Origin: Chloroflexota bacterium
GTDB taxonomy: Bacteria > Chloroflexota > Limnocylindria > QHBO01
NCBI GenBank assembly: GCA_040002615.1
Contig: JBDUEE010000024.1
Span: forward strand, 1-57,851
Length of the DNA: 57,851 bases
Reading direction: 5' to 3'
Of the stretch, positions 1 through 57,851 are shown piece by piece. The translations under genes were made by a program, and so were the position numbers. The notes under the pieces were generated by a model. It made no database searches, was not told the origin of the DNA, and was given only the letters and a program-made list of their open reading frames with translations. Positions within the stretch are counted from its first letter, which is position 1. The number at the start of each line of letters is the position of its first letter.

Positions 1-75
1 TGAGCGTGGAGGATGGTATGTAGATATCGATCACAACCTTCCGACCAGACCGCCTCACCTACACTGCGCCGCAGC

Positions 76-1236
76 ATGATCCGGCTCGACGGCAACGAAC
101 GCCTGCTCATCGGCCTGACGCTGGCCATCAAGGTCACCGTGCTGGTCCTGGGGGTAGTGGCGTGGCAGCTGGTGCGCAGTGGCGAGGTCGCCTTCCCCGC
201 CCTCGAGCTGTGGGACCGATGGGACGCGCCCCACTACACCGACATCATCGTCTACGGCTACCGTGCCGTGGACCCCGGCAACCTGGTCGATCCCCATGGC
301 TACCGCCAGATCTACCCCGGCGACCTGGGCCTGTACATCGTCTTCTATCCCCTCTTTCCGTGGCTCGGCGCAGTGGTCAATGCGCTCATCCACCAGCCGG
401 TGTGGAGCGCCTTCATCGTGTCCGGCATCGCCTCCCTGTTCGTCGCGCCACTGCTGTATCGCCTGGTGCGCCACGACGAATCCCCGGATGTGGCGCTGCG
501 CTCGGCGTGGTTTCTGCTCATCTTCCCGACCGCTTACTTCCTGCACATCGGCTACACCGAGGCGCTGTTCATGGCGCTGGTGCTCGGCTCGTTCCTGGCC
601 GCGCGGACGGACCGATGGTGGCTGGCGGGTGCGCTCGGTGGCCTTGCCGCCCTGACCCGCATCAACGGCCTCGTGCTGCTTCTTGCGCTGCCTGTCGAGG
701 CCGCCACGCAGTGGTACATGCAGCCGCCCGAGGCGCGGCGCTTCCGCTCTAGGTGGCTGGCGATCGGCCTGGTGGGGATGGGGTTCGCCGTATACCTCGG
801 ACTGAACCTTGCCCTGTACGCGACGCCGTTCCAGTTCCTGCACGTCCAGCAGGAGCACTGGTTCAAGTCGCTGGCGTCGCCGGTCGACGCCATCAACAGC
901 GCGCTCGGCTGGTTCGGCAGCGAGAAGCCGGACGATGTCCTGATGTACGGGGTCATGGAACTGCTGTTCGTGGGGATCGGGCTGGGCGGTACGATCGTGG
1001 CCGCGTTCCGCTTCCGCCCCTCCTGGTTCGCCTGGATGGCGGGCAACCTGGTGCTGTTCTTGTCGACGTCGTTCCTGCTGTCGACCCCGCGCTACGCGCT
1101 GACCCTCTTCCCGCTGTTCGTGGCGCTGGCGCTGCCGACCCGCCGGACGTGGCTGCTGGTGGCGGTATCGGTGGTATCGATCGTCGGGTTCGTCTATTTC
1201 GCCTCGCGCTTCGCGACCGGCAGCTGGGCGTTCTGA
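76..1236 (+). CDS. Polytopic membrane glycosyltransferase, GT-C fold (PIG-V / mannosyltransferase-2-like family)
   Basis: ORF 13..1236 (407 aa). It has many hydrophobic segments. The early loop motif WDRWDAPHYTDIIVYGY is typical of PIG-V/GT76-like mannosyltransferases. The ATG at 76 (MIRLDG...) is a more plausible start than the first in-frame codon at 13. Confidence 0.55.
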   Translation: MIRLDGNERLLIGLTLAIKVTVLVLGVVAWQLVRSGEVAFPALELWDRWDAPHYTDIIVYGYRAVDPGNLVDPHGYRQIYPGDLGLYIVFYPLFPWLGAVVNALIHQPVWSAFIVSGIASLFVAPLLYRLVRHDESPDVALRSAWFLLIFPTAYFLHIGYTEALFMALVLGSFLAARTDRWWLAGALGGLAALTRINGLVLLLALPVEAATQWYMQPPEARRFRSRWLAIGLVGMGFAVYLGLNLALYATPFQFLHVQQEHWFKSLASPVDAINSALGWFGSEKPDDVLMYGVMELLFVGIGLGGTIVAAFRFRPSWFAWMAGNLVLFLSTSFLLSTPRYALTLFPLFVALALPTRRTWLLVAVSVVSIVGFVYFASRFATGSWAF

Positions 1237-1711
1237 GCGGCGGGCCGTGCCTGCCTCGCCGCGGCGACTTGGCCAGGTACCAACCAGGATCGGCTTATGC
1301 GGTGTGGACGTCGCAAACAGACATGGCACGAGGCTAGGCGCGCACGGATCGAGCGCGAATCGAGCGTCGCGCGAGGTCGTTGCAGCTGCCGCAGCAGGCT
1401 AAGCCGACGGTGATTGGTATGGAATGGGATGGGCCGCATCGTCGGGGCGGCACCACGCACGGACGCGCCATCAAGAATCCGGGCAACGAAATGTCCCGAA
1501 GGAACCGCGGCGACCGTTGATGTGATCTCCAGTCGGCCAGCTGCCCCTTCGGGACGACTGCAGCATGGCAGCCGCCAGGGCAGGGTGGCAAGGGGAGTTG
1601 TCCACGACTTCGGTGCGGATTGGGGTAGTTATCCACAGTTCGTCCCCGTATCCCGGATCGTACGGACCGATAGAACCTAGTGTCGGCCCAACTAGCTGGA
1701 GGACTCAAACG

Positions 1712-2242
1712 ATGCTCGCGCTAGCTCGCCGTCCCGCGTTCGACCCGCTCACCCTGCTTGCAGCCGGTGCGGCTGTCGCCCTGCTGCTGACGGCCGCGCT
1801 GCTCGCCGCGCCGCGCGACGACGCGGCCGACACCGTCCCGGTCGATATCTCCGGCTTTGCGTTTCAGCCGGGCAACGTGACGATCCGGGTCGGCGATACG
1901 GTCACGTGGACGCACAACGACGGCACCGCGCACACGGCCACCAGCACCGACGATCCGGCGCTGTTCGATGGCGAGATGGCGCCCGGCGAAAGCTTCTCCT
2001 TCACATTCTCTGATGCCGGGACCTTCGACTACATCTGCGAGATTCACCCGGCCATGCACGGAACGGTCGTGGTGGAAGCCGCGGCAGCGTCGCCCGGTGC
2101 GAGTCAGCTGCCGGACGGTGCCATGGCTCCCGGGAGTGGTGGCAAGACCTCGCTGGCGGTGGTGCTGGGGATTGGGCTGATTGCGCTCAGCCTGCTCGCC
2201 TGGACCGGCGCCGCATCGTATCGCGCACGGAGGACGCCCTAG
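1712..2242 (+). CDS. Membrane-anchored cupredoxin (amicyanin/pseudoazurin-like blue copper protein)
   Basis: ORF 1565..2242. The internal ATG at 1712 lies about 9 nt downstream of a GGAGGA. There is an N-terminal hydrophobic segment (LTLLAAGAAVALLLTAALLAAP). The type-1 Cu ligand pattern is present: TWTHNDGTAHTA ... YICEIHPAMHG (C-x2-H-x2-M). There is a C-terminal hydrophobic anchor. Confidence 0.8.
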   Translation: MLALARRPAFDPLTLLAAGAAVALLLTAALLAAPRDDAADTVPVDISGFAFQPGNVTIRVGDTVTWTHNDGTAHTATSTDDPALFDGEMAPGESFSFTFSDAGTFDYICEIHPAMHGTVVVEAAAASPGASQLPDGAMAPGSGGKTSLAVVLGIGLIALSLLAWTGAASYRARRTP

Positions 2243-3896
2243 CCGAGCGCGGCGACGCCGTGGCGCGGCGCGAGCCACCGATCGCCATGGCCTGCAGCGC
2301 GGGTAGGCGGTCGACCGATTCCCGCGTGTCGAGGGGCAGGCTGCCGGCCAGGTGGCCGTCCGGGCGGATGAGCCAGGCACGCGACCCGGCCGCGCCGTAC
2401 GTGTGCAGCAGCTCACCGGTCGGATCCTTTAGGACGGTCACGCCACGCAAGGGCGTGTCGGCACCAATGACGGCGATGCGGCACGGCGCCGGCCACGCCA
2501 GCCGGGCTGCCCGGATCGCCATCGCCGCCGCCGCCTGGCTGCCGGTGCGGCACACCAGCAGTGCCAGAAAGTCACCGCCGACCAGGTCGCGCAGGCGCGC
2601 GAGCGCGGCCTCCTCCGCACCCAGCGCGCTGCAGGACGCGTCCGGCGCGACCGCGCCATGCACCGGAAGGCGATCGTCGCCATGGTCCGGCGCCACAACG
2701 GGCGAAGACCGATACGTGTGCGGCTGTGACAGGCGCCCAGAGTTGACGCGGCGGCGCAGGGCGTCGAAGCGGACGCTGCCGCGCAGGATCGCGTTGCGCG
2801 CGGCCCGCCGCAGTGGCCCGCGCGGCACCATGAATCGCATGCTGGCGTCGGTGATCGCCAGGTTCTCGACGGCGGCCGCGCGACGTTCGGCCTCGTAGCT
2901 GTCAAGCAGCGCTTCAGGCGCCCGGCCGTCGAGCACCAGCGCAAGCTTCCACGCCAGGTTTTCGGCGTCGGCGGCTCCCGAGTTCAGGCCGCGGGCACCG
3001 AACGGGCTCATCAGGTGGGCGGCATCGCCGGCAAGCAGCGCCCGTCCGACGCGGAAGCGCGCCGCCAGGCGCTGGTGGAACCGGTAGGCGGTCACCCAGG
3101 CCAGCTCGTATTCGGTCTCCGGGCCCACCACCTGCCGGATCCGCCGATCAAGCGCGCCGGAGGCACGCTCGACGTCGACATCGGTCCCGGATGGGACCTG
3201 CCAGTCGATCCGCCACGTATCGTCCGGCTGGGGATGAACCAGGACCTGGCGGCCGGGATTCCAGGGCGGATCGAAGAAGAAGCGGCGCTCCCGCGGGAAT
3301 GGCAGCCGGGCGCGTATATCGCAGATCAGAAACAGGTCATCGTGGCTGTGGCCTGGAAATCCCATGCCCAGCAGCTGACGGACCGATGAGTGGGCACCAT
3401 CGGTCCCGACCGCATAGGCCGCATTCAGCTCGACCCTTCCCTCCGCCGTCTCGCAGCTGAGGCGGACGCCATCCGGGTCCTGGCGCAGGCCAACGAGCCG
3501 ATATCCCCATCGCACCTCGACGTTCGGAACCTCGCGCAGGCGCTCCAGCAGGAGCTCCTCGACCTCCGTCTGGTTGATGTTGACGAAGGGCGGGAAATGG
3601 TCCGCCTCGCTGCTCGGGAGGCGGATGCTGAACAGCTCGCGATCGCGAAAGTAGGTGCGTCCCAGGTCCCATTGCACGCCGCGGGCTGCCACCGTCTCGC
3701 CGACGCCCAGCCGTGCCCAGATCTCGAGCGTCTCGCGCTGCATGCAGAGCGCCTTCGATCCCTCGCCGGTGTGCCGGGGGTGCTGCTCAAGAAGGACGAC
3801 ATTGACGCCACGCTGCGCCAGGCGACCGGCCAGGGTCATGCCAATCGGTCCCGCACCCACCACGGCAACCTGGGCGTCGAGCGCAGGCATGCGCAC
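2187..3896 (-). CDS. FAD-dependent aromatic-ring monooxygenase (PheA/TfdB-type hydroxylase family)
   Basis: 569 aa. N-terminal Rossmann motif VAVVGAGPIGMTLAGRLAQRGVNVVLLEQ. FAD/substrate motif LAGDAAHLMSPFGARGLNSG. Long C-terminal thioredoxin-like extension typical of the family. Confidence 0.85.
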   Translation of the reverse strand: MRMPALDAQVAVVGAGPIGMTLAGRLAQRGVNVVLLEQHPRHTGEGSKALCMQRETLEIWARLGVGETVAARGVQWDLGRTYFRDRELFSIRLPSSEADHFPPFVNINQTEVEELLLERLREVPNVEVRWGYRLVGLRQDPDGVRLSCETAEGRVELNAAYAVGTDGAHSSVRQLLGMGFPGHSHDDLFLICDIRARLPFPRERRFFFDPPWNPGRQVLVHPQPDDTWRIDWQVPSGTDVDVERASGALDRRIRQVVGPETEYELAWVTAYRFHQRLAARFRVGRALLAGDAAHLMSPFGARGLNSGAADAENLAWKLALVLDGRAPEALLDSYEAERRAAAVENLAITDASMRFMVPRGPLRRAARNAILRGSVRFDALRRRVNSGRLSQPHTYRSSPVVAPDHGDDRLPVHGAVAPDASCSALGAEEAALARLRDLVGGDFLALLVCRTGSQAAAAMAIRAARLAWPAPCRIAVIGADTPLRGVTVLKDPTGELLHTYGAAGSRAWLIRPDGHLAGSLPLDTRESVDRLPALQAMAIGGSRRATASPRSARASSVRDTMRRRSRRAG

Positions 3897-3926
3897 GATG
3901 ATAGGCCTGCGGCGAGCGATGCGCCG

Positions 3927-4880
3927 TCAGGCGGTCAGCTGATCCCAGGTGGCGCGGTCGCGCTCAACGGTCCAGATGCGCGGGTGATCGATGCCGTCCA
4001 GCTCATCCCAGGCCCGCTGCACGTTGAACGGCATGGTGTGCTCGAAGATCGGGAAGGATCCATAGCGCGGGGCGAGAGCCGCATGCGTGGACCGATACGC
4101 CTCACGGGGCGTGCCACCGCTGTCGCGGACCGAACGTGTGCCGTCCAGGACGGCCGAGAGGAAGGACCGGGTGTCGTCGATGGCCTGGCCCACCGCCGCT
4201 CCCCGGACGACCGGGCCACGCCCACCGACCATCTGCCGAGCATCCAGCGCAGCTACGCGGTCCAGCGTGCTGGTGCGCCAGTCGCCGATGTGCGCGTCGC
4301 CCATGTACGGCGCGGCCTGCGCCTCCACCAGGTCCCCGGCGAAGCAGATGCGCTCCTTCGGCAGCCACACCACCAGGTCGCCGGTGGTGTGCCCACGCCC
4401 CAGGTAGCGCAGCTCGACGACCCGATTCCCCAGGTCCAGCTGCAGCTCCTGCTCGAACGTGTCGGTGGGCCGGGTGAGACCGGGAATCGTCTCGGCTCCC
4501 TCAAAAAGCCGAGGCATGCGCGCCTGCTCGCTAGCCCAATCCTGCTCACCCCGCTCCTCGATCAGGTCCGCCGTGCCCTGTGTGGCGATGATGCGCCGCG
4601 GGTTGAAGGCGCTGGCACCAAGGACTCGGACTGCGTGATAGTGCGTAAGCACCAGGTCCCCGAACGGCAGATCGCTCAGCGCCCGCACGATGTCGATCCA
4701 GCGCTCGGCCATGAATGGGGTGGCGCGCGCCTCGATCGCGAGGATGGCGTCGGTTCCGATCACGCAGCCCACGTTGGGGTCACCCTGCGCCGTGTACGCG
4801 TACACGCCGGGCGCGAGCTCCTCGAGCGTCGTCTCCTTCTGGGACAGATCTGCGCTTGACGCGAAGGGCTTGCTGCTCAC
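3927..4880 (-). CDS. MBL-fold metallo-hydrolase (variant first metal motif)
   Basis: ORF 3927..4997. Motifs seen: LVLTHYHAVRVLG, GRGHTTGDLVVWLP and FAGDLV. The GTG at 4880 avoids a 95-nt overlap with serA, but the start is uncertain. Confidence 0.75.
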   Translation of the reverse strand: MSSKPFASSADLSQKETTLEELAPGVYAYTAQGDPNVGCVIGTDAILAIEARATPFMAERWIDIVRALSDLPFGDLVLTHYHAVRVLGASAFNPRRIIATQGTADLIEERGEQDWASEQARMPRLFEGAETIPGLTRPTDTFEQELQLDLGNRVVELRYLGRGHTTGDLVVWLPKERICFAGDLVEAQAAPYMGDAHIGDWRTSTLDRVAALDARQMVGGRGPVVRGAAVGQAIDDTRSFLSAVLDGTRSVRDSGGTPREAYRSTHAALAPRYGSFPIFEHTMPFNVQRAWDELDGIDHPRIWTVERDRATWDQLTA

Positions 4881-4902
4881 GGCCCGATGATAGGCCGCCC
4901 GG

Positions 4903-6501
4903 CTAGAGCGGCGGCAGGTCCACCACCCGGGCGTCGCGCATGCCGGGCACGGCTCGCAGGCGGTCGAGCACCGCCTCTGGGACCGACGAGTCGACACTGA
5001 CGACCATCATTGCCTCGCCGGCCGCCGACAGGCGGGAGAGCTCCAGCGACGAGATATTCACGCCTGCCTCGGCAAGGGCCGTGCCGACCGACCCGACGAT
5101 CCCGGGCTGGTCGTGGTGGCGGGTGACGAGCATGAGGCCAGCCAGCTCGGCATCGATCTCGAAGCCATCCAACCCGGCCACGTGCGGCCGGCCGTGAGCG
5201 GTCGAGCCGGCCAGGCGCAGGACCGCCTTGCCCTCGCCGGCCTCGAGGGTGACCAGGGAGGCCCACGGGTCGGAGGCATCGGTCCGGGTCTCGCGAACGC
5301 TGAGCCCGCGCTCGCGGGCTACCAGGTCCGCGTTGACCGCGTTGACCCGCTGGTCGGTGACCGCCTCCAGGATGCCCGCCAGGGCGGCGGTGCGGATGGG
5401 CGAGCAGTCCCAGGCGGCGATCTCGCCGGCGTACGTCAGTGCGATGCAGTCGAAGGCGTCGGGCGACAGCTGGCGGGCCAGGATCGCCAGGCGGCGCCCG
5501 AGCTCGACGTACGGCCGCAGGCGCGGGACCACGTCCGGCGCTACCGAGGGCGCGTTGACCGCGTAGGTCGGGGTCAGGCCGGCCAGCGCCTCGAGGAGCT
5601 GTTCCGACATCTCGATCGCCACCCGGTCCTGTGCCTCGGCAGTCGATGCCCCGAGGTGCGGGGTGAGGACCGTGTTTGGCGCGTCGCGGAGCCGGTTGTC
5701 CGGCACCATCGGCTCTGTCGAGTAGACATCCACCGCTGCCCCTGCAAGGCGCCCGTCACGCAGGGCGGCGGCCAGGGCAGCCTCGTCCACGATCCCGCCG
5801 CGCGCCACGTTGAGGACGACGGCCCCCGGTTTCATGGCCTCCAGCTGCGCCTGACCGATGAGTCCACGCGTCTGCGAGGTCAGCGGTGTGTGGACGGTGA
5901 TGACGTCGGCGCGCAGCAGCAGCTCAGGCAGCCCGACCAGTCGCGCGCCGTGCTCGGACGCCTGCTCAGCGGTCAGATATGGGTCGTGGGCGATCACACG
6001 CATCTCGAAGGCGGTGGCACGGCGAGCCACGGCCTTGCCGATCTTGCCCAGACCGATGATGCCAAGCGTGCGATGCCGCAGCTCGGAGCCGGTGAAGCGG
6101 CCGCGCTCCCAGGCCCCGGCACGCAGCGAGGCATCTGCCGCCGGTATGCGGCGCAGCAGCGCCAGCATGAGGGCCATGGTGTGCTCCGCCGCGGCGATCG
6201 TGTTGCCGGTCGGCGCGTTGACCACCATCACCCCGGCCCGCGTGGCGGCGGCCAGATCGATGCGGTCGGTGCCCACGCTGGCGACTCCGACGACCGAGAG
6301 CCGCGGCGCGGCGGCGGCCAGCAGCTCGGCATCGACCCGCGTCTGCGAGCGGACCACGAGCGCATCCCAGCCGTCGGACGCCGCCAGCCGCTCCAGCAGG
6401 GCAGAGCGCGACAGGCCGGTGGCGATCGCCGTGTCATGGGCGGCGGTCAGGATCTCCAGGCCGGCCTTGGCGATCGGCTCGGCGACGAGGATGCGGGCCA
6501 C
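4903..6501 (-). CDS. serA: D-3-phosphoglycerate dehydrogenase (long form with ACT domain)
   Basis: 532 aa. NAD-binding motif GIIGLGKIGKAVARRATAFEMRVIAHDPY. D-isomer 2-hydroxyacid dehydrogenase core. C-terminal ACT-like segment LVTRHHDQPGIVGSVGTALAEAGVNISSLELSR. Confidence 0.9.
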   Translation of the reverse strand: MARILVAEPIAKAGLEILTAAHDTAIATGLSRSALLERLAASDGWDALVVRSQTRVDAELLAAAAPRLSVVGVASVGTDRIDLAAATRAGVMVVNAPTGNTIAAAEHTMALMLALLRRIPAADASLRAGAWERGRFTGSELRHRTLGIIGLGKIGKAVARRATAFEMRVIAHDPYLTAEQASEHGARLVGLPELLLRADVITVHTPLTSQTRGLIGQAQLEAMKPGAVVLNVARGGIVDEAALAAALRDGRLAGAAVDVYSTEPMVPDNRLRDAPNTVLTPHLGASTAEAQDRVAIEMSEQLLEALAGLTPTYAVNAPSVAPDVVPRLRPYVELGRRLAILARQLSPDAFDCIALTYAGEIAAWDCSPIRTAALAGILEAVTDQRVNAVNADLVARERGLSVRETRTDASDPWASLVTLEAGEGKAVLRLAGSTAHGRPHVAGLDGFEIDAELAGLMLVTRHHDQPGIVGSVGTALAEAGVNISSLELSRLSAAGEAMMVVSVDSSVPEAVLDRLRAVPGMRDARVVDLPPL

Positions 6502-6678
6502 CTGAGCGAGTGTAGCCGGGCCGGCTCCAGCGACGCGCGGCCTACATCGGGATGAGGATGGTGCCGATCATGATGGCCGCCGGGGCACCGATCGAGCCGA
6601 GCGGCGACATGGCGGACACCAGGCCGGTACGAATGGGGCAGGGTCCTATTGCCCGCCGTACGCCTAAGGTTGGCGACG

Positions 6679-7575
6679 ATGCGTCGATCTCGAGGCAAAA
6701 TCCTCCGCGCCCTCCTTGCAGGCGCCATCGCGGGAGTCTCCGTCGTGCCGCTGCCGGCCGCCGAGGCAGCGGCCAGCGTGCCTGCTGTCACGCTGGTTGG
6801 CGCCGGCGATATCGCGTCCTGCCGCTCGATGGGCGACGGGCAAACCGCCGCGCTCCTGGATGGTCTGAAGGGCACCGTTTTCACCACCGGTGACAACGCA
6901 TACGGAAACGGCACGCCATCGCAGTACAACAACTGTTACGGGCCGACCTGGGGCCGTCACAAGAGCAGGACCCGACCGACGCCCGGCAACCACGATTACC
7001 TGACCGAGGACGCCGCCGGCTACTTCGGCTACTTCGGCGACACGGCCGGCACGCCAGGTCGAGGTTGGTATGCCTACAACCGCGGAGCGTGGCGCATGTA
7101 TGCCCTGAACTCGAACTGCGACGCGATTGGCGGTTGCTGGGTTGGGTCGGCACAGGAGCGCTGGCTGCGGGCGGATCTGGCAGCGAATCCCCACGAGTGC
7201 GTGATGGCGTACTGGCACCATCCCCGCTTCAGCTCAGGCAGGCATGGCAACGAGCTTGTCGTCCGCGGCCTGTGGAAGACGCTGTATGCGGCGGGCGCCG
7301 ACATCGTGGTCAACGGCCACGATCACGACTACGAGCGCTTCGCCCCACAGGGCTGGAGCGGGACGGCAGACCCCGTGGGAATCCGCGAATTCGTGGTCGG
7401 CACCGGGGGTCGGGGCCATTACCCGCGAGCCACCGTGCAGCCGAACAGCGAGGCCTGGGATGAGACCTCGTATGGCGTATTGAAGCTGGTGCTCGGTGAC
7501 GGCTGGTATCGCTGGCACTTCATCCCAGCGGGCACATCAACGTTCCGCGACTCAGGTAGCACCGACTGCCACTGA
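6679..7575 (+). CDS. Secreted calcineurin-like metallophosphoesterase
   Basis: ORF 6649..7575. A signal-like N-terminus follows the ATG at 6679 (MRRSRGKILRALLAGAIAGVSVVPLPAAEAAAS). Metallophosphoesterase motifs GDIAS, GDNAY, GNHDY and NGHDHDYERF are present. Confidence 0.8.
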   Translation: MRRSRGKILRALLAGAIAGVSVVPLPAAEAAASVPAVTLVGAGDIASCRSMGDGQTAALLDGLKGTVFTTGDNAYGNGTPSQYNNCYGPTWGRHKSRTRPTPGNHDYLTEDAAGYFGYFGDTAGTPGRGWYAYNRGAWRMYALNSNCDAIGGCWVGSAQERWLRADLAANPHECVMAYWHHPRFSSGRHGNELVVRGLWKTLYAAGADIVVNGHDHDYERFAPQGWSGTADPVGIREFVVGTGGRGHYPRATVQPNSEAWDETSYGVLKLVLGDGWYRWHFIPAGTSTFRDSGSTDCH

Positions 7576-7580
7576 CGCCG

Positions 7581-9047
7581 ATGTCAGCTCGCGTGTACAG
7601 TCTTGGCCGGCATGTCCTTTGCAGATCTGTCTGGGCACCCATGATCCGACGTCACCTCATGGCGCTACGCATCGGCCTCATGGCCGTGGACGGGGCCGTG
7701 GCTGCCGCGGTCTTTCTGGTGGTTGCGGACCTGCGCTACCTGGATGGCGACGCATCCGCACTGTGGCGAGCGCTGGACTTCGAGCCGAGGCTCGCAGCTG
7801 TCCTTTTCGCCATGACCTGGGTGGTCGTGCTGTGGAGCTGCGGGCTGTACCGATTGACTCCTCGCTGGCGGGTCTGGAGCGAGGTGCGCGACATCGTCCG
7901 CGCAACGCTGCTGGTGATCGTGCTGGTCCTCTCCACGCTCTTCCTCACCAAGCAGACCGATGTCAGCCGCCTCTTCCTGGTGCTGCTTTTCATCGCCGAG
8001 CCGACGGTCACCCTGGCTGGGCGTCTCGCGGTGCGAGCCACCTTCGACGCGCTTCGTCGCCGCGGGCACAACGTTCGATTCATGATCATTGCGGGGACGG
8101 GGCAGCTTGCCCAGGACTTCGCCGATGAGCTCGAGCGGCACGATGGGCTGGGCATCCGCGTCATTGGCCACCTGTCAGCACCCGGTGAGCCTCCGTCGGT
8201 GGTGACGCGACCGATCCTGGGCGGGATCGACTCCATCGACAACATCGTGCATACCCAGGTCGTCGACGAGCTGGGGGTCTGCCTCCCGGAGAGCGCGTCT
8301 CGCTACCTGGAGCCGATCACCAGCATCGCGGCCGGGGAGGGCAAGACCGTGCGGGTGGCGGTCGATCCTGTTGACGAGCTTCCGGGCGCCGCGGAAGAAG
8401 TCTTTGACCGGTTCCTGGTGCGGTCGATCGTCAACGATGGCCACCGCGAGATCAGTCTCATCTTCAAGCGGCTGATCGACATCGCCGGATCGGCTATCGG
8501 ACTCGTGGTCCTGAGCCCTCTCTTCCTGGTCACGGCCGCGGCATTACGTGTCCTCGACAGCGGCCCCGTGCTGTACGGGCAGACACGCATCGGCCTCCAC
8601 GGGCGGCCATTCAAGATCTACAAGTTCCGCTCCATGGTTCCCGGTGCTCATGCGCGCCTCCGCGAGGTGCGCCATCTGAACGAGCGCAGCGGCATCGCGT
8701 TCAAGGCCACCAACGATCCCCGCATCACCCGCATCGGTCAGTGGCTGCGCCGCACCTCCATCGACGAGCTCCCGCAACTGTGGAACGTCCTGATCGGCTC
8801 GATGAGCCTGGTCGGCCCGCGGCCGCCGCTGCCGGAAGAGGTCGAGAAATACGACGTGTGGCATCGCCGACGCCTGTCAATGAGACCGGGAATCACCGGG
8901 CTATGGCAGGTCGAGGCGCGCCACGACCCGGACTTCGACACGTGGGTCCAGCACGACCTCGTGTACATCGACGACTGGTCGATCTGGCTCGACCTGAAGA
9001 TCCTGGCGAGGACACTCCCCGCCATGCTCGCGCACGGCGGACACTGA
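7581..9047 (+). CDS. Polyprenyl-phosphate glycosyl-1-phosphate transferase (WbaP/CpsE-type bacterial sugar transferase, priming enzyme)
   Basis: 488 aa. N-terminal TM segments. The C-terminal catalytic domain has [34 protein letters not shown] and [21 protein letters not shown]. An alternative ATG lies at 7641. Confidence 0.85.
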
Positions 9048-9052
9048 CGAAG

Positions 9053-9691
9053 TCAGGAATACCCGAGCTCTGCCAGCTTCGCGAGCACCTTGGCTGCCGA
9101 TTCCTCGGGCGACTCCGAACCGTCTGAGTGGCAGACGACCTCCGCGTTCAAAGGTGCCTCATACGGGTCATTCACGCCGGTGAAGTTCTGGATCTCCCCG
9201 GCCATCGCCTTGCGGTAGAGACCCTTGACGTCGCGGTCCGCGAGCACCTCGAGCGGCGCCTCGACATAAACCTCCACGAAGCGGCCGACGTTCGCTCGGA
9301 TCTGGTCGCGAATATCCCGGTAGGGGCTGATGGCGGCGGCGATCGCCACAACGTCGTTTCGCGACAGGACCTCGCACACCCAGCCAATACGCAGGATGTT
9401 CGTGTCACGATCTTCCTTGCTGAAGCCAAGCCCCTTCGACAGATGCGTGCGCACCGCATCGCCGTCGAGGACTTCGACCTTATCGCCCCGCGAGCGGAGC
9501 TCGGCCTCCAGGATGTGGGCGATCGTGCTCTTGCCGGATCCTGACAGGCCGGTGAACCAGATGGTGAAGCCCGTCGTCTCGCGATCGTGCCGCGTCCCGG
9601 CGCCACCGCCAAGGTGGATCGTCTCGCCGTGACGAGTGGTGGTCGTGGTCAGGTCGGGCGCCGGGGGCGCGGGTCGATCGGTCTCTGTCAT
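9053..9691 (-). CDS. cysC: Adenylylsulfate (APS) kinase
   Basis: ORF 9053..9910. The internal ATG at 9691 (MTETDRP...) is preceded by a GAAGGA-like RBS. P-loop [13 protein letters not shown] and LDGD are present. It lies immediately downstream of sat. Confidence 0.9.
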
Positions 9692-9720
9692 TCGTCCTTC
9701 GTGATAGCGGAAACTGTTGG

Positions 9721-10908
9721 TCAGCGCGCGCCGGCCGGCGTTCGATAGGCGTCGATCAGGATCTTTGCCACCTCCGGGCGGCTGAACTCCTGCGGCGGCA
9801 TCTCGCCGCTCGAAAGGAGCTCTCGGACCTTGGTGCCGGACAGGATGAGGTGCTGCTCGTCGCCGTGCGGACAGGTCTTGTAGGAGGCCATGCCTTCGCA
9901 GGCATGGCACCAGAACGTGTGCTCAAAGAAGAGCGGCGTGATCCCCAGCTCGTCCGGTGCGAACTCGTCGAAGATGAGGTGGGCGTCGTAGGTGCCGTAA
10001 TAGCTGCCCACGCCTGCGTGGTCTCGGCCCACGATGAAATGGGTGCAGCCGTAATTCTTGCGCGCGATGGCGTGGAAGATCGCCTCGCGCGGGCCGCCGT
10101 AGCGCATCGCGGCGGGGTACACACTGAGCAGGGTCCGATCCGCGGGGTAGTAGTCAGCCAAGAGCGTCTCATAGGCGCGCATGCGGACATCTGCCGGGAT
10201 GTCGTCCGACTTCGTGTCGCCCACCAATGGGTGGATCAGGAGGCCATCGGTGACCTCCAGTGCGACCTTGGTCAGGTACTCATGGGCCCGATGGATGGGG
10301 TTGCGCGTCTGAAAGCCCACCACCCGGCGCCAGCCCTTCTCGGCGAAGATCGCGCGTGTCTCGGCCGGCGAGCGGCGATGTCCCGGAAAGGGTGGGTCCG
10401 CCGGCCCGTTCAGCACCGTCGCGTCGCCGCCGAGGTAGACGTCGCCACCGGCATAGATGCGCGCCACGCCCGGGTGCGCCTCCTCGGTGGTTCGGAAGAC
10501 CTGCTGCGCCTCGTGCTGGGGATCGAAGGTGTACTTCTCGGCCAGATCGAGGATCCCGAGCATGCGACCCTCGTCATCGTTGAGGGCCACCTGCGAGCCG
10601 ATGTCGAGCCGATCCGCCTCTTCCTGACTGACGGCCAGGGTGATGGGAATCGACCACGGCAGGCCGTTCGCCAGGCGCATGTCGTTGACGACAGATTGGT
10701 AGTCTGCCTGGCCCATGAAGCCGGTGAGCGGGCTGAAGGCGCCATTGCCGATCAACTCGAGGTCCGACGCGGCGACGCTGGCGAGCGTGATCGACGGCAG
10801 CGACGCTGCGCGCTCAAGGGCGCTCTCTCGCTCGCTTCCGTGCAGTGCGCGGTCGATCAGCGAGCCGCCGTGCGGCGTCGAGGTCATGGTTGCAGGTGTC
10901 AAGGTCAC
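9721..10908 (-). CDS. sat: Sulfate adenylyltransferase (ATP sulfurylase)
   Basis: 395 aa. Signature motifs [15 protein letters not shown] and VGRDHAGVG. The GTG at 10908 is preceded by GGAG. An alternative ATG lies at 10887. Confidence 0.9.
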
Positions 10909-11132
10909 AACACTCCGTGTGGCGGCTGAGAGGGTGCACGCGTCGGGGATTCGCCTGCGCGCGGCATTCGGGGTCGGGCTATCTATCCTACCGCCTGCTC
11001 CCCGGTCCGTGCTGAACGGCCGAGGTCATCGGGCCGAGCGAGTCAGCGCATGGCGGCTACAATCCGGCGGTGCCGGCGGTGCCGGTCGAATGCGTTCGCA
11101 GGAGGATCTGGTTGGCCGTCGCGGCAAAGGAC

Positions 11133-12119
11133 GTGAGTGACATCGGCGAGGTCGTGCAGGCGCTGCGCGACGCCAGGCGCGTCACCGCGATCTGTCACGA
11201 GAACCCGGACGCCGACACCATCGGCGCCGCCGTCGCCGTCTGCATCATCGCGGAGCGGCTTGGCGCCGAGGCCGAGATCGTGAGCGCGGATGGCATTCCA
11301 CCGGTCTTCAGCTTCCTTTCGCACGTCGGCGGCGTCAGGCGCCGGCCGATGCTCGAGCCGGACCTCGCGGTCCTGTGTGACGCGGCAACCCTGGAGCGCG
11401 TTGGCCGGATCGCGCGCGAACAGGCGGACTGGTTCGCCAGCGCCAAGCTGCTGAATATCGATCATCATGTGAGCAGCAATCTCTTCGGCGACCTCAACCT
11501 CGTCGACTCGCGGGCCGCCGCAACCTGCGAGGTCGTGGCGCGGCTGGTGGACGCCCTCGGGATCGAGCTGGACGCAGAGCTCGCCACCCCGCTGCTGACG
11601 GGCATTGTCCGTGACAGCCACGGCTTCTCGGATCCGGCGACATCGGGCGACACGCTGCGAGCTGCTGCCCGCCTGGTCGACGCCGGCGCTCCCCTCGCGC
11701 TGATCCATCGCCTTATCCTGTCCGAGCTGCCGTTCCGCACCATGGCTCTGTGGGGCAAGATGCTGGCGGGCGTGGGCCAGGCCGGCGATGGGCGAGTCGT
11801 GCATGCGACGCTGACCCAGTCGATGCTCGACCAGACTGGCACCGAGCAGCATGACGCCGATGGCCTCGCCGAATTCCTGGCGAAGGCGAAGGGGGCCGAC
11901 GTGACGCTCCTGCTCCGCGAGCTGGGGCCGGCCGAGACGCGGGTCAGCGTGCGGACGTCCGAAGCCGTCGACGCGACCGCCATCGTGGCGCAGTTCGGTG
12001 GCGGAGGCCATGTGCGCCGAGCGGGATGCACGGTCCCTTGCCACGTCGATGAGGCGGTCGCCCTGGTCGTTTCCGCCAGCGTCGAGGAGCTGCCCCACGG
12101 ACCCGCTGCCGGCGCGTAG
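11133..12119 (+). CDS. nrnA: DHH/DHHA1 phosphoesterase (NrnA-like; candidate 3'-phosphoadenosine 5'-phosphate phosphatase / nano-RNase)
   Basis: ORF 11070..12119. The GTG at 11133 follows AAAGGA. Motifs seen: HENPDADTIGAA, LLNIDHH (DHH) and the DHHA1 motif FGGGGH. Confidence 0.7.
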   Translation: MSDIGEVVQALRDARRVTAICHENPDADTIGAAVAVCIIAERLGAEAEIVSADGIPPVFSFLSHVGGVRRRPMLEPDLAVLCDAATLERVGRIAREQADWFASAKLLNIDHHVSSNLFGDLNLVDSRAAATCEVVARLVDALGIELDAELATPLLTGIVRDSHGFSDPATSGDTLRAAARLVDAGAPLALIHRLILSELPFRTMALWGKMLAGVGQAGDGRVVHATLTQSMLDQTGTEQHDADGLAEFLAKAKGADVTLLLRELGPAETRVSVRTSEAVDATAIVAQFGGGGHVRRAGCTVPCHVDEAVALVVSASVEELPHGPAAGA

Positions 12120-12192
12120 CCAGGGAACGCCCGATGGTCGCGGTGGTCCGCTGACGGCCCCCCTCGACCGGGTCACGGTCTTCGCGCGGGCC

Positions 12193-13575
12193 TTGGCAAT
12201 CCTGCGGGCGCGCCGATGGCGCGAGTCATTGGCACTCGGATTGCCACTGGCGGCGCTGGGCGCCCTTTCCCTCTATCATCTCGGCGCTCCCAGCCTGTGG
12301 CGGGACGAGGTGGCCAGCGTGATCTTCGCCAAGGGATCGCTGCCGGAGCTGCTCACCATCGTGGGCCGCGATCGGGACGCGGTCGGCCTGGCCAACATGG
12401 CGACCTACTACCTGCTGCTCCACTTCTGGCTGTTCATCGGCGAGACCGAGGCTCGCATCCGGCTGCTGTCGGTGATCTTCGGAGTGGCCAGCGTGGTGCC
12501 GGTCTACTTCATCGCCCGCCGCCTGGCGGGCTGGCTGGCCGGCGGGCTGGCGGCCGGCATCTTCGTGCTGATCCCCTACGTCATCCACTACTCGCAGGAG
12601 GCGCGCGGCTACTCGCTGGCGATGCTGGTGGCCGGCTCGCTGACCTGGCTGCTGCTGATCGGTGTCGAGCGGCGCACCGTCTGGCCGTGGGCCGCCTACG
12701 GGCTGATTGCCGCGCTGGGCCTGTATGTCCACTTCTTCGTGGCGCTGATCGTGGCCGCGCACGGCCTGTGGGTGCTGGCCACCCGCTCGCTGCCGCCCTG
12801 GCGCAGCGCGCTGGCTGCCCTGCTGCCCATCCTGCTGGCGGCGGCCCCCATCCCGTTCATCATCGCCCAGTTCGGCGGCGGGCAGGAGTGGATACCGCCG
12901 TTGACGGTCTCGCAAGCGGCCACCAGCATCGTCTCGCTGGCCGGCGGGCTGCCACTGCTCCTGGCCATGGCCGTGCTCGTGGCAGTCGCCGTCATCACGA
13001 GATCCCGCGATTCCAGGACCTGGCTGATGATCGGGTGCATCGTCGCCACGATCGCTGGGGCGGCGCTGATCTCAATCGTCAAGCCGATGTTCGTCGGCCG
13101 GTACCTCATCGTCGTGCTGCCGCACGTCGCAGTCCTCATCGGCTGCGCCCTGATCGCCCTGCGCCCCATCATCCTGCGGGGCGCTGTGGTCGCCCTGCTG
13201 GCGGTGCTGCTGGGGGCAGCGATCCCGAGCGCGTACGCCGACCAGCACCAGCAGGATTGGCGGTCGGCCGGCACCTGGATGGCTGAGAGGGCGCAACCGG
13301 GCGACCGTATGATTGCCGGCAATGGACTGCGTTCGATTGCGTATTACCTTGGCCGCGTCGCCACCTCTCCCCTCCCTCGGTCGACGACGGCAGCGGCCGC
13401 CCTCGCGGATCCGACGGGCGGTCGCCTGTGGCTCGTATTGACCGGCCGAGCGGCGAACTCCCGGATCCGGAGCCGCCTTGTGGGCAGGTTCGTCGTCGAG
13501 GAGGAACGTGCGTTCGGCGCGGATCTGACGATCGCGCTCTTGGTCACGAAGCCGACGACGCCCGGCGCAAGCTAA
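12193..13575 (+). CDS. GT-C fold membrane glycosyltransferase (GT39 / ArnT-PMT-like), paralogue A
   Basis: ORF 11998..13575. It is polytopic and has a first-loop acidic motif SLWRDEVAS typical of GT-C enzymes. The start is uncertain: the ORF's first codons overlap nrnA by about 120 nt, and the TTG at 12193 is a guess. Confidence 0.6.
   Translation: MAILRARRWRESLALGLPLAALGALSLYHLGAPSLWRDEVASVIFAKGSLPELLTIVGRDRDAVGLANMATYYLLLHFWLFIGETEARIRLLSVIFGVASVVPVYFIARRLAGWLAGGLAAGIFVLIPYVIHYSQEARGYSLAMLVAGSLTWLLLIGVERRTVWPWAAYGLIAALGLYVHFFVALIVAAHGLWVLATRSLPPWRSALAALLPILLAAAPIPFIIAQFGGGQEWIPPLTVSQAATSIVSLAGGLPLLLAMAVLVAVAVITRSRDSRTWLMIGCIVATIAGAALISIVKPMFVGRYLIVVLPHVAVLIGCALIALRPIILRGAVVALLAVLLGAAIPSAYADQHQQDWRSAGTWMAERAQPGDRMIAGNGLRSIAYYLGRVATSPLPRSTTAAAALADPTGGRLWLVLTGRAANSRIRSRLVGRFVVEEERAFGADLTIALLVTKPTTPGAS
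12291..12884 (+). repeat. Direct repeat copy 1 (594 bp, near-identical to 13726..14319)
   Basis: Base-by-base comparison with copy 2 gives a constant offset of 1435 nt and no indels. Only 2 mismatches were found (ttcGccaaG versus ttcTccaaA near the 5' end). Similarity is sharply lost on both sides. Confidence 0.9.
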
Positions 13576-13591
13576 GCCAGTTCACGGCCAA

Positions 13592-15010
13592 GTGACCAGA
13601 GCTCGCTTCTCGGCGTGGCTTCCGCCTGGACTGAGGTCTCCATCCGTCACGTGGCTGCAGTGGCTGGGGCTGGTCCTCCCGATGCTCGCGCTCACGCTGC
13701 TGGCGTTGCACGACCTCGGCGCGCTCAGCCTGTGGCGGGACGAGGTGGCCAGCGTGATCTTCTCCAAAGGATCGCTGCCGGAGCTGCTCACCATCGTGGG
13801 CCGCGATCGGGACGCGGTCGGCCTGGCCAACATGGCGACCTACTACCTGCTGCTCCACTTCTGGCTGTTCATCGGCGAGACCGAGGCTCGCATCCGGCTG
13901 CTGTCGGTGATCTTCGGAGTGGCCAGCGTGGTGCCGGTCTACTTCATCGCCCGCCGCCTGGCGGGCTGGCTGGCCGGCGGGCTGGCGGCCGGCATCTTCG
14001 TGCTGATCCCCTACGTCATCCACTACTCGCAGGAGGCGCGCGGCTACTCGCTGGCGATGCTGGTGGCCGGCTCGCTGACCTGGCTGCTGCTGATCGGTGT
14101 CGAGCGGCGCACCGTCTGGCCGTGGGCCGCCTACGGGCTGATTGCCGCGCTGGGCCTGTATGTCCACTTCTTCGTGGCGCTGATCGTGGCCGCGCACGGC
14201 CTGTGGGTGCTGGCCACCCGCTCGCTGCCGCCCTGGCGCAGCGCGCTGGCTGCCCTGCTGCCCATCCTGCTGGCGGCGGCCCCCATCCCGTTCATCATCG
14301 CCCAGTTCGGCGGCGGGCACGGCTGGATCGGGGGGCTGACCGTGCAACGCGTCGTAGGCAGTCTCACCGCTCTGACCGGTAGCCCTTTCGTGCTGCTGGC
14401 AATTGGATTCCTGGCCACGATCGCGGTGATCGCCCGGCGAACCGATCCCTTGGCGTGGCTGCTTCTCGCAGCCGCCCTAACGCCGATTGCTATGGCAATC
14501 GGGATTTCAGTCGTGAAGCCGATGCTGGTGGCCCGCTATCTGGTCGTCTCCCTGCCAGCACTCGCCGCGCTGACCGCCGTGGGTCTGGTGAGTCTGCGAC
14601 CCAGCCTGGCACGATACGCAGCGCTGGCCGGGTTGGCTGTCGCGCTGATGGTCGTGGTCCCCGGGGCGTACAGCGACGGACGGCAGATGGATTGGCGGGC
14701 CGCGGCTCGCTGGATTGGGCGGGACGGCCTGACCAGCGATCGGATGATCGCACCGCGCGGGCACGAGTGGATCGCCTACTACCTCGAGCGCTTTGGCACG
14801 TCCAATCACGGCCGATTGACGACGGTTCGTCGCGCCCGGAGCCAGCAACCTGCCCGTCTGTGGGTCATCCTGATGGGCGGGCCTCAACAGCATCCCCCGG
14901 TGGCGTCGAAACTCGCGCCGGACTATGTCGTCGCGGCCACCCGAGCTTTCGGCACCCGGTTACGGCTGGTCCTGTTGCTGCACGACGACACATTTCCAGC
15001 CCGCGACTGA
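13592..15010 (+). CDS. GT-C fold membrane glycosyltransferase (GT39 / ArnT-PMT-like), paralogue B
   Basis: 472 aa with a GTG start. The central roughly 198 aa are identical to paralogue A. The N- and C-terminal parts are diverged. Confidence 0.7.
   Translation: MTRARFSAWLPPGLRSPSVTWLQWLGLVLPMLALTLLALHDLGALSLWRDEVASVIFSKGSLPELLTIVGRDRDAVGLANMATYYLLLHFWLFIGETEARIRLLSVIFGVASVVPVYFIARRLAGWLAGGLAAGIFVLIPYVIHYSQEARGYSLAMLVAGSLTWLLLIGVERRTVWPWAAYGLIAALGLYVHFFVALIVAAHGLWVLATRSLPPWRSALAALLPILLAAAPIPFIIAQFGGGHGWIGGLTVQRVVGSLTALTGSPFVLLAIGFLATIAVIARRTDPLAWLLLAAALTPIAMAIGISVVKPMLVARYLVVSLPALAALTAVGLVSLRPSLARYAALAGLAVALMVVVPGAYSDGRQMDWRAAARWIGRDGLTSDRMIAPRGHEWIAYYLERFGTSNHGRLTTVRRARSQQPARLWVILMGGPQQHPPVASKLAPDYVVAATRAFGTRLRLVLLLHDDTFPARD
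13726..14319 (+). repeat. Direct repeat copy 2 (594 bp, near-identical to 12291..12884)
   Basis: See copy 1. It lies in the same reading frame inside the second GT-C paralogue. Confidence 0.9.
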
Positions 15011-15064
15011 CGTCAAGGCCTCTGAACGACTCTGATACGATCGGCCGGTCTTAACGTTGCGGAG

Positions 15065-16657
15065 ATGTGTGTGAAGGAAGCAAGCGCCGCCGCGCAGATC
15101 CCACGCCAGCACCGGCGGCCGAGTGCCAGAGCAGCTCTGAAATCGTTGCTGCGGCCGTCTCGTTTCGCGGTGGTTGGCGTCATCGGCATCGGCGTCAATG
15201 CAATCGCGCTCGTCGCCTTCACGGAGGCGCTCGGACTGCACTACGCGCTATCGGCGGTCCTTGCGTCGCAGGTCTCGACCCTCAACAACTTCATCCTCAC
15301 CGAGCTATGGGTCTTCCGCGGGCGCGAATCCCGTCGCCACCCGGTCGTCCGCTACCTGAGCTTCAACGCCCTCAACGTGGCGACGCTGGCGGTGCGGGTG
15401 CCGGTCCTGGTGCTGTTCACCGAGTGGGTTGGATTGCACTACCTGGTCTCGAATCTGATCGCGATCGGCTTGACATTCGGCATCAGATACTTCATCGCCG
15501 AGAACTGGATCTGGGCCGGGCGCGATGCCCGCGACCAGTCGGCGCTTGGCGGCTGGTTCCACTACGACATCCACGGCCTGGCCCGGCTCCGATCGCGCAT
15601 CGCCCTGCCAGAGCTTGCCGCGTTCAACAGCACCACTCCGGTGCAACCTGACATCGTGGTCGAGCGGCACCGGGCCCTGGGCGGCTTCCTCCGACGGCGG
15701 CTGAGCATCACCGCGGAGGGCTCCGCCATCCACTACCGGGAGCAGCTCGGCGCGGGGGGCGTGGCTTTCGACGTCCACCTTGACGACGTGATCCGCGTGG
15801 ACGCCAACTGGCTGCTGGCCCGGTCGCACCACGTGCTCTACACCAACGTGGTCGAGCCGCTGCTGCGCTTCCTGCTCGTGAGTCGCGGCGCGGTGCTGCT
15901 GCACTGCGCTTCTGTCGATACCGAGCACGGCGCCTTGCTCCTGTCCGCACAGACCGATACGGGCAAGACCAGCACCCTGCTGCGCCTGCTGATGCATCGG
16001 TCCTGGGGCTTCTTGGGCGATGACATGGCGATCGTGCTCCCGGACGGATGGATCCTGTCCTACCCCAAGCCGATGACGCTCTCGTCGCACACGATGAGCG
16101 CAGTGAGCGACACCGTGCTCCCATTCGCCGACCGCTTCATGCTGGCCATCCGCAGCCGGGTGCATTCCAAGCAAGGCCGGTCGATCGGCCATGCGCTGAG
16201 CCGGCTGCCGATCCCCATCGTCAGCATCAACGCCGTGGTGCAGCTGCTGGTCCCGCCACCGAAGTATCACGTCACCTCTCTGGTCGACTGTGACATGGTC
16301 GACAGAGCGCCGCTGCACGCCGTTCTCCTCATGGAACGTGGGCACCCAGTCGTCGAGGACGTGGCCCTGGAGCCCGCCCTGGACGAGCTGATGGCCAACA
16401 CCGAGGATGCGTACACCTTCCCGCCCTTCGGCTGGTTTGCGCCGTACCTGCGCTTCGACGGCATGGACGTGGCCGCGCTGCGCGCGCGCGAGCGCGAGCT
16501 GTTGCGCTCGGCCGTTGCCCCGGTCTGGCGCAGCCGGCTACGGGTTGAAGGGCACGAATGGGCCGAGCTCATCCCGGCCCTGCTCGATGGCCGGGCGCAG
16601 ACCGTCGGTCCTCCGTCGAAATCCGAACAGGTTCGCGTGGGCACTCTGGCCGGGTAA
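15065..16657 (+). CDS. Fusion protein: N-terminal GtrA-like 4-TM domain plus C-terminal HprK/PEPCK-like P-loop domain of unknown function
   Basis: 530 aa. The GtrA-like part is RFAVVGVIGIGVNAIALVAF...LNNFILTELWVFRGR...YFIAENWIW (about nt 15150-15515). The C-terminal part has GAVLLHCASVDTEHGALLLSAQTDTGKTSTLLRLLMHRSWGFLGDDMAIV (P-loop about nt 15944-15973). This resembles the HPr-kinase C-terminal nucleotide-binding core. Confidence 0.55.
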   Translation: MCVKEASAAAQIPRQHRRPSARAALKSLLRPSRFAVVGVIGIGVNAIALVAFTEALGLHYALSAVLASQVSTLNNFILTELWVFRGRESRRHPVVRYLSFNALNVATLAVRVPVLVLFTEWVGLHYLVSNLIAIGLTFGIRYFIAENWIWAGRDARDQSALGGWFHYDIHGLARLRSRIALPELAAFNSTTPVQPDIVVERHRALGGFLRRRLSITAEGSAIHYREQLGAGGVAFDVHLDDVIRVDANWLLARSHHVLYTNVVEPLLRFLLVSRGAVLLHCASVDTEHGALLLSAQTDTGKTSTLLRLLMHRSWGFLGDDMAIVLPDGWILSYPKPMTLSSHTMSAVSDTVLPFADRFMLAIRSRVHSKQGRSIGHALSRLPIPIVSINAVVQLLVPPPKYHVTSLVDCDMVDRAPLHAVLLMERGHPVVEDVALEPALDELMANTEDAYTFPPFGWFAPYLRFDGMDVAALRARERELLRSAVAPVWRSRLRVEGHEWAELIPALLDGRAQTVGPPSKSEQVRVGTLAG

Positions 16658-16702
16658 CCCCTGGAAGCGGGAAGCAGAGCTGAATCAGGTAGAGTCCGCT
16701 TA

Positions 16703-18022
16703 ATGCAAACCACCATCCTGGGCGGTGGGTACGTCGGACTGGTGACCGCCGCCTGCCTGGCCCACCTCGGGCATTCGGTCACGATCATCGAGCCTGATCC
16801 GGATCGCCTCGAACCCATTCGCCGTGGCGCCATCCCCATCCACGAGCCAGACCTGGCGGGCCTGGTGGCGCAGGCTGTGCAGTCATCGGCCCTGCGCGCC
16901 CTGCCGACCATGGCGGAAGCGACTGGCGAGACGGACATCGTGCTGATGTGCGTGGGCACCCCGCTCCGTTCCGACAGCGAGCCCGATCTAGGCCAGGTGG
17001 AGGCCGCCTCGCGCGCCATCCACGTGCATGCCGGCGCCGCGCCAATCGTCATCCGCAGCACGCTGCCGTTGGGTGCCACGCAGCAGGTGGCCGCCTGGAC
17101 GGCCCGTGGCGACCTCACCGGCCTCGTGACGAATCCCGAGTTCCTGCGCCAGGGGAGCGCGGTCGCGGACTTCCTCAAGCCGACTCGGATCGTGGTCGGC
17201 AGCGACGGAGGGCGCGAGACGCAGACAGTGCAGTTGGTCCGCGACCTGTATGCCGGAATCGTGGCTCCGTTCATCGTCACCGACTACGCATCGGCCGAGA
17301 TGATCAAGAACGCTTCCAACGCCTACCTGGCCACGAAGCTGAGCTTCGTGAACGAGGTAGCGGACCTGTGCGAGGCGTACGGCGCCAACGTCGCGGATGT
17401 GATCCATGGCATGGGGCTCGACCCGCGCATCGGCAGCTCATACATGAGTCCGGGAATCGGATTCGGCGGCTCGTGCCTTCCCAAGGAGCTGGCCAACATG
17501 GTGCGGCTCGGGCGGCAGCGCGGCCTGGACACGCCGCTCATGGCGGGAGCTGCCCGGACGAACGAACTGCGAGCGGGTCGCATCGCCGACCGACTCGAAG
17601 CGCTCCGTGGTCCGCTCGCGGGGTGCCGCGTCGCGATCCTGGGCCTTACATTCAAGCCTGACACGGATGACACGCGCTACTCCCCCGCTATTGCGCTGGC
17701 CGATGAGCTCCTGCGCCGAGGTGCCAGTGTGGCGGCCCACGATCCAGTCCTGCCAACGGACTCCCCGGCAGTGCCACCCGCCGTCGAGCGCGCGGAGACC
17801 CCGGAGTCAGCCATCTCGGCCGCCGACCTGGTCCTGCTCGCCACTGCGTGGCCCCAGTACCTTGCGCTCGACTGGAGGCGCCTGGCGACCTCCGCGGCGA
17901 CGCCGATCGTCTTCGACGGAAGGGCCGTCCTCGATCGACCCGCGCTGGCGCACGCCGGATGGACGGTCCTCAGCGTGGGGATTGCTCACGGCGAACCGGT
18001 CGTCGAACCGGTCACTGCCTGA
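16703..18022 (+). CDS. ugd: UDP-glucose 6-dehydrogenase
   Basis: 439 aa. N-terminal ILGGGYVGLVTAACLAHLGH...IPIHEPDL. Catalytic Cys motif GFGGSCLPKE. Overall UDPG/MGDP dehydrogenase architecture. Confidence 0.85.
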   Translation: MQTTILGGGYVGLVTAACLAHLGHSVTIIEPDPDRLEPIRRGAIPIHEPDLAGLVAQAVQSSALRALPTMAEATGETDIVLMCVGTPLRSDSEPDLGQVEAASRAIHVHAGAAPIVIRSTLPLGATQQVAAWTARGDLTGLVTNPEFLRQGSAVADFLKPTRIVVGSDGGRETQTVQLVRDLYAGIVAPFIVTDYASAEMIKNASNAYLATKLSFVNEVADLCEAYGANVADVIHGMGLDPRIGSSYMSPGIGFGGSCLPKELANMVRLGRQRGLDTPLMAGAARTNELRAGRIADRLEALRGPLAGCRVAILGLTFKPDTDDTRYSPAIALADELLRRGASVAAHDPVLPTDSPAVPPAVERAETPESAISAADLVLLATAWPQYLALDWRRLATSAATPIVFDGRAVLDRPALAHAGWTVLSVGIAHGEPVVEPVTA

Positions 18023-18159
18023 CCCCTCGCCCGGTGCCCAATCGTTCGGCTCGCGTGAGCACGCTGCCGGGCTGACTCTCGGAAATCCTCCGTCGCCCCC
18101 GACCGGCGTACTTACGACCCATGGTGCCGTCAAACGTGGGCCGGCATGCTCATCTGGTG

Positions 18160-19911
18160 ATGACTCCCCGCGCCCGATCCACGCTGCTGGCGCTGGCGAT
18201 GCTGCTGGCCTGGGGCCTCGGCGGCTACGCAACCCCAGCGCCAGCCATCGGCGCGGGAATCACCCTGTACGTGGACGGCAAGCACGGCAGCGACAGCGAT
18301 ACCGGCCGCTCCTGGGACCGTGCATTCCGGACGATCAACCGCGCCGCGAGGGAGCTGCCGCGCGATTCACATGCGGCCGGTTGGACGGTCGTGGTTCGAG
18401 GCTACAGCGACTACGTCTACCGTGGGCGGCCGGTGCCGGGCGCCTACGACCGTGCCGGAACCGCCTCCAATCCGGTGATCTTCACCGCAGAGGGATGGGC
18501 GCCTGGAGCCACGAACTACGTGAAGCCGATCGTCTCGGGGGCACTCGTGGCACCCAAGGCTGGCCGATCCTGGCAGGACGACTCGACGTCAGATGTGTGG
18601 TGGACTGCCTGGGACGCGGCGCCGGCTGGATTCGATCGGTCCAAGCCGTACTCGAGCGCCGTCTTCCAGAACCGCATCGGGTTCCTGTGGCAGCACGCCA
18701 GCCTGGCCGACCTGCGCAACCGAGCAAGCCGCGGTGACGGCGGGTACTGGTGGGACTCCGGGGCGCATCGGCTGTATATCAGCACCCGCAGGGGCGTGGC
18801 CCCCAGCTCGGTAACGATCGACGTCCCGAACTACATGGGCTTCTACTTCACCGGATCGGCTGGCTCACGCTACATCTCTGTGCGTGGCTTCGTGGTGCAG
18901 CACACCTCGATGGGGATCACCTTCCACCTCGGTGCGGACCACAACTCGGCCTACGACAATATCGGCGTTGCCAACGTGCCCATGAGCTTCGGCACATCGG
19001 GACGCACCACCAACTCCGGCTTCGACCCAGCGGTCGCCAACGTCTTCCTCCGCAATTCCGCCTCGTACAGCACGCTGCAGGGCTTCAAGGTCGACGCCGG
19101 CTCGCAGGACACGGTCATCTGCCATAACACGGTCCGCCACAATGCGCTCCAGGGCATCAAGGTGCAGGGACCTCCAACTGCTTCCGATCCCCGCGTCACC
19201 AGCGGCACCGAGGTCTGCCACAACGTCCTCGCCGACCAGGACACGCAGCGGCCGGGACCTGGTCGCGCGGACGAGCGGCCAAACGGGCTGACGCTCTGCA
19301 ACGGTGCGCGCGGCACATACGTGCACCACAACACGATCCGGAGCAACGTCGTCGGTGTCCAGGTCAACCAGGGCGGGATCGGGAGCCCGATCACGAACAC
19401 ACGATTCCAGCGCAACCTGGTTTACGGGAACCGGTCTGTTGGACTGAGCCTGCGCGACGGGGTGGCGGATCGCCGGTCTGGCACCGGCTCGCTGCACGCA
19501 TCGTTCAATCTCTATTGGGACAACGAGATCGGGATACGCGTGCACTCAGGCAGCACGAACAAGATATTCGAGCATGAAACGGTGTACGAGAACCGGACCT
19601 CGGGATTCGTGATCGGCTGTGACTGCGCCTCCGCGCGGACCGAGGTGGCGGTCAGCGAGGGCCTGGTGACGCACAACGGCGCGTATGGGATCTGGATCGC
19701 CCCTGGCCAGGACGTCCGGCTGCGGTACCTGGGCATTTCGTCCAACAAGAGTGGCGCGGTTCTTGGCTCGGCCAGCAAGACGCGGGTCAACACTCGTGCT
19801 GCCGGCTACCTGTCCCGCGACCCAGCAACCGGCGAGTTCCTGAAGATCGGCCCCTCGTCGTTCCAGTACACGGCCGGCGTGGACGGCAAGCCGATCGGGG
19901 CACGCTACTGA
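18160..19911 (+). CDS. Secreted right-handed parallel beta-helix repeat protein (candidate polysaccharide lyase or C5-epimerase)
   Basis: ORF 18121..19911. A signal-like N-terminus follows the ATG at 18160 (MTPRARSTLLALAMLLAWGLGGYATPAPA). PbH1-like coils recur: HNTVRHNALQGIKVQG, HHNTIRSNVVGVQVNQ, QRNLVYGNRSVGLSLRD, LYWDNEIGIRVHS, VYENRTSGFVIG and VTHNGAYGIWIAP. Confidence 0.65.
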   Translation: MTPRARSTLLALAMLLAWGLGGYATPAPAIGAGITLYVDGKHGSDSDTGRSWDRAFRTINRAARELPRDSHAAGWTVVVRGYSDYVYRGRPVPGAYDRAGTASNPVIFTAEGWAPGATNYVKPIVSGALVAPKAGRSWQDDSTSDVWWTAWDAAPAGFDRSKPYSSAVFQNRIGFLWQHASLADLRNRASRGDGGYWWDSGAHRLYISTRRGVAPSSVTIDVPNYMGFYFTGSAGSRYISVRGFVVQHTSMGITFHLGADHNSAYDNIGVANVPMSFGTSGRTTNSGFDPAVANVFLRNSASYSTLQGFKVDAGSQDTVICHNTVRHNALQGIKVQGPPTASDPRVTSGTEVCHNVLADQDTQRPGPGRADERPNGLTLCNGARGTYVHHNTIRSNVVGVQVNQGGIGSPITNTRFQRNLVYGNRSVGLSLRDGVADRRSGTGSLHASFNLYWDNEIGIRVHSGSTNKIFEHETVYENRTSGFVIGCDCASARTEVAVSEGLVTHNGAYGIWIAPGQDVRLRYLGISSNKSGAVLGSASKTRVNTRAAGYLSRDPATGEFLKIGPSSFQYTAGVDGKPIGARY

Positions 19912-20816
19912 GCGGAACGCTCCTGCGGTAGCCAGCCCGCGAGCCTGCGACCGAGCAGCGCCTCCAGCCGCCGATTTCCCTGCGCCAGCTCTTCACGCAG
20001 CCGGGCGATCGCGTCCGGGCCCAGCGCCTCGCGCGGCGACGGCTCCGTGTTGAGCCGAACCGCCGAGCGATACAGGCGGCGACGCAATCGAGGTGGCGCG
20101 ACGCGGCGGCCCACCGAGCGAACCCATTCGGGCGGGTCATTGAGCGCGCGCCGCAGGAGTAGGCTCCGCGATCGCTTGCTGGCGTTTACGACGGCGAATT
20201 CCGGCTGGTGCGCCGGATCGAGTGACAGGAAGGCCAGCACGTCACGGTAAGCGGCGGAGGTATCGGCCCTGAAGTCGTCGTACACGATGACGTGCACGCC
20301 GCTGCGGCCGAAGCGATCGAGATAGCGCTCCAGCTGCTCGGCATAGGAAGCCACCCTCCGGTAGAGCATTCCTCGCGGGAAGTTGGCATGGGGCGGGATA
20401 CGACGACCCGCGGCGCGATCCTCCTCAGCCGCCAGCGCCTCCTCGAGAAGGAGATCCTCGTGACCGTTGTAGACGAATTGGCTGTGGAGCGACGCAATCA
20501 TCTCCACGGGGTCGCGGAGCATGGCAATGATGCGTGCATCGGGGACGGCGGCGTGGATCTCGTCGGCGGCGCGCTCCGAGTAGAGGTACCAGACGGACGC
20601 CTCGCCGATGCGGCTCCGCCCATCCGCGTTCGCAAAGTAGGACTCGTACTGCCCGGCGCTCGGTCGGCGGCGATACCGGAACTCCAGGTCGCTTCCGAAG
20701 TAGTGCGGCTCCTTCGGGTCCGACATCAGGACGTCGGGGTGCTGCGTGAGATACGCGTGCAGGGCGGTGGTGCCGCATTTCGGCGCACCCACGATGAAGA
20801 AGTTCGGCAGCGTCAC
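19905..20816 (-). CDS. Sulfotransferase (Sulfotransfer_1-like, PAPS-dependent), paralogue 1
   Basis: 303 aa. 5'-PSB loop FFIVGAPKCGTTAL lies at the extreme N-terminus. 3'-PB region MLRDPVEMIASLHSQ. No signal peptide. There is a 4-nt start/stop overlap with the upstream paralogue. Confidence 0.85.
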   Translation of the reverse strand: MTLPNFFIVGAPKCGTTALHAYLTQHPDVLMSDPKEPHYFGSDLEFRYRRRPSAGQYESYFANADGRSRIGEASVWYLYSERAADEIHAAVPDARIIAMLRDPVEMIASLHSQFVYNGHEDLLLEEALAAEEDRAAGRRIPPHANFPRGMLYRRVASYAEQLERYLDRFGRSGVHVIVYDDFRADTSAAYRDVLAFLSLDPAHQPEFAVVNASKRSRSLLLRRALNDPPEWVRSVGRRVAPPRLRRRLYRSAVRLNTEPSPREALGPDAIARLREELAQGNRRLEALLGRRLAGWLPQERSAQ

Positions 20817-21727
20817 GGCGCATCCGATGGCCGCAACCAGCCGCCCAGGTCGCGCCCGATCATCTCGCCCAACCGCATCATCTCCGGGCGCAGGTCATCG
20901 ATCAGTCGTGCCCGCAGCGCGGGGTCAAGTGCGGCGCGCGCCTGCCGCCGGGCGTTCAGTCGGGTGGCGGCCCGATAGAGACGCTTGCGCGTGGTACGCG
21001 GCAGGAGACGGCGAGCGGTGCCACGGATCCAGCCCGGCGGGCTCGCCACCAGGCGCTGCAGCATGCGACTTCGTGTTGTCTTGGCGGCATTGAGCACCTC
21101 AAGCCGTGGTTCGAAGTGGTCGTCCACGCCCAGGAAGCGGAACGTGCCGGCGACACTGGCGGCGGTATCGGCCTTGAAGTCGTCGAAGACGATCACGTGC
21201 ACCCGCTCGCGGCCCAACGCCTGGTGGTACCGAGCCAGTTGCTCGCAGAAGTTGACGGCCTCCCGGTAGAGGAGGCCCCGCGGGTTGTTGATGGCCGCCG
21301 GGATCCGCCTGCCTTCACGCCGATCGGCCTCCGCGGCGAGCGCCTCGCCAAATTCGGCGATCTCCTCGATGCCCAGGAACACCAGTTCGGCGTGCAGGGC
21401 CTGCATGACCTCCAGGGGGTTGCGCAGCATCACGATCGCCTGGGCCTGCGGCGCGAAATCGGCGATCTCGCGCGCAGCCAGGGTCGAGCGCAGGTAGCTG
21501 ACCGATGCCTCACCGATGCGGACGCCGGGTGGCGCCGACGCGAAGTTGGCCAGGTATTCCTCCAGGGTGAGCCGCGCGGTGTGGCGCGAGGGGCGGTCGC
21601 TGCCGAAGTAGTTCAGCTCCTTGATTGCCGGCATGAAGATGCCGGGGTGCTGTCGCAGGTAGTCGTGCAGCGAGGTCGTCCCGGACTTCGCCGCACCGAC
21701 GATGAAAAAGTCGGGCCGTGGGCTCAT
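20813..21727 (-). CDS. Sulfotransferase (Sulfotransfer_1-like), paralogue 2
   Basis: 304 aa. Motifs FFIVGAAKSGTTSL and MLRNPLEVMQALHAE. The C-terminal motif EMIGRDLGGWL is shared with the other paralogues. Confidence 0.85.
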   Translation of the reverse strand: MSPRPDFFIVGAAKSGTTSLHDYLRQHPGIFMPAIKELNYFGSDRPSRHTARLTLEEYLANFASAPPGVRIGEASVSYLRSTLAAREIADFAPQAQAIVMLRNPLEVMQALHAELVFLGIEEIAEFGEALAAEADRREGRRIPAAINNPRGLLYREAVNFCEQLARYHQALGRERVHVIVFDDFKADTAASVAGTFRFLGVDDHFEPRLEVLNAAKTTRSRMLQRLVASPPGWIRGTARRLLPRTTRKRLYRAATRLNARRQARAALDPALRARLIDDLRPEMMRLGEMIGRDLGGWLRPSDAP

Positions 21728-21737
21728 GGGACCGATG

Positions 21738-22886
21738 CTATCCGGATGCCGAGCCGGCCGCGCCGATGACTTCGTCGATCAGCTCCGCGTAACGCCGGAG
21801 CGCCTCCTGCGGAGCGAAGCGCTCCGATCGTCTCCGTGCGCCGGCACGCAGGCGCGCTGCGAGCTGCGGGTCGCGAAGGACGCGAAGGATCGCGGCCGCC
21901 AGGGCAGCCGGGTCGCGGGTCGGAACGAGGAGGCCGCTGCGCTCCGGCTCGATAATCTCGTCGGGTCCGAACTGCGAGTCGGTTGCGATGGCGACCGCTC
22001 CGACGCGCATGGCCTCGACCAGCACGAATGGAAAGGCCTCCCAGTCGGACGCCAGCACAAACACGTCGGCACGCCGCATGGCCGGGAATGGGTTCGGCAC
22101 GTGACCCGCCAGATGTACCGCATCCTTCAGGCCCAGCCGAGCGATCTCCGCCTCCAGCGCTGGCCGTTCCTCCCCCTCCCCTAAGATCACCAGCCGTGCG
22201 GGGACCTGGCGGTGGACGTCGACGAGCGCCTGAAACAGGACCGGATAGGCCTTCTGCGCCGTGAGACGCCCCACTGCTACCAGCGTGGGCCTCGGACCGG
22301 CGAACCACTCGGCTGGCGGATCCTCCTCCGTGAGGCGATCAACCTCCGGGTCGAAGGGGTTGTAGATAGTGCGCAGCCGATGGGGCGGCAGGTCAAGTTC
22401 TTGGATCATCGCGGCACGCAACCCTTCTGAGACGGGCACCACTGCTCCGACCCGCCGGTACAGGCGACGGGCGATCGCGAGCTGCAGACGTTTGCCGGGC
22501 GTGGCGCGCAGCGCATCCGGTGTGACGTGCTCGGTGGCGATGACGGGAATGCCCGATCGCTCCAGGGCAGACGCGCCGATGAGCAGCAGGTTCTGGTAGG
22601 TCATGAAGCCGATGGCGACGGCCGGTCTTCGTCTGCGCAGGTCCGCGGCCAGCCGCGCGAGCACCCGCATGAGGTCCAGACGCGACCGCTTCTCGAGCGA
22701 GCGAATGGGGACGCGGTCGGGCAGCTCCTCCACCACTGCCTGGTTCTCGTCGCGCCGGTGCAGCACCACGATCTCGGGCGCGTACCGATCCGGATCCAGT
22801 CCGCGCGCCAGGATGCTGACCAGACGCTCCATCCCGCCCTGGCGAATGGAGGGCACGAGGAAGAGGATTCGCCGCGGCTGTGTCAC
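21738..22886 (-). CDS. Glycosyltransferase family 4 (GT-B, Glycos_transf_1)
   Basis: 382 aa. It has VAVGRLTAQKAY and the EX7E-type motif SDWEAFPFVLVEAMRVG. Confidence 0.85.
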   Translation of the reverse strand: MTQPRRILFLVPSIRQGGMERLVSILARGLDPDRYAPEIVVLHRRDENQAVVEELPDRVPIRSLEKRSRLDLMRVLARLAADLRRRRPAVAIGFMTYQNLLLIGASALERSGIPVIATEHVTPDALRATPGKRLQLAIARRLYRRVGAVVPVSEGLRAAMIQELDLPPHRLRTIYNPFDPEVDRLTEEDPPAEWFAGPRPTLVAVGRLTAQKAYPVLFQALVDVHRQVPARLVILGEGEERPALEAEIARLGLKDAVHLAGHVPNPFPAMRRADVFVLASDWEAFPFVLVEAMRVGAVAIATDSQFGPDEIIEPERSGLLVPTRDPAALAAAILRVLRDPQLAARLRAGARRRSERFAPQEALRRYAELIDEVIGAAGSASG

Positions 22887-23791
22887 GACGGGGCGCGCCA
22901 GGCCGGCAGCGGGCGGCCCAGCAGGCGTTCCAGCTTCGCGACCTCTGGATCAAGCTCGGCGCGAAGCCGGTCGCGCAGCTCGGAGGTCAGCGCGACCCGC
23001 CCGGGCGTGGCGGAGTTGAGGGCGACGGCCCGGCGGTACGCGAGGCGCCGGAGAGGAGTCGGGACCGCCGCGCGCACCGCGCGCCGCAGCGGAGCCGGTG
23101 GGGCTGCCAGGAAGCGACGCATGAGCGCCGATCTGGCGCGCTTGTTCGGGTTGGCGTGCGGGAGAGGAATCTCGGGGCGCGGCGAGAGCCCCAGAAAGCG
23201 GACGATGGCGGCACAAGTCTCCTGGGGCCGATCGATCAGGTCATCGAACAGCAGCACATGGACGTGATCCGAGCCGAAGCGGTCGAGGTAGCGTTCCACC
23301 TGCTCGGCGTAGCGTACCGTGGCCCGGTAGCAGAGCCCGGCCGGGAAATGTGCCTCCGCTGGGATGCGTCGGCCGGCGCATCGGTCCGGCTCGGCCGCCA
23401 ACGCATCGGCGAAATCCTCCAGGTCCTCATTGCCGTCAAAGACGAACTCGGAGTGAAGGGCATACAGGGCCGCGCTCGGGTTCCGTAGGGCGATAACAAT
23501 CCGGGCATCGGGCCGCACCTCGGCGATCTCCCGTGCAGCGGCCCGGCTGAACAGGTACCAGACGTATGCGACGCCGCACAGGGAACCCGGCGGCGCGTCG
23601 CGGTAGAGATCCAGGAATTCCTCGGCCGTCCATTCCCGCCGGTGGCGGACGTCCAGGTCCTCTCCGAAGAACCACAGCTCCTTCTGCTCCGGTACGAAGA
23701 CCTCCGGGTATGCCGCCACGTACTCGTAGAGCGAGGTGGTCCCCGCCTTGGGCGCCCCGACGATATAGAAGTCGGGCCAACGGGCGGTCAC
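22883..23791 (-). CDS. Sulfotransferase (Sulfotransfer_1-like), paralogue 3
   Basis: ORF 22883..23869. The GTG at 23791 lies 4 nt after the upstream gene's stop. Motifs FYIVGAPKAGTTSL and ALRNPSAALYALHSE. Confidence 0.85.
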   Translation of the reverse strand: MTARWPDFYIVGAPKAGTTSLYEYVAAYPEVFVPEQKELWFFGEDLDVRHRREWTAEEFLDLYRDAPPGSLCGVAYVWYLFSRAAAREIAEVRPDARIVIALRNPSAALYALHSEFVFDGNEDLEDFADALAAEPDRCAGRRIPAEAHFPAGLCYRATVRYAEQVERYLDRFGSDHVHVLLFDDLIDRPQETCAAIVRFLGLSPRPEIPLPHANPNKRARSALMRRFLAAPPAPLRRAVRAAVPTPLRRLAYRRAVALNSATPGRVALTSELRDRLRAELDPEVAKLERLLGRPLPAWRAPS

Positions 23792-23795
23792 GCGC

Positions 23796-24701
23796 TCAGC
23801 TCCGGTCGGCGGCAGCCCACCACGTGCCGGCCAGGTCGCGGCCGAGCAACGCCTCCAGGCGCGTGACATCCGGTGCGAACTCGGCCCGCAGTCGCTCCCG
23901 GAGGGCCGGGCTCACCGGCGGGCGGTCCAGTCGCCGGCGGTTCGTGCGACGCAGCAGGCGCATGCAGGCGATGGCTATTCGGTCCAGACGGCTTACGGGA
24001 ACGGCTCGGTGCGGCAGTCGGCCGACGATGCGTGAGAGCAGCACACTGCGGGGCCGCAGGCTCGTGTTGTAGTGGCGAAATGAGGCCGGTTGGTAACCAG
24101 GGCTCAATTCCAGGAATGCGAGCAAGTGGGCGAACGTCTGTTGCGGCTCGGCGGCCAACTCCTCAGTGATGATGACGTGCACCCGTTCACGCCCGAAAGC
24201 ATCGAACCAGCGCGGCAGCATGTCGGCGTAGCGGACGCGATCTCGATAGCGGACGCTCGACTGGTCGCCGACGGTACCGAAGCCGGGGCGCGTGTGCTCG
24301 TCCGCCATGGCGTCGGCGAAATCGACCTTTGGCTCGACCCCCTGGGCGACGCGCATGCCGTGCAGCGAGTGCATCATGTCGACCGGGTTGCGCAGCATCG
24401 CCACGATGCGGGCATCTGGCGCGAATTCCCGAATCCGTTCGACCGCCTCCGGCGACTCCAGGTAGGAGGTCGACGCCTCGCCTACCTTCTTCGCATCGCC
24501 TGCATCCTCGAAGAGGGCCAGGTAGCGATCCATCGCATCCGGGAAGGGCATGCCCCGCTTCACGATCCGATCACCGGCGAAGAACTGCGGCTCCTTGACG
24601 CCTGCCAGGAAGACCTCCGGATGCCCCTGCAGGTAGTTGTAGAGCGAGGTCGTCCCGCATTTCGGGGCGCCGACGATGAACAGATCGGGGCGTCGCGTCA
24701 C
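23796..24701 (-). CDS. Sulfotransferase (Sulfotransfer_1-like), paralogue 4
   Basis: 301 aa. Motifs LFIVGAPKCGTTSL, MLRNPVDMMHSLHG and the C-terminal ALLGRDLAGTW. Confidence 0.85.
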   Translation of the reverse strand: MTRRPDLFIVGAPKCGTTSLYNYLQGHPEVFLAGVKEPQFFAGDRIVKRGMPFPDAMDRYLALFEDAGDAKKVGEASTSYLESPEAVERIREFAPDARIVAMLRNPVDMMHSLHGMRVAQGVEPKVDFADAMADEHTRPGFGTVGDQSSVRYRDRVRYADMLPRWFDAFGRERVHVIITEELAAEPQQTFAHLLAFLELSPGYQPASFRHYNTSLRPRSVLLSRIVGRLPHRAVPVSRLDRIAIACMRLLRRTNRRRLDRPPVSPALRERLRAEFAPDVTRLEALLGRDLAGTWWAAADRS

Positions 24702-24769
24702 GCTGGCTCCATGGCGAGTGAGTGGGCCGAGATTATAGGTAACATGGCGGTATGGAGCTGGGCCGCTGA

Positions 24770-25777
24770 GTGTCGATCGCGTTGGTAATGACCGTCCGGG
24801 ACGAGGTGGAGTTCCTCCGCAGCAACCTGCTGTACCACCACCATCTCGGGGTCGATATCGCCTACGTCTATGATGACGGCTCGACGGACGGCACCGCGGA
24901 GACCGTCGCCGACTTGCCCTTTGTGCGCATCCGCCAGACGGTGAAGGCCTCCTCGCTTGCCCCTGGTGAGCGAATCGACCCGGCCGATGAGTCAGAGCTC
25001 TACACCACGACTCGCCAGAACATCAACACCGGCCATGCGTTGGGCCGCGCCCGCGCCGACGGCATGACCTGGCTGCTGGCCATCGATGCCGATGAGCTGG
25101 CTTGCGTGGACATGGTCTCGCAGGAGGCCGGTGGCCTGGGACGGGCGTTGGGCACGGTGCCGAAGGAGGTCGAGGCGGTGATCCTGCGCCCGCTGGAGAT
25201 CGTCCAGCGACAGATAGCGTTCGATGACACGATGGCGCAGGAGACGCTCTTCAAGCGTGCGGACGTGGGGTTGAAGCACCTGACCTTCGATCCCTTCACA
25301 CGGACGACTCACAGCGTCCGCGGTGTGTACGGGCATACCGCCGGAAAGAGCGCCGTCCGCCTGGCGGCTAACCTGCGGCCGGAAACGGTGCATCGTTTCC
25401 GCCGGAGCGACGGGTCGCGACCGACCTCCACCGACCTCGGCTGGCTGCTGCACTATTTCTGCTACAGCTTCGAGGCCTTCGTGCGCAAGTTTCGTCTGTA
25501 CCGCGATCACCCCGACCGGCACCTCCACGGTCACGAGGTCCAGCTGCAGAAGCGGCTGTGGCGTGACGTCGTCAACCGGTCGGGCATGAGCGAGGAGGAG
25601 CTGCGCGACTACTACCAGCGGTGGGTCATGTTCGACGACCGCGAAATCGCCCGTCTCCGCCAGCGGCGGTGGCTGGGGATCGTGCCGCGTCCGCCGGCGG
25701 TGGTCGAGGTGACGGCGGCCCGCAGGACGTTCGCTGAGCTGCGGGCTCAGCCGGCCGAGCTGGCCGTCGGACGCTGA
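24770..25777 (+). CDS. Glycosyltransferase family 2-like (GT-A fold)
   Basis: 335 aa with a GTG start. N-terminal ALVMTVRDEVEFLRSNLLYHHHLGVDIAYVYDDGSTDGT. DxD-like motif AIDADE. Confidence 0.65.
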   Translation: MSIALVMTVRDEVEFLRSNLLYHHHLGVDIAYVYDDGSTDGTAETVADLPFVRIRQTVKASSLAPGERIDPADESELYTTTRQNINTGHALGRARADGMTWLLAIDADELACVDMVSQEAGGLGRALGTVPKEVEAVILRPLEIVQRQIAFDDTMAQETLFKRADVGLKHLTFDPFTRTTHSVRGVYGHTAGKSAVRLAANLRPETVHRFRRSDGSRPTSTDLGWLLHYFCYSFEAFVRKFRLYRDHPDRHLHGHEVQLQKRLWRDVVNRSGMSEEELRDYYQRWVMFDDREIARLRQRRWLGIVPRPPAVVEVTAARRTFAELRAQPAELAVGR

Positions 25778-26517
25778 GGGCGTCGCGCGACGTAGTCGGC
25801 GAAGCGGAAGTACTTCCAGTAGATGGCCCGATAGACGCGGATGATCCGCATCAGAACCTTGGACCAGGCTGGCACGCGTACTGGGCCCCACGACTCGGGA
25901 AAGCGGTAGCCCCACTGCTCCAGGTACGGGCCGAAGACCCACACCGCGCGCTTGATCGCCTCCGGTGTGTAGTAGCTCACGTAGCTGCGCTCGCGTCCCG
26001 GCGTGACGTTGACCGCCGGAAGGGGTCGAACAGGATCCAGGCCGATGCGTCGCAATGCCTGCGCGAAGTCTTCCTGCAGGTTCTCGAATCGCAGCACCAT
26101 GTCGATGCCTTCGTGGTCGAGGCTCGTCCAGGTGTCGTATGGCAGCAGGTACCAGTGCATCAGGAACTGCTCGAAGGTGGCGTTCCGTTGCTTCGTCCAG
26201 CTGTAGATGCGCCGCTCGATGCGGCTCGCCAGGGAGTTGCGAACCTGCACAGACCACGGATCGGTGAAATGGTCCTTGACGTTGTCCTTGATGTGTATGT
26301 AGCGGGTGACCGCCACGTCGAGCGGGTTGCGGATGCCGGAGAAGGCGAAGTAGGTCTTCTCGTCGTCCGTGGCCTGCCGCAGGAAGTCGCGGTAGGTGGC
26401 GTGCTTGCGGAGGATCGGCTCGGCGCCGTACATCTCTCGCAGCTCGCGACGGACGGCCGAAGACCCGGTACGGGGCACCTCGATGTACACGTAGCGATGC
26501 TCGTGACTGATCATCAT
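25747..26517 (-). CDS. Sulfotransferase of a second type (Sulfotransfer_2/3-like)
   Basis: 256 aa. 5'-PSB-like YIEVPRTGSSAV. 3'-PB-like GIRNPLDVAVTRY. Family-typical LRFENLQEDFAQALRRIGL. Its 3' end overlaps the convergent GT2 gene by 31 nt. Confidence 0.7.
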   Translation of the reverse strand: MMISHEHRYVYIEVPRTGSSAVRRELREMYGAEPILRKHATYRDFLRQATDDEKTYFAFSGIRNPLDVAVTRYIHIKDNVKDHFTDPWSVQVRNSLASRIERRIYSWTKQRNATFEQFLMHWYLLPYDTWTSLDHEGIDMVLRFENLQEDFAQALRRIGLDPVRPLPAVNVTPGRERSYVSYYTPEAIKRAVWVFGPYLEQWGYRFPESWGPVRVPAWSKVLMRIIRVYRAIYWKYFRFADYVARRPQRPTASSAG

Positions 26518-26553
26518 GACGATGCAGGTTAGCGGATGCGTCGGAGGAGCCGT

Positions 26554-27777
26554 TCAGCCGATGAGCCGAGCGGCCAGTGATCGATTGGCGTCGTAGACCT
26601 GCGCCAGGACGCGTTGGGCCAGGAATGGCTCCGCGGCATGCACGCTGGCCGTTCGGAGGGCACCCGTCGTTGACCCGAGCAGGCTGGCGATGGCCTCTGC
26701 CACCGCTTCGGGATCTCGCGCGATCGCCACCCGGCCGGCGCCAGAGCGATTGACGACGCCGGCGACCTCGCCGACATCAGTCGTCACGACCGGCAGCCCA
26801 CAGGCCAGCGCTTCCAGGCCGACCGTCGGTCCGGTCTCAAAGGCCGAGGTGATCAGCAGCGCATCGGCAGCATTCATGAGTCGAGCCACCGACTCACGCG
26901 GCAGGGTGCCCAGGAGGGTGACCGCTGCGCCGATTCCAAGAGCGCCCAGCTCCGAGCGCAGGCGACCCTCCAATCCGCCTTCCCCGGCTACCAGAAGGTG
27001 TATATCGGGCCGCCGGCGACGGAGCGCCGCAAACGAGCGGACGAGGAGGATCGGATCCTTCTGCCCATCCAGACGCCCCGCGTAAAGGAGCAGCGGCGCG
27101 GATGGACTGAACCCATGCGCCGTCGCCAGTTTCTCGCGCCAGGCGCGGATGTCCTCGGCAGATTCAGGGAAGAAGATGGCGGGGTCGACCCAGTTGGGCA
27201 GGAACTGGAACCGGTCAGCGACGTCGGAGAATCGCGCTCGGTAGTTCGCTGTGATCTCCTCGTTGACGACGAAGATCCGATCCATCCGGCGAAAGCTGCG
27301 CGCTTCGCTGAGCGCCAGCGGACCGGAGATGCCTGCCCATCGGCTCTCGCTGCCTGAGGTCGTCAGGTCGTCAACGCCAAGGTGAACGACCCGCCACATC
27401 GGTCCCGCCCGACGGATGGGAAGGTCCGTGAGCGGGCGGTGGAATGAGCTGACGACACCGGCGCCGAGCTCGCGCCCGTGTCGTGCCAGCGCGCCAACGA
27501 ACCGGGCCGCCAACGGGATCCTGCTGCGTCCTGAGCTTCGGCGGCGGACGACGGGCAAGAATTGAATCGCTCGCCCCTCGAGCTCGACCGCGGCCCAGCG
27601 CCAGGTCGGAAGTGAGGCGCTGATGCCGACCATCGAGACGTCGAAGTCAGCCGGCGCGTACTTCACGAATCCGCGCACGAAGGTCGCGATGCCGCCAATC
27701 CGCATCTCGCCAGCGTCCGCGGGCAGGAAGATCCGCACCGGAACGCGGCTCGACGCCGCGGCGGCCTCCTGCGTCAC
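26554..27777 (-). CDS. Glycosyltransferase family 4 (GT-B)
   Basis: 407 aa. Motifs LLLYAGRLDGQKDP and SAFETGPTVGLEALACGLPVV (the EX7E region). Confidence 0.85.
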   Translation of the reverse strand: MTQEAAAASSRVPVRIFLPADAGEMRIGGIATFVRGFVKYAPADFDVSMVGISASLPTWRWAAVELEGRAIQFLPVVRRRSSGRSRIPLAARFVGALARHGRELGAGVVSSFHRPLTDLPIRRAGPMWRVVHLGVDDLTTSGSESRWAGISGPLALSEARSFRRMDRIFVVNEEITANYRARFSDVADRFQFLPNWVDPAIFFPESAEDIRAWREKLATAHGFSPSAPLLLYAGRLDGQKDPILLVRSFAALRRRRPDIHLLVAGEGGLEGRLRSELGALGIGAAVTLLGTLPRESVARLMNAADALLITSAFETGPTVGLEALACGLPVVTTDVGEVAGVVNRSGAGRVAIARDPEAVAEAIASLLGSTTGALRTASVHAAEPFLAQRVLAQVYDANRSLAARLIG

Positions 27778-29321
27778 GCCTCGGCTTCGCGCGGGCGTTG
27801 CCAGGCGATGGACGCCACGATGCCGATAACAAGGACCATGAGATAGACACGAGATGGCGAGTTGAACATCGAGCTGGCCAGGGATTCAACGAGAGCCTGG
27901 GCGAAGAGCATGCCGGCAGCCAGGCGCAATATCCGCAATTCCTGGCCGTCGTCGCGGCCAACCTCGCGCCACAGCATCCAGCCCAGGGCGGCCAGGAAGG
28001 CCGCGTACCCGAGGAGGCCGATGATGCCCATCTCTCCGAGGATCTGCGGCCAGAACGTATCGGTGGCGGCCGTTGGATTCGGGGGTTTGAGACCGCGGAC
28101 CGTGTCCAGGCCGTATCTGGTGTACAGCGGGCTGTACTGCTGACGGCTCATCCAGCTGCCGAACCGACCCATGCCGCCGCCGAGCGGCAGGTAGTCTCTC
28201 GCGATCTCCACCGAACCCTCGTACAGGGCAAACCGGGCGCGGGCGTTCTCACCCTCGCCGGGAGGTTCCACGATCACCTCGCCGGGGGATGGCGTGGGCT
28301 CCAGTCCCGGCACGCCGATCCCATATTTCTCCAATGTCAGGTCATAGAGGCCGGTCAACAAGGAAAGGAACAGCACGAACAGCACCACGCCGCCCGCGGC
28401 GGCGGGAATCCAGGTGCGGACGAGCGATGACCAGCTGTGAAAGAGGCGCGGGGAGGCCACCAGCGCCGCGAAAGCCCCGGCGGTGAGCGCAAGGATCGCG
28501 CGGCGGCGCGCCGACAGGAACGGACCGGTGGCGACGACCAGCGAGACGAAGAGCCAGCGCAGCTGGCGGGTGACGAGGTAGCGGGCCAGCAGCAGGAGGG
28601 CGACAAAGGTCGTGAAGTAGCCGAACAGGGCCGGGTGGACGAAGACAGATTTGACGACGACGTTCTCGCTCCGAAGCCGCACATAGTGGTTGAGGTTTAG
28701 CAACTCCTGGAAGCGATCCGGGTTGAAGAGCTCGACCGCGCCGAGCATGGCCACGACCACGCCGGCCGCGATCACCACCCACAGCCCGGCTCGCGCTTCG
28801 GTGGCCGAGATGCGGCTCAGCATCACGATGTAGAAGAAGACGATCGCCTTGGCCAGCAGCAGCCCCGCAGGTACCCAGACTCCGACCGGCACGTGGGCCG
28901 CCAGGCTCGAGATCAGACCGGCCAGCACGGCGACCGCGATGGGCAGGTCGCGCGGCCACGACACCCAGGAACGCCAACGCGGCAGCGCGCGCCAGGCGGC
29001 TATAGGCGCCAGCAGGAGCAACGAGACCTCGTCGATACGCTTGATCGGTGCGCCGATATACCAGGCGGTGGTCTCGGAGAACATCATGAACACGGCCATC
29101 GCGAACAGTGCCTCGGCTGGCCGCCAGAGATAGGTCGCGGCGATCAGCAGTGCCCCGCTGACCGGGATGACCACCTGGCGCGCCTGGGCCGGCAGGCCAA
29201 CCGAGGACAGGAGCGTCGGCAGCAGGATCAGGGAGACCAGCAGGAGCGCTGTGCGCAGCACGATGCCCGCAGTCCCTTCCTGACCGATGGCGCTCAGCCA
29301 GCCGCGGCTTCGGACAGTCAT
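27774..29321 (-). CDS. Wzy-type polymerase / O-antigen-ligase-family polytopic membrane protein
   Basis: 515 aa with at least 10 hydrophobic segments. A large loop after the SARRRAILALTAGAF region resembles a Wzy_C-type domain. It has 4-nt overlaps with both neighbouring genes. Confidence 0.65.
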   Translation of the reverse strand: MTVRSRGWLSAIGQEGTAGIVLRTALLLVSLILLPTLLSSVGLPAQARQVVIPVSGALLIAATYLWRPAEALFAMAVFMMFSETTAWYIGAPIKRIDEVSLLLLAPIAAWRALPRWRSWVSWPRDLPIAVAVLAGLISSLAAHVPVGVWVPAGLLLAKAIVFFYIVMLSRISATEARAGLWVVIAAGVVVAMLGAVELFNPDRFQELLNLNHYVRLRSENVVVKSVFVHPALFGYFTTFVALLLLARYLVTRQLRWLFVSLVVATGPFLSARRRAILALTAGAFAALVASPRLFHSWSSLVRTWIPAAAGGVVLFVLFLSLLTGLYDLTLEKYGIGVPGLEPTPSPGEVIVEPPGEGENARARFALYEGSVEIARDYLPLGGGMGRFGSWMSRQQYSPLYTRYGLDTVRGLKPPNPTAATDTFWPQILGEMGIIGLLGYAAFLAALGWMLWREVGRDDGQELRILRLAAGMLFAQALVESLASSMFNSPSRVYLMVLVIGIVASIAWQRPREAEA

Positions 29322-30244
29322 TCGACTCCCGCCGGCAGCCAGGCGGCCAGATCGCGATCGATCAACGAGGCAAGCTTGCGCACCTCGGGGGCGAACTCCT
29401 CGATCAGCTGCGCGCGGAGCTGTGGGTCCATCTCCGCGCGATGACGCGCGCGGCTGTTGAGCTCCAGGAGTGCGCTGCGCGCACGATGCACCATCGGGAA
29501 GCGACGCAGGAGGCGCACGGCGCCAAGCAGCGTTCGGGGCGGCTGAAAGATCAGGCGTTGGAGGACGCTCGATCTGACCCGACGGTTGGCGTTCACCACC
29601 GCGAGCTGCGGCGTGAAAGACGGATCGACGCCAAGGAAGCGGAGGGTCGACTGGTAGACCTCGGCCGTCCGATCACGGAATTCATCGTAGAGGATGATGT
29701 GGATGCGGTCTCGACCGAAGGTGTCGTAGTAGCGCTCCACCTGCTCGGCGAAGCGCACGCTCTGGCGGTAGAAGAGGGTCTCGATGCGGATCGGGCCAGA
29801 CGGAAGCCGTTCACCGCGGCGTCGCATCGGCTCTGCCTCGAGGGCCCCGCCGAAGTCGGGGATGTCCTCCGCGGCATTGAACAGCATCTGGCTGTGCTGC
29901 GCGTGCATGACGTCGACCGGATTCCGCAGCATGACGATGATCTGGGCGTCAGGCCTGAACTCGCGGATCTCGTTCGCCGCGCAATGCGAGTAGAGGTACC
30001 AGGCCGATGCCTCGCCCACCCGCTGGCCCTCGCCCGCATCCTTGAAAAGCGACAGGTACTGGTCCAGCGTCATCCGACCATAGCGTCGAGTGAGGTCGTC
30101 GCCGAAGAAGAGGGGCTCCTTGTGAAACGGCATGAAGACCTGGGGATGCTGGCGCAGGTAGTCATACAGCGCAGTCGTGCCCGACTTGAATGCTCCAACG
30201 ATGAAGAAGTCGGGCCGGCGAGCCTGCGTCGAGGAGCGGTCCAT
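29318..30244 (-). CDS. Sulfotransferase (Sulfotransfer_1-like), paralogue 5
   Basis: ORF 29318..30316 with an ATG at 30244 (MDRSSTQARRPDFFIVGAFKSGTTAL). Motifs MLRNPVDVMHAQHSQ and the C-terminal SLIDRDLAAWL. Confidence 0.85.
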   Translation of the reverse strand: MDRSSTQARRPDFFIVGAFKSGTTALYDYLRQHPQVFMPFHKEPLFFGDDLTRRYGRMTLDQYLSLFKDAGEGQRVGEASAWYLYSHCAANEIREFRPDAQIIVMLRNPVDVMHAQHSQMLFNAAEDIPDFGGALEAEPMRRRGERLPSGPIRIETLFYRQSVRFAEQVERYYDTFGRDRIHIILYDEFRDRTAEVYQSTLRFLGVDPSFTPQLAVVNANRRVRSSVLQRLIFQPPRTLLGAVRLLRRFPMVHRARSALLELNSRARHRAEMDPQLRAQLIEEFAPEVRKLASLIDRDLAAWLPAGVE

Positions 30245-30284
30245 CAGGCTGATGATACCGAGGGATGGATTGTCCGCTGCCGCG

Positions 30285-31829
30285 TTACCGGACCTGCTCG
30301 ACGCGACGCCGCGCAAGAGGGTTGGCCTGGGCGGCGATCTTCAGGACGTCGCGGATCAGCTCGCGGTCGAGCAGCCAGAGCATGGCCAGGAACACGGCGG
30401 CCCCGGCCGGCACGAGGGTGGCGACGACTACGAGCGGCTCGCGGTCGCCCAGGACCATGCGCGATGCCAGCATGACTGCCGCCATGACCGCGGTGGCGGC
30501 CGCCACGCCCCGCATGTTCCCGAGGTACTCGGCGATCTGGATGCCGGCATGGCGGCGCATCCAGAACAGGTTGAGCGGCAGCAACAGGTAGGCCGGTACC
30601 ACGTACGCGGCGGCAACAGCGACGATGCCGAATGGGACCGCCACGACGAAGCCAATGACTGTGGCCACCGTGGTGAGCAGACGCAGCCGGAAGGCGACGT
30701 CTGGACGTCCAACCGCGTTCAGGAGAGCGATGCTGAGCGCCTGCACGGCGACGACCGGTCCGACCAGCAGCAGGACCATGGCGACCGGGCCGCTCTGCTC
30801 CCATCGGGCTCCGAAGAGGACCACGATGAGCTCGCCGGCGACGATCGCCAATGCAACATAGCCAGGGAGGATGACGGCGGCAGCGGCGGCGGTGACGCGG
30901 TTGTACGCGCGCCGCATGCGCTCGGGATCCTCTTGGAGTCGGCTGAAGACAGGAAACGTCATCTTGCGCGTGATCTGCACCAGCACGGCCTGGGTGGCCG
31001 TCAGGATGCGGTAGCCGACGACGTAGAACCCCAGGGTGCTGGTACCCAGAACTGCCCCGACCAGCAGGTTGTCGACGTTGCGGGTCATGAAGGTGATGAC
31101 ATCGCCGGCCATGACATGGATCCCGAAACGGAAGAGGCCGCCGAACGCTGCCCGCGACGCGCGGAAGGAAGGCCGCCACGGCGTGACCCACCACAGGGTG
31201 AGCACTGAGAAGACGGTCGAGGCGATCTGCTGTCCGACAAGGGCCCAGACGCCCATCCCCGCCAGCGCCATGACCACACCGACCACCCCGCCTCCGGCCG
31301 ACGCGGCGAGTGCCCGCAGCGAGAGGCTGCGGAACGCGAGCTGGCGACGCAGTAACGCGATCTGGATGGTGATCAGCGCGGCGGCGAGGAAGGTAGGCGA
31401 AAGCACCTGAAGGATCGGCTGCAGGCCAGGTGCAGCAAGAAGCGCCGAGATGGGACCGGCGAACAGGAACAGGAGCACGGTCAGAAGCCCACCGGTCAGC
31501 ACCGCCACCCAGAACGCGGTGTCGACCTGGATCGGCGTGATCTCGCGACGTTGGACGAGGGCGTCGCCCATGCCCTGGTCGACGATGAGCTGTGCGAAGA
31601 GGACGAAGACCATGGCCAGCGCCACCAGCCCAATGTCCTCGGGCATGAGCAGCCGAGCAAGCACCAGGAAGACCACGAGGTCGATCCCCTGCCGGCCCCA
31701 CGTCCCGATCAATGTCCAGGCAAGCCCGCTGGCGACCTCCTGCCGAAACTGCCGGCGTGACCGGCGCTCGCCGGAGGTCTGCTGCGGCGCGACCAGATTC
31801 GGATCGCCGCCGTCAGTAGGCTCGGACAT
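30285..31829 (-). CDS. wzx: Oligosaccharide-unit flippase (Wzx, MOP superfamily, Polysacc_synt)
   Basis: ORF 30285..31856. About 14 hydrophobic segments. The N-terminal region GLAWTLIGTWGRQGIDLVVFLVLARLL is typical of polysaccharide flippases. The start is either 31856 or the ATG at 31829. Confidence 0.8.
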   Translation of the reverse strand: MSEPTDGGDPNLVAPQQTSGERRSRRQFRQEVASGLAWTLIGTWGRQGIDLVVFLVLARLLMPEDIGLVALAMVFVLFAQLIVDQGMGDALVQRREITPIQVDTAFWVAVLTGGLLTVLLFLFAGPISALLAAPGLQPILQVLSPTFLAAALITIQIALLRRQLAFRSLSLRALAASAGGGVVGVVMALAGMGVWALVGQQIASTVFSVLTLWWVTPWRPSFRASRAAFGGLFRFGIHVMAGDVITFMTRNVDNLLVGAVLGTSTLGFYVVGYRILTATQAVLVQITRKMTFPVFSRLQEDPERMRRAYNRVTAAAAAVILPGYVALAIVAGELIVVLFGARWEQSGPVAMVLLLVGPVVAVQALSIALLNAVGRPDVAFRLRLLTTVATVIGFVVAVPFGIVAVAAAYVVPAYLLLPLNLFWMRRHAGIQIAEYLGNMRGVAAATAVMAAVMLASRMVLGDREPLVVVATLVPAGAAVFLAMLWLLDRELIRDVLKIAAQANPLARRRVEQVR

Positions 31830-31891
31830 GCGGGGGAGTTTAGTGGCACGCGGCACGGGGCTCGCAGCACCGAGCCCACGGGCAGGGCAAA

Positions 31892-33238
31892 ATGCTCGCC
31901 ATGCATTCGGGACAGTCGCGTGAGCCGCGCGTCGCGATCGTTGGACTTGGCTACGTCGGCGCGGTGACTGCCGCCTGCCTGGCTGACCTGGGCAGATCCA
32001 TCGTCGGCGTGGACGTCGACGCCCTCAAGGCGGAGGCGGTGGCGGCGGGCCGCTCCCCCATCGCCGAGCCGGGCCTGGCCGCGCTCGTGGCGGCCGGCGT
32101 CACGGCGGGGCGAATCCGTGTGGCGTCCATCGCCGAAGGCGTGGAGGCTTCCGACGTGGTCATGATCGCGGTCGGCACGCCATCGGCTCCCTCCGGGGCA
32201 CTCGACCTGACCGCGGTGCTGCGTGTGGCCGAGGAGATCGGCGCTGCGCTGCCGCGTGACGAGCAGTTCCGCACCGTGGTCATGCGCAGCACGGTGCTGC
32301 CGGGCACGACCGAGGACGAGGTGCGGCCTGTCCTCGAAGCCGCATCGGGGATGCGGGCGGGCGTCGACTTCGGCCTGGCGATGAATCCGGAGTTCCTGCG
32401 CGAGGGGTCGAGCATCGCCGACTTCCACGAAGCCTCCCGCACGATCATCGGCGCTAACGATGAGGCATCGGCCGAGCAGGTACGAGCGGCGTACGCGGGC
32501 CTCGCCGCTCCCTTCGAACTGGTACCCATCCGTACGGCGGAGATGGTGAAGTACACCGACAACGCGTTCCATGCCACGAAGATCGCCTTTGCCAACGAAG
32601 TCGCCTCGTTTGCGCGTGCCTTTGGCGTGGACGGACGCGAGGCGATGCGGCTGATGATGGCGGATGACCGGCTCAATATCTCGACCGCGTACCTTCGACC
32701 GGGCTTCGCGTTCGGTGGCTCCTGCCTGCCAAAAGACCTGCGCGCGATCACCGATCGAGCGCGCAAGGCCGATATCGACCTCCCGCTCCTCAACGCGGCG
32801 CTGGCCAGCAACGTGGCCCACTTCGAACGCGCTGTGCGACTGATCGAGGAAGCCGGCGGACGCAGGGTCGCATTGCTGGGCCTCTCATTCAAGTCATCCA
32901 CCGACGACCTGCGCGAGTCACCGGCCGTCGGGCTGGCCGAACGATTGCTGGGTCGCGGCTACCAGCTGGGCATCTATGACCCGGAGGTCCACCCGGACCG
33001 GATACGCGGCGCGAACAGGGCATTCATGGAGGTCCACCTCCCCCACATCGCCGGCCTCCTGTGCGGCAGCCTGGATGACGCACTGGCCGCGGCCGATACG
33101 GTCGTGGTCACTAAACGCTGGCCGGAACTCGATGCGCTGGCAGCACTCCTGGACGAGCGGCATCGGGTCGTTGATCTCGTCGGGCTCGAGGGCCTTGGCT
33201 CCGCACTCGCGAATCGGTACGCCGGCATCGGTTGGTGA
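31892..33238 (+). CDS. Nucleotide-sugar 6-dehydrogenase, AlgD-like (candidate GDP-mannose 6-dehydrogenase)
   Basis: 448 aa. Motifs VAIVGLGYVGAVTAACLADLG, AGRSPIAEPGL and PGFAFGGSCLPKDLRA. It resembles GDP-mannose dehydrogenases more closely than Ugd, but the substrate is not certain. Confidence 0.75.
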   Translation: MLAMHSGQSREPRVAIVGLGYVGAVTAACLADLGRSIVGVDVDALKAEAVAAGRSPIAEPGLAALVAAGVTAGRIRVASIAEGVEASDVVMIAVGTPSAPSGALDLTAVLRVAEEIGAALPRDEQFRTVVMRSTVLPGTTEDEVRPVLEAASGMRAGVDFGLAMNPEFLREGSSIADFHEASRTIIGANDEASAEQVRAAYAGLAAPFELVPIRTAEMVKYTDNAFHATKIAFANEVASFARAFGVDGREAMRLMMADDRLNISTAYLRPGFAFGGSCLPKDLRAITDRARKADIDLPLLNAALASNVAHFERAVRLIEEAGGRRVALLGLSFKSSTDDLRESPAVGLAERLLGRGYQLGIYDPEVHPDRIRGANRAFMEVHLPHIAGLLCGSLDDALAAADTVVVTKRWPELDALAALLDERHRVVDLVGLEGLGSALANRYAGIGW

Positions 33239-35322
33239 CCGCGCCGGACACTCCGCCTCCGGGTTCAGCTGCCGGTGAAGAATCGGCGTGGGACACCGCT
33301 GTCTCGACAGAGTCGCCAGCGCACTTCCGCCCCGACATCGAAGGCCTTCGTGCAGTAGCGATCCTCGCTGTCCTGGCCTACCACACCAGGCTCCCGGCCC
33401 TCGTCGGCGGATTCGTGGGCGTCGACGTGTTCTTCGTCATCTCAGGTTTCCTCATCACGGGATTGCTGCTGCGCGAGCTGCGATCGGCGGGCCGGATCGA
33501 TCTACCAGCCTTCTACGCGCGGCGGGCGAGGCGGCTGCTGCCCGCCGCGCTGGTCGTCATCGGCCTCACTGTCGCCGTGTCGGCCCTCGTCCTCTCGCCG
33601 GTGCGATTTCCAGGCGTCGCCGCCGACGGAGCCGCCGCCGCGCTGTATGTCTCGAATTACCGCTACGCGGTGATCGCAACCGACTACTTCGCCGCTAACG
33701 GTCAGCCGTCCCCATTGCTCCATTTCTGGTCCCTCGGCGTCGAGGAGCAGTTCTATCTATTCTGGCCGATCCTCCTCGTGGTGGCCGTCCGCATCCTGGG
33801 GTCCGCACGCCTCTGGCTGATCCTGGCGATATTAGCCCTCGGGTCGTTCGCTCTTTCCGTGGTCATCACCGACGTGGAAGCTCCCTGGGCCTTTTATTCG
33901 CTGCCAACCCGCGTTTGGCAGCTCGCGCTCGGCGGCCTCGTCGGCCTGATGGTGCCGGGGCTCGACCATCGAGTGCCCAGGCCCATCTTTGCCGCCGTCG
34001 GCCTGCTGGGCATTGCACTCATCGCGAGCGCAGTTGTCCTCATCGACGAGACGACACCGTTTCCGGGATACGCCGCGCTGCTGCCGGCCGTGGGCGGCGC
34101 CCTGGTCATCCTCGGCGGCCAGCACGCGGGGGTGATGCCAGGGCGCATCCTTGCGACGCCGCCATTCCGGTGGTTTGGCCGCATCTCGTACTCGCTCTAC
34201 CTCTGGCATTGGCCGATCCTGATCCTCGGTCCGATCGTCCTGGGCCGCGGCGGCCTTCGCGTGAGGGTCGCCCTTGCTTTGCTTTCCATCGGCGTTGCCG
34301 CCCTGAGCACGCGCTACGTCGAATCGCCGTTCCGCTTCGGCCGATGGCCGCGAACCAGCGGCCGCACGCTGCTCGCCTCCGCCGCCTGCTCGATGATCAT
34401 CTCCGGGGCTGCAGTGCTGGCCTCAACTAACCTCTCGCACACGGAGGCACAGGCTCCCACCCCAACCCTCGGACCCAAAACAGCGACACGGCCACAACTG
34501 CCGCATCCGCTCTTGTCCGGGCCGTTGCCGGCGGATCTCGCGCCGGCGCTCGCCGATGCCAGAGAGGATCGCGGAGACGTGCGAGGGGACGGCTGCGAAG
34601 CTCGTGTGACCGAATCAGCGATCCGCGACTGCGTCTACGGGTCGCCGACCTCATCGACCACGGTCGTACTGCTCGGTGATTCGCACGCGTCTATGTGGAT
34701 GCCGGCGATCCAGGCGATCGGGGATCAGCGAGGCTGGCGCATCGTGGCGCTGCTCAAGCCCGCCTGCTCGCCCGTGATGGTGACCGTGTGGGAACGCGCC
34801 TTGAATCGGGCGTTCCGCGAATGCGATGCATGGCGACAGGGCGCGCTGGCGCGGGTGCACGACGTGCATCCCTCGATCGTTTTCGTCACATCGTCGCGGA
34901 CTTATGACATCGTGGATGCAGACGGGAACCTCCTGAAATCGGACAGGGCCGGGCCGTGGAAGGCAGGGCTCGTTGCGCTCCTCCGTGAGCTGAAGCGCGA
35001 CAGCGACCGGGTGGTGCTCATCGGGGAGATACCTCGCCACCGGAGCGATCCGGTCGAGTGCCTGGCGTCCCGAGGGCTCCTGGAAGAGTGCGTTGCGCTC
35101 CGATCGCAGACGGTCCGCCAGAGTTACCAGGCGATCGAGCAGAGGGCAGCGGATAAGGCCGGCATCGACCTGATCGAGCCGGTTGACTGGCTCTGCCAGG
35201 AGCTCTCCTGTGCGCTGGTGCTTGACCAGTACCTCGTTTACCGCAGTCGCGGACACATCACCGCCACGGCTGCGCTGCTCTTGGCGCCACAGATGCGATG
35301 GGAACTCGATCACCACGGGTAG
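33235..35322 (+). CDS. O-acyltransferase, Acyl_transf_3 membrane domain fused to SGNH domain (OafA-like), copy 1
   Basis: ORF 33232..35322. Motifs FRPDIEGLRAVAILAVLAYH and FFVISGFLIT. The C-terminal SGNH-type block is VVLLGDSHASMW. GTGA start/stop overlap with the dehydrogenase. Confidence 0.85.
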   Translation: MTAPDTPPPGSAAGEESAWDTAVSTESPAHFRPDIEGLRAVAILAVLAYHTRLPALVGGFVGVDVFFVISGFLITGLLLRELRSAGRIDLPAFYARRARRLLPAALVVIGLTVAVSALVLSPVRFPGVAADGAAAALYVSNYRYAVIATDYFAANGQPSPLLHFWSLGVEEQFYLFWPILLVVAVRILGSARLWLILAILALGSFALSVVITDVEAPWAFYSLPTRVWQLALGGLVGLMVPGLDHRVPRPIFAAVGLLGIALIASAVVLIDETTPFPGYAALLPAVGGALVILGGQHAGVMPGRILATPPFRWFGRISYSLYLWHWPILILGPIVLGRGGLRVRVALALLSIGVAALSTRYVESPFRFGRWPRTSGRTLLASAACSMIISGAAVLASTNLSHTEAQAPTPTLGPKTATRPQLPHPLLSGPLPADLAPALADAREDRGDVRGDGCEARVTESAIRDCVYGSPTSSTTVVLLGDSHASMWMPAIQAIGDQRGWRIVALLKPACSPVMVTVWERALNRAFRECDAWRQGALARVHDVHPSIVFVTSSRTYDIVDADGNLLKSDRAGPWKAGLVALLRELKRDSDRVVLIGEIPRHRSDPVECLASRGLLEECVALRSQTVRQSYQAIEQRAADKAGIDLIEPVDWLCQELSCALVLDQYLVYRSRGHITATAALLLAPQMRWELDHHG

Positions 35323-35403
35323 GCCGCCGGGCCCTGGTCGAAGACCTGCCCGTAAGGCACGCGGCACCTGGGCTCGCAGCGCCGAGCCGACTGGCAGGGC
35401 ACA

Positions 35404-35740
35404 ATGCTCGCCATGCATCCGGGACAGTCGCGTGAGCCACGCATCGCGATCGTTGGACTCGACTACGTCGGCGCGGTGACCGCCGCCTGCCTGGCTGACC
35501 TGGGGAGGTCGATCATCGGCTGGCCAGCAATGCAGCCCACTTCCCTCATATCGCCGCCCCCTGTGCGGCAGCCTGGATGACGCATTGGCCGCAGCCGACA
35601 CGGTCGTCGTGACGAAACGCTGGCCGGAGCTCGATGCGCTGGCAGCACTCCTGGACGAGCGGCATCGGGTCGTCGACCTGGTCGGGCTCGACGGATTCCC
35701 GAGGCCGATGTCGAATCGGCACCTCGGGATTGGCTGGTGA
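35404..35740 (+). pseudogene. Remnant of a second AlgD-like dehydrogenase gene (internal deletion of about 1 kb, frameshift)
   Basis: 35371-35520 aligns with the promoter-proximal and 5' coding part of 31892..33238. About 35535-35740 aligns with its last roughly 200 nt, including the GTGA junction. The Rossmann GLGYVG has become GLDYVG. Reading from the ATG at 35404 stops at 35578-35580 after 58 codons because the 3' piece is out of frame. Confidence 0.85.
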
Positions 35741-37821
35741 CGCTGGCCGATAACATCCCCGCCGGATCCGCGGCCGGCGAGGAGTCCGCGTGGGATACCG
35801 CTGTCTCGACCGACTCTCCATCACACTTTCGACCCGACATCGAGGGGCTGCGAGCCGTCGCCATCCTTGCGGTGCTCGCATTTCACACACGGATACCCGG
35901 ATTCTCTGGCGGCTTCGTCGGTGTGGATGTCTTCTTTGTCATCTCAGGCTTCCTGATCACCGGGCTCCTGCTGCGCGAGATCAGGGCGAGCGGACGAATC
36001 GACCTAACCGTGTTCTATGCCCGCAGGGCCAGGCGGCTCCTGCCGGCCGCCCTGGTCGTGATCGCCGTCACCGTCGCTGTGTCTGCCGTGGTCCTCTCGC
36101 CGCTGCGCTTCCCGGCCGTATCCGGGGATGGGGCGGCAGCCGCGTTGTACGTTTCGAACTACCGCTACGCGCTCGTCGCGACCGACTACTTCGCCGCCGA
36201 CGCCCAACCGTCGCCGCTGCTGCACTTCTGGTCACTGGGCGTCGAGGAGCAGTTCTATCTGTTCTGGCCGATCCTGCTGCTGTCCCTCAGCCGTCTGCTC
36301 CCGATTCGGCGCTTCTGGCCAGCAATCGCCGTCATCGCACTGGCTTCCTTCGCCGCGTCGGTGCTGGTTACCAACATCGAGATGCCGTGGGCCTTCTATT
36401 CACTTCCCACTCGCGCGTGGCAGCTGTCACTTGGAGCGCTGGTCGCACTCGGGGTGCTCGCCCTCCCAAGCCACATGCCGCGATGGTTCGGGGGCGCCCT
36501 TGGCGCGCTCGGCTTGGCGATCATCGCCACCAGCGTGATCGCCATCAATCCCACGACCCCCTACCCCGGACTGGCAGCGCTGCTCCCTGCAATGGGAGCT
36601 GCGCTGTTCATCGTGGGCGGCGATCAGCCAGGTGCCCTGCCGGCCCGTTGGTTGGCCACTGGCCCGCCGCGCTGGGTTGGCCGCATCTCGTATTCGCTCT
36701 ATCTCTGGCACTGGCCGATTCTGATCCTGGGTCCGATCATCATCGGGCAGGGGGGCCTCCGGGTGCGCATTCCGCTCGCGCTCCTGTCGATCCTTGTCGC
36801 CGCACTGAGCACGCGGTTCATCGAGACGCCTTTCCGCGCACGAGTCTGGTCTCGCGCCAGCGGCCGCACCCTCGTGCTGGCCGCCTCATTCTCGGCGGCG
36901 ATCGCGGTCGCCTCGCTCGCCGCCGCGGCCGACTTCACCCGCGATGAGCACCAGACTCCGCTACCAACCCTGGGGCCCGTGACCTCCGTCAGGCCCCAGC
37001 TGCCCGAGCCGGTGCTGGCCGGTCCGCTGCCTGACGACCTGCAGCCGACGCTGCTTGACGCCCCCAACGATCGCGGTGCGCCGGGCCTGGAAGGCTGTCG
37101 GTCTGGGATAACCGAATCCACGTTGCGTGACTGCACATACGGCGACCCATCGGCGCCGACCGTGGTTGTGTTCGGCGACTCCCACGCCTCGATGTGGCTG
37201 CCAACGGTCAGGGCTCTCGCGGACGACGCGCCATGGCGGCTCGTGCCGCTCATCAAACCCGGCTGTTCGCCGGTCGACGTGACGATCTGGCGGCGCGAGC
37301 TGCAGCGAGCGTTCCGGGAGTGCGATGCCTGGCGCGGGCTTGCCCTGCAGCGCATCCGCGAGCTGCACCCGGCCATCGTTTTCGTCACCTCATCGCGCAA
37401 CTACCAGATCGCCGACGCCGCCGGCAACCTCATCGAATCGGACATATCGGAGCTGTGGCGCACCGGCCTGGTTGGAGTCCTTGACGAGCTGCGGCAGAGC
37501 AGCGATCGCGTCGTCCTCATCGGCGAAACGCCTCACTTTCGCGACGATCCGCTGGAGTGCCTCGCCGTCCAGGGCGTCGTTGAGGAGTGCGCCGAGCCAC
37601 GAGCCGCGCTCGTCAGCACCGCGTACCAGCGCCTGGAAGAAAGTGCCGCGCGGGCGGCCGGGGCCGACCTCGTCAAGCCGATTGATTGGCTCTGCCAGAA
37701 GAACACCTGCGCCCTGATACTGGACCACTACCTCGTCTATCGAAACCCTGGCCACCTGACCGCGACTATCACCACCGTGCTCGCACCACAGCTCAGATGG
37801 GCACTCGATCACGCGGGGTAG
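35737..37821 (+). CDS. O-acyltransferase, Acyl_transf_3 plus SGNH domain (OafA-like), copy 2
   Basis: 694 aa and collinear with copy 1. The same motifs are present (FRPDIEGLRAVAILAVLAFH, VVVFGDSHASMW). The two copies are clearly diverged at the protein level. Confidence 0.85.
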   Translation: MTLADNIPAGSAAGEESAWDTAVSTDSPSHFRPDIEGLRAVAILAVLAFHTRIPGFSGGFVGVDVFFVISGFLITGLLLREIRASGRIDLTVFYARRARRLLPAALVVIAVTVAVSAVVLSPLRFPAVSGDGAAAALYVSNYRYALVATDYFAADAQPSPLLHFWSLGVEEQFYLFWPILLLSLSRLLPIRRFWPAIAVIALASFAASVLVTNIEMPWAFYSLPTRAWQLSLGALVALGVLALPSHMPRWFGGALGALGLAIIATSVIAINPTTPYPGLAALLPAMGAALFIVGGDQPGALPARWLATGPPRWVGRISYSLYLWHWPILILGPIIIGQGGLRVRIPLALLSILVAALSTRFIETPFRARVWSRASGRTLVLAASFSAAIAVASLAAAADFTRDEHQTPLPTLGPVTSVRPQLPEPVLAGPLPDDLQPTLLDAPNDRGAPGLEGCRSGITESTLRDCTYGDPSAPTVVVFGDSHASMWLPTVRALADDAPWRLVPLIKPGCSPVDVTIWRRELQRAFRECDAWRGLALQRIRELHPAIVFVTSSRNYQIADAAGNLIESDISELWRTGLVGVLDELRQSSDRVVLIGETPHFRDDPLECLAVQGVVEECAEPRAALVSTAYQRLEESAARAAGADLVKPIDWLCQKNTCALILDHYLVYRNPGHLTATITTVLAPQLRWALDHAG

Positions 37822-39008
37822 CGCGACGAGCGCTGATCCTCGTCGAGGACCTGCCCGTCCCGTTCGACCGCCGGGTATGGAGCGAGGCGACGACCCTGCA
37901 GCGTGCCGGTTGGCGAGTGACGGTGGTGTGCCCGATCGGCGAGGACGCCCGGCGCTGGCACGAGCGGCGCGACGGGATCGAGATCTTCCGCTATCCGCTG
38001 CCGACCACGGCCGCAGGCCTGCTCAACCACGTCGCCGAATACGCCATCGCCATGCCCGCCTCGCTGATCCTGTCGCTGCTGGCCTGGCGTGGGCGGCGGT
38101 TCGACATCGTTCACGCCTGCAACCCGCCGGACTTCTTCTTTCCGATCGGCCGGCTCTTCCGTGCCCTCGGCTCCGCCTTCGTCTTCGACCAGCACGACCT
38201 GGCGCCGGAGGTGTACGTCGCGCAGGGTGGGCGCAAGGGCAGCGCGATCCATCGGTTCCTGCTGTGGTCTGAGCGGCAGACCTACCGCAGCGCGGACGGC
38301 GTGATCGCCACCAACGAAACGTACCGTCGCTTCGCCATCGAGCGCGGCGGAGTGGATCCGGAGCGCGTCAGCGTCGTGCGCAGCTCGCCGGATCCGTCCC
38401 GCATATTCCCGGTCGATCCGGACGTGGCGCTCAAGGGTGGCCGCCAATTCCTGGTCTGCTACCTCGGCACGATGGGGCCACAGGACGGGGTCGACCTCTT
38501 CGTCGAAGCGGCGCGCCATATCCTTGAGCGGATGCCTGGCGAGGTGCGCTTCGTGGCGATGGGCGGCGGCAACCAGCTGGAAACGCTGCGCGCCACCGTC
38601 CAGCGGCTTGGCCTGGCCGACGATGTGGAGTTCACCGGACGCATCTCGGACGAGCAGGTGCGCCGCATGCTCGCCACGACCGACGTGGCGATCAGCCCGG
38701 ACCCGGCGAACGACTTCAACGAGTACTGCACCATGAACAAGACCCTCGAGTACATGGCGATGGGCGTGCCGGCCGTTGCCTTCGACCTCGAGGAGACGCG
38801 GGTGTCGGCGGCAGATGCCGCCCTCTACGCCCCGCCCAACGACCCGGCTGCCATGGGCGATCTGGTGGTCGAGCTGCTGCACGACCCCGCGCGGCGAGCG
38901 GCGATGGCGGAGGCGGGGCGCCAGCGGATGGCAGGGCCGCTGGCCTGGCGGGTATCGGCAGAGAACCTCCTGGCCGCATACGACCGGGCCGCCGTGCGAC
39001 GCGGCTGA
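37797..39008 (+). CDS. Glycosyltransferase family 4 (GT-B, WbuB-like)
   Basis: ORF 37686..39008 with an ATG at 37797. Motifs ILVEDLPVPFDRRVWSEATTL, YLGTMGPQDGVD and NEYCTMNKTLEYMAMGVPAV. Confidence 0.8.
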   Translation: MGTRSRGVARRALILVEDLPVPFDRRVWSEATTLQRAGWRVTVVCPIGEDARRWHERRDGIEIFRYPLPTTAAGLLNHVAEYAIAMPASLILSLLAWRGRRFDIVHACNPPDFFFPIGRLFRALGSAFVFDQHDLAPEVYVAQGGRKGSAIHRFLLWSERQTYRSADGVIATNETYRRFAIERGGVDPERVSVVRSSPDPSRIFPVDPDVALKGGRQFLVCYLGTMGPQDGVDLFVEAARHILERMPGEVRFVAMGGGNQLETLRATVQRLGLADDVEFTGRISDEQVRRMLATTDVAISPDPANDFNEYCTMNKTLEYMAMGVPAVAFDLEETRVSAADAALYAPPNDPAAMGDLVVELLHDPARRAAMAEAGRQRMAGPLAWRVSAENLLAAYDRAAVRRG

Positions 39009-39024
39009 CGCGCATACTCGGGCC

Positions 39025-39561
39025 ATGGCCGATGCGCGTCCTCCGATCGAGGTGATCGTCGAGATCCCGTCCGGCAGCCGCAACAAGTACGAGTACGACC
39101 ATGCCGGGCATCGGTTCGTGCTGGACCGAATCCTGTACAGCAGCGTCCACTATCCGTGCGACTACGGCTTTATCGAGGGCAGCCTGGCCGATGACGGCGA
39201 TCCGCTCGATGTGCTGGTGGTGATCAGCGAGCCTACCTTTCCGGGCTGCGTGGTGCGGGCCCGGCCGGTCGGCCTGCTCGACATGAAGGACGAGAAGGGG
39301 CACGACTACAAGGTGCTGGCCGTCGCTCACGACGACCCGCGCTGGGACGGGACCGGCGGACTGCAGGACCTGTCACCGCATCGGCTGGTCGAAATAGAGA
39401 ACTTCTTCAAGATCTACAAAGCGCTGGAGGGGCGCGAGACCGATGTCTCCGGCTGGCTGGGCGTCGGCGAGGCGTGGCGGATCATCGATGCGGCGATGGC
39501 TGCCGGCCACCGCGGAACAGACAGCGCGGGCGAAGCCGCCAACCCCGGAACCTGGCGCTAG
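39025..39561 (+). CDS. ppa: Inorganic pyrophosphatase (family I)
   Basis: ORF 38776..39561 with an ATG at 39025. Motifs VIVEIPSGSRNKYEYD, YPCDYGFI, DGDPLDVLV and DEKGHDYKVLAV. Confidence 0.9.
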   Translation: MADARPPIEVIVEIPSGSRNKYEYDHAGHRFVLDRILYSSVHYPCDYGFIEGSLADDGDPLDVLVVISEPTFPGCVVRARPVGLLDMKDEKGHDYKVLAVAHDDPRWDGTGGLQDLSPHRLVEIENFFKIYKALEGRETDVSGWLGVGEAWRIIDAAMAAGHRGTDSAGEAANPGTWR

Positions 39562-40616
39562 GGCCTCAGGCTCGGCACCACGTCGTCAGGGCCCAGCAGG
39601 CTGCCCTGCGGCAGGTCGTGGGCGGCCCGCCGACCGATCACGTCGTCCAGCCGCTGCGGCGAGATGCCACCCGCCGGTCGCATCGCATCGAGGTCGGCGG
39701 CAATGAGCTCGGCGCCCGCGGCGACCGCGCGGGTGACGACCAGCGAGCGGCGTGCGAGCTGCCGTGCTTCCGCCTCCGCGGCCGCCGCAGCCTTGTCGCC
39801 TCCGCCACGGGCGTCGGCTGCCTGGCGCACCGCGACGACCATGGCGCCGAACTCGCCCGGATCCAGGCTGGCCTGGTGATCCGGGCCTGGCAGCGCACGG
39901 TCCAGGGTGAGGTGCTTCTCGATGACCGCTGCCCCCAGCGCCGCGGCGGCCACCGCCACGCCGATGCCGAGCGTGTGGTCGCTGTACCCGACCGGCACGC
40001 CGTAGCGGGCGCGCATGGCCTCCATGGCGAGCAGGTTCGCGTCGGCCGGCGCCGCTGGGTAGGCGCTGGTGCATTGCAGCAGCACCAGCGCAGGATCGCC
40101 GTGCGTCCGCAGGTCTTCCACGCTCGCGTCGATCTCCGACCACGACGCCATGCCGGTGGATAGCAGCACGGGCCTGCCAAGCGCGGCAACGGCGCGCAGC
40201 AGCACCAGGTTGGTCAGGTCGCCCGAGCCGATCTTGAACGCCGGTATGCCGAGAGTGGCAAGCAGCTGCACCGAGGCGAGATCGAACGGGGTGGAGAAGA
40301 AGACGATACCCCTCGCTGTTGCCCGCGCCTCCAGGGCAGGCCACGCATCGGCCGGCAGCTCAAGCCGGCGCAGCATCTCGAGCTGGGAGCCTGCCGGCGC
40401 CCGTTCCCGCTGGTAGGCAGCCTGCGGCGCGTCCTCGAAAACTACCGCGTCGGCCGAGAATGTCTGGAACTTGACCGCGTCGGCGCCCGCGCCGGCCGCC
40501 GCGTCAACGAGATGCAGCGCGACCTCGACCGACCCGTTGTGGTTCACACCGCCCTCGGCGATGACGAAGGGCGGCTCGTCCTCCGCGATACGCCGCCCGG
40601 CGATGTCGAGAGCCAT
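39558..40616 (-). CDS. neuB: Nonulosonic acid synthase (NeuB/LegI/PseI family, with C-terminal SAF domain)
   Basis: ORF 39558..40775. The ATG at 40616 lies just after the neuC-like stop. Motif PFVIAEGGVNHNGSVEVALHLVDAAAGAGADAVKFQTF. The C-terminal SAF-like segment is RRSLVVTRAVAAGAELIAADL. Confidence 0.85.
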   Translation of the reverse strand: MALDIAGRRIAEDEPPFVIAEGGVNHNGSVEVALHLVDAAAGAGADAVKFQTFSADAVVFEDAPQAAYQRERAPAGSQLEMLRRLELPADAWPALEARATARGIVFFSTPFDLASVQLLATLGIPAFKIGSGDLTNLVLLRAVAALGRPVLLSTGMASWSEIDASVEDLRTHGDPALVLLQCTSAYPAAPADANLLAMEAMRARYGVPVGYSDHTLGIGVAVAAAALGAAVIEKHLTLDRALPGPDHQASLDPGEFGAMVVAVRQAADARGGGDKAAAAAEAEARQLARRSLVVTRAVAAGAELIAADLDAMRPAGGISPQRLDDVIGRRAAHDLPQGSLLGPDDVVPSLRP

Positions 40617-40626
40617 GCGAGACGGG

Positions 40627-41754
40627 CTATTCATCGGCCTTACGGAGGAGTCGATCGTCGATGGGCTGCGCCGCGATGACGGACGCAAGCCTGGGCGCGG
40701 CCTGCCCGTCACCGTACGGCGACGTGCCAGAAAGGGAGGCGCGGAATTCCGGCGAGATAGCGCGTGCGATCGCATGCTCTATCGCTCGTTGCTTCGGTGC
40801 GGCATCCACGACGTTATCGCCCTGGAGCCGTCCTTCCTGACGACTCCCGATGTTCACGGCTGGGACCCGGAGCAGCGGCGCTTCGATGATCCCGGCGGAC
40901 GAATTGCCAACCAGCGCCGCGGCCGTGGCGAGGAGCACAGCGAAGTCCGGCCTGGGCACCGACGCATATGCGGGGATCCCGGCCGACCGCAGCTGCTCGG
41001 CCATCGCTCGTCCGCCGGCGTCCGTGTTTGGCAGGATCGCGAGCCGGGGCCGGCCGATCGCCGCGGTTGCCGCCAGCGTCTCCCGCATGTCTGCCGCAGC
41101 GTCGCGTGACGCGCGCGTCTCCGGGTGCTGGAGGATCAGGAGGTGACCGCCTTCGACCGGCAAACCGTACCGTCGGAGCACGGCTGCGGCGGGACGAGAG
41201 CTGAGATCCTCGAGGTCGTCCAGTCCAGGCGAGCCGGCCATGTGAATCCGCCAATTCGCTTCGCCCAGGCGCCGCAGGCGGTCGGCAGCGGCCTCCGAGC
41301 CAGGAAAGTGCAGGTGTGCCGCGCGCGTGATCATGTCGCGCTGGCTGTCGTCGACCGCGCCCAATGTCCTGTCGCCACCCGCAAGGTGGGCGACTGCCAC
41401 CGGGAAATGGATCGCGGCGAGGACAGCACCCAGCTGCTCGCCACGATCCCCCAGGACAAGCAGCCAATCGGGACGCTCGCGCCGCACGACCGGGGCGATG
41501 CCCTCGATCGCCGCACCCACGGCCCTTGCCATGTCCTCCGGCCCATCGCCCGGGGGGATGGTCGGCACTTCGGCCGCGATCTCGAATCCGGCCGAACGCA
41601 CCTCCCGCGCCGTATCACCGAACCCCTCAGCGAGATGCATCGCCGTGACCAGGAGCCTTGGATGAAGGTCGGGGTGCTCCGTGACGGCCCGGAGTACCGG
41701 CAGCCACAGCCCAAAGTCCGCACGCGTGCCGGTGACGATCAGCAGCTGCCGCAC
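40627..41754 (-). CDS. neuC: UDP-sugar 2-epimerase (hydrolysing), NeuC/LegG family
   Basis: 375 aa. Motifs LIVTGTRADFGLWLPVL, LVLGDRGEQLGAVLAA, VAHLAGGDRTLGAVDDSQRDMITRAAHLHF. Confidence 0.85.
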   Translation of the reverse strand: MRQLLIVTGTRADFGLWLPVLRAVTEHPDLHPRLLVTAMHLAEGFGDTAREVRSAGFEIAAEVPTIPPGDGPEDMARAVGAAIEGIAPVVRRERPDWLLVLGDRGEQLGAVLAAIHFPVAVAHLAGGDRTLGAVDDSQRDMITRAAHLHFPGSEAAADRLRRLGEANWRIHMAGSPGLDDLEDLSSRPAAAVLRRYGLPVEGGHLLILQHPETRASRDAAADMRETLAATAAIGRPRLAILPNTDAGGRAMAEQLRSAGIPAYASVPRPDFAVLLATAAALVGNSSAGIIEAPLLRVPAVNIGSRQEGRLQGDNVVDAAPKQRAIEHAIARAISPEFRASLSGTSPYGDGQAAPRLASVIAAQPIDDRLLRKADE

Positions 41755-41857
41755 TCAGGTCTCCGATCCGGGATGGTCGTCCACGATCACGCCGCTATCC
41801 TAGGTCTGCCCAGGCAACGGCATCCTTCCGTCATGCAGCGGGGCCCGACACGGGTGA

Positions 41858-42553
41858 ATGATGGAGTCCTACCGACGTGGCGCGCGCGTGGTCATCCTTG
41901 GTGCCGGCGGCCATGCTCGCGAAGTCCTCGATGTCTATGACGCCTGCAACGAGGCCGGATGGGGACCGCTCGAGGTGCTTGGCTTCCTCGACGATGACCG
42001 GCAACCTGGTGACAGGGTCAGCTCGCTCACGATTCTCGGCGGCATCGATTGGCTCGGCGACCACACCGATGTCCTTGCAATCTGCGGCATCGGCGACCCC
42101 GTGGTGCGTCGAAGAGTCGTGAAGCGCGCCGGCGAGCAAGGAGCCAGCTTTCACACGGTCGTCCATCCAACCGCACTGCTCACGAGCCGGGTGGAGCTCG
42201 GCCCGGGTTGCCTCATCACCGCTGGCTGCATCCTGACCAACGAAATCCAGCTGGGATCGCATGTACACCTCAACCTCGCCACGACGGTGAGCCACGATTG
42301 CCGCATCGGGGATTACGCGACCCTCGCACCGGGCGTGCACCTGGCAGGGAATGTCACGGTTGATCCGGGCGTCGACATCGGCGTTGGAGCGTCGGTGATC
42401 CAGCAACGGCGCATCGGAGCGGGCGCGGTCATCGGCGCCGGGGCCGTCGTGACAGACGACATCCCGCCCGACGCGGTGGCCGTCGGCGTCCCGGCCCGCG
42501 TGGTGAAAACGCGAAGCCCGGGTTGGGGAGACGTGGATCGAACAGGCGGCTAA
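41858..42553 (+). CDS. neuD: Hexapeptide-repeat N-acetyltransferase, NeuD/PglD/LegH family
   Basis: 231 aa. N-terminal Rossmann-like VVILGAGGHAREVLDVY. C-terminal left-handed beta-helix hexapeptide repeats (IGDYATLAPGVHLAGNVTVDPGVDIGVGASV). Confidence 0.8.
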   Translation: MMESYRRGARVVILGAGGHAREVLDVYDACNEAGWGPLEVLGFLDDDRQPGDRVSSLTILGGIDWLGDHTDVLAICGIGDPVVRRRVVKRAGEQGASFHTVVHPTALLTSRVELGPGCLITAGCILTNEIQLGSHVHLNLATTVSHDCRIGDYATLAPGVHLAGNVTVDPGVDIGVGASVIQQRRIGAGAVIGAGAVVTDDIPPDAVAVGVPARVVKTRSPGWGDVDRTGG

Positions 42554-43578
42554 CCGATGGTCGGCAGCTGGTCTGGGCGGAGCCACCCAGCGCGATCGAG
42601 AAGCTCGCGCAGCTCCGGCCGCGACAGGAGCGGCTCCTCACCACGGCCACCGTCAATCGCTCCACCGCGTCGATCGGCATGGGGTGGCCCGTGGACGACA
42701 AACATGCCGTCCACGTCCTCGGCCAGCCGCGCCTCGTCGTCGGTCAGCAGCATCTCGTGTCGCTTCTCTCCTGCCCTGGCGCCGATGGTCAGCACCTCGA
42801 TCTCGTCGGTGCGGAAACCGTACGTGGGCGCATACGCCTCGACCAGGACCTCCACCAGGTCACCCACACGCACGCGCGGCATCTTCAGGATGAAGACCTC
42901 GCCGCCCTGCATGCGGCCCATGGCATCGAAGCACAGCCGAACCGCGTCGTCGATCGGCATCATGTAGCGGCTCATCTCCGGGTCCGTCAGCGTCACCGGA
43001 CCGCCGGCCGCCACCTGGTTGCGGATGAGCGGCACCAGCGATCCGCGCGAGCCGATCACATTGCCGAATCGCACCGACGCGAAGCGGGTCGGGGCGGCGC
43101 CCTTGTACTTCTCCGCCGCGGACAGCAGCCGCTCCGCCAGCAGCTTGGTGGCACCCATCACGTTGGTCGGGTCGACGGCCTTGTCGGTGCTGATGCCCAG
43201 CACCCGCTCGACGCCGGCATCGAGCGCCGCCTCGACCACGTTCTGCGCGCCGCGCACATTGGTCTCGGTGGCCTCGAATGGGTTGAACTCGCAGGCCGGG
43301 ACGTGCTTCATGGCCGCAACGTGGAAGACGAGCTCGACCCCCGACATGGCCCGGGTCATCCGTTCGCGGCTGCGCACGTCGCCGATCAGCATCCGCAGCT
43401 CGGGAGCGTCGCGATGACGCTGCGCCAGGTCGAATTGCTTCGAATCGTCGCGGGACACAACGCGCAGGGCTCGTGGTCCCAGCGGCAGCAGGCTGGCGAC
43501 GATATGCGACCCGATCGAGCCCGTGCCGCCGGTCACCAGCACGGTGCGATCGCTGAACAGGGCGCGATGGTCGGTCAT
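42550..43578 (-). CDS. NAD(P)-dependent nucleotide-HexNAc 4,6-dehydratase (PseB/LegB/CapD-like, Polysacc_synt_2)
   Basis: 342 aa. Motifs VLVTGGTGSIGSHIV, HVAAMKHVPACEFNPFEATETNVRGAQNV and STDKAVDPTNVMGATK. Confidence 0.85.
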   Translation of the reverse strand: MTDHRALFSDRTVLVTGGTGSIGSHIVASLLPLGPRALRVVSRDDSKQFDLAQRHRDAPELRMLIGDVRSRERMTRAMSGVELVFHVAAMKHVPACEFNPFEATETNVRGAQNVVEAALDAGVERVLGISTDKAVDPTNVMGATKLLAERLLSAAEKYKGAAPTRFASVRFGNVIGSRGSLVPLIRNQVAAGGPVTLTDPEMSRYMMPIDDAVRLCFDAMGRMQGGEVFILKMPRVRVGDLVEVLVEAYAPTYGFRTDEIEVLTIGARAGEKRHEMLLTDDEARLAEDVDGMFVVHGPPHADRRGGAIDGGRGEEPLLSRPELRELLDRAGWLRPDQLPTIG

Positions 43579-44723
43579 GCCACCCCCTGGACGCGGGCGC
43601 TATCCACCAATGCATCGCACACGCGATCGATCTCGTCGTCGGTCAGGCGCGACGAGAACGGAAGGGCAAGTGTCGTCGAAGCAACCCGCTCGGTGACCGG
43701 GAAGTCGCCCGGGCGGTGACCGAAGCGCTCGCGATAGAACGGCTGCAGATGGATCGGGCTGAAATAGGGACGGCTCGCCACGCCGGCCGCCTCCAGCTGG
43801 CCGATGAGCCGATCCCGGTCGATCCTGGCATCGAGGCGGACGACGTACAGGAACCAGTCCACCTCGGCCTGCGGCAGTGGACGGGGCAGCCGGAGCCAAT
43901 CGCGGCCGGCCAGGCGCTGACCGTAGGCGGCGACCACGCGATCGCGGCCGGCCTTGAGCTCCGCCCGACGGCGCAGCTGAGCGACGCCAAGGGCCGCGCT
44001 CATCTCGTCGAGCCGGTAGTTGAAGCCAAGCTGGACGTGCCGCAGCCAGGTACCGTCATCGTCGCGACCCTGGTTTCGCATGCTGCGCATGCCGCGCGCC
44101 ATGCCGTCATCCGAGGTGACGACCATGCCGCCCTCGCCCGTCGTGATCTGTTTGTTGGGATAGAAGGCAAAGACCGAAATATCCCCCCACGAACCAACCG
44201 GCCGGCCGGCCACGCTCGAACCGAGTGCCTCGCATGCGTCCTCGACGACCCGCTGCTGCCTCGAGGCGGCCAGCGATGCGAGCTGGTCGAGCTGGCTCGG
44301 GTGGCCGAACACGTCGACCGGCAGGAACGCCCGGCTCCGGGTCGTCAGCGCCGCCTCCGCCCTCTCTGGATCGAGGCCAAGCGTCTCCTCCTCGATATCG
44401 GCAAAGACCGGGGTGGCACCCTCGAACAGGACGCAGTTGGCACTGGCCACGAAACTGAAGGGGGTGGTGACCACCTCGTCACCGGGACCGATGCCCAGCG
44501 CGCGGATGGCCAGGTGCAGTCCGGCGGTGCCGCTGCTGACAGCGATCCCGTACCGGTGACCGGCAAGCGCGGCGATCCCCTGCTCGAACTCCTCGACGAA
44601 GGGACCCATCGAAAGGACGTCGCTGTGCAGCACCTGGAGAACCAGCTCCTCTTCGAGCTCGCCGACATTCGGCTGGGCCAGGGGAATCTGCCGCCGGGTC
44701 GCGGGTCGTGCCAGGTCGGTCAT
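43575..44723 (-). CDS. DegT/DnrJ/EryC1-family PLP-dependent sugar aminotransferase (LegC/PseC/PglE-like)
   Basis: 382 aa. Motifs AVSSGTAGLHLAIRALGIGPGDEV and FAFYPNKQITTGEGGMVV (PLP lysine region). Confidence 0.85.
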   Translation of the reverse strand: MTDLARPATRRQIPLAQPNVGELEEELVLQVLHSDVLSMGPFVEEFEQGIAALAGHRYGIAVSSGTAGLHLAIRALGIGPGDEVVTTPFSFVASANCVLFEGATPVFADIEEETLGLDPERAEAALTTRSRAFLPVDVFGHPSQLDQLASLAASRQQRVVEDACEALGSSVAGRPVGSWGDISVFAFYPNKQITTGEGGMVVTSDDGMARGMRSMRNQGRDDDGTWLRHVQLGFNYRLDEMSAALGVAQLRRRAELKAGRDRVVAAYGQRLAGRDWLRLPRPLPQAEVDWFLYVVRLDARIDRDRLIGQLEAAGVASRPYFSPIHLQPFYRERFGHRPGDFPVTERVASTTLALPFSSRLTDDEIDRVCDALVDSARVQGVA

Positions 44724-44735
44724 GCGGTCGCCATT

Positions 44736-46190
44736 CTAGGCATGGCCCGCTCGCCTCACGCCCGCCAGCTCCAGGACCAGGCGCGCGGCACGCTCAGTCG
44801 AGCGGCCGTCCAGCGAACCCAGGCGCTCGGGCAGCAGCGCCCGCGCGCGCGCCACGGCCTCCAGGTGGATAGCCGGGTCGAGCAACGAACGCGCGGCCTT
44901 TACGGCAGACGCCTCGTCGCCGGCCGCGATGGCCAGACCATCGGCCGCAAAGTCGACTGGTGACGTGCCTCGCGGCGCGACCGTGATCGACGGCACTCCG
45001 GCGATGGCCGCCTCGTACACGCTGTTCGACCAGCCGGTGACCATCGCCCATGCGCCGGTCAGCTCGCGGTGCAGCCCGTCCCCAGCCGCAACGCGTACCT
45101 CAACACCGGCTGGCGCGTCGACGTCCATGCGGAACGTCCGCGGGTCGGCCGGGTGCCGGACGATGACCAGCTCCGCCGGCGTGGCAGCGCCCGCAACGGC
45201 CATGGCCCTGCGGAGGCAGAGCGCCAGCAGCTGCGAGGTCATGGAGCCCGTCACGTATTGCGCCGCGTACACGACCCGCCGCCTGCGATCCGGCGACGCG
45301 CTGGTTGCGGAGGCCGCAAACAACGGGTCGAAACGGGGAGCCCCAATCTCAACGATGCGCTCCGCGCCAACCCCCGCCTCACCAAGCACGGCCGCGGCGC
45401 GGCTGCCGTACACCGCCATCCGGTCGTAGCCTGCGCCCTGGATGGCCCACGCGTCGGTGGCCTCGGCGTGCGGCAGGTCGAGGCTCGGAACATCGAAGCG
45501 GTGCGCCACCGCCGGCAGCAGCCGCGCCCAGGTGCCGATCTCGTCGAAGGCCACCAGCAGGCCCGGTCGCCAGCGGCGCACCAGCCCGCCGAGCGCAACC
45601 GCGCCGAGCGCGATGCGCCCCAGCTCAAGGCGGGCGACGGTCATCGTCTCTGCAGCACGCTGCTGCCCCACAACCTCACGCCAGCTGCGGCCCGCATTGC
45701 CCGCGCGTGCCAGGACGCGGGCCTGGAATGCCGCCAGCGCGGGGATGCCCCGCGGGTCAACCAGGCGCACCAGCCGCGGAGCCACCATTCCGTGCGGAGG
45801 TGCGCCAGCCGCTGCACGCCCAGTACGGACCATCGCCAGCGGCACCGACTCCCGCCGGAGCCGGTCGCGTAGCCGCTCGATCACCGGGTAGTGGGTCGGG
45901 TCGCGCACCAGGACCACGATCGGTGCCGGGCCGGCGATCGGCACCTGCCAGCTGCCCAGGCTGACCGCGGCGGCCGCTGCCAGCCGCGCAACTGCAACCG
46001 CTGCCTGCGGCGATCCGGCTCGCCGGGCGATGGCAGGCGCATCATCCCGCAGAGCGAAGAAAAGCTGTTGCTCCAGCGCGCCGGCGAGATCAATGCCATC
46101 GATGGAGAGCAGCGCCGGCTCGTCGTGCGCCGTGACCTCAACGAGCGCGTGTGCTTCGCTGCGCGCGATCTCCGGCGTTGCTGGGCTCAC
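44736..46190 (-). CDS. Hypothetical protein, possible GT-B-fold enzyme (candidate nonulosonic-acid transferase or PseG-like hydrolase)
   Basis: 484 aa. It is translationally coupled to neuA upstream by a 4-nt overlap and lies 13 nt upstream of the aminotransferase. I recognised no family signature. The C-terminal half has ELVIVRHPADP and TGWSNSVYEAAIAGVPSITV, reminiscent of GT-B nucleotide-binding loops. Confidence 0.5.
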   Translation of the reverse strand: MSPATPEIARSEAHALVEVTAHDEPALLSIDGIDLAGALEQQLFFALRDDAPAIARRAGSPQAAVAVARLAAAAAVSLGSWQVPIAGPAPIVVLVRDPTHYPVIERLRDRLRRESVPLAMVRTGRAAAGAPPHGMVAPRLVRLVDPRGIPALAAFQARVLARAGNAGRSWREVVGQQRAAETMTVARLELGRIALGAVALGGLVRRWRPGLLVAFDEIGTWARLLPAVAHRFDVPSLDLPHAEATDAWAIQGAGYDRMAVYGSRAAAVLGEAGVGAERIVEIGAPRFDPLFAASATSASPDRRRRVVYAAQYVTGSMTSQLLALCLRRAMAVAGAATPAELVIVRHPADPRTFRMDVDAPAGVEVRVAAGDGLHRELTGAWAMVTGWSNSVYEAAIAGVPSITVAPRGTSPVDFAADGLAIAAGDEASAVKAARSLLDPAIHLEAVARARALLPERLGSLDGRSTERAARLVLELAGVRRAGHA

Positions 46191-46864
46191 CGCCGGCGGA
46201 CGCGTGACAGTCGGCGAGCCTCGGCCAGGTCGGCGGCAGTGTCGACATCCAGTCCGGACGCCTCGTCCAGCACGAGCCCGGCCGGCCGATCGTCGAGCAG
46301 CCGGCCCTCGTCGAGCAGATCACGGCGGGTCACGTAGATGCCGCCGGTCAGGCGCACAGCCGGCGGCGACGCCTGCCGCCGCGCGTCGGTGCCGCGGTCG
46401 ACCAAACGGACGCGGCCATTGGCCAGCATGCCGATCACACGGATCGGCATGCCCAGCCGGCAGACGCTGACTGCGCTGCGCACCAACGGATCGCCGAGCA
46501 GCGCGATCGCCGCGTCGATCTGCTCGGCGGTGCGCAGCGGCGCAGTCGGCTGCAGGGTGACCACCAGCTCGAACCGCTCCCCATGTGCCTCCGCCTGCTG
46601 CACCGCATGCTGAATCGCCGGCACGGTCGGTGAATCATCCTGCGCCAGCTCGCCCGGACGGGACAGCACCTCGACCCCGGCTCGCCGGGCGACGCGGGCA
46701 ACCGCCGCGTCGTTGGTGGAGACCACGACGCGATCGACGCTGCCGGCCGCCAGACCGGCGCGGATGGTGTGCACGATCATCGGGCTGCCGCCAACCAGCA
46801 GCAGATGCTTGCCGGGCAGGCCCCGCGAACCGGCCCGGGCCGGAATGACCGCCAGGGTTGACAC
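46187..46864 (-). CDS. neuA: CMP-nonulosonic acid synthetase (acylneuraminate cytidylyltransferase family, NeuA/LegF)
   Basis: 225 aa with a GTG start. The signature LAVIPARAGSRGLPGKHL is at the N-terminus. Confidence 0.85.
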   Translation of the reverse strand: MSTLAVIPARAGSRGLPGKHLLLVGGSPMIVHTIRAGLAAGSVDRVVVSTNDAAVARVARRAGVEVLSRPGELAQDDSPTVPAIQHAVQQAEAHGERFELVVTLQPTAPLRTAEQIDAAIALLGDPLVRSAVSVCRLGMPIRVIGMLANGRVRLVDRGTDARRQASPPAVRLTGGIYVTRRDLLDEGRLLDDRPAGLVLDEASGLDVDTAADLAEARRLSRVRRR

Positions 46865-46904
46865 GCCAGCATTCTAGGGTCGCTTCGCCTGCATACTCGC
46901 CGGC

Positions 46905-48377
46905 GTGAGCCCGAACATGGCCCGCAGTCCCGGAGCCGCCACCTGGCCCGCCGGCCTGGCGGTGGCGCTGACGCTGGCGGCCGTCGTCGGTGCGCAGCTG
47001 GCTCCTGCGCTCTTCTTCGCCGCTGGCGTGCTCCTGCTGGGCATGCTCGCCTATCTTTCCTGGCACTGGCCGCGTGCCATGCTCGTCCTGCTCATCCTGG
47101 CTCCCCTGCTCGATCGGTTCCTGATCAGCCTGGGAATTCCGGCTGGCCTGCGGCCGGCGACGACGTATGCCAGCGAGGCGCTGCTCCTTGTGGTTGGGGT
47201 GGCGGTGACGGTCGCTGCCGCGCGCTCGCGGCAGTTGATCCCGGCCTTGCGACATCCGGTCGTCGCCGGCCTGTGCGCGTTCGCGGTGATCGGGGCCGCG
47301 TCGGCCGTCCTGAACGGCGTGCCGCCGGCCGTGGCGGTGGCAGGCCTCGTCTTCACCCTCGACGCGGCGGTGCTCTTTGTGCTGCCTCGCCTCGTGCCCT
47401 TCGGCAACCGCGAGGCCGCCTGGGCAGTGATGGCGTTCGTGGGCGCGGCGGCAGCGGCCGCGCTGCTGGCCATGGGCCAGGTTCTCATCCATCCCAATTT
47501 CCTGGGCCTGGAGACCTTCGCCGGCCGCTTCAGCGAGGGTCAACGGGTGGCGTCGCTGCTGGTCAGCCCGAACCTGCTGGGCCTTCTGCTGGCGATGGCG
47601 CTGCCGTTCTCGCTGCTCGCCTGCCTGGAGACGGCCGGTCGCAGGCGATGGGTGGCGGGAGGCGTGGCGCTCCTGCTGTCGCTGGCCCTGCTCTACACCT
47701 TCTCACGTGGCGCCTGGCTGGCGCTTGTGCTGGCAACGGTGGTCGTCAGTGTCGTTGTCGAGCGCCGCGCGATCGCCCTGTTGGCCCTGATCGGCCTGCT
47801 GACCTTCGCCATCGCGCTGGTACTACCGCGTCACCTTGCTGACCCTCAACGAGGTGAAGAGCGGTTCGACCTGATCGCTGCCACGCTGGGGCGTCTCGAG
47901 GCACTCGGCGAGGGTGACCTGCGCGTGCAGTTCGTGGAGAACGCCACGCCGATCATCCTCGACCACCCGCTGATCGGCGCCGGGCCCGGCCGCTATGGCG
48001 GCGCGGTCGCGCGCACCTTCGGCTCACCGCTCTACCAGCAGTACACCGCCGGAACCGTTCCGGTCGGGCGAACGGTCGACAACTTCTGGCTGCATCTGTT
48101 GGTTGAGACTGGGGCCTTCGGCGTGCTGGCCTTCGCCGGAGCGATCGCGATCGGCGTAGCCGATGCGCTGCGAGCTGCTTCGAAATCGGCAGGATTGCGG
48201 CGCGCGTTGCTGGCGGGCATTGCCGCGGCGATGACCGTGGTGGCCATCGACTCGATCACGGAGATGGTGCTGGAGGGCAACAGCACAGCCTTCGCCGCAT
48301 GGTTCCTGCTGGGAATGGCGACGAGCCTGGTAGGGACTGCCGCAGATCGGGCGCCGGACGCGCCCGACGCTCAGTAG
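46905..48377 (+). CDS. O-antigen ligase / Wzy_C-domain polytopic membrane protein
   Basis: 490 aa with about 11 hydrophobic segments. It has the LLYTFSRGAWLALVLATVVV motif followed by a large loop characteristic of the Wzy_C/O-antigen ligase domain. Confidence 0.7.
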   Translation: MSPNMARSPGAATWPAGLAVALTLAAVVGAQLAPALFFAAGVLLLGMLAYLSWHWPRAMLVLLILAPLLDRFLISLGIPAGLRPATTYASEALLLVVGVAVTVAAARSRQLIPALRHPVVAGLCAFAVIGAASAVLNGVPPAVAVAGLVFTLDAAVLFVLPRLVPFGNREAAWAVMAFVGAAAAAALLAMGQVLIHPNFLGLETFAGRFSEGQRVASLLVSPNLLGLLLAMALPFSLLACLETAGRRRWVAGGVALLLSLALLYTFSRGAWLALVLATVVVSVVVERRAIALLALIGLLTFAIALVLPRHLADPQRGEERFDLIAATLGRLEALGEGDLRVQFVENATPIILDHPLIGAGPGRYGGAVARTFGSPLYQQYTAGTVPVGRTVDNFWLHLLVETGAFGVLAFAGAIAIGVADALRAASKSAGLRRALLAGIAAAMTVVAIDSITEMVLEGNSTAFAAWFLLGMATSLVGTAADRAPDAPDAQ

Positions 48378-48426
48378 GCTCCTCGCCCGCTGATGACCGC
48401 GCCGATGGTGCGCCGCAGGATGGCGA

Positions 48427-49791
48427 TCAGAACGCCTCGAGGTAGCGCTCGACCTCCCATGCCGTGACCTGCATGCGGTACTCGTCCCACTCTTCTGTCT
48501 TGGCCTCAACGAAGCGCTCGAACACGTGCTCTCCGAGCGCCTCGGCGATGACCTTGTCGCCCTGGAGCTCGTCGAGCGCCTCGCGCAGAGTGCCCGGCAG
48601 CTGACGGATCTTCCGACTGGCGAGCTTGGCGGCGTCGAAATGGTAGAGGTTCTCTTCGACGGGCTCGGGCGGGGTCAGCTTGCGCTCGATCCCATCGAGG
48701 CCCGAGGCGAGCATGCAGGCGAAGGCAAGATACGGGTTGGTGGAGGGGTCCGGGCAGCGCAGCTCGATGCGGGTCGAATTGAGCTGCCCATGGCTGATCT
48801 GAGGAATCCGGACCAGCGCTGAGCGGTTGATTCGTGCCCAGCCGATGTACACCGGCGCCTCGTAGCCCGGCACCAGCCGCTTGTAGCTGTTCACCAGCGG
48901 CGCCAGCACGGCGATCATGCCGCGCGCGTGCTCCAGCGTTCCGGCGATGTAGCTGCGTGCGGTGTCGGAGAGCCCGTAGTCGTCCTTCGCATCGGCGAAT
49001 GCGTTCTTGCCCTTCTTGATGTCCCACAGGCTCTGGTGGGTGTGCATCCCCGATCCGTTGATGCCGAAGAACGGCTTGGGCATGAAGGTGGCGTACAGCC
49101 CCTGCCGCGCCGCCACTGCCTTGAGCGTGGTCTTGAACGTGACGGCGTTGTCGGCCGTGCGCAGCGCGTCGGCGTACTCGAAATCGATCTCGTGCTGGCC
49201 GGTGGCCACCTCGTGGTGCGCCGTCTCGACCTTGATACCGAATGCCTCGAGGTCGTTCATCATCTCCTTGCGGACCTCCGTGCCAAGGTCCTCGGACAGG
49301 TCGAAGTAGCCGGCCGCATCGTGTGGAAGAGTCTCGACATCAGTTTCGCTGCGACGCAGGAGGAAGAACTCGAGCTCAGGTCCGGTGTTCAGGACATAGC
49401 CAGCCTTCTTCGCCTTATCCAATTGGCGGCGCAGGACCCAGCGCGGGTCCCCGGGGAAGGGATCGCCATTCGGCGTGAAGACGTCGCAGATGACCCGCGC
49501 CGCGCCGGTTGCGCGTTCACGTCCCTCGGCATCGTGGCCCGGTTCCCAGGGGATCGGCGCAAACGTGGCGAGGTCTGGCACCAGGAACATGTCGGACTCG
49601 GCGATGCGTGCGAAGCCCTCGATGCTGCTGCCGTCGAACCACTTTCCATGCTCCACCGCCTCCTCCAGCTGGTGCATCGGCACCTGGACCGATTTCACCT
49701 GCCCGACGATGTCGGTGAACTGCAGACTCACGAACCGCAGGTTGCGCTCCTCGGCCAGCTTGAGGGCGGCAGACAGCTCCTTGGATGGCAT
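48427..49791 (-). CDS. glnA: Glutamine synthetase, type I
   Basis: 454 aa. Motifs FDGSSIEGFARI, KPFFGINGSGMHTHQSLW and NSYKRLVPGYEAP. A GGAAGGAG RBS lies upstream of the ATG. Confidence 0.9.
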   Translation of the reverse strand: MPSKELSAALKLAEERNLRFVSLQFTDIVGQVKSVQVPMHQLEEAVEHGKWFDGSSIEGFARIAESDMFLVPDLATFAPIPWEPGHDAEGRERATGAARVICDVFTPNGDPFPGDPRWVLRRQLDKAKKAGYVLNTGPELEFFLLRRSETDVETLPHDAAGYFDLSEDLGTEVRKEMMNDLEAFGIKVETAHHEVATGQHEIDFEYADALRTADNAVTFKTTLKAVAARQGLYATFMPKPFFGINGSGMHTHQSLWDIKKGKNAFADAKDDYGLSDTARSYIAGTLEHARGMIAVLAPLVNSYKRLVPGYEAPVYIGWARINRSALVRIPQISHGQLNSTRIELRCPDPSTNPYLAFACMLASGLDGIERKLTPPEPVEENLYHFDAAKLASRKIRQLPGTLREALDELQGDKVIAEALGEHVFERFVEAKTEEWDEYRMQVTAWEVERYLEAF

Positions 49792-49900
49792 GCGGTGACC
49801 AGCTCCTTCCCGGTTGGGAACTTGTTTTGGGGACTCGGATCAGGCTACTGTTTTTCGCGTTCGGCGCGGGCTGCTGCGACCCAGCCGACGAGCAGACTTG

Positions 49901-49917
49901 TTGTGCAATCTGCACAA
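49901..49917. promoter_or_regulatory. Perfect inverted repeat TTGTGCA-ATC-TGCACAA, candidate operator upstream of glnA
   Basis: This 17-bp palindrome lies 110-126 nt upstream of the glnA start codon, in the 154-bp gap between the PucR-type regulator gene and glnA. It stands out as AT-richer than its surroundings. Confidence 0.3.
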
Positions 49918-49945
49918 TTCTCCCCATCAAGCCGTGAGCCGATTG

Positions 49946-51031
49946 TCATCGCTCGCCGTCGATGCTGAGCCGCTGCCGACTGGCCGGATGATCTGGCTTG
50001 TGGCGCGTGGCGGCATCAGCCTCCGCCAGGATGCGAAGCGCATCGGCTGGGCGGCGCGGGTCGAGACCTCGCTCAGAGGCCGCCCGGCGCAGCCGGTAAA
50101 GGACGGTGTTGCGGTGGACGCCAAGCTGTCGGGCGGCGGGTGCAACGCGCCCGTTGGAGCGGGCAACCGCCAGGAGCGTCGCATCCAGCGAATCAACGGC
50201 GCTCGCAGGCGAGTCAGCCGAAAGGCGCTTGAGCGACGGTCCGCCGGGTACCGCGGCTGACCGGGAGGGCGAAGGGCGACGCAGCAGGGCGCGGGCCGTG
50301 ACGGTCAGCGCGTCCGCCGCCACTTCGTCGGCAGCCGCCAGCGGCAGGTCGTCGAATATCCAGGCCGACGCCCCCGGTCGAATTCGGCGCTCCACCAGCC
50401 AGAGCCCCTCCCGGGCCTGCAGGGCTCCGTCGCGCCGCCCGTTGGTGGGGGTCGCCAGCAACCTCGCATGCAGGGCGGCGAAGCGCGCGGCCAGGGCCCG
50501 ACCGGCGGTACGTGGATGGAGGGCGCGCAGCTCGCCGTCGACCGTGATGGCGACACCCCTCCCGATGCGAGCCGCGATCAGCCCGGCCGGGGTCGCAAGC
50601 TGCGGATCGGCCAGCGCAGCCTCGGCACATGCCAGGCGCAGGTCGGTCGACAGCTGTCCCAATGCAGCCGACTCGTTTACCAGGTACTCAGCCGCCTCCG
50701 CCGCCAGCTGGCTTGCCCCGCGACGGCTGGCAAGCACGGGCAATGGATCATCAGCAGCCTCCGGCATCGCCCCATCGGGGCCGGCGAGAAACAACGCCAC
50801 CGGGCTGAGCTGGGCGTCACGCAGGGAAGAGAGCAGGTCGGCCAGCGACGGCACGCGGACCACCGCGCGATCGACCACGAGCAGCGTGCCGTCTGCCGGT
50901 TCCGGCAAATGCGGAGCTACCGCACGAGTCCGCTGTACGGTGCGTATCGGGCGCGACAGGTCCCGCGCCGAGCCGGAGATCAGCCGTGCTTCCGGGTCGA
51001 CGGCGCGCCACAGGTCGACAGCACTGGTCAC
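49946..51031 (-). CDS. PucR-family transcriptional regulator
   Basis: 361 aa. C-terminal HTH AARQLGVHRNTVLYRLRRA. The N-terminal region resembles a PucR/purine-catabolism regulatory domain. Confidence 0.75.
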   Translation of the reverse strand: MTSAVDLWRAVDPEARLISGSARDLSRPIRTVQRTRAVAPHLPEPADGTLLVVDRAVVRVPSLADLLSSLRDAQLSPVALFLAGPDGAMPEAADDPLPVLASRRGASQLAAEAAEYLVNESAALGQLSTDLRLACAEAALADPQLATPAGLIAARIGRGVAITVDGELRALHPRTAGRALAARFAALHARLLATPTNGRRDGALQAREGLWLVERRIRPGASAWIFDDLPLAAADEVAADALTVTARALLRRPSPSRSAAVPGGPSLKRLSADSPASAVDSLDATLLAVARSNGRVAPAARQLGVHRNTVLYRLRRAASERGLDPRRPADALRILAEADAATRHKPDHPASRQRLSIDGER

Positions 51032-51061
51032 GGGCCGCTGGATCGGTCCATCGGCCGCTCG

Positions 51062-52240
51062 TCAGGAATCTTCGGCAGCTGCGGCCAGGTCGGCGATCAG
51101 GTCATCGGGATCCTCCAGGCCGATCGAGATACGGACCATGCCGGGCGTCAGACCTGCCTGGGCAAGCTCCTCCTCGCTGAGCTGCCGGTGCGACGATGAC
51201 GCCGGGTGGCTGCACAGGGTCTCGGCGCTGCCCAGGCTCGTGGCGTGCACGGCAATTTCCAGGCGATCCAGGAAGCGCTCGCCTGCGGGGCGCCCGCCGG
51301 TCAGGTCGATGCTCATCATTCCCCCGGCCATACCGTCGCGCAGCGTGCGCTGTGCAAGCTCGTGCTGCGGATGCGACGCCAGGCCTGGGTAGTGCACGCG
51401 GGCGATGCCGCGCGATCCTTCCAGCGCACAGGCCACGGCCAGTGCGTTTGCCGAGTGCCTCTCCATGCGCAGCGCAAGGGTCTTGAGGCCGCGCAGGGCA
51501 AGGAAGGCCTCGAGCGGCGCCGCATTGCCGCCGGCGTTGATCACGATTCGTCGCGCGGCGCCCACCCGCTCCGCATTGCCCAGCAGCGCGCCACCGGTGA
51601 TGTCTGAATGGCCGCCGACATACTTGGTCGTCGAATGCACCACCAGATCGGCGCCGAGCGCCAGTGGGTTGGCCAGGTACGGCGAGGCGAAGGTGTTGTC
51701 GACCGCCACGACGACCCCACGGCGGTGAGCCATCTCCGAGAGTCCAGCGACGTCGCCCATGGCGGTGGTCGGGTTGCTGATCGTCTCGAGCCAGAGCAGG
51801 CGGGTCCGATCGCCGATGGCTGCCTCGACCGCCGACATATCGGTCGTGTCAACCGCGCGGACGTCGATGGCGGAGCGCGTCAGGATTGCCTGGGCCAGCC
51901 CGACCACGCCACCGTAGACCGCGCGCGGGATGATGACCTCGTCGCCAGCGCGGGCGGTTGACAGGATGACCGCGTGGATGGCCGCCATGCCCGATCCGGT
52001 GATGTGACAGGCTTCGGCGCCCTCCAGCTCGGCCAGCGCCAGCTCAAGCGCGGCGTGGGTCGGGTTCGAGTAGCGGCTGTACGAATGGCCCGGGCGCGAG
52101 AAGTCGAGCAGCTCTGCCAGCTCCTGCGCGCTGGACACCTCGAATGTGCTGGTCTGGTAGATGGGGACGTTGATCGGGGGCTGCGGTGCGGGCGGGACGC
52201 GGCTGGCCGCACGAATGGCACGGGTCGAGAAGCCGGGCAT
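51062..52240 (-). CDS. Cys/Met-metabolism PLP-dependent enzyme (cystathionine gamma-synthase/lyase or O-acylhomoserine sulfhydrylase family)
   Basis: 392 aa. Motifs PIYQTSTFEV, YSRYSNPT and VVHSTTKYVGGHSD (PLP lysine). Confidence 0.85.
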   Translation of the reverse strand: MPGFSTRAIRAASRVPPAPQPPINVPIYQTSTFEVSSAQELAELLDFSRPGHSYSRYSNPTHAALELALAELEGAEACHITGSGMAAIHAVILSTARAGDEVIIPRAVYGGVVGLAQAILTRSAIDVRAVDTTDMSAVEAAIGDRTRLLWLETISNPTTAMGDVAGLSEMAHRRGVVVAVDNTFASPYLANPLALGADLVVHSTTKYVGGHSDITGGALLGNAERVGAARRIVINAGGNAAPLEAFLALRGLKTLALRMERHSANALAVACALEGSRGIARVHYPGLASHPQHELAQRTLRDGMAGGMMSIDLTGGRPAGERFLDRLEIAVHATSLGSAETLCSHPASSSHRQLSEEELAQAGLTPGMVRISIGLEDPDDLIADLAAAAEDS

Positions 52241-52299
52241 GACCGCGCGAGTCTAGCAGGGCGTCCGCAGGCGGCCAGCGGGCGGGCTTCTCGGCTAGG

Positions 52300-53445
52300 A
52301 TGGGGACAATGGACTTGCTGCGATCGCGGACGACCATCGTCGTCGCCGCAGCCGTCCTCCTGATCGCGATCGTGGGGGCGGGCTGGCTGGCGTTCCGTGG
52401 ATCCCCAACTCCCACGCCGCAGCCCAGCCTTCAATCGACCATCACACCGTCGGCCTCGCCCAGCCCGACCCCCGTCCCCACGCCCATCCCCTCCATCACG
52501 CCCGAACCCGAGGCGCGCTGCCCGTTGAACGGCCTGGCCATGGCCAACCCGAACCGCCTGGACTTCCCCGCCTTGGCAGTGCAGATCGAGAACCACCCAT
52601 TGGCCAGGCCGGTCACGAACCTTGGCCGTGCCGACATGGTGGTCGAAGCCACCGTCGAGGGTGACGTGACGCGCTACACCGGCATCTATCTCTGCCGCAA
52701 GGTTGAGGGGCTGGTCGGACCGGTCCGCTCCGGCCGCTATTACAGCATCGACCTGTGGCAGGACCTGCACGTGCTCCCCTTCTTCTTCGGGGCCGAGACC
52801 GAGGGTATTCATCGCTATAAGCGGGCGCGGATGCCGTACGTGAATGGGATCCATGGCCACTGGCCGTACTTCTATCGATCCAGCGAGCGGCCGGCCCCAC
52901 ATAACCTGTACGCCAACCTGCGGCTGGTCCACAACGACTTCGGACGCAACGCCCGGCTCGATCAGCTGGCGAAGCGTGTCGGCAAGCTCCGGCCGAGCCT
53001 GAAGTTCAGTGAGGACGCGAAGCTGCCTCGCGGCCGTCGGGTGCACCGCGTCCAGCTCTGGACCAACAGCTACTGGAACTTCGGCTGGGAATGGGACGGA
53101 AAGCTCCAGGCGTGGAGACGCAACGAGGCCGGAATTGACCATGTCGATGCAGGCACCCACCGTGTGCTGGCAGCAACCAGCGTCCTGGTGCAGTACGTGC
53201 GCGAGGACATCGTCTATGCCGGCTCAGATCCGGGAGGATTCCCTCGGCGCTACCATCACCTGGTTGGACACGGCAAAGCCACGCTGTACGTTGGCGGAAG
53301 GGCCATCGCCGTGCACTGGTCGCGCAGGACGAAGAACGCCCCGACCCATTGGACCTATGTCCATGGCGGCGAGCGCGTCGTCCTGCGGCCAGGCGTGGTG
53401 TGGTGGGAGATCCTGCCGGTTTACACCACGGCCAGGGAGCACTAG
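52300..53445 (+). CDS. DUF3048-family secreted/lipoprotein-like protein
   Basis: 381 aa. N-terminal TM/signal segment (IVVAAAVLLIAIVGAGWLAF), then a Pro/Ser/Thr linker, then a core with PVTNLGRADMVVEATVEGDVTRYTGIY and RSGRYYS, typical of DUF3048. Confidence 0.65.
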   Translation: MGTMDLLRSRTTIVVAAAVLLIAIVGAGWLAFRGSPTPTPQPSLQSTITPSASPSPTPVPTPIPSITPEPEARCPLNGLAMANPNRLDFPALAVQIENHPLARPVTNLGRADMVVEATVEGDVTRYTGIYLCRKVEGLVGPVRSGRYYSIDLWQDLHVLPFFFGAETEGIHRYKRARMPYVNGIHGHWPYFYRSSERPAPHNLYANLRLVHNDFGRNARLDQLAKRVGKLRPSLKFSEDAKLPRGRRVHRVQLWTNSYWNFGWEWDGKLQAWRRNEAGIDHVDAGTHRVLAATSVLVQYVREDIVYAGSDPGGFPRRYHHLVGHGKATLYVGGRAIAVHWSRRTKNAPTHWTYVHGGERVVLRPGVVWWEILPVYTTAREH

Positions 53446-53458
53446 CCCGAGCGACGGC

Positions 53459-55042
53459 TCAATTTCCGCCGTCGCCGTTCGGCCGCGTCGGCGACAGGAA
53501 GGCATCCATGGCGCGCCGGATCTGGTGGTCCGGATCCATGTTGCGGCGGGCAGCGGCAATCTGGCGTCGCACCACCGTTGGATCCGCCTCCTCGTCGCCG
53601 AATCCCTCGTGCGGCTTGGCTGAGGCCATCACCGGCACGACCGGCGGGGGGGGCTCGACCCGGGGCTTCGGCTCGACGCTGAACGTCGCGCGCTCCGTGG
53701 CGACCGGCGTGGGCGGAACCTCGATCACCGGAGCCACGTCCACCGGCGGCTGCGGGGCCATCGCCTCAGTGAAAGCATGTGGAATGTCGGACGGCGGACT
53801 GAACGGTAGGCGGCGTGGGCGCGGATTGCCACTCACCTGGTTCTTGCCGAGTGATTTGGCCTGGTACATGGCCCGATCGGCGGCGATCATCAGTTCTTCG
53901 GCGCTGGTCCCGTCCTCCGGGCACGAGACAAGCCCGATGCTGACGCTGGTCAGCAGCTCCCCACCTCCGGCGGCCAATCCCATCTCCTCGGTGCCTGAGC
54001 GGATCTTCTCGGCGACCACGAAGGCGCCGGCAAAGTCGGTCTCCGGCAGGAGCACCAGGAACTCGTCCCCGCCATAGCGGTAGGCGGTGTCGACCAGGCG
54101 GATCGAGTGGCGGATGACCCCGCCCAGGAGGCGCAGCACCTCGTCGCCGCGGTGGTGGCCGTACGAGTCGTTCACGGCCTTCAGCCCGTCCAGGTCGATC
54201 ATCAGCAGGCAGAATCCACGCTCACTGCGCCGGGTGCGCTGGACCTCCTGCTCCAGGGTCGGAAAGAGCTGGCTGCGGTTGTAGAGGCCGGTCAGCGCGT
54301 CCGTACGCGACATCTGCAGCACGGTAGCCCGCATCCGGCGCTCGCCGGACGCGAAGACGCCGGCCACGTAGGCGAGCAGCCAGATGGAGCCGATCTGCAG
54401 GCCGAAGCGCAGGAGATCGGCGGTGGCATAGCCACCGAAGGCAGGATCCAGGCCCAGCACGCCAAGGTAGGCGAGCGTGGCCAGCATGGCGACCACCAGG
54501 GCGACAAGCCCGCCCAGCGCCAGGGCGACCGCCACCGCCACCAGGTTGTAGCCGAACACGAACGGCGAGGCGCCGAAGCCGGTGAGCGTGAGCAGCGCCG
54601 TGGTCAGGCCAATCGCCAGCAGCACCTCGAACGCGACGACCGGTCCGGATCGCAGGCGATCCGGGATCAGGTCATGCAGCAGCACGACGGCGCCGACCGC
54701 GACCGCGCCCAGCGCATAGATCGCTGCCTGGGTCGCGTCGTATGCGTCCGACAGGCCGACGCCGATCAGCACGGCAGCAATCGAGACCCACCACAGGACG
54801 CGGACGGCAGTGGCATACGACCCGCGGCCACGACGCTCAAGGGCAGCGGTGTCGACGTCGTACTTATCGGGCTGGACAACCGCCTCGCGCTCGTCCTCGA
54901 GCGGACCGACGCCGGCTGCCAGGATGCGCCGCGCACGGAATGCGGCCACCGCAGCGCCCGCCCCCAGCAGGACGGCTACGGCGGCGCTGACGAAGAGGAA
55001 GGTGAGTTCTGGTGGCACTTCGTCCTGGTGGCGGATGGGCAC
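53459..55042 (-). CDS. Membrane-bound diguanylate cyclase (GGDEF domain) with proline-rich C-terminal tail
   Basis: 527 aa. About 6 N-terminal TM segments. The GGDEF domain has DALTGLYNR, LLMIDLDGLKAVNDSYGHHRGD and RYGGDEFLVLL. The last roughly 150 aa are low-complexity and Pro-rich. Confidence 0.85.
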   Translation of the reverse strand: MPIRHQDEVPPELTFLFVSAAVAVLLGAGAAVAAFRARRILAAGVGPLEDEREAVVQPDKYDVDTAALERRGRGSYATAVRVLWWVSIAAVLIGVGLSDAYDATQAAIYALGAVAVGAVVLLHDLIPDRLRSGPVVAFEVLLAIGLTTALLTLTGFGASPFVFGYNLVAVAVALALGGLVALVVAMLATLAYLGVLGLDPAFGGYATADLLRFGLQIGSIWLLAYVAGVFASGERRMRATVLQMSRTDALTGLYNRSQLFPTLEQEVQRTRRSERGFCLLMIDLDGLKAVNDSYGHHRGDEVLRLLGGVIRHSIRLVDTAYRYGGDEFLVLLPETDFAGAFVVAEKIRSGTEEMGLAAGGGELLTSVSIGLVSCPEDGTSAEELMIAADRAMYQAKSLGKNQVSGNPRPRRLPFSPPSDIPHAFTEAMAPQPPVDVAPVIEVPPTPVATERATFSVEPKPRVEPPPPVVPVMASAKPHEGFGDEEADPTVVRRQIAAARRNMDPDHQIRRAMDAFLSPTRPNGDGGN

Positions 55043-55206
55043 AAATTCGGCAGGCAGCTGCTCGGAGCCGAGCCGGGGTAGTCTAAGGGTCCCAGCGGCG
55101 GGGGTGCAAAGGTACTAGCACACCGAACCCAACCGTAGTACCCACGGCGTGGCTCGCCGTCACCACAATCCGCTCATGCCCTGCTCGCAGGCCGAGCGAG
55201 TCCCGA

Positions 55207-55215
55207 TGCTAGAAT
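55207..55215 (+). promoter_or_regulatory. Candidate extended -10 promoter element TGCTAGAAT upstream of the LCP gene
   Basis: TGnTAnAAT-type match 19-27 nt upstream of the ATG at 55234, within the divergent GGDEF/LCP intergenic region. I saw no convincing -35 element. Confidence 0.25.
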
Positions 55216-55233
55216 GCCGATCCCGCCCGCCGA

Positions 55234-56751
55234 ATGTTGATACTCGTGCGCGGAAATCCTGGTGCAATGATCGATCGTCCGAGCTCCCGTCATCCGGCGC
55301 TCGCCGCTTTCTTGTCATTCCTCTTCCCGGGGCTGGGGCAGGCGTATGCCGGCAACCCGCGGCTGGCATCGATGTTCGCGCTGCCGGTCGTGGCGCTGAT
55401 CCTGGCCGGCATCATCGCGGCCGTGCTGGGTGGCCGCCAAACGCTGAACAGCCTCCTGTCGGCCTCATTCCTGACCGCGCTGATCGCGTTGGACGTGGCG
55501 CTGATGGCCTGGCGTCTGTTCGCCATCGCCGAGGTCGGACTCACCGCACCTCCGCCGGCGCCCGCGCCAGTGCCCGCCGGCGAGGTCACGATCAGCTCAA
55601 ACCGATCGGCGCCGGCACGCAGGGTCGGCAGCCTGGTTGTGGTGGCCGTCCTGCTGCTGGCCACGGTGGGCATGCATGCGTGGGCTGGTCTGCTCATCGG
55701 TCAGCTCAACACCACGCTGAATGATGTGTTCTCGGGCGGCGGCCACGGAGCCCCTCCTCCGGGAGGGCAGAACGGCGGACCGCTGAACGTGCCGGAGTAT
55801 GCATGGGACGGGACCCACCGGATCAACTTCCTGCTCCTCGGGATCGATGCCGGTGGTAACCGCAAGGAGTCCCTGACCGACACGATCCTGGCGGTAAGCG
55901 TCGACCCGGTCAGCAACACGGCGGTGATGATCTCGGTGCCGCGCGACACCAGCTTCGTGCCCCTGCCGGACCGAAGCGTGTATCCCGATGGGATCTATCC
56001 GAACAAGATCAATGCCCTGACGACCGAGGCCGGCGAAGACCCCGCGCGCTGGTGTCCGGACCTGGCCGCCGATGAAGGTGAGGCCTGCGGCCTGCGCACG
56101 CTGGAGCGCAGCGTCGGCCTGTACCTGGGCATCCCGATCCAGTACTACGCCACGATCGACCTGGAGGGATTCACGGAGCTGATCGACGCAGTCGGCGGAC
56201 TGACGCTCTGCCTGCCCGGCAAGCTGGTCGATCCCACCTACAGCGGGCCTGGCGACACTTGGGGCCATCGACGCGGCGTGGAGCTCGACGCCGGCTGCAT
56301 GCACTACGACGGTGTCTACGCGCTGGCCTATGCGCGGGCGCGCAAGGGCTGGATCGAGCTTCCGGACGGCACGGTGCAGCAGCAGGACGACTTCAAGAGG
56401 GCCGATCGTCAGCAGAAGCTGCTGCTGGTGCTGCGCGATGAGTTCGCTCAGCTTGATCTCTTGTTTGGGCTGCGCGACATGCTGGCCGCAATGGGCTCGA
56501 CGGTCGCCACGGACTTTCCACGCAGCCAGGCCGGCGACTTGGCCTCCCTGCTGCCGCTGATCACCAACCCGGACATCAATCGAGTGGTGCTCGACCTGCC
56601 GACCTTCGTCGACCCACCCGTCGACCCGCTGGCGAGCTACAAGCTGATTCCACGACGCGACAATATCCGCGCCAAGATGGAGCGCCTGTTCGGGCGCGAG
56701 AACCTCGAGGGCTGGTATATGGCCAGCAAGGCCGAGGGGCCGCAGGACTAA
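55234..56751 (+). CDS. LytR-CpsA-Psr (LCP) family glycopolymer-cell wall ligase
   Basis: 505 aa. N-terminal membrane region (LSFLFPGLGQAYAGN...). LCP core FLLLGIDAGGNRKESLTDTILAVSVDP and SVPRDT. An alternative ATG lies at 55267. Confidence 0.85.
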   Translation: MLILVRGNPGAMIDRPSSRHPALAAFLSFLFPGLGQAYAGNPRLASMFALPVVALILAGIIAAVLGGRQTLNSLLSASFLTALIALDVALMAWRLFAIAEVGLTAPPPAPAPVPAGEVTISSNRSAPARRVGSLVVVAVLLLATVGMHAWAGLLIGQLNTTLNDVFSGGGHGAPPPGGQNGGPLNVPEYAWDGTHRINFLLLGIDAGGNRKESLTDTILAVSVDPVSNTAVMISVPRDTSFVPLPDRSVYPDGIYPNKINALTTEAGEDPARWCPDLAADEGEACGLRTLERSVGLYLGIPIQYYATIDLEGFTELIDAVGGLTLCLPGKLVDPTYSGPGDTWGHRRGVELDAGCMHYDGVYALAYARARKGWIELPDGTVQQQDDFKRADRQQKLLLVLRDEFAQLDLLFGLRDMLAAMGSTVATDFPRSQAGDLASLLPLITNPDINRVVLDLPTFVDPPVDPLASYKLIPRRDNIRAKMERLFGRENLEGWYMASKAEGPQD

Positions 56752-57725
56752 CGGGTCGCGGCCGCCAGCCACACGGCCGCCAGGCCAAACAGCGCCGACA
56801 CCACCCACAACACGAACGTCACCTGGCGCTGGCCAAGCCCTCGAGCCAGCAGGCGATGGTGCACATGGCGCTTATCGGGCAGGAACACCGGGTGCCCGGC
56901 GGCGAGCCGGCGGACAATCACGCGACCCGTGTCCGCCAGCGGCAGGGCCAGCACCAGCAGCGGGATCCATGGCGCCATGCCAATTCGTCCGGCCTGGGTC
57001 AGGCTGATCGCCACCGCGGCCAGCAGAAATCCGAGCAGCATCGAGCCCGCGTCGCCCATGATGATCGAGGACGGCGGCAGGTTGAAGCGCAGGAAGCCCA
57101 GTACGCCACCTGCCGCCGCAGCCAGCACCGGCAGGATCGGGTCGGCGCTGCCGTGGATCAGGGCGATGGCGAAGAACGCCGCGATGCCGATCAGTGCCAC
57201 CCCGGACGCCAGGCCATCCAGCCCGTCGATCAGGTTCAGGGCATTGATGACGCCCACGATCCAGAACACCGTCACCGGCAGCGACCAGATGCCCAGCGCA
57301 ACGGAGCCCCAGGGCCCGTCCAGCCGATCGATCGACAGGCCCAACCCGTAGGCCACCAGCGCGATGACCAGCTGAGCCGACAGCTTGACCCTCGCGCGCA
57401 TGCCCTGCAGGTCATCCATCAGCCCCACGCCGGCGATCAGCGCCACGCCGACCAGGATTGCCGGCAAGTGGCCGGACTCGAGGCCGAGGCGGCGGCCGAC
57501 AAGGCGAGCCACGACCAGTGCGATCGCCATGCCCAGGTAGAACGCCGCGCCGATCGCGAAGCCTCCCAGCCGGGGCACCGGCACTTCACGCACCTTCCGC
57601 TCCTCCGGAAGATCCAGCAGACCGGCCCCGCGCGCGATGCCTCGCACCACCGGCGTCATCAGGATGGCCGCGGCGAACGCCACCACGAAGGCGGTCAGCG
57701 AGACCACGCCCACTGGCCTCCACAA
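56748..57725 (-). CDS. Polyprenyl-phosphate HexNAc-1-phosphate transferase (MraY/WecA family)
   Basis: 325 aa and polytopic. Signature VINALNLIDGLDGLASG. It belongs to the WecA/TagO-like size class. Confidence 0.8.
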   Translation of the reverse strand: MWRPVGVVSLTAFVVAFAAAILMTPVVRGIARGAGLLDLPEERKVREVPVPRLGGFAIGAAFYLGMAIALVVARLVGRRLGLESGHLPAILVGVALIAGVGLMDDLQGMRARVKLSAQLVIALVAYGLGLSIDRLDGPWGSVALGIWSLPVTVFWIVGVINALNLIDGLDGLASGVALIGIAAFFAIALIHGSADPILPVLAAAAGGVLGFLRFNLPPSSIIMGDAGSMLLGFLLAAVAISLTQAGRIGMAPWIPLLVLALPLADTGRVIVRRLAAGHPVFLPDKRHVHHRLLARGLGQRQVTFVLWVVSALFGLAAVWLAAATR

Positions 57726-57791
57726 CGGGGCGCGGATCTCGGCCAGCTCGGGCTCATGGGCTCCTCTATGTGTCCGGCTGAGCGATGCGAG

Positions 57792-57851
57792 TGGTCGGGG
57801 CGACTGGATTCGAACCAGCGACCTCCTGCTCCCAAAGCAGGTGCGCTACCA
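57792..57851 (-). tRNA. tRNA-Pro (anticodon UGG), partial: the 5' part lies beyond the window edge
   Basis: The reverse complement reads ...TGGTAGCGCA-CCTGC-TTTGGGA-GCAGG-AGGTC-GCTGG-TTCGAAT-CCAGT-CGCCCCG-A-CCA. The anticodon stem is 5 bp. The loop has U33, anticodon TGG and G37. There is a T-arm with TTCGAAT, an acceptor 3' strand, discriminator A and an encoded CCA. Confidence 0.85.

Follow-up and report, generated by a model that had tools for sequence, protein, structure and literature searches.

Seven adjoining genes at 39558-46864 of a soil Chloroflexota contig (Candidatus Limnocylindria) probably constitute a complete module that makes a CMP-5,7-diacetamido-3,5,7,9-tetradeoxy-nonulosonic acid of the legionaminic (Leg) type and probably installs it as well. 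The window, the whole 57,851-nucleotide stretch of DNA analysed here, carries six genes for nonulosonic acid (NulO) enzymes in this region together with a seventh conserved gene, and the cluster occupies the margin of a sulfated-polysaccharide locus. As judged from sequence, the product very likely belongs to the 5,7-diamino-tetradeoxy class of NulOs and would quite probably be reached by a UDP-linked rather than a GDP-linked route. It is most probably Leg5Ac7Ac, and true Leg (D-glycero-D-galacto) stereochemistry is reasonably likely. The cluster and its two neighbours are as follows.

39025-39561, plus strand: inorganic pyrophosphatase (PF00719, 177 bits)
39558-40634, minus strand: NeuB-like nonulosonic acid synthase with C-terminal SAF domain, 358 aa, LegI candidate (PF03102, 297 bits; SAF, PF08666)
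40627-41754, minus strand: NeuC-like hydrolysing NDP-sugar 2-epimerase, 375 aa, LegG candidate (TIGR03568, 333 bits; cut-off 236)
41858-42553, plus strand: NeuD/PglB/VioB-family left-handed beta-helix acetyltransferase, 231 aa, putative LegH/PglD-equivalent 4-N-acetyltransferase (TIGR03570, 212 bits; cut-off 161; PglD_N and Hexapep)
42550-43578, minus strand: soluble Polysacc_synt_2 NDP-GlcNAc 4,6-dehydratase, 342 aa (PF02719, 322 bits)
43575-44723, minus strand: DegT/DnrJ/EryC1-family PLP aminotransferase for C4 amination, 382 aa (PF01041, 380 bits)
44736-46190, minus strand: conserved GT-B-fold protein "GTB484", 484 aa, candidate CMP-nonulosonate (Leg) glycosyltransferase (fold, motifs and position)
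46187-46864, minus strand: NeuA-like CMP-nonulosonate synthetase/cytidylyltransferase, 225 aa, LegF candidate (PF02348, 73 bits)
46905-48377, plus strand: Wzy_C/O-antigen-ligase-like polytopic membrane protein (PF04932, 62 bits)

Organization and conservation of the cluster

The six enzyme genes named in the preliminary description were all recovered at full length and at the same coordinates by Pfam/NCBIfam profile matches, with E-values (1e-20 to 1e-119) that exclude chance matches; its list omitted the 484-residue protein encoded at 44736-46190 and the plus-strand orientation of the acetyltransferase gene. The assembly is sound, and none of the cluster genes is disrupted. Alignments with orthologues from related loci span nearly the full length of each protein and contain no frameshifts, and independent soil-metagenome contigs cover the region free of indels (39567-42492 in run X1 and 41460-42854 in run X4) and span both junctions of the inverted acetyltransferase gene. 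This gene is opposite in strand to the other six, convergent with the dehydratase gene and divergent from the NeuC-like gene, an orientation that would divide the cluster into three transcription units instead of a single operon; the same inversion occurs in the metagenome-assembled genome (MAG) L004.

Several neighbouring genes have overlapping start and stop codons, a feature shared by most relatives of the window. Here, the ATG of the NeuB-like gene overlaps the NeuC-like stop by 8 nt, the aminotransferase stop overlaps the dehydratase start (ATGA), and the GTG start of GTB484 overlaps the NeuA-like stop (GTGA). Each of the eight related loci examined, drawn from two phyla (one is a Gemmatimonadales MAG), has the six genes side by side, but their order varies; the commoner order places the dehydratase and aminotransferase genes between neuC and neuB, where stop and start codons overlap. 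The flanking genes are also recurrent. The pyrophosphatase gene, convergent with the NeuB-like gene, keeps its position in L001, L003, L004, L006, and L008, and the Wzy_C-like gene, divergent from the NeuA-like gene, does so in L001, L004, L006, and L008, while a small PglC-like Bac_transf gene adjoins the operon in L001, L004, and L006.

Enzyme families and the proposed route

The profile matches establish the enzyme families, and the substrates and stereochemistry of the steps that follow are proposed. After the 4,6-dehydratase, the DegT aminotransferase would place an amine at C4 and the PglD/NeuD-like acetyltransferase would N-acetylate it to give a UDP-diNAcBac-type sugar. The NeuC-like enzyme would then remove UDP and epimerize C2, yielding a 2,4-diacetamido-2,4,6-trideoxy-mannose-type hexose that the NeuB-like synthase would condense with PEP. 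Activation to the CMP-sugar would fall to the NeuA-like enzyme; this PPi-releasing step may be pulled by the adjacent pyrophosphatase, which may equally be a housekeeping ppa. Finally, GTB484, a TagF-like protein with DExG and HP motifs, would transfer the sugar to the glycan of the neighbouring Wzx/Wzy locus.

The preliminary description had read a Leg-type route from this set of six enzymes, and the reading is supported by the placement of the NeuB-like and NeuC-like proteins and by the lack of any PseG-like or PseH-like (GNAT) gene among the window ORFs scanned. The NeuB-like protein scores 399.3 bits on TIGR03569 (NeuB_NnaB) versus 297.9 on the PseI model, a difference of +101 that can be calibrated on known proteins (+166 for NmNeuB, +44 for SpsE, and -226 for true PseI). 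It carries the metal-binding and catalytic motifs AEGGVNH, SDHT, and EKHLT, with Asp in place of NmNeuB E134 and Ser at the N184 position; the Gly/Phe position has Gly, as in Neu and Leg synthases. In neighbour-joining trees, whose references are mostly labelled by gene context rather than biochemistry, it falls with Leg-context synthases at a moderate 73% bootstrap support; the Neu5Ac-context and Pse-context clades each have 100% support, and it joins either in 0% of bootstrap replicates. Its identity is 47-55% to Leg-context references, 32-35% to Neu5Ac-context references, 39-45% to three Pse-context plasmid references, and 34% to the solved PseI 8h2c.

Both the NeuC-like and the NeuD-like proteins exceed the curated cut-offs of their models. 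The former reaches only 64 bits on the non-hydrolysing WecB model and has as its best solved relative the GDP/UDP-diNAcBac 2-epimerase of A. baumannii (5xvs, 185 bits; human GNE, 161). A neighbour-joining tree, poorly supported at depth, places it apart from the NeuC clade of Neu5Ac context (100% support), and it is closer in identity to Leg-context NeuC (35-42%) than to Neu5Ac-context NeuC (28-31%). A hydrolysing 2-epimerase in the absence of PseG is regarded as an indicator of Leg (PMC5378307). The best solved relatives of the acetyltransferase (VioB, 109 bits; WeeI, 101; PerB, 93; PglB-Ng, 85; PglD, 58) are all N-acetyltransferases of 4-amino-4,6-dideoxy sugars. The NeuA-like protein matches the PseF model at 109 bits (cut-off 206), and the solved structure closest to it is that of N. 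meningitidis CMP-NeuAc synthetase (1eyr, 106 bits). With regard to the nucleotide carrier, the window ORFs scanned include no LegB-type dehydratase (the dehydratase of the cluster reaches 74 bits on the LegB model, cut-off 475) and no PtmE-like gene, the markers of the GDP route.

Stereochemistry and alternative products

The dehydratase is nearest to PseB/Pen/CapE-type enzymes rather than to PglF or LegB, as judged from its solved relatives (Pen 6bwc, 284 bits; FlaA1/PseB, 231; CapE, 220; PglF, 147), and this leaves the Leg stereochemistry unproven. Its catalytic motif is T131-D132-K133 ... M141-x-x-x-K145. The MxxxK motif is common to the inverting enzyme CapE, and the window dehydratase may therefore either retain or invert C5. 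The Met that replaces PseB Tyr141, together with the Lys, is also found in SpsM of B. subtilis (M146/K150), the retaining dehydratase of the Leg pathway that is complemented by pglF and not by pseB (PMC7439481). The aminotransferase scores 296 bits on the PseC model, its top NCBIfam match, versus 273 on the LegC-family model, each below cut-off; its solved relatives are GDP-perosamine synthase (260 bits), ArnB (221), PseC (134), and PglE (122). The affinities of these two enzymes, PseB/Pen-like and marginally PseC over LegC, make the D-glycero-D-galacto configuration probable rather than demonstrated, and the preliminary description was right to caution that sequence does not reveal the exact stereoisomer.

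The same enzymes could thus yield a different stereoisomer if the dehydratase inverted C5 or amination were axial, the product then being a 5,7-diacetamido-tetradeoxy-nonulosonate other than Leg, for example one of the 8-epi-Leg or Fus type or a further isomer. We consider this unlikely. The closest solved dehydratases do belong to inverting or L-sugar routes, PseB (304 bits) is the top NCBIfam match of the dehydratase as PseC is of the aminotransferase, and the synthase has at the N184-equivalent position the Ser of Pse synthases rather than the Tyr of Leg synthases (PMC7371886). However, all PseB and PseC model scores are below their equivalog cut-offs (408 bits for PseB), the Tyr141 position has the Met of SpsM, and the synthase groups with Leg-context enzymes. 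In addition, a dehydratase of the same subtype (49% identity, same STDK..MGATK motif) occurs in a NeuC-containing Leg-type cluster of haloarchaea, and haloarchaea like those with this cluster produce Leg (PMC6137143). Far less probable is a division of the genes between two pathways, in which NeuC, NeuB, and NeuA would make CMP-Neu5Ac from UDP-GlcNAc and the other three enzymes a separate UDP-diNAcBac or related 4-acetamido-4,6-dideoxy-HexNAc, e.g., to serve a PglC-like initiating transferase as the reducing-end sugar. Gene content by itself is compatible with either one or two pathways, because NeuD-family genes are found in Neu5Ac clusters too; the TIGR03569 score is close to that of N. meningitidis NeuB (399.3 vs 399.5 bits), and the PglC-like gene beside the operon in three relatives would suit such a block. 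Against this, the Neu5Ac-context clades exclude both the synthase, which is also less similar in identity to their members than to Leg-context references, and the NeuC-like protein; the Neu5Ac-context clusters examined have no dehydratase- or aminotransferase-type genes, and in the related loci these genes are commonly embedded between neuC and neuB with overlapping codons and are kept with the other four in eight of eight cases.

The seventh gene and the surrounding sulfation locus

GTB484 has no Pfam or NCBIfam match, and a sequence search of the PDB gave no significant match. Its AlphaFold2 model (mean pLDDT 90.9) has two Rossmann-like domains, and the top fold matches are the TagF-like TarL (8va1, CDP-ribitol) and UDP-GlcNAc 2-epimerases. 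Distant relatives match Glyphos_transf (TagB/F) above cut-off, some also exceeding the cut-offs of Capsule_synth or Epimerase_2, and the conserved motifs are D216-E217-x-G219, P240-H241, H346-P347, T385-G-W-S-N-S, and E393. The gene is within or adjoining the NulO operon in six of the six Chloroflexota loci that extend to that part of the cluster. Fold, motifs, and operon position tilt the balance slightly towards a transferase for a CMP-activated NulO. Somewhat less probably, GTB484 could be a TagF-like enzyme that transfers alditol phosphate, an ordinary glycosyltransferase that adds a residue of the repeat unit from an NDP-sugar, or an epimerase/hydrolase-like enzyme with a different catalytic activity, the NulO transferase then being encoded elsewhere. 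Such roles would agree with the top fold matches, with a DExG motif that differs from the strict D/E-D/E-G, and with the Gemmatimonadales locus and L009, whose six-gene modules have no GTB484 gene inside; moreover, the TagB-like SpsB beside the B. subtilis Leg cluster is dispensable for Leg transfer (PMC7439481). In T. forsythia, on the other hand, genetic evidence implicates TagB-like proteins as the Pse and Leg transferases and shows them to be required for addition of these sugars (PMC5420450). Among the window ORFs scanned, no CDP-glycerol or CDP-ribitol synthesis genes were found and the CMP-NulO is the sole CMP/CDP-activated donor seen encoded; all six biosynthetic steps are accounted for without GTB484, and its start codon overlap and its place inside the operon in Chloroflexota relatives likewise favour the CMP-NulO transferase.

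Profile matches to PAPS genes, sulfotransferases, Wzx/Wzy-like proteins, and glycosyltransferases (GTs) confirm the sulfation island in which the preliminary description had placed the cluster.

9053-9922, minus strand: APS kinase (PF01583, 201 bits)
9721-11025, minus strand: ATP sulfurylase (PF01747, 329 bits; PUA_2)
11016-12119, plus strand: DHH/DHHA1 phosphatase (DHH and DHHA1)
19905-20894, minus strand: sulfotransferase-like ORF
20813-21778, minus strand: sulfotransferase-like ORF
22883-23911, minus strand: sulfotransferase-like ORF
23796-24701, minus strand: sulfotransferase-like ORF
24770-25777, plus strand: GT2 glycosyltransferase
25747-26553, minus strand: sulfotransferase-like ORF
29318-30340, minus strand: sulfotransferase-like ORF
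30285-32024, minus strand: Wzx flippase (Polysacc_synt_3, 278 bits)

The first three (9053-12119) are predicted to provide for PAPS supply and pAp removal. Six sulfotransferase-like ORFs (Sulfotransfer_1 and Sulfotransfer_3, the sixth recognized by reading its translation) lie on the minus strand within 19905-32024 among GT4/GT2 glycosyltransferases and Wzx, and the island also holds Wzy-like proteins and two AT3-SGNH acyltransferases. Going by co-location, the chances are about even that NulO and sulfate would decorate one polymer; Halorubrum offers an earlier precedent for a sulfated, Leg-capped glycan. The pathway proposed here is well known, and it is the host that is new.

Organization of the cluster and its surroundings

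The interval 39558-46864 holds seven genes, not six, among them those for the synthesis of a nonulosonic acid (NulO).

Genes of the NulO cluster
39558-40634, minus strand: NeuB-like synthase with SAF domain, 358 aa
40627-41754, minus strand: NeuC-like 2-epimerase, 375 aa (333 bits on TIGR03568, cut-off 236)
41858-42553, plus strand: NeuD/PglD-like acetyltransferase, 231 aa (212 bits on TIGR03570, cut-off 161)
42550-43578, minus strand: Polysacc_synt_2 dehydratase, 342 aa
43575-44723, minus strand: DegT aminotransferase, 382 aa
44736-46190, minus strand: GT-B-fold protein with no family hit, 484 aa
46187-46864, minus strand: NeuA-like cytidylyltransferase, 225 aa

The six pathway genes listed in the preliminary description are all present, with clear-cut Pfam and NCBIfam matches (E-values 1e-20 to 1e-119) and curated cut-offs passed by the NeuC-like and NeuD-like proteins; that list missed the seventh gene and the position of the acetyltransferase gene on the plus strand. 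Reading frames were chosen by the strong third-position GC bias of the window, which has a G+C content of 65-71%. Same-strand neighbours overlap by 4-8 nt (GTGA for the NeuA and GT-B genes, ATGA for the aminotransferase and dehydratase genes, and 8 nt for the NeuC and NeuB genes), and the acetyltransferase gene, which converges with that of the dehydratase, is separated from the NeuC gene by a 103-bp divergent spacer. Independent soil metagenome contigs contain no indels across the region and span both junctions of the inverted gene. A minus-strand ORF at 41831-42586 was considered as the true gene at the acetyltransferase position and rejected, since family hits occur solely in the plus-strand frame.

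The NulO cluster forms the final block of a surface-polysaccharide locus of roughly 40 kb, and its earlier characterization as embedded in a sulfation island is fair, although it lies at the edge of that island.

Features of the surrounding locus
7560-9047: WbaP-like initiating transferase
9053-12119: APS kinase, ATP sulfurylase and DHH/DHHA1 phosphatase
within the locus: PMT_2 and GtrA membrane proteins and two UDP-sugar dehydrogenases
19905-30340: six sulfotransferase-like ORFs, interleaved with GT4 and GT2 genes
30285-32024: Wzx
33175-37821: two AT3-SGNH acyltransferases; the locus has one more GT4 besides
39025-39561: inorganic pyrophosphatase, convergent with the NeuB gene
46905-48377: Wzy_C protein, followed by glnA, a PucR regulator and housekeeping genes

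The window ends with genes for an LCP protein and a WecA/TagO-like GT4. The sixth sulfotransferase-like ORF (23796-24701, minus strand, 301 aa) has an N-terminal PAPS-binding-type motif, GAPKCGTTSL, and overlaps an upstream extension of the ORF at 22883-23911. The AT3-SGNH paralogues (33175-35322 and 35581-37821, plus strand) stand in tandem, with a single one at the same position in the related locus L006, and would be predicted to O-acylate the exported glycan, possibly at the NulO. Downstream of Wzx and a sulfotransferase gene, the ORF at 27774-29672 (minus strand) encodes a polytopic membrane protein without a Pfam match that may be a second Wzy-like polymerase; it was considered as a second copy of the GT-B protein and rejected, being a membrane protein with no similarity to it. 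A cupredoxin-like ORF at 1565-2242 (plus strand; 225 aa in its longest reading, with the start probably later) has a copper-site-like motif, CEIHPAMHG, and a hydrophobic C-terminal tail, and appears not to be linked to the glycan locus.

Class and stereochemistry of the predicted product

Judged by its genes, the cluster very probably directs the synthesis of a 5,7-diacetamido-tetradeoxy nonulosonate, and the predicted legionaminic (Leg)-type assignment stands. Leg and pseudaminic (Pse) routes are distinguished by the presence of a hydrolysing 2-epimerase and the absence of PseG (PMC5378307). The NeuC-like protein exceeds the cut-off of its model as a hydrolysing 2-epimerase (LegG) in the place of PseG, and the acetyltransferase is likewise classed as PglD/LegH type, not GNAT PseH. 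Neither PseG nor a GNAT PseH was found among the 46 ORFs scanned in the window with Glyco_tran_28_C, the PseG model and the GNAT families. A NeuC-like 2-epimerase with a beta-helix acetyltransferase, and neither PseG nor a GNAT enzyme, is the combination by which a Leg route is recognized in the literature (PMC5378307).

The relatives of these two enzymes are consistent with this assignment. The closest solved relative of the NeuC-like protein is the GDP/UDP-diNAcBac 2-epimerase of A. baumannii, and those of the acetyltransferase are VioB, WeeI, PerB, the PglB acetyltransferase domain and PglD, all of which N-acetylate 4-amino-4,6-dideoxy sugars. Phylogenetic placement of the NeuC-like protein, as proposed in the preliminary description, bears the assignment out in part: the protein lies outside the clade of NeuCs from Neu5Ac (sialic acid) gene contexts (100% support) and is 35-42% identical to Leg-context NeuCs vs 28-31% to Neu5Ac-context ones, yet its own grouping with the Leg-context clade has just 7% bootstrap, the deeper branches of the NeuC tree not being settled. 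The CMP-NulO synthetase (PF02348, 73 bits; closest solved relative 1eyr) has a Leg specificity that is predicted only.

Scores of NeuB-family synthases on two family models
Window synthase: NeuB_NnaB 399 bits; PseI 298 bits (cut-off 340, not reached)
Solved PseI (8h2c): NeuB_NnaB 288 bits; PseI 514 bits
N. meningitidis NeuB: NeuB_NnaB 399.5 bits; PseI 233 bits
B. subtilis SpsE (Leg): NeuB_NnaB 301 bits; PseI 257 bits

A tree limited to four solved structures (PseI 8h2c, SpsE 1vli, 6ncs and N. meningitidis NeuB), all 34-37% identical to the window protein, could not place the synthase, and NeuB homologues from annotated plasmids were therefore gathered and labelled by their neighbouring genes: Leg-context where LegB/LegC, or DegT with NeuC, were among the neighbours; Pse-context where pseC/G/H or pseF were; and Neu5Ac-context for NeuA-NeuB-NeuC only, one such cluster having a polysialyltransferase. 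In neighbour-joining trees of these references, bootstrapped 300 times, support is 100% for the Neu5Ac-context clade and likewise for the Pse-context clade; the clade of the window synthase groups with the Leg-context synthases in 73% of replicates and with the Neu5Ac- or Pse-context clade in 0%. The clustering with Neu5Ac or Pse synthases against which the preliminary description had set its reading is therefore not seen. Identity is 47-55% to Leg-context references, 39-45% to three Pse-context plasmid references (34% to solved PseI 8h2c) and 32-35% to Neu5Ac-context references, and PGAP names LegB and LegC beside synthases that group with that of the window. At only about 35% identity to the window synthase, SpsE is placed apart from it in the tree.

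The active site gives a mixed signature, with Gly at the Gly/Phe site, the Neu/Leg state, and Ser at the N184 site, the Pse state (PMC7371886), so that this signature was not taken as a classifier. The Ser is residue S190, and D139 replaces the catalytic E134 of N. meningitidis NeuB, a change to Asp that has been reported in archaeal and eukaryotic synthases (PMC8208679). The solved 6ncs protein also has both states, with Asp at E134 and Ser at N184.

A Pse route (PseB, C, H, G, I and F, as in the Bacillus plasmid locus L018) has in common with the cluster a PseB/Pen-like dehydratase, a DegT aminotransferase, a NeuB-family synthase, a CMP-transferase and a product of the same mass class, but its PseG and GNAT PseH are replaced in the window by the NeuC-like 2-epimerase and the beta-helix acetyltransferase, the synthase is outside the PseI clade, and the dehydratase is not a PseB equivalog. 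Nor does the cluster fit the Neu5Ac pathway, the synthase and the NeuC-like protein lying outside the Neu5Ac-context clades and the dehydratase and aminotransferase being integral to a conserved six-gene module. The GDP-linked Leg pathway of C. jejuni and T. forsythia, which comprises LegB, LegC, LegH/PglD, LegG, LegI and LegF together with PtmE (PMC5378307), resembles the window in the order of its steps, its NeuC-like LegG, NeuB-like LegI and PglD-like acetyltransferase. It differs in its dehydratase, as the window enzyme is not of the LegB type (74 bits on TIGR04180 vs a cut-off of 475; about 30% identity, at the N-terminus only), and the ORFs scanned in the window yielded no PtmE-like guanylyltransferase or NTP_transferase-type gene; from these two features a UDP-linked route is predicted, unlike in C. 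jejuni and T. forsythia. The Leg-type reading of the gene content is thus upheld by the genes themselves, the placement of the synthase, the NeuC-like protein and the relatives of the acetyltransferase.

That the product also has Leg stereochemistry (D-glycero-D-galacto) is probable, at a lower level of confidence than its class. Such a product would require a dehydratase that retains the configuration at C5, giving the D-xylo-4-ulose, and an aminotransferase that adds the C4 amine equatorially. The dehydratase is soluble (PF02719, 322 bits) with an intact catalytic motif, T131-D132-K133 ... M141-x-x-x-K145, in which Met replaces Tyr141 of PseB. Its nearest solved relatives are Pen (284 bits), an enzyme of the B. 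thuringiensis Pse route, FlaA1/PseB (231) and CapE (220), with PglF at 147; it is 44% identical to a Bacillus Pen-like protein and scores 304 bits on the PseB model, below the cut-off of 408. Met presumably occupies the Met141 position in the retaining PglF, and we take it to do so in the inverting CapE as well. The same Met and Lys (M146/K150) are found in SpsM of B. subtilis, also a soluble Polysacc_synt_2-type dehydratase with Met for the SDR Tyr, which is complemented by pglF and not by pseB and is hence a retaining enzyme that feeds a Leg pathway (PMC7439481). A Leg-type cluster of Haladaptatus (DegT, NeuB, NeuC, NeuD) has a dehydratase that is 49% identical, with the same motif, STDK..MGATK. 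The family scores of the aminotransferase (DegT 380 bits; LegC-family model 273 and PseC model 296, both below cut-off) are not diagnostic of Leg or Pse.

The 484-residue GT-B protein

The product of the seventh gene matches no Pfam or NCBIfam family. A word-indexed search returned 92 homologues at E <= 1e-3, the few with a named taxon being Limnocylindrales or Chloroflexota, and an exhaustive profile search returned 5619 representatives at E <= 1e-3, of which 105 reach E <= 1e-30; these 105 derive from metagenomes, about half of them are full-length, and those traced to a lineage are Chloroflexota. A scan of genome contigs with the protein gave its lineage and three MAG loci. An AlphaFold2 model built with 50 homologues (pLDDT 90.9, pTM 0.90) has two Rossmann-like domains, and among 200 solved-structure matches found by Foldseek at E <= 1e-3 the top 50 are all GT-B (best E about 5e-9), led by the TagF-like polymerase TarL and by UDP-GlcNAc 2-epimerases. 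A search of PDB sequences with the GT-B family profile gave no significant match (best E-value 0.17). Of 10 more distant relatives examined, mostly 600-670 aa in length, eight reach the Glyphos_transf (TagB/TagF) cut-off, and some also reach that of Capsule_synth or Epimerase_2. These families are known to use CDP- or CMP-activated donors.

Across the 50 homologues, D216-E217-x-G219 and P240-H241 of the N-domain and H346-P347, T385-G-W-S-N-S and E393 of the C-domain are invariant or near-invariant. In the model, D216-E217-I-G219 follows an N-domain strand and H346-P347 a C-domain strand, a pattern that recalls, by analogy, the D/E-D/E-G and HP motifs of bacterial sialyltransferases, with one residue more than in D/E-D/E-G.

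On balance the protein is predicted, from its modelled fold and its setting, to be a NulO transferase. As far as seen, CMP-NulO is the sole CMP/CDP donor encoded at the locus, and the ORFs scanned in the window include no gene for CDP-glycerol or CDP-ribitol synthesis. TagB-like proteins are required for the addition of Pse and Leg in T. forsythia (PMC5420450, PMC7439481). The proteins concerned, Tanf_01245 and TFUB4_00887 (PMC5420450), resemble that of the window in their GT-B/TagB-like fold class, their location beside NulO genes and, apparently, their sialyltransferase-like acidic-Gly and HP motifs, and differ in that the window protein matches no Pfam model, Glyphos_transf being reached only by its distant relatives. 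On the other side, the TagB-like SpsB beside the B. subtilis Leg cluster is dispensable for Leg transfer (PMC7439481), and the Gemmatimonadales operon has no GT-B gene inside the module, only a weak relative after Wzx. A role as a substitute for PseG was rejected: the Gemmatimonadales locus L007 and the related locus L009 retain the six-gene module without the GT-B gene, and the protein does not match the PseG model.

Two GT-B paralogues are found in the related locus L003 (69-1559 and 7948-9630; 646 and 485 bits on the family profile), of which one is part of the NulO operon and the other follows Wzx; the window has one. TagF-like GT-B genes recur next to NulO clusters in unrelated bacteria: a DUF6716 putative glycosyltransferase gene adjoins pseF on a Tritonibacter plasmid (L019, 10075-11232), and a CDP-glycerol glycerophosphotransferase-family gene adjoins the Pse cluster of a Bacillus toyonensis plasmid (L018, 1-876).

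Conservation, known systems and significance

The nearest proteins are encoded in soil metagenomes and in MAGs labelled Candidatus Limnocylindria or Chloroflexota, and the window region was recovered in soil and permafrost metagenome runs. The six pathway genes are contiguous in all eight related loci with enough flank (L001, L003, L004, L005, L006, L007, L008 and L009). In the Gemmatimonadales MAG (L007) the operon reads NeuA-NeuD-NeuC-aminotransferase-dehydratase-NeuB; the commoner Limnocylindria order is NeuA-NeuD-GT-B-NeuC-aminotransferase-dehydratase-NeuB; and the window and L004 have NeuA-GT-B-aminotransferase-dehydratase, an inverted NeuD, and NeuC-NeuB. The inverted acetyltransferases of the window and L004 (13649-14317) are 63% identical to each other but share only about 36% identity with the NeuD found in the commoner order (L001, 3033-3680), which points to replacement rather than a mere flip.

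The pyrophosphatase and Wzy_C genes keep their positions throughout. In every Limnocylindria locus examined (L001, L003, L004, L006 and L008) the pyrophosphatase gene is convergent with the NeuB-like gene; its product may be coupled to the PPi-releasing CMP activation, or the gene may be a mere housekeeping neighbour. Between Wzy and glnA, the loci L001 (129-800), L004 (7209-7799) and L006 (6539-7123) have a small PglC-like Bac_transf gene; the window has only a 50-bp gap there (48377-48427) and has the large WbaP-like transferase at 7560-9047 instead. Sulfotransferase genes flank the operon in L003 (12311-14175) and L004 (20356-21318), and the window has its own at 19905-30340; a polysaccharide pyruvyl transferase gene is found instead in L001 (14235-15335) and L008 (13351-14517). 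The type of anionic decoration is swapped between strains with the NulO operon kept, a pattern suggestive of selection for a surface of strongly anionic character.

The pathway belongs to a widespread and well-described kind and is not new: it is a standard Leg-type module, in a form predicted to be UDP-linked, and it opens no new mechanistic question. It is closest in predicted function to the routes of L. pneumophila and B. subtilis and in architecture to haloarchaeal clusters. In L. pneumophila, NeuC, NeuB and NeuA reportedly act on UDP-diNAcBac (Glaze et al. 2008, as cited in PMC6137143). The SpsM/C/D/G/E/F enzymes of B. subtilis carry out, from UDP-GlcNAc, the six chemical steps that are predicted for the window (PMC7439481), and these two pathways, like the ORFs scanned in the window, include no PtmE or LegB-type genes. 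B. subtilis differs in using SpsG, which is not a NeuC homologue, as hydrolase/2-epimerase and in having the dehydratase gene at a second locus, whereas the window has a clear NeuC homologue and a PglD/NeuD-type acetyltransferase. The plasmid-borne clusters of Haladaptatus and Halorussus are related to haloarchaeal Leg clusters, and that of Haladaptatus has the same dehydratase subtype, DegT, NeuC, NeuB (47%) and a NeuD-family acetyltransferase. The N-glycan of Halorubrum sp. PV6, which contains sulfated hexuronic acid and terminal legionaminic acid (PMC6137143), provides a direct precedent for a glycan that bears both sulfate and Leg. It is an archaeal N-linked S-layer pentasaccharide, in contrast to the presumed Wzx/Wzy polysaccharide of the window; the haloarchaeal sugar is 5-N-formylated, with formyltransferases in those clusters, and the window encodes six sulfotransferases along with PAPS genes of its own.

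A literature search found no relevant report of legionaminic acid or NulO genes or chemistry in Chloroflexota, nor any on the surface-glycan chemistry of Candidatus Limnocylindria, an uncultured group of soil and permafrost, in the literature searched. Novelty lies in the host lineage, in the conserved synteny with glnA and ppa, in how densely sulfation genes are packed and in the candidate transferase family. Candidatus Limnocylindria is shown to have a Leg-type operon that is syntenic across the lineage and, in the window, adjoins a sulfation locus that is among the denser ones seen in bacteria; a candidate is also nominated for the scarce class of legionaminic acid transferases. Chemical confirmation would give these findings relevance for the chemistry of soil aggregates and EPS, for phage receptors and for cation binding. 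A broader proposal, offered only tentatively, is that the 484-residue protein represents an uncharacterised TagF-like GT-B family moving Leg-type sugars from CMP and that abundant soil Limnocylindria have a heavily sulfated, O-acetylated, Leg-bearing envelope polysaccharide. If true, such a polysaccharide would be a bacterial counterpart of sulfated sialoglycans.
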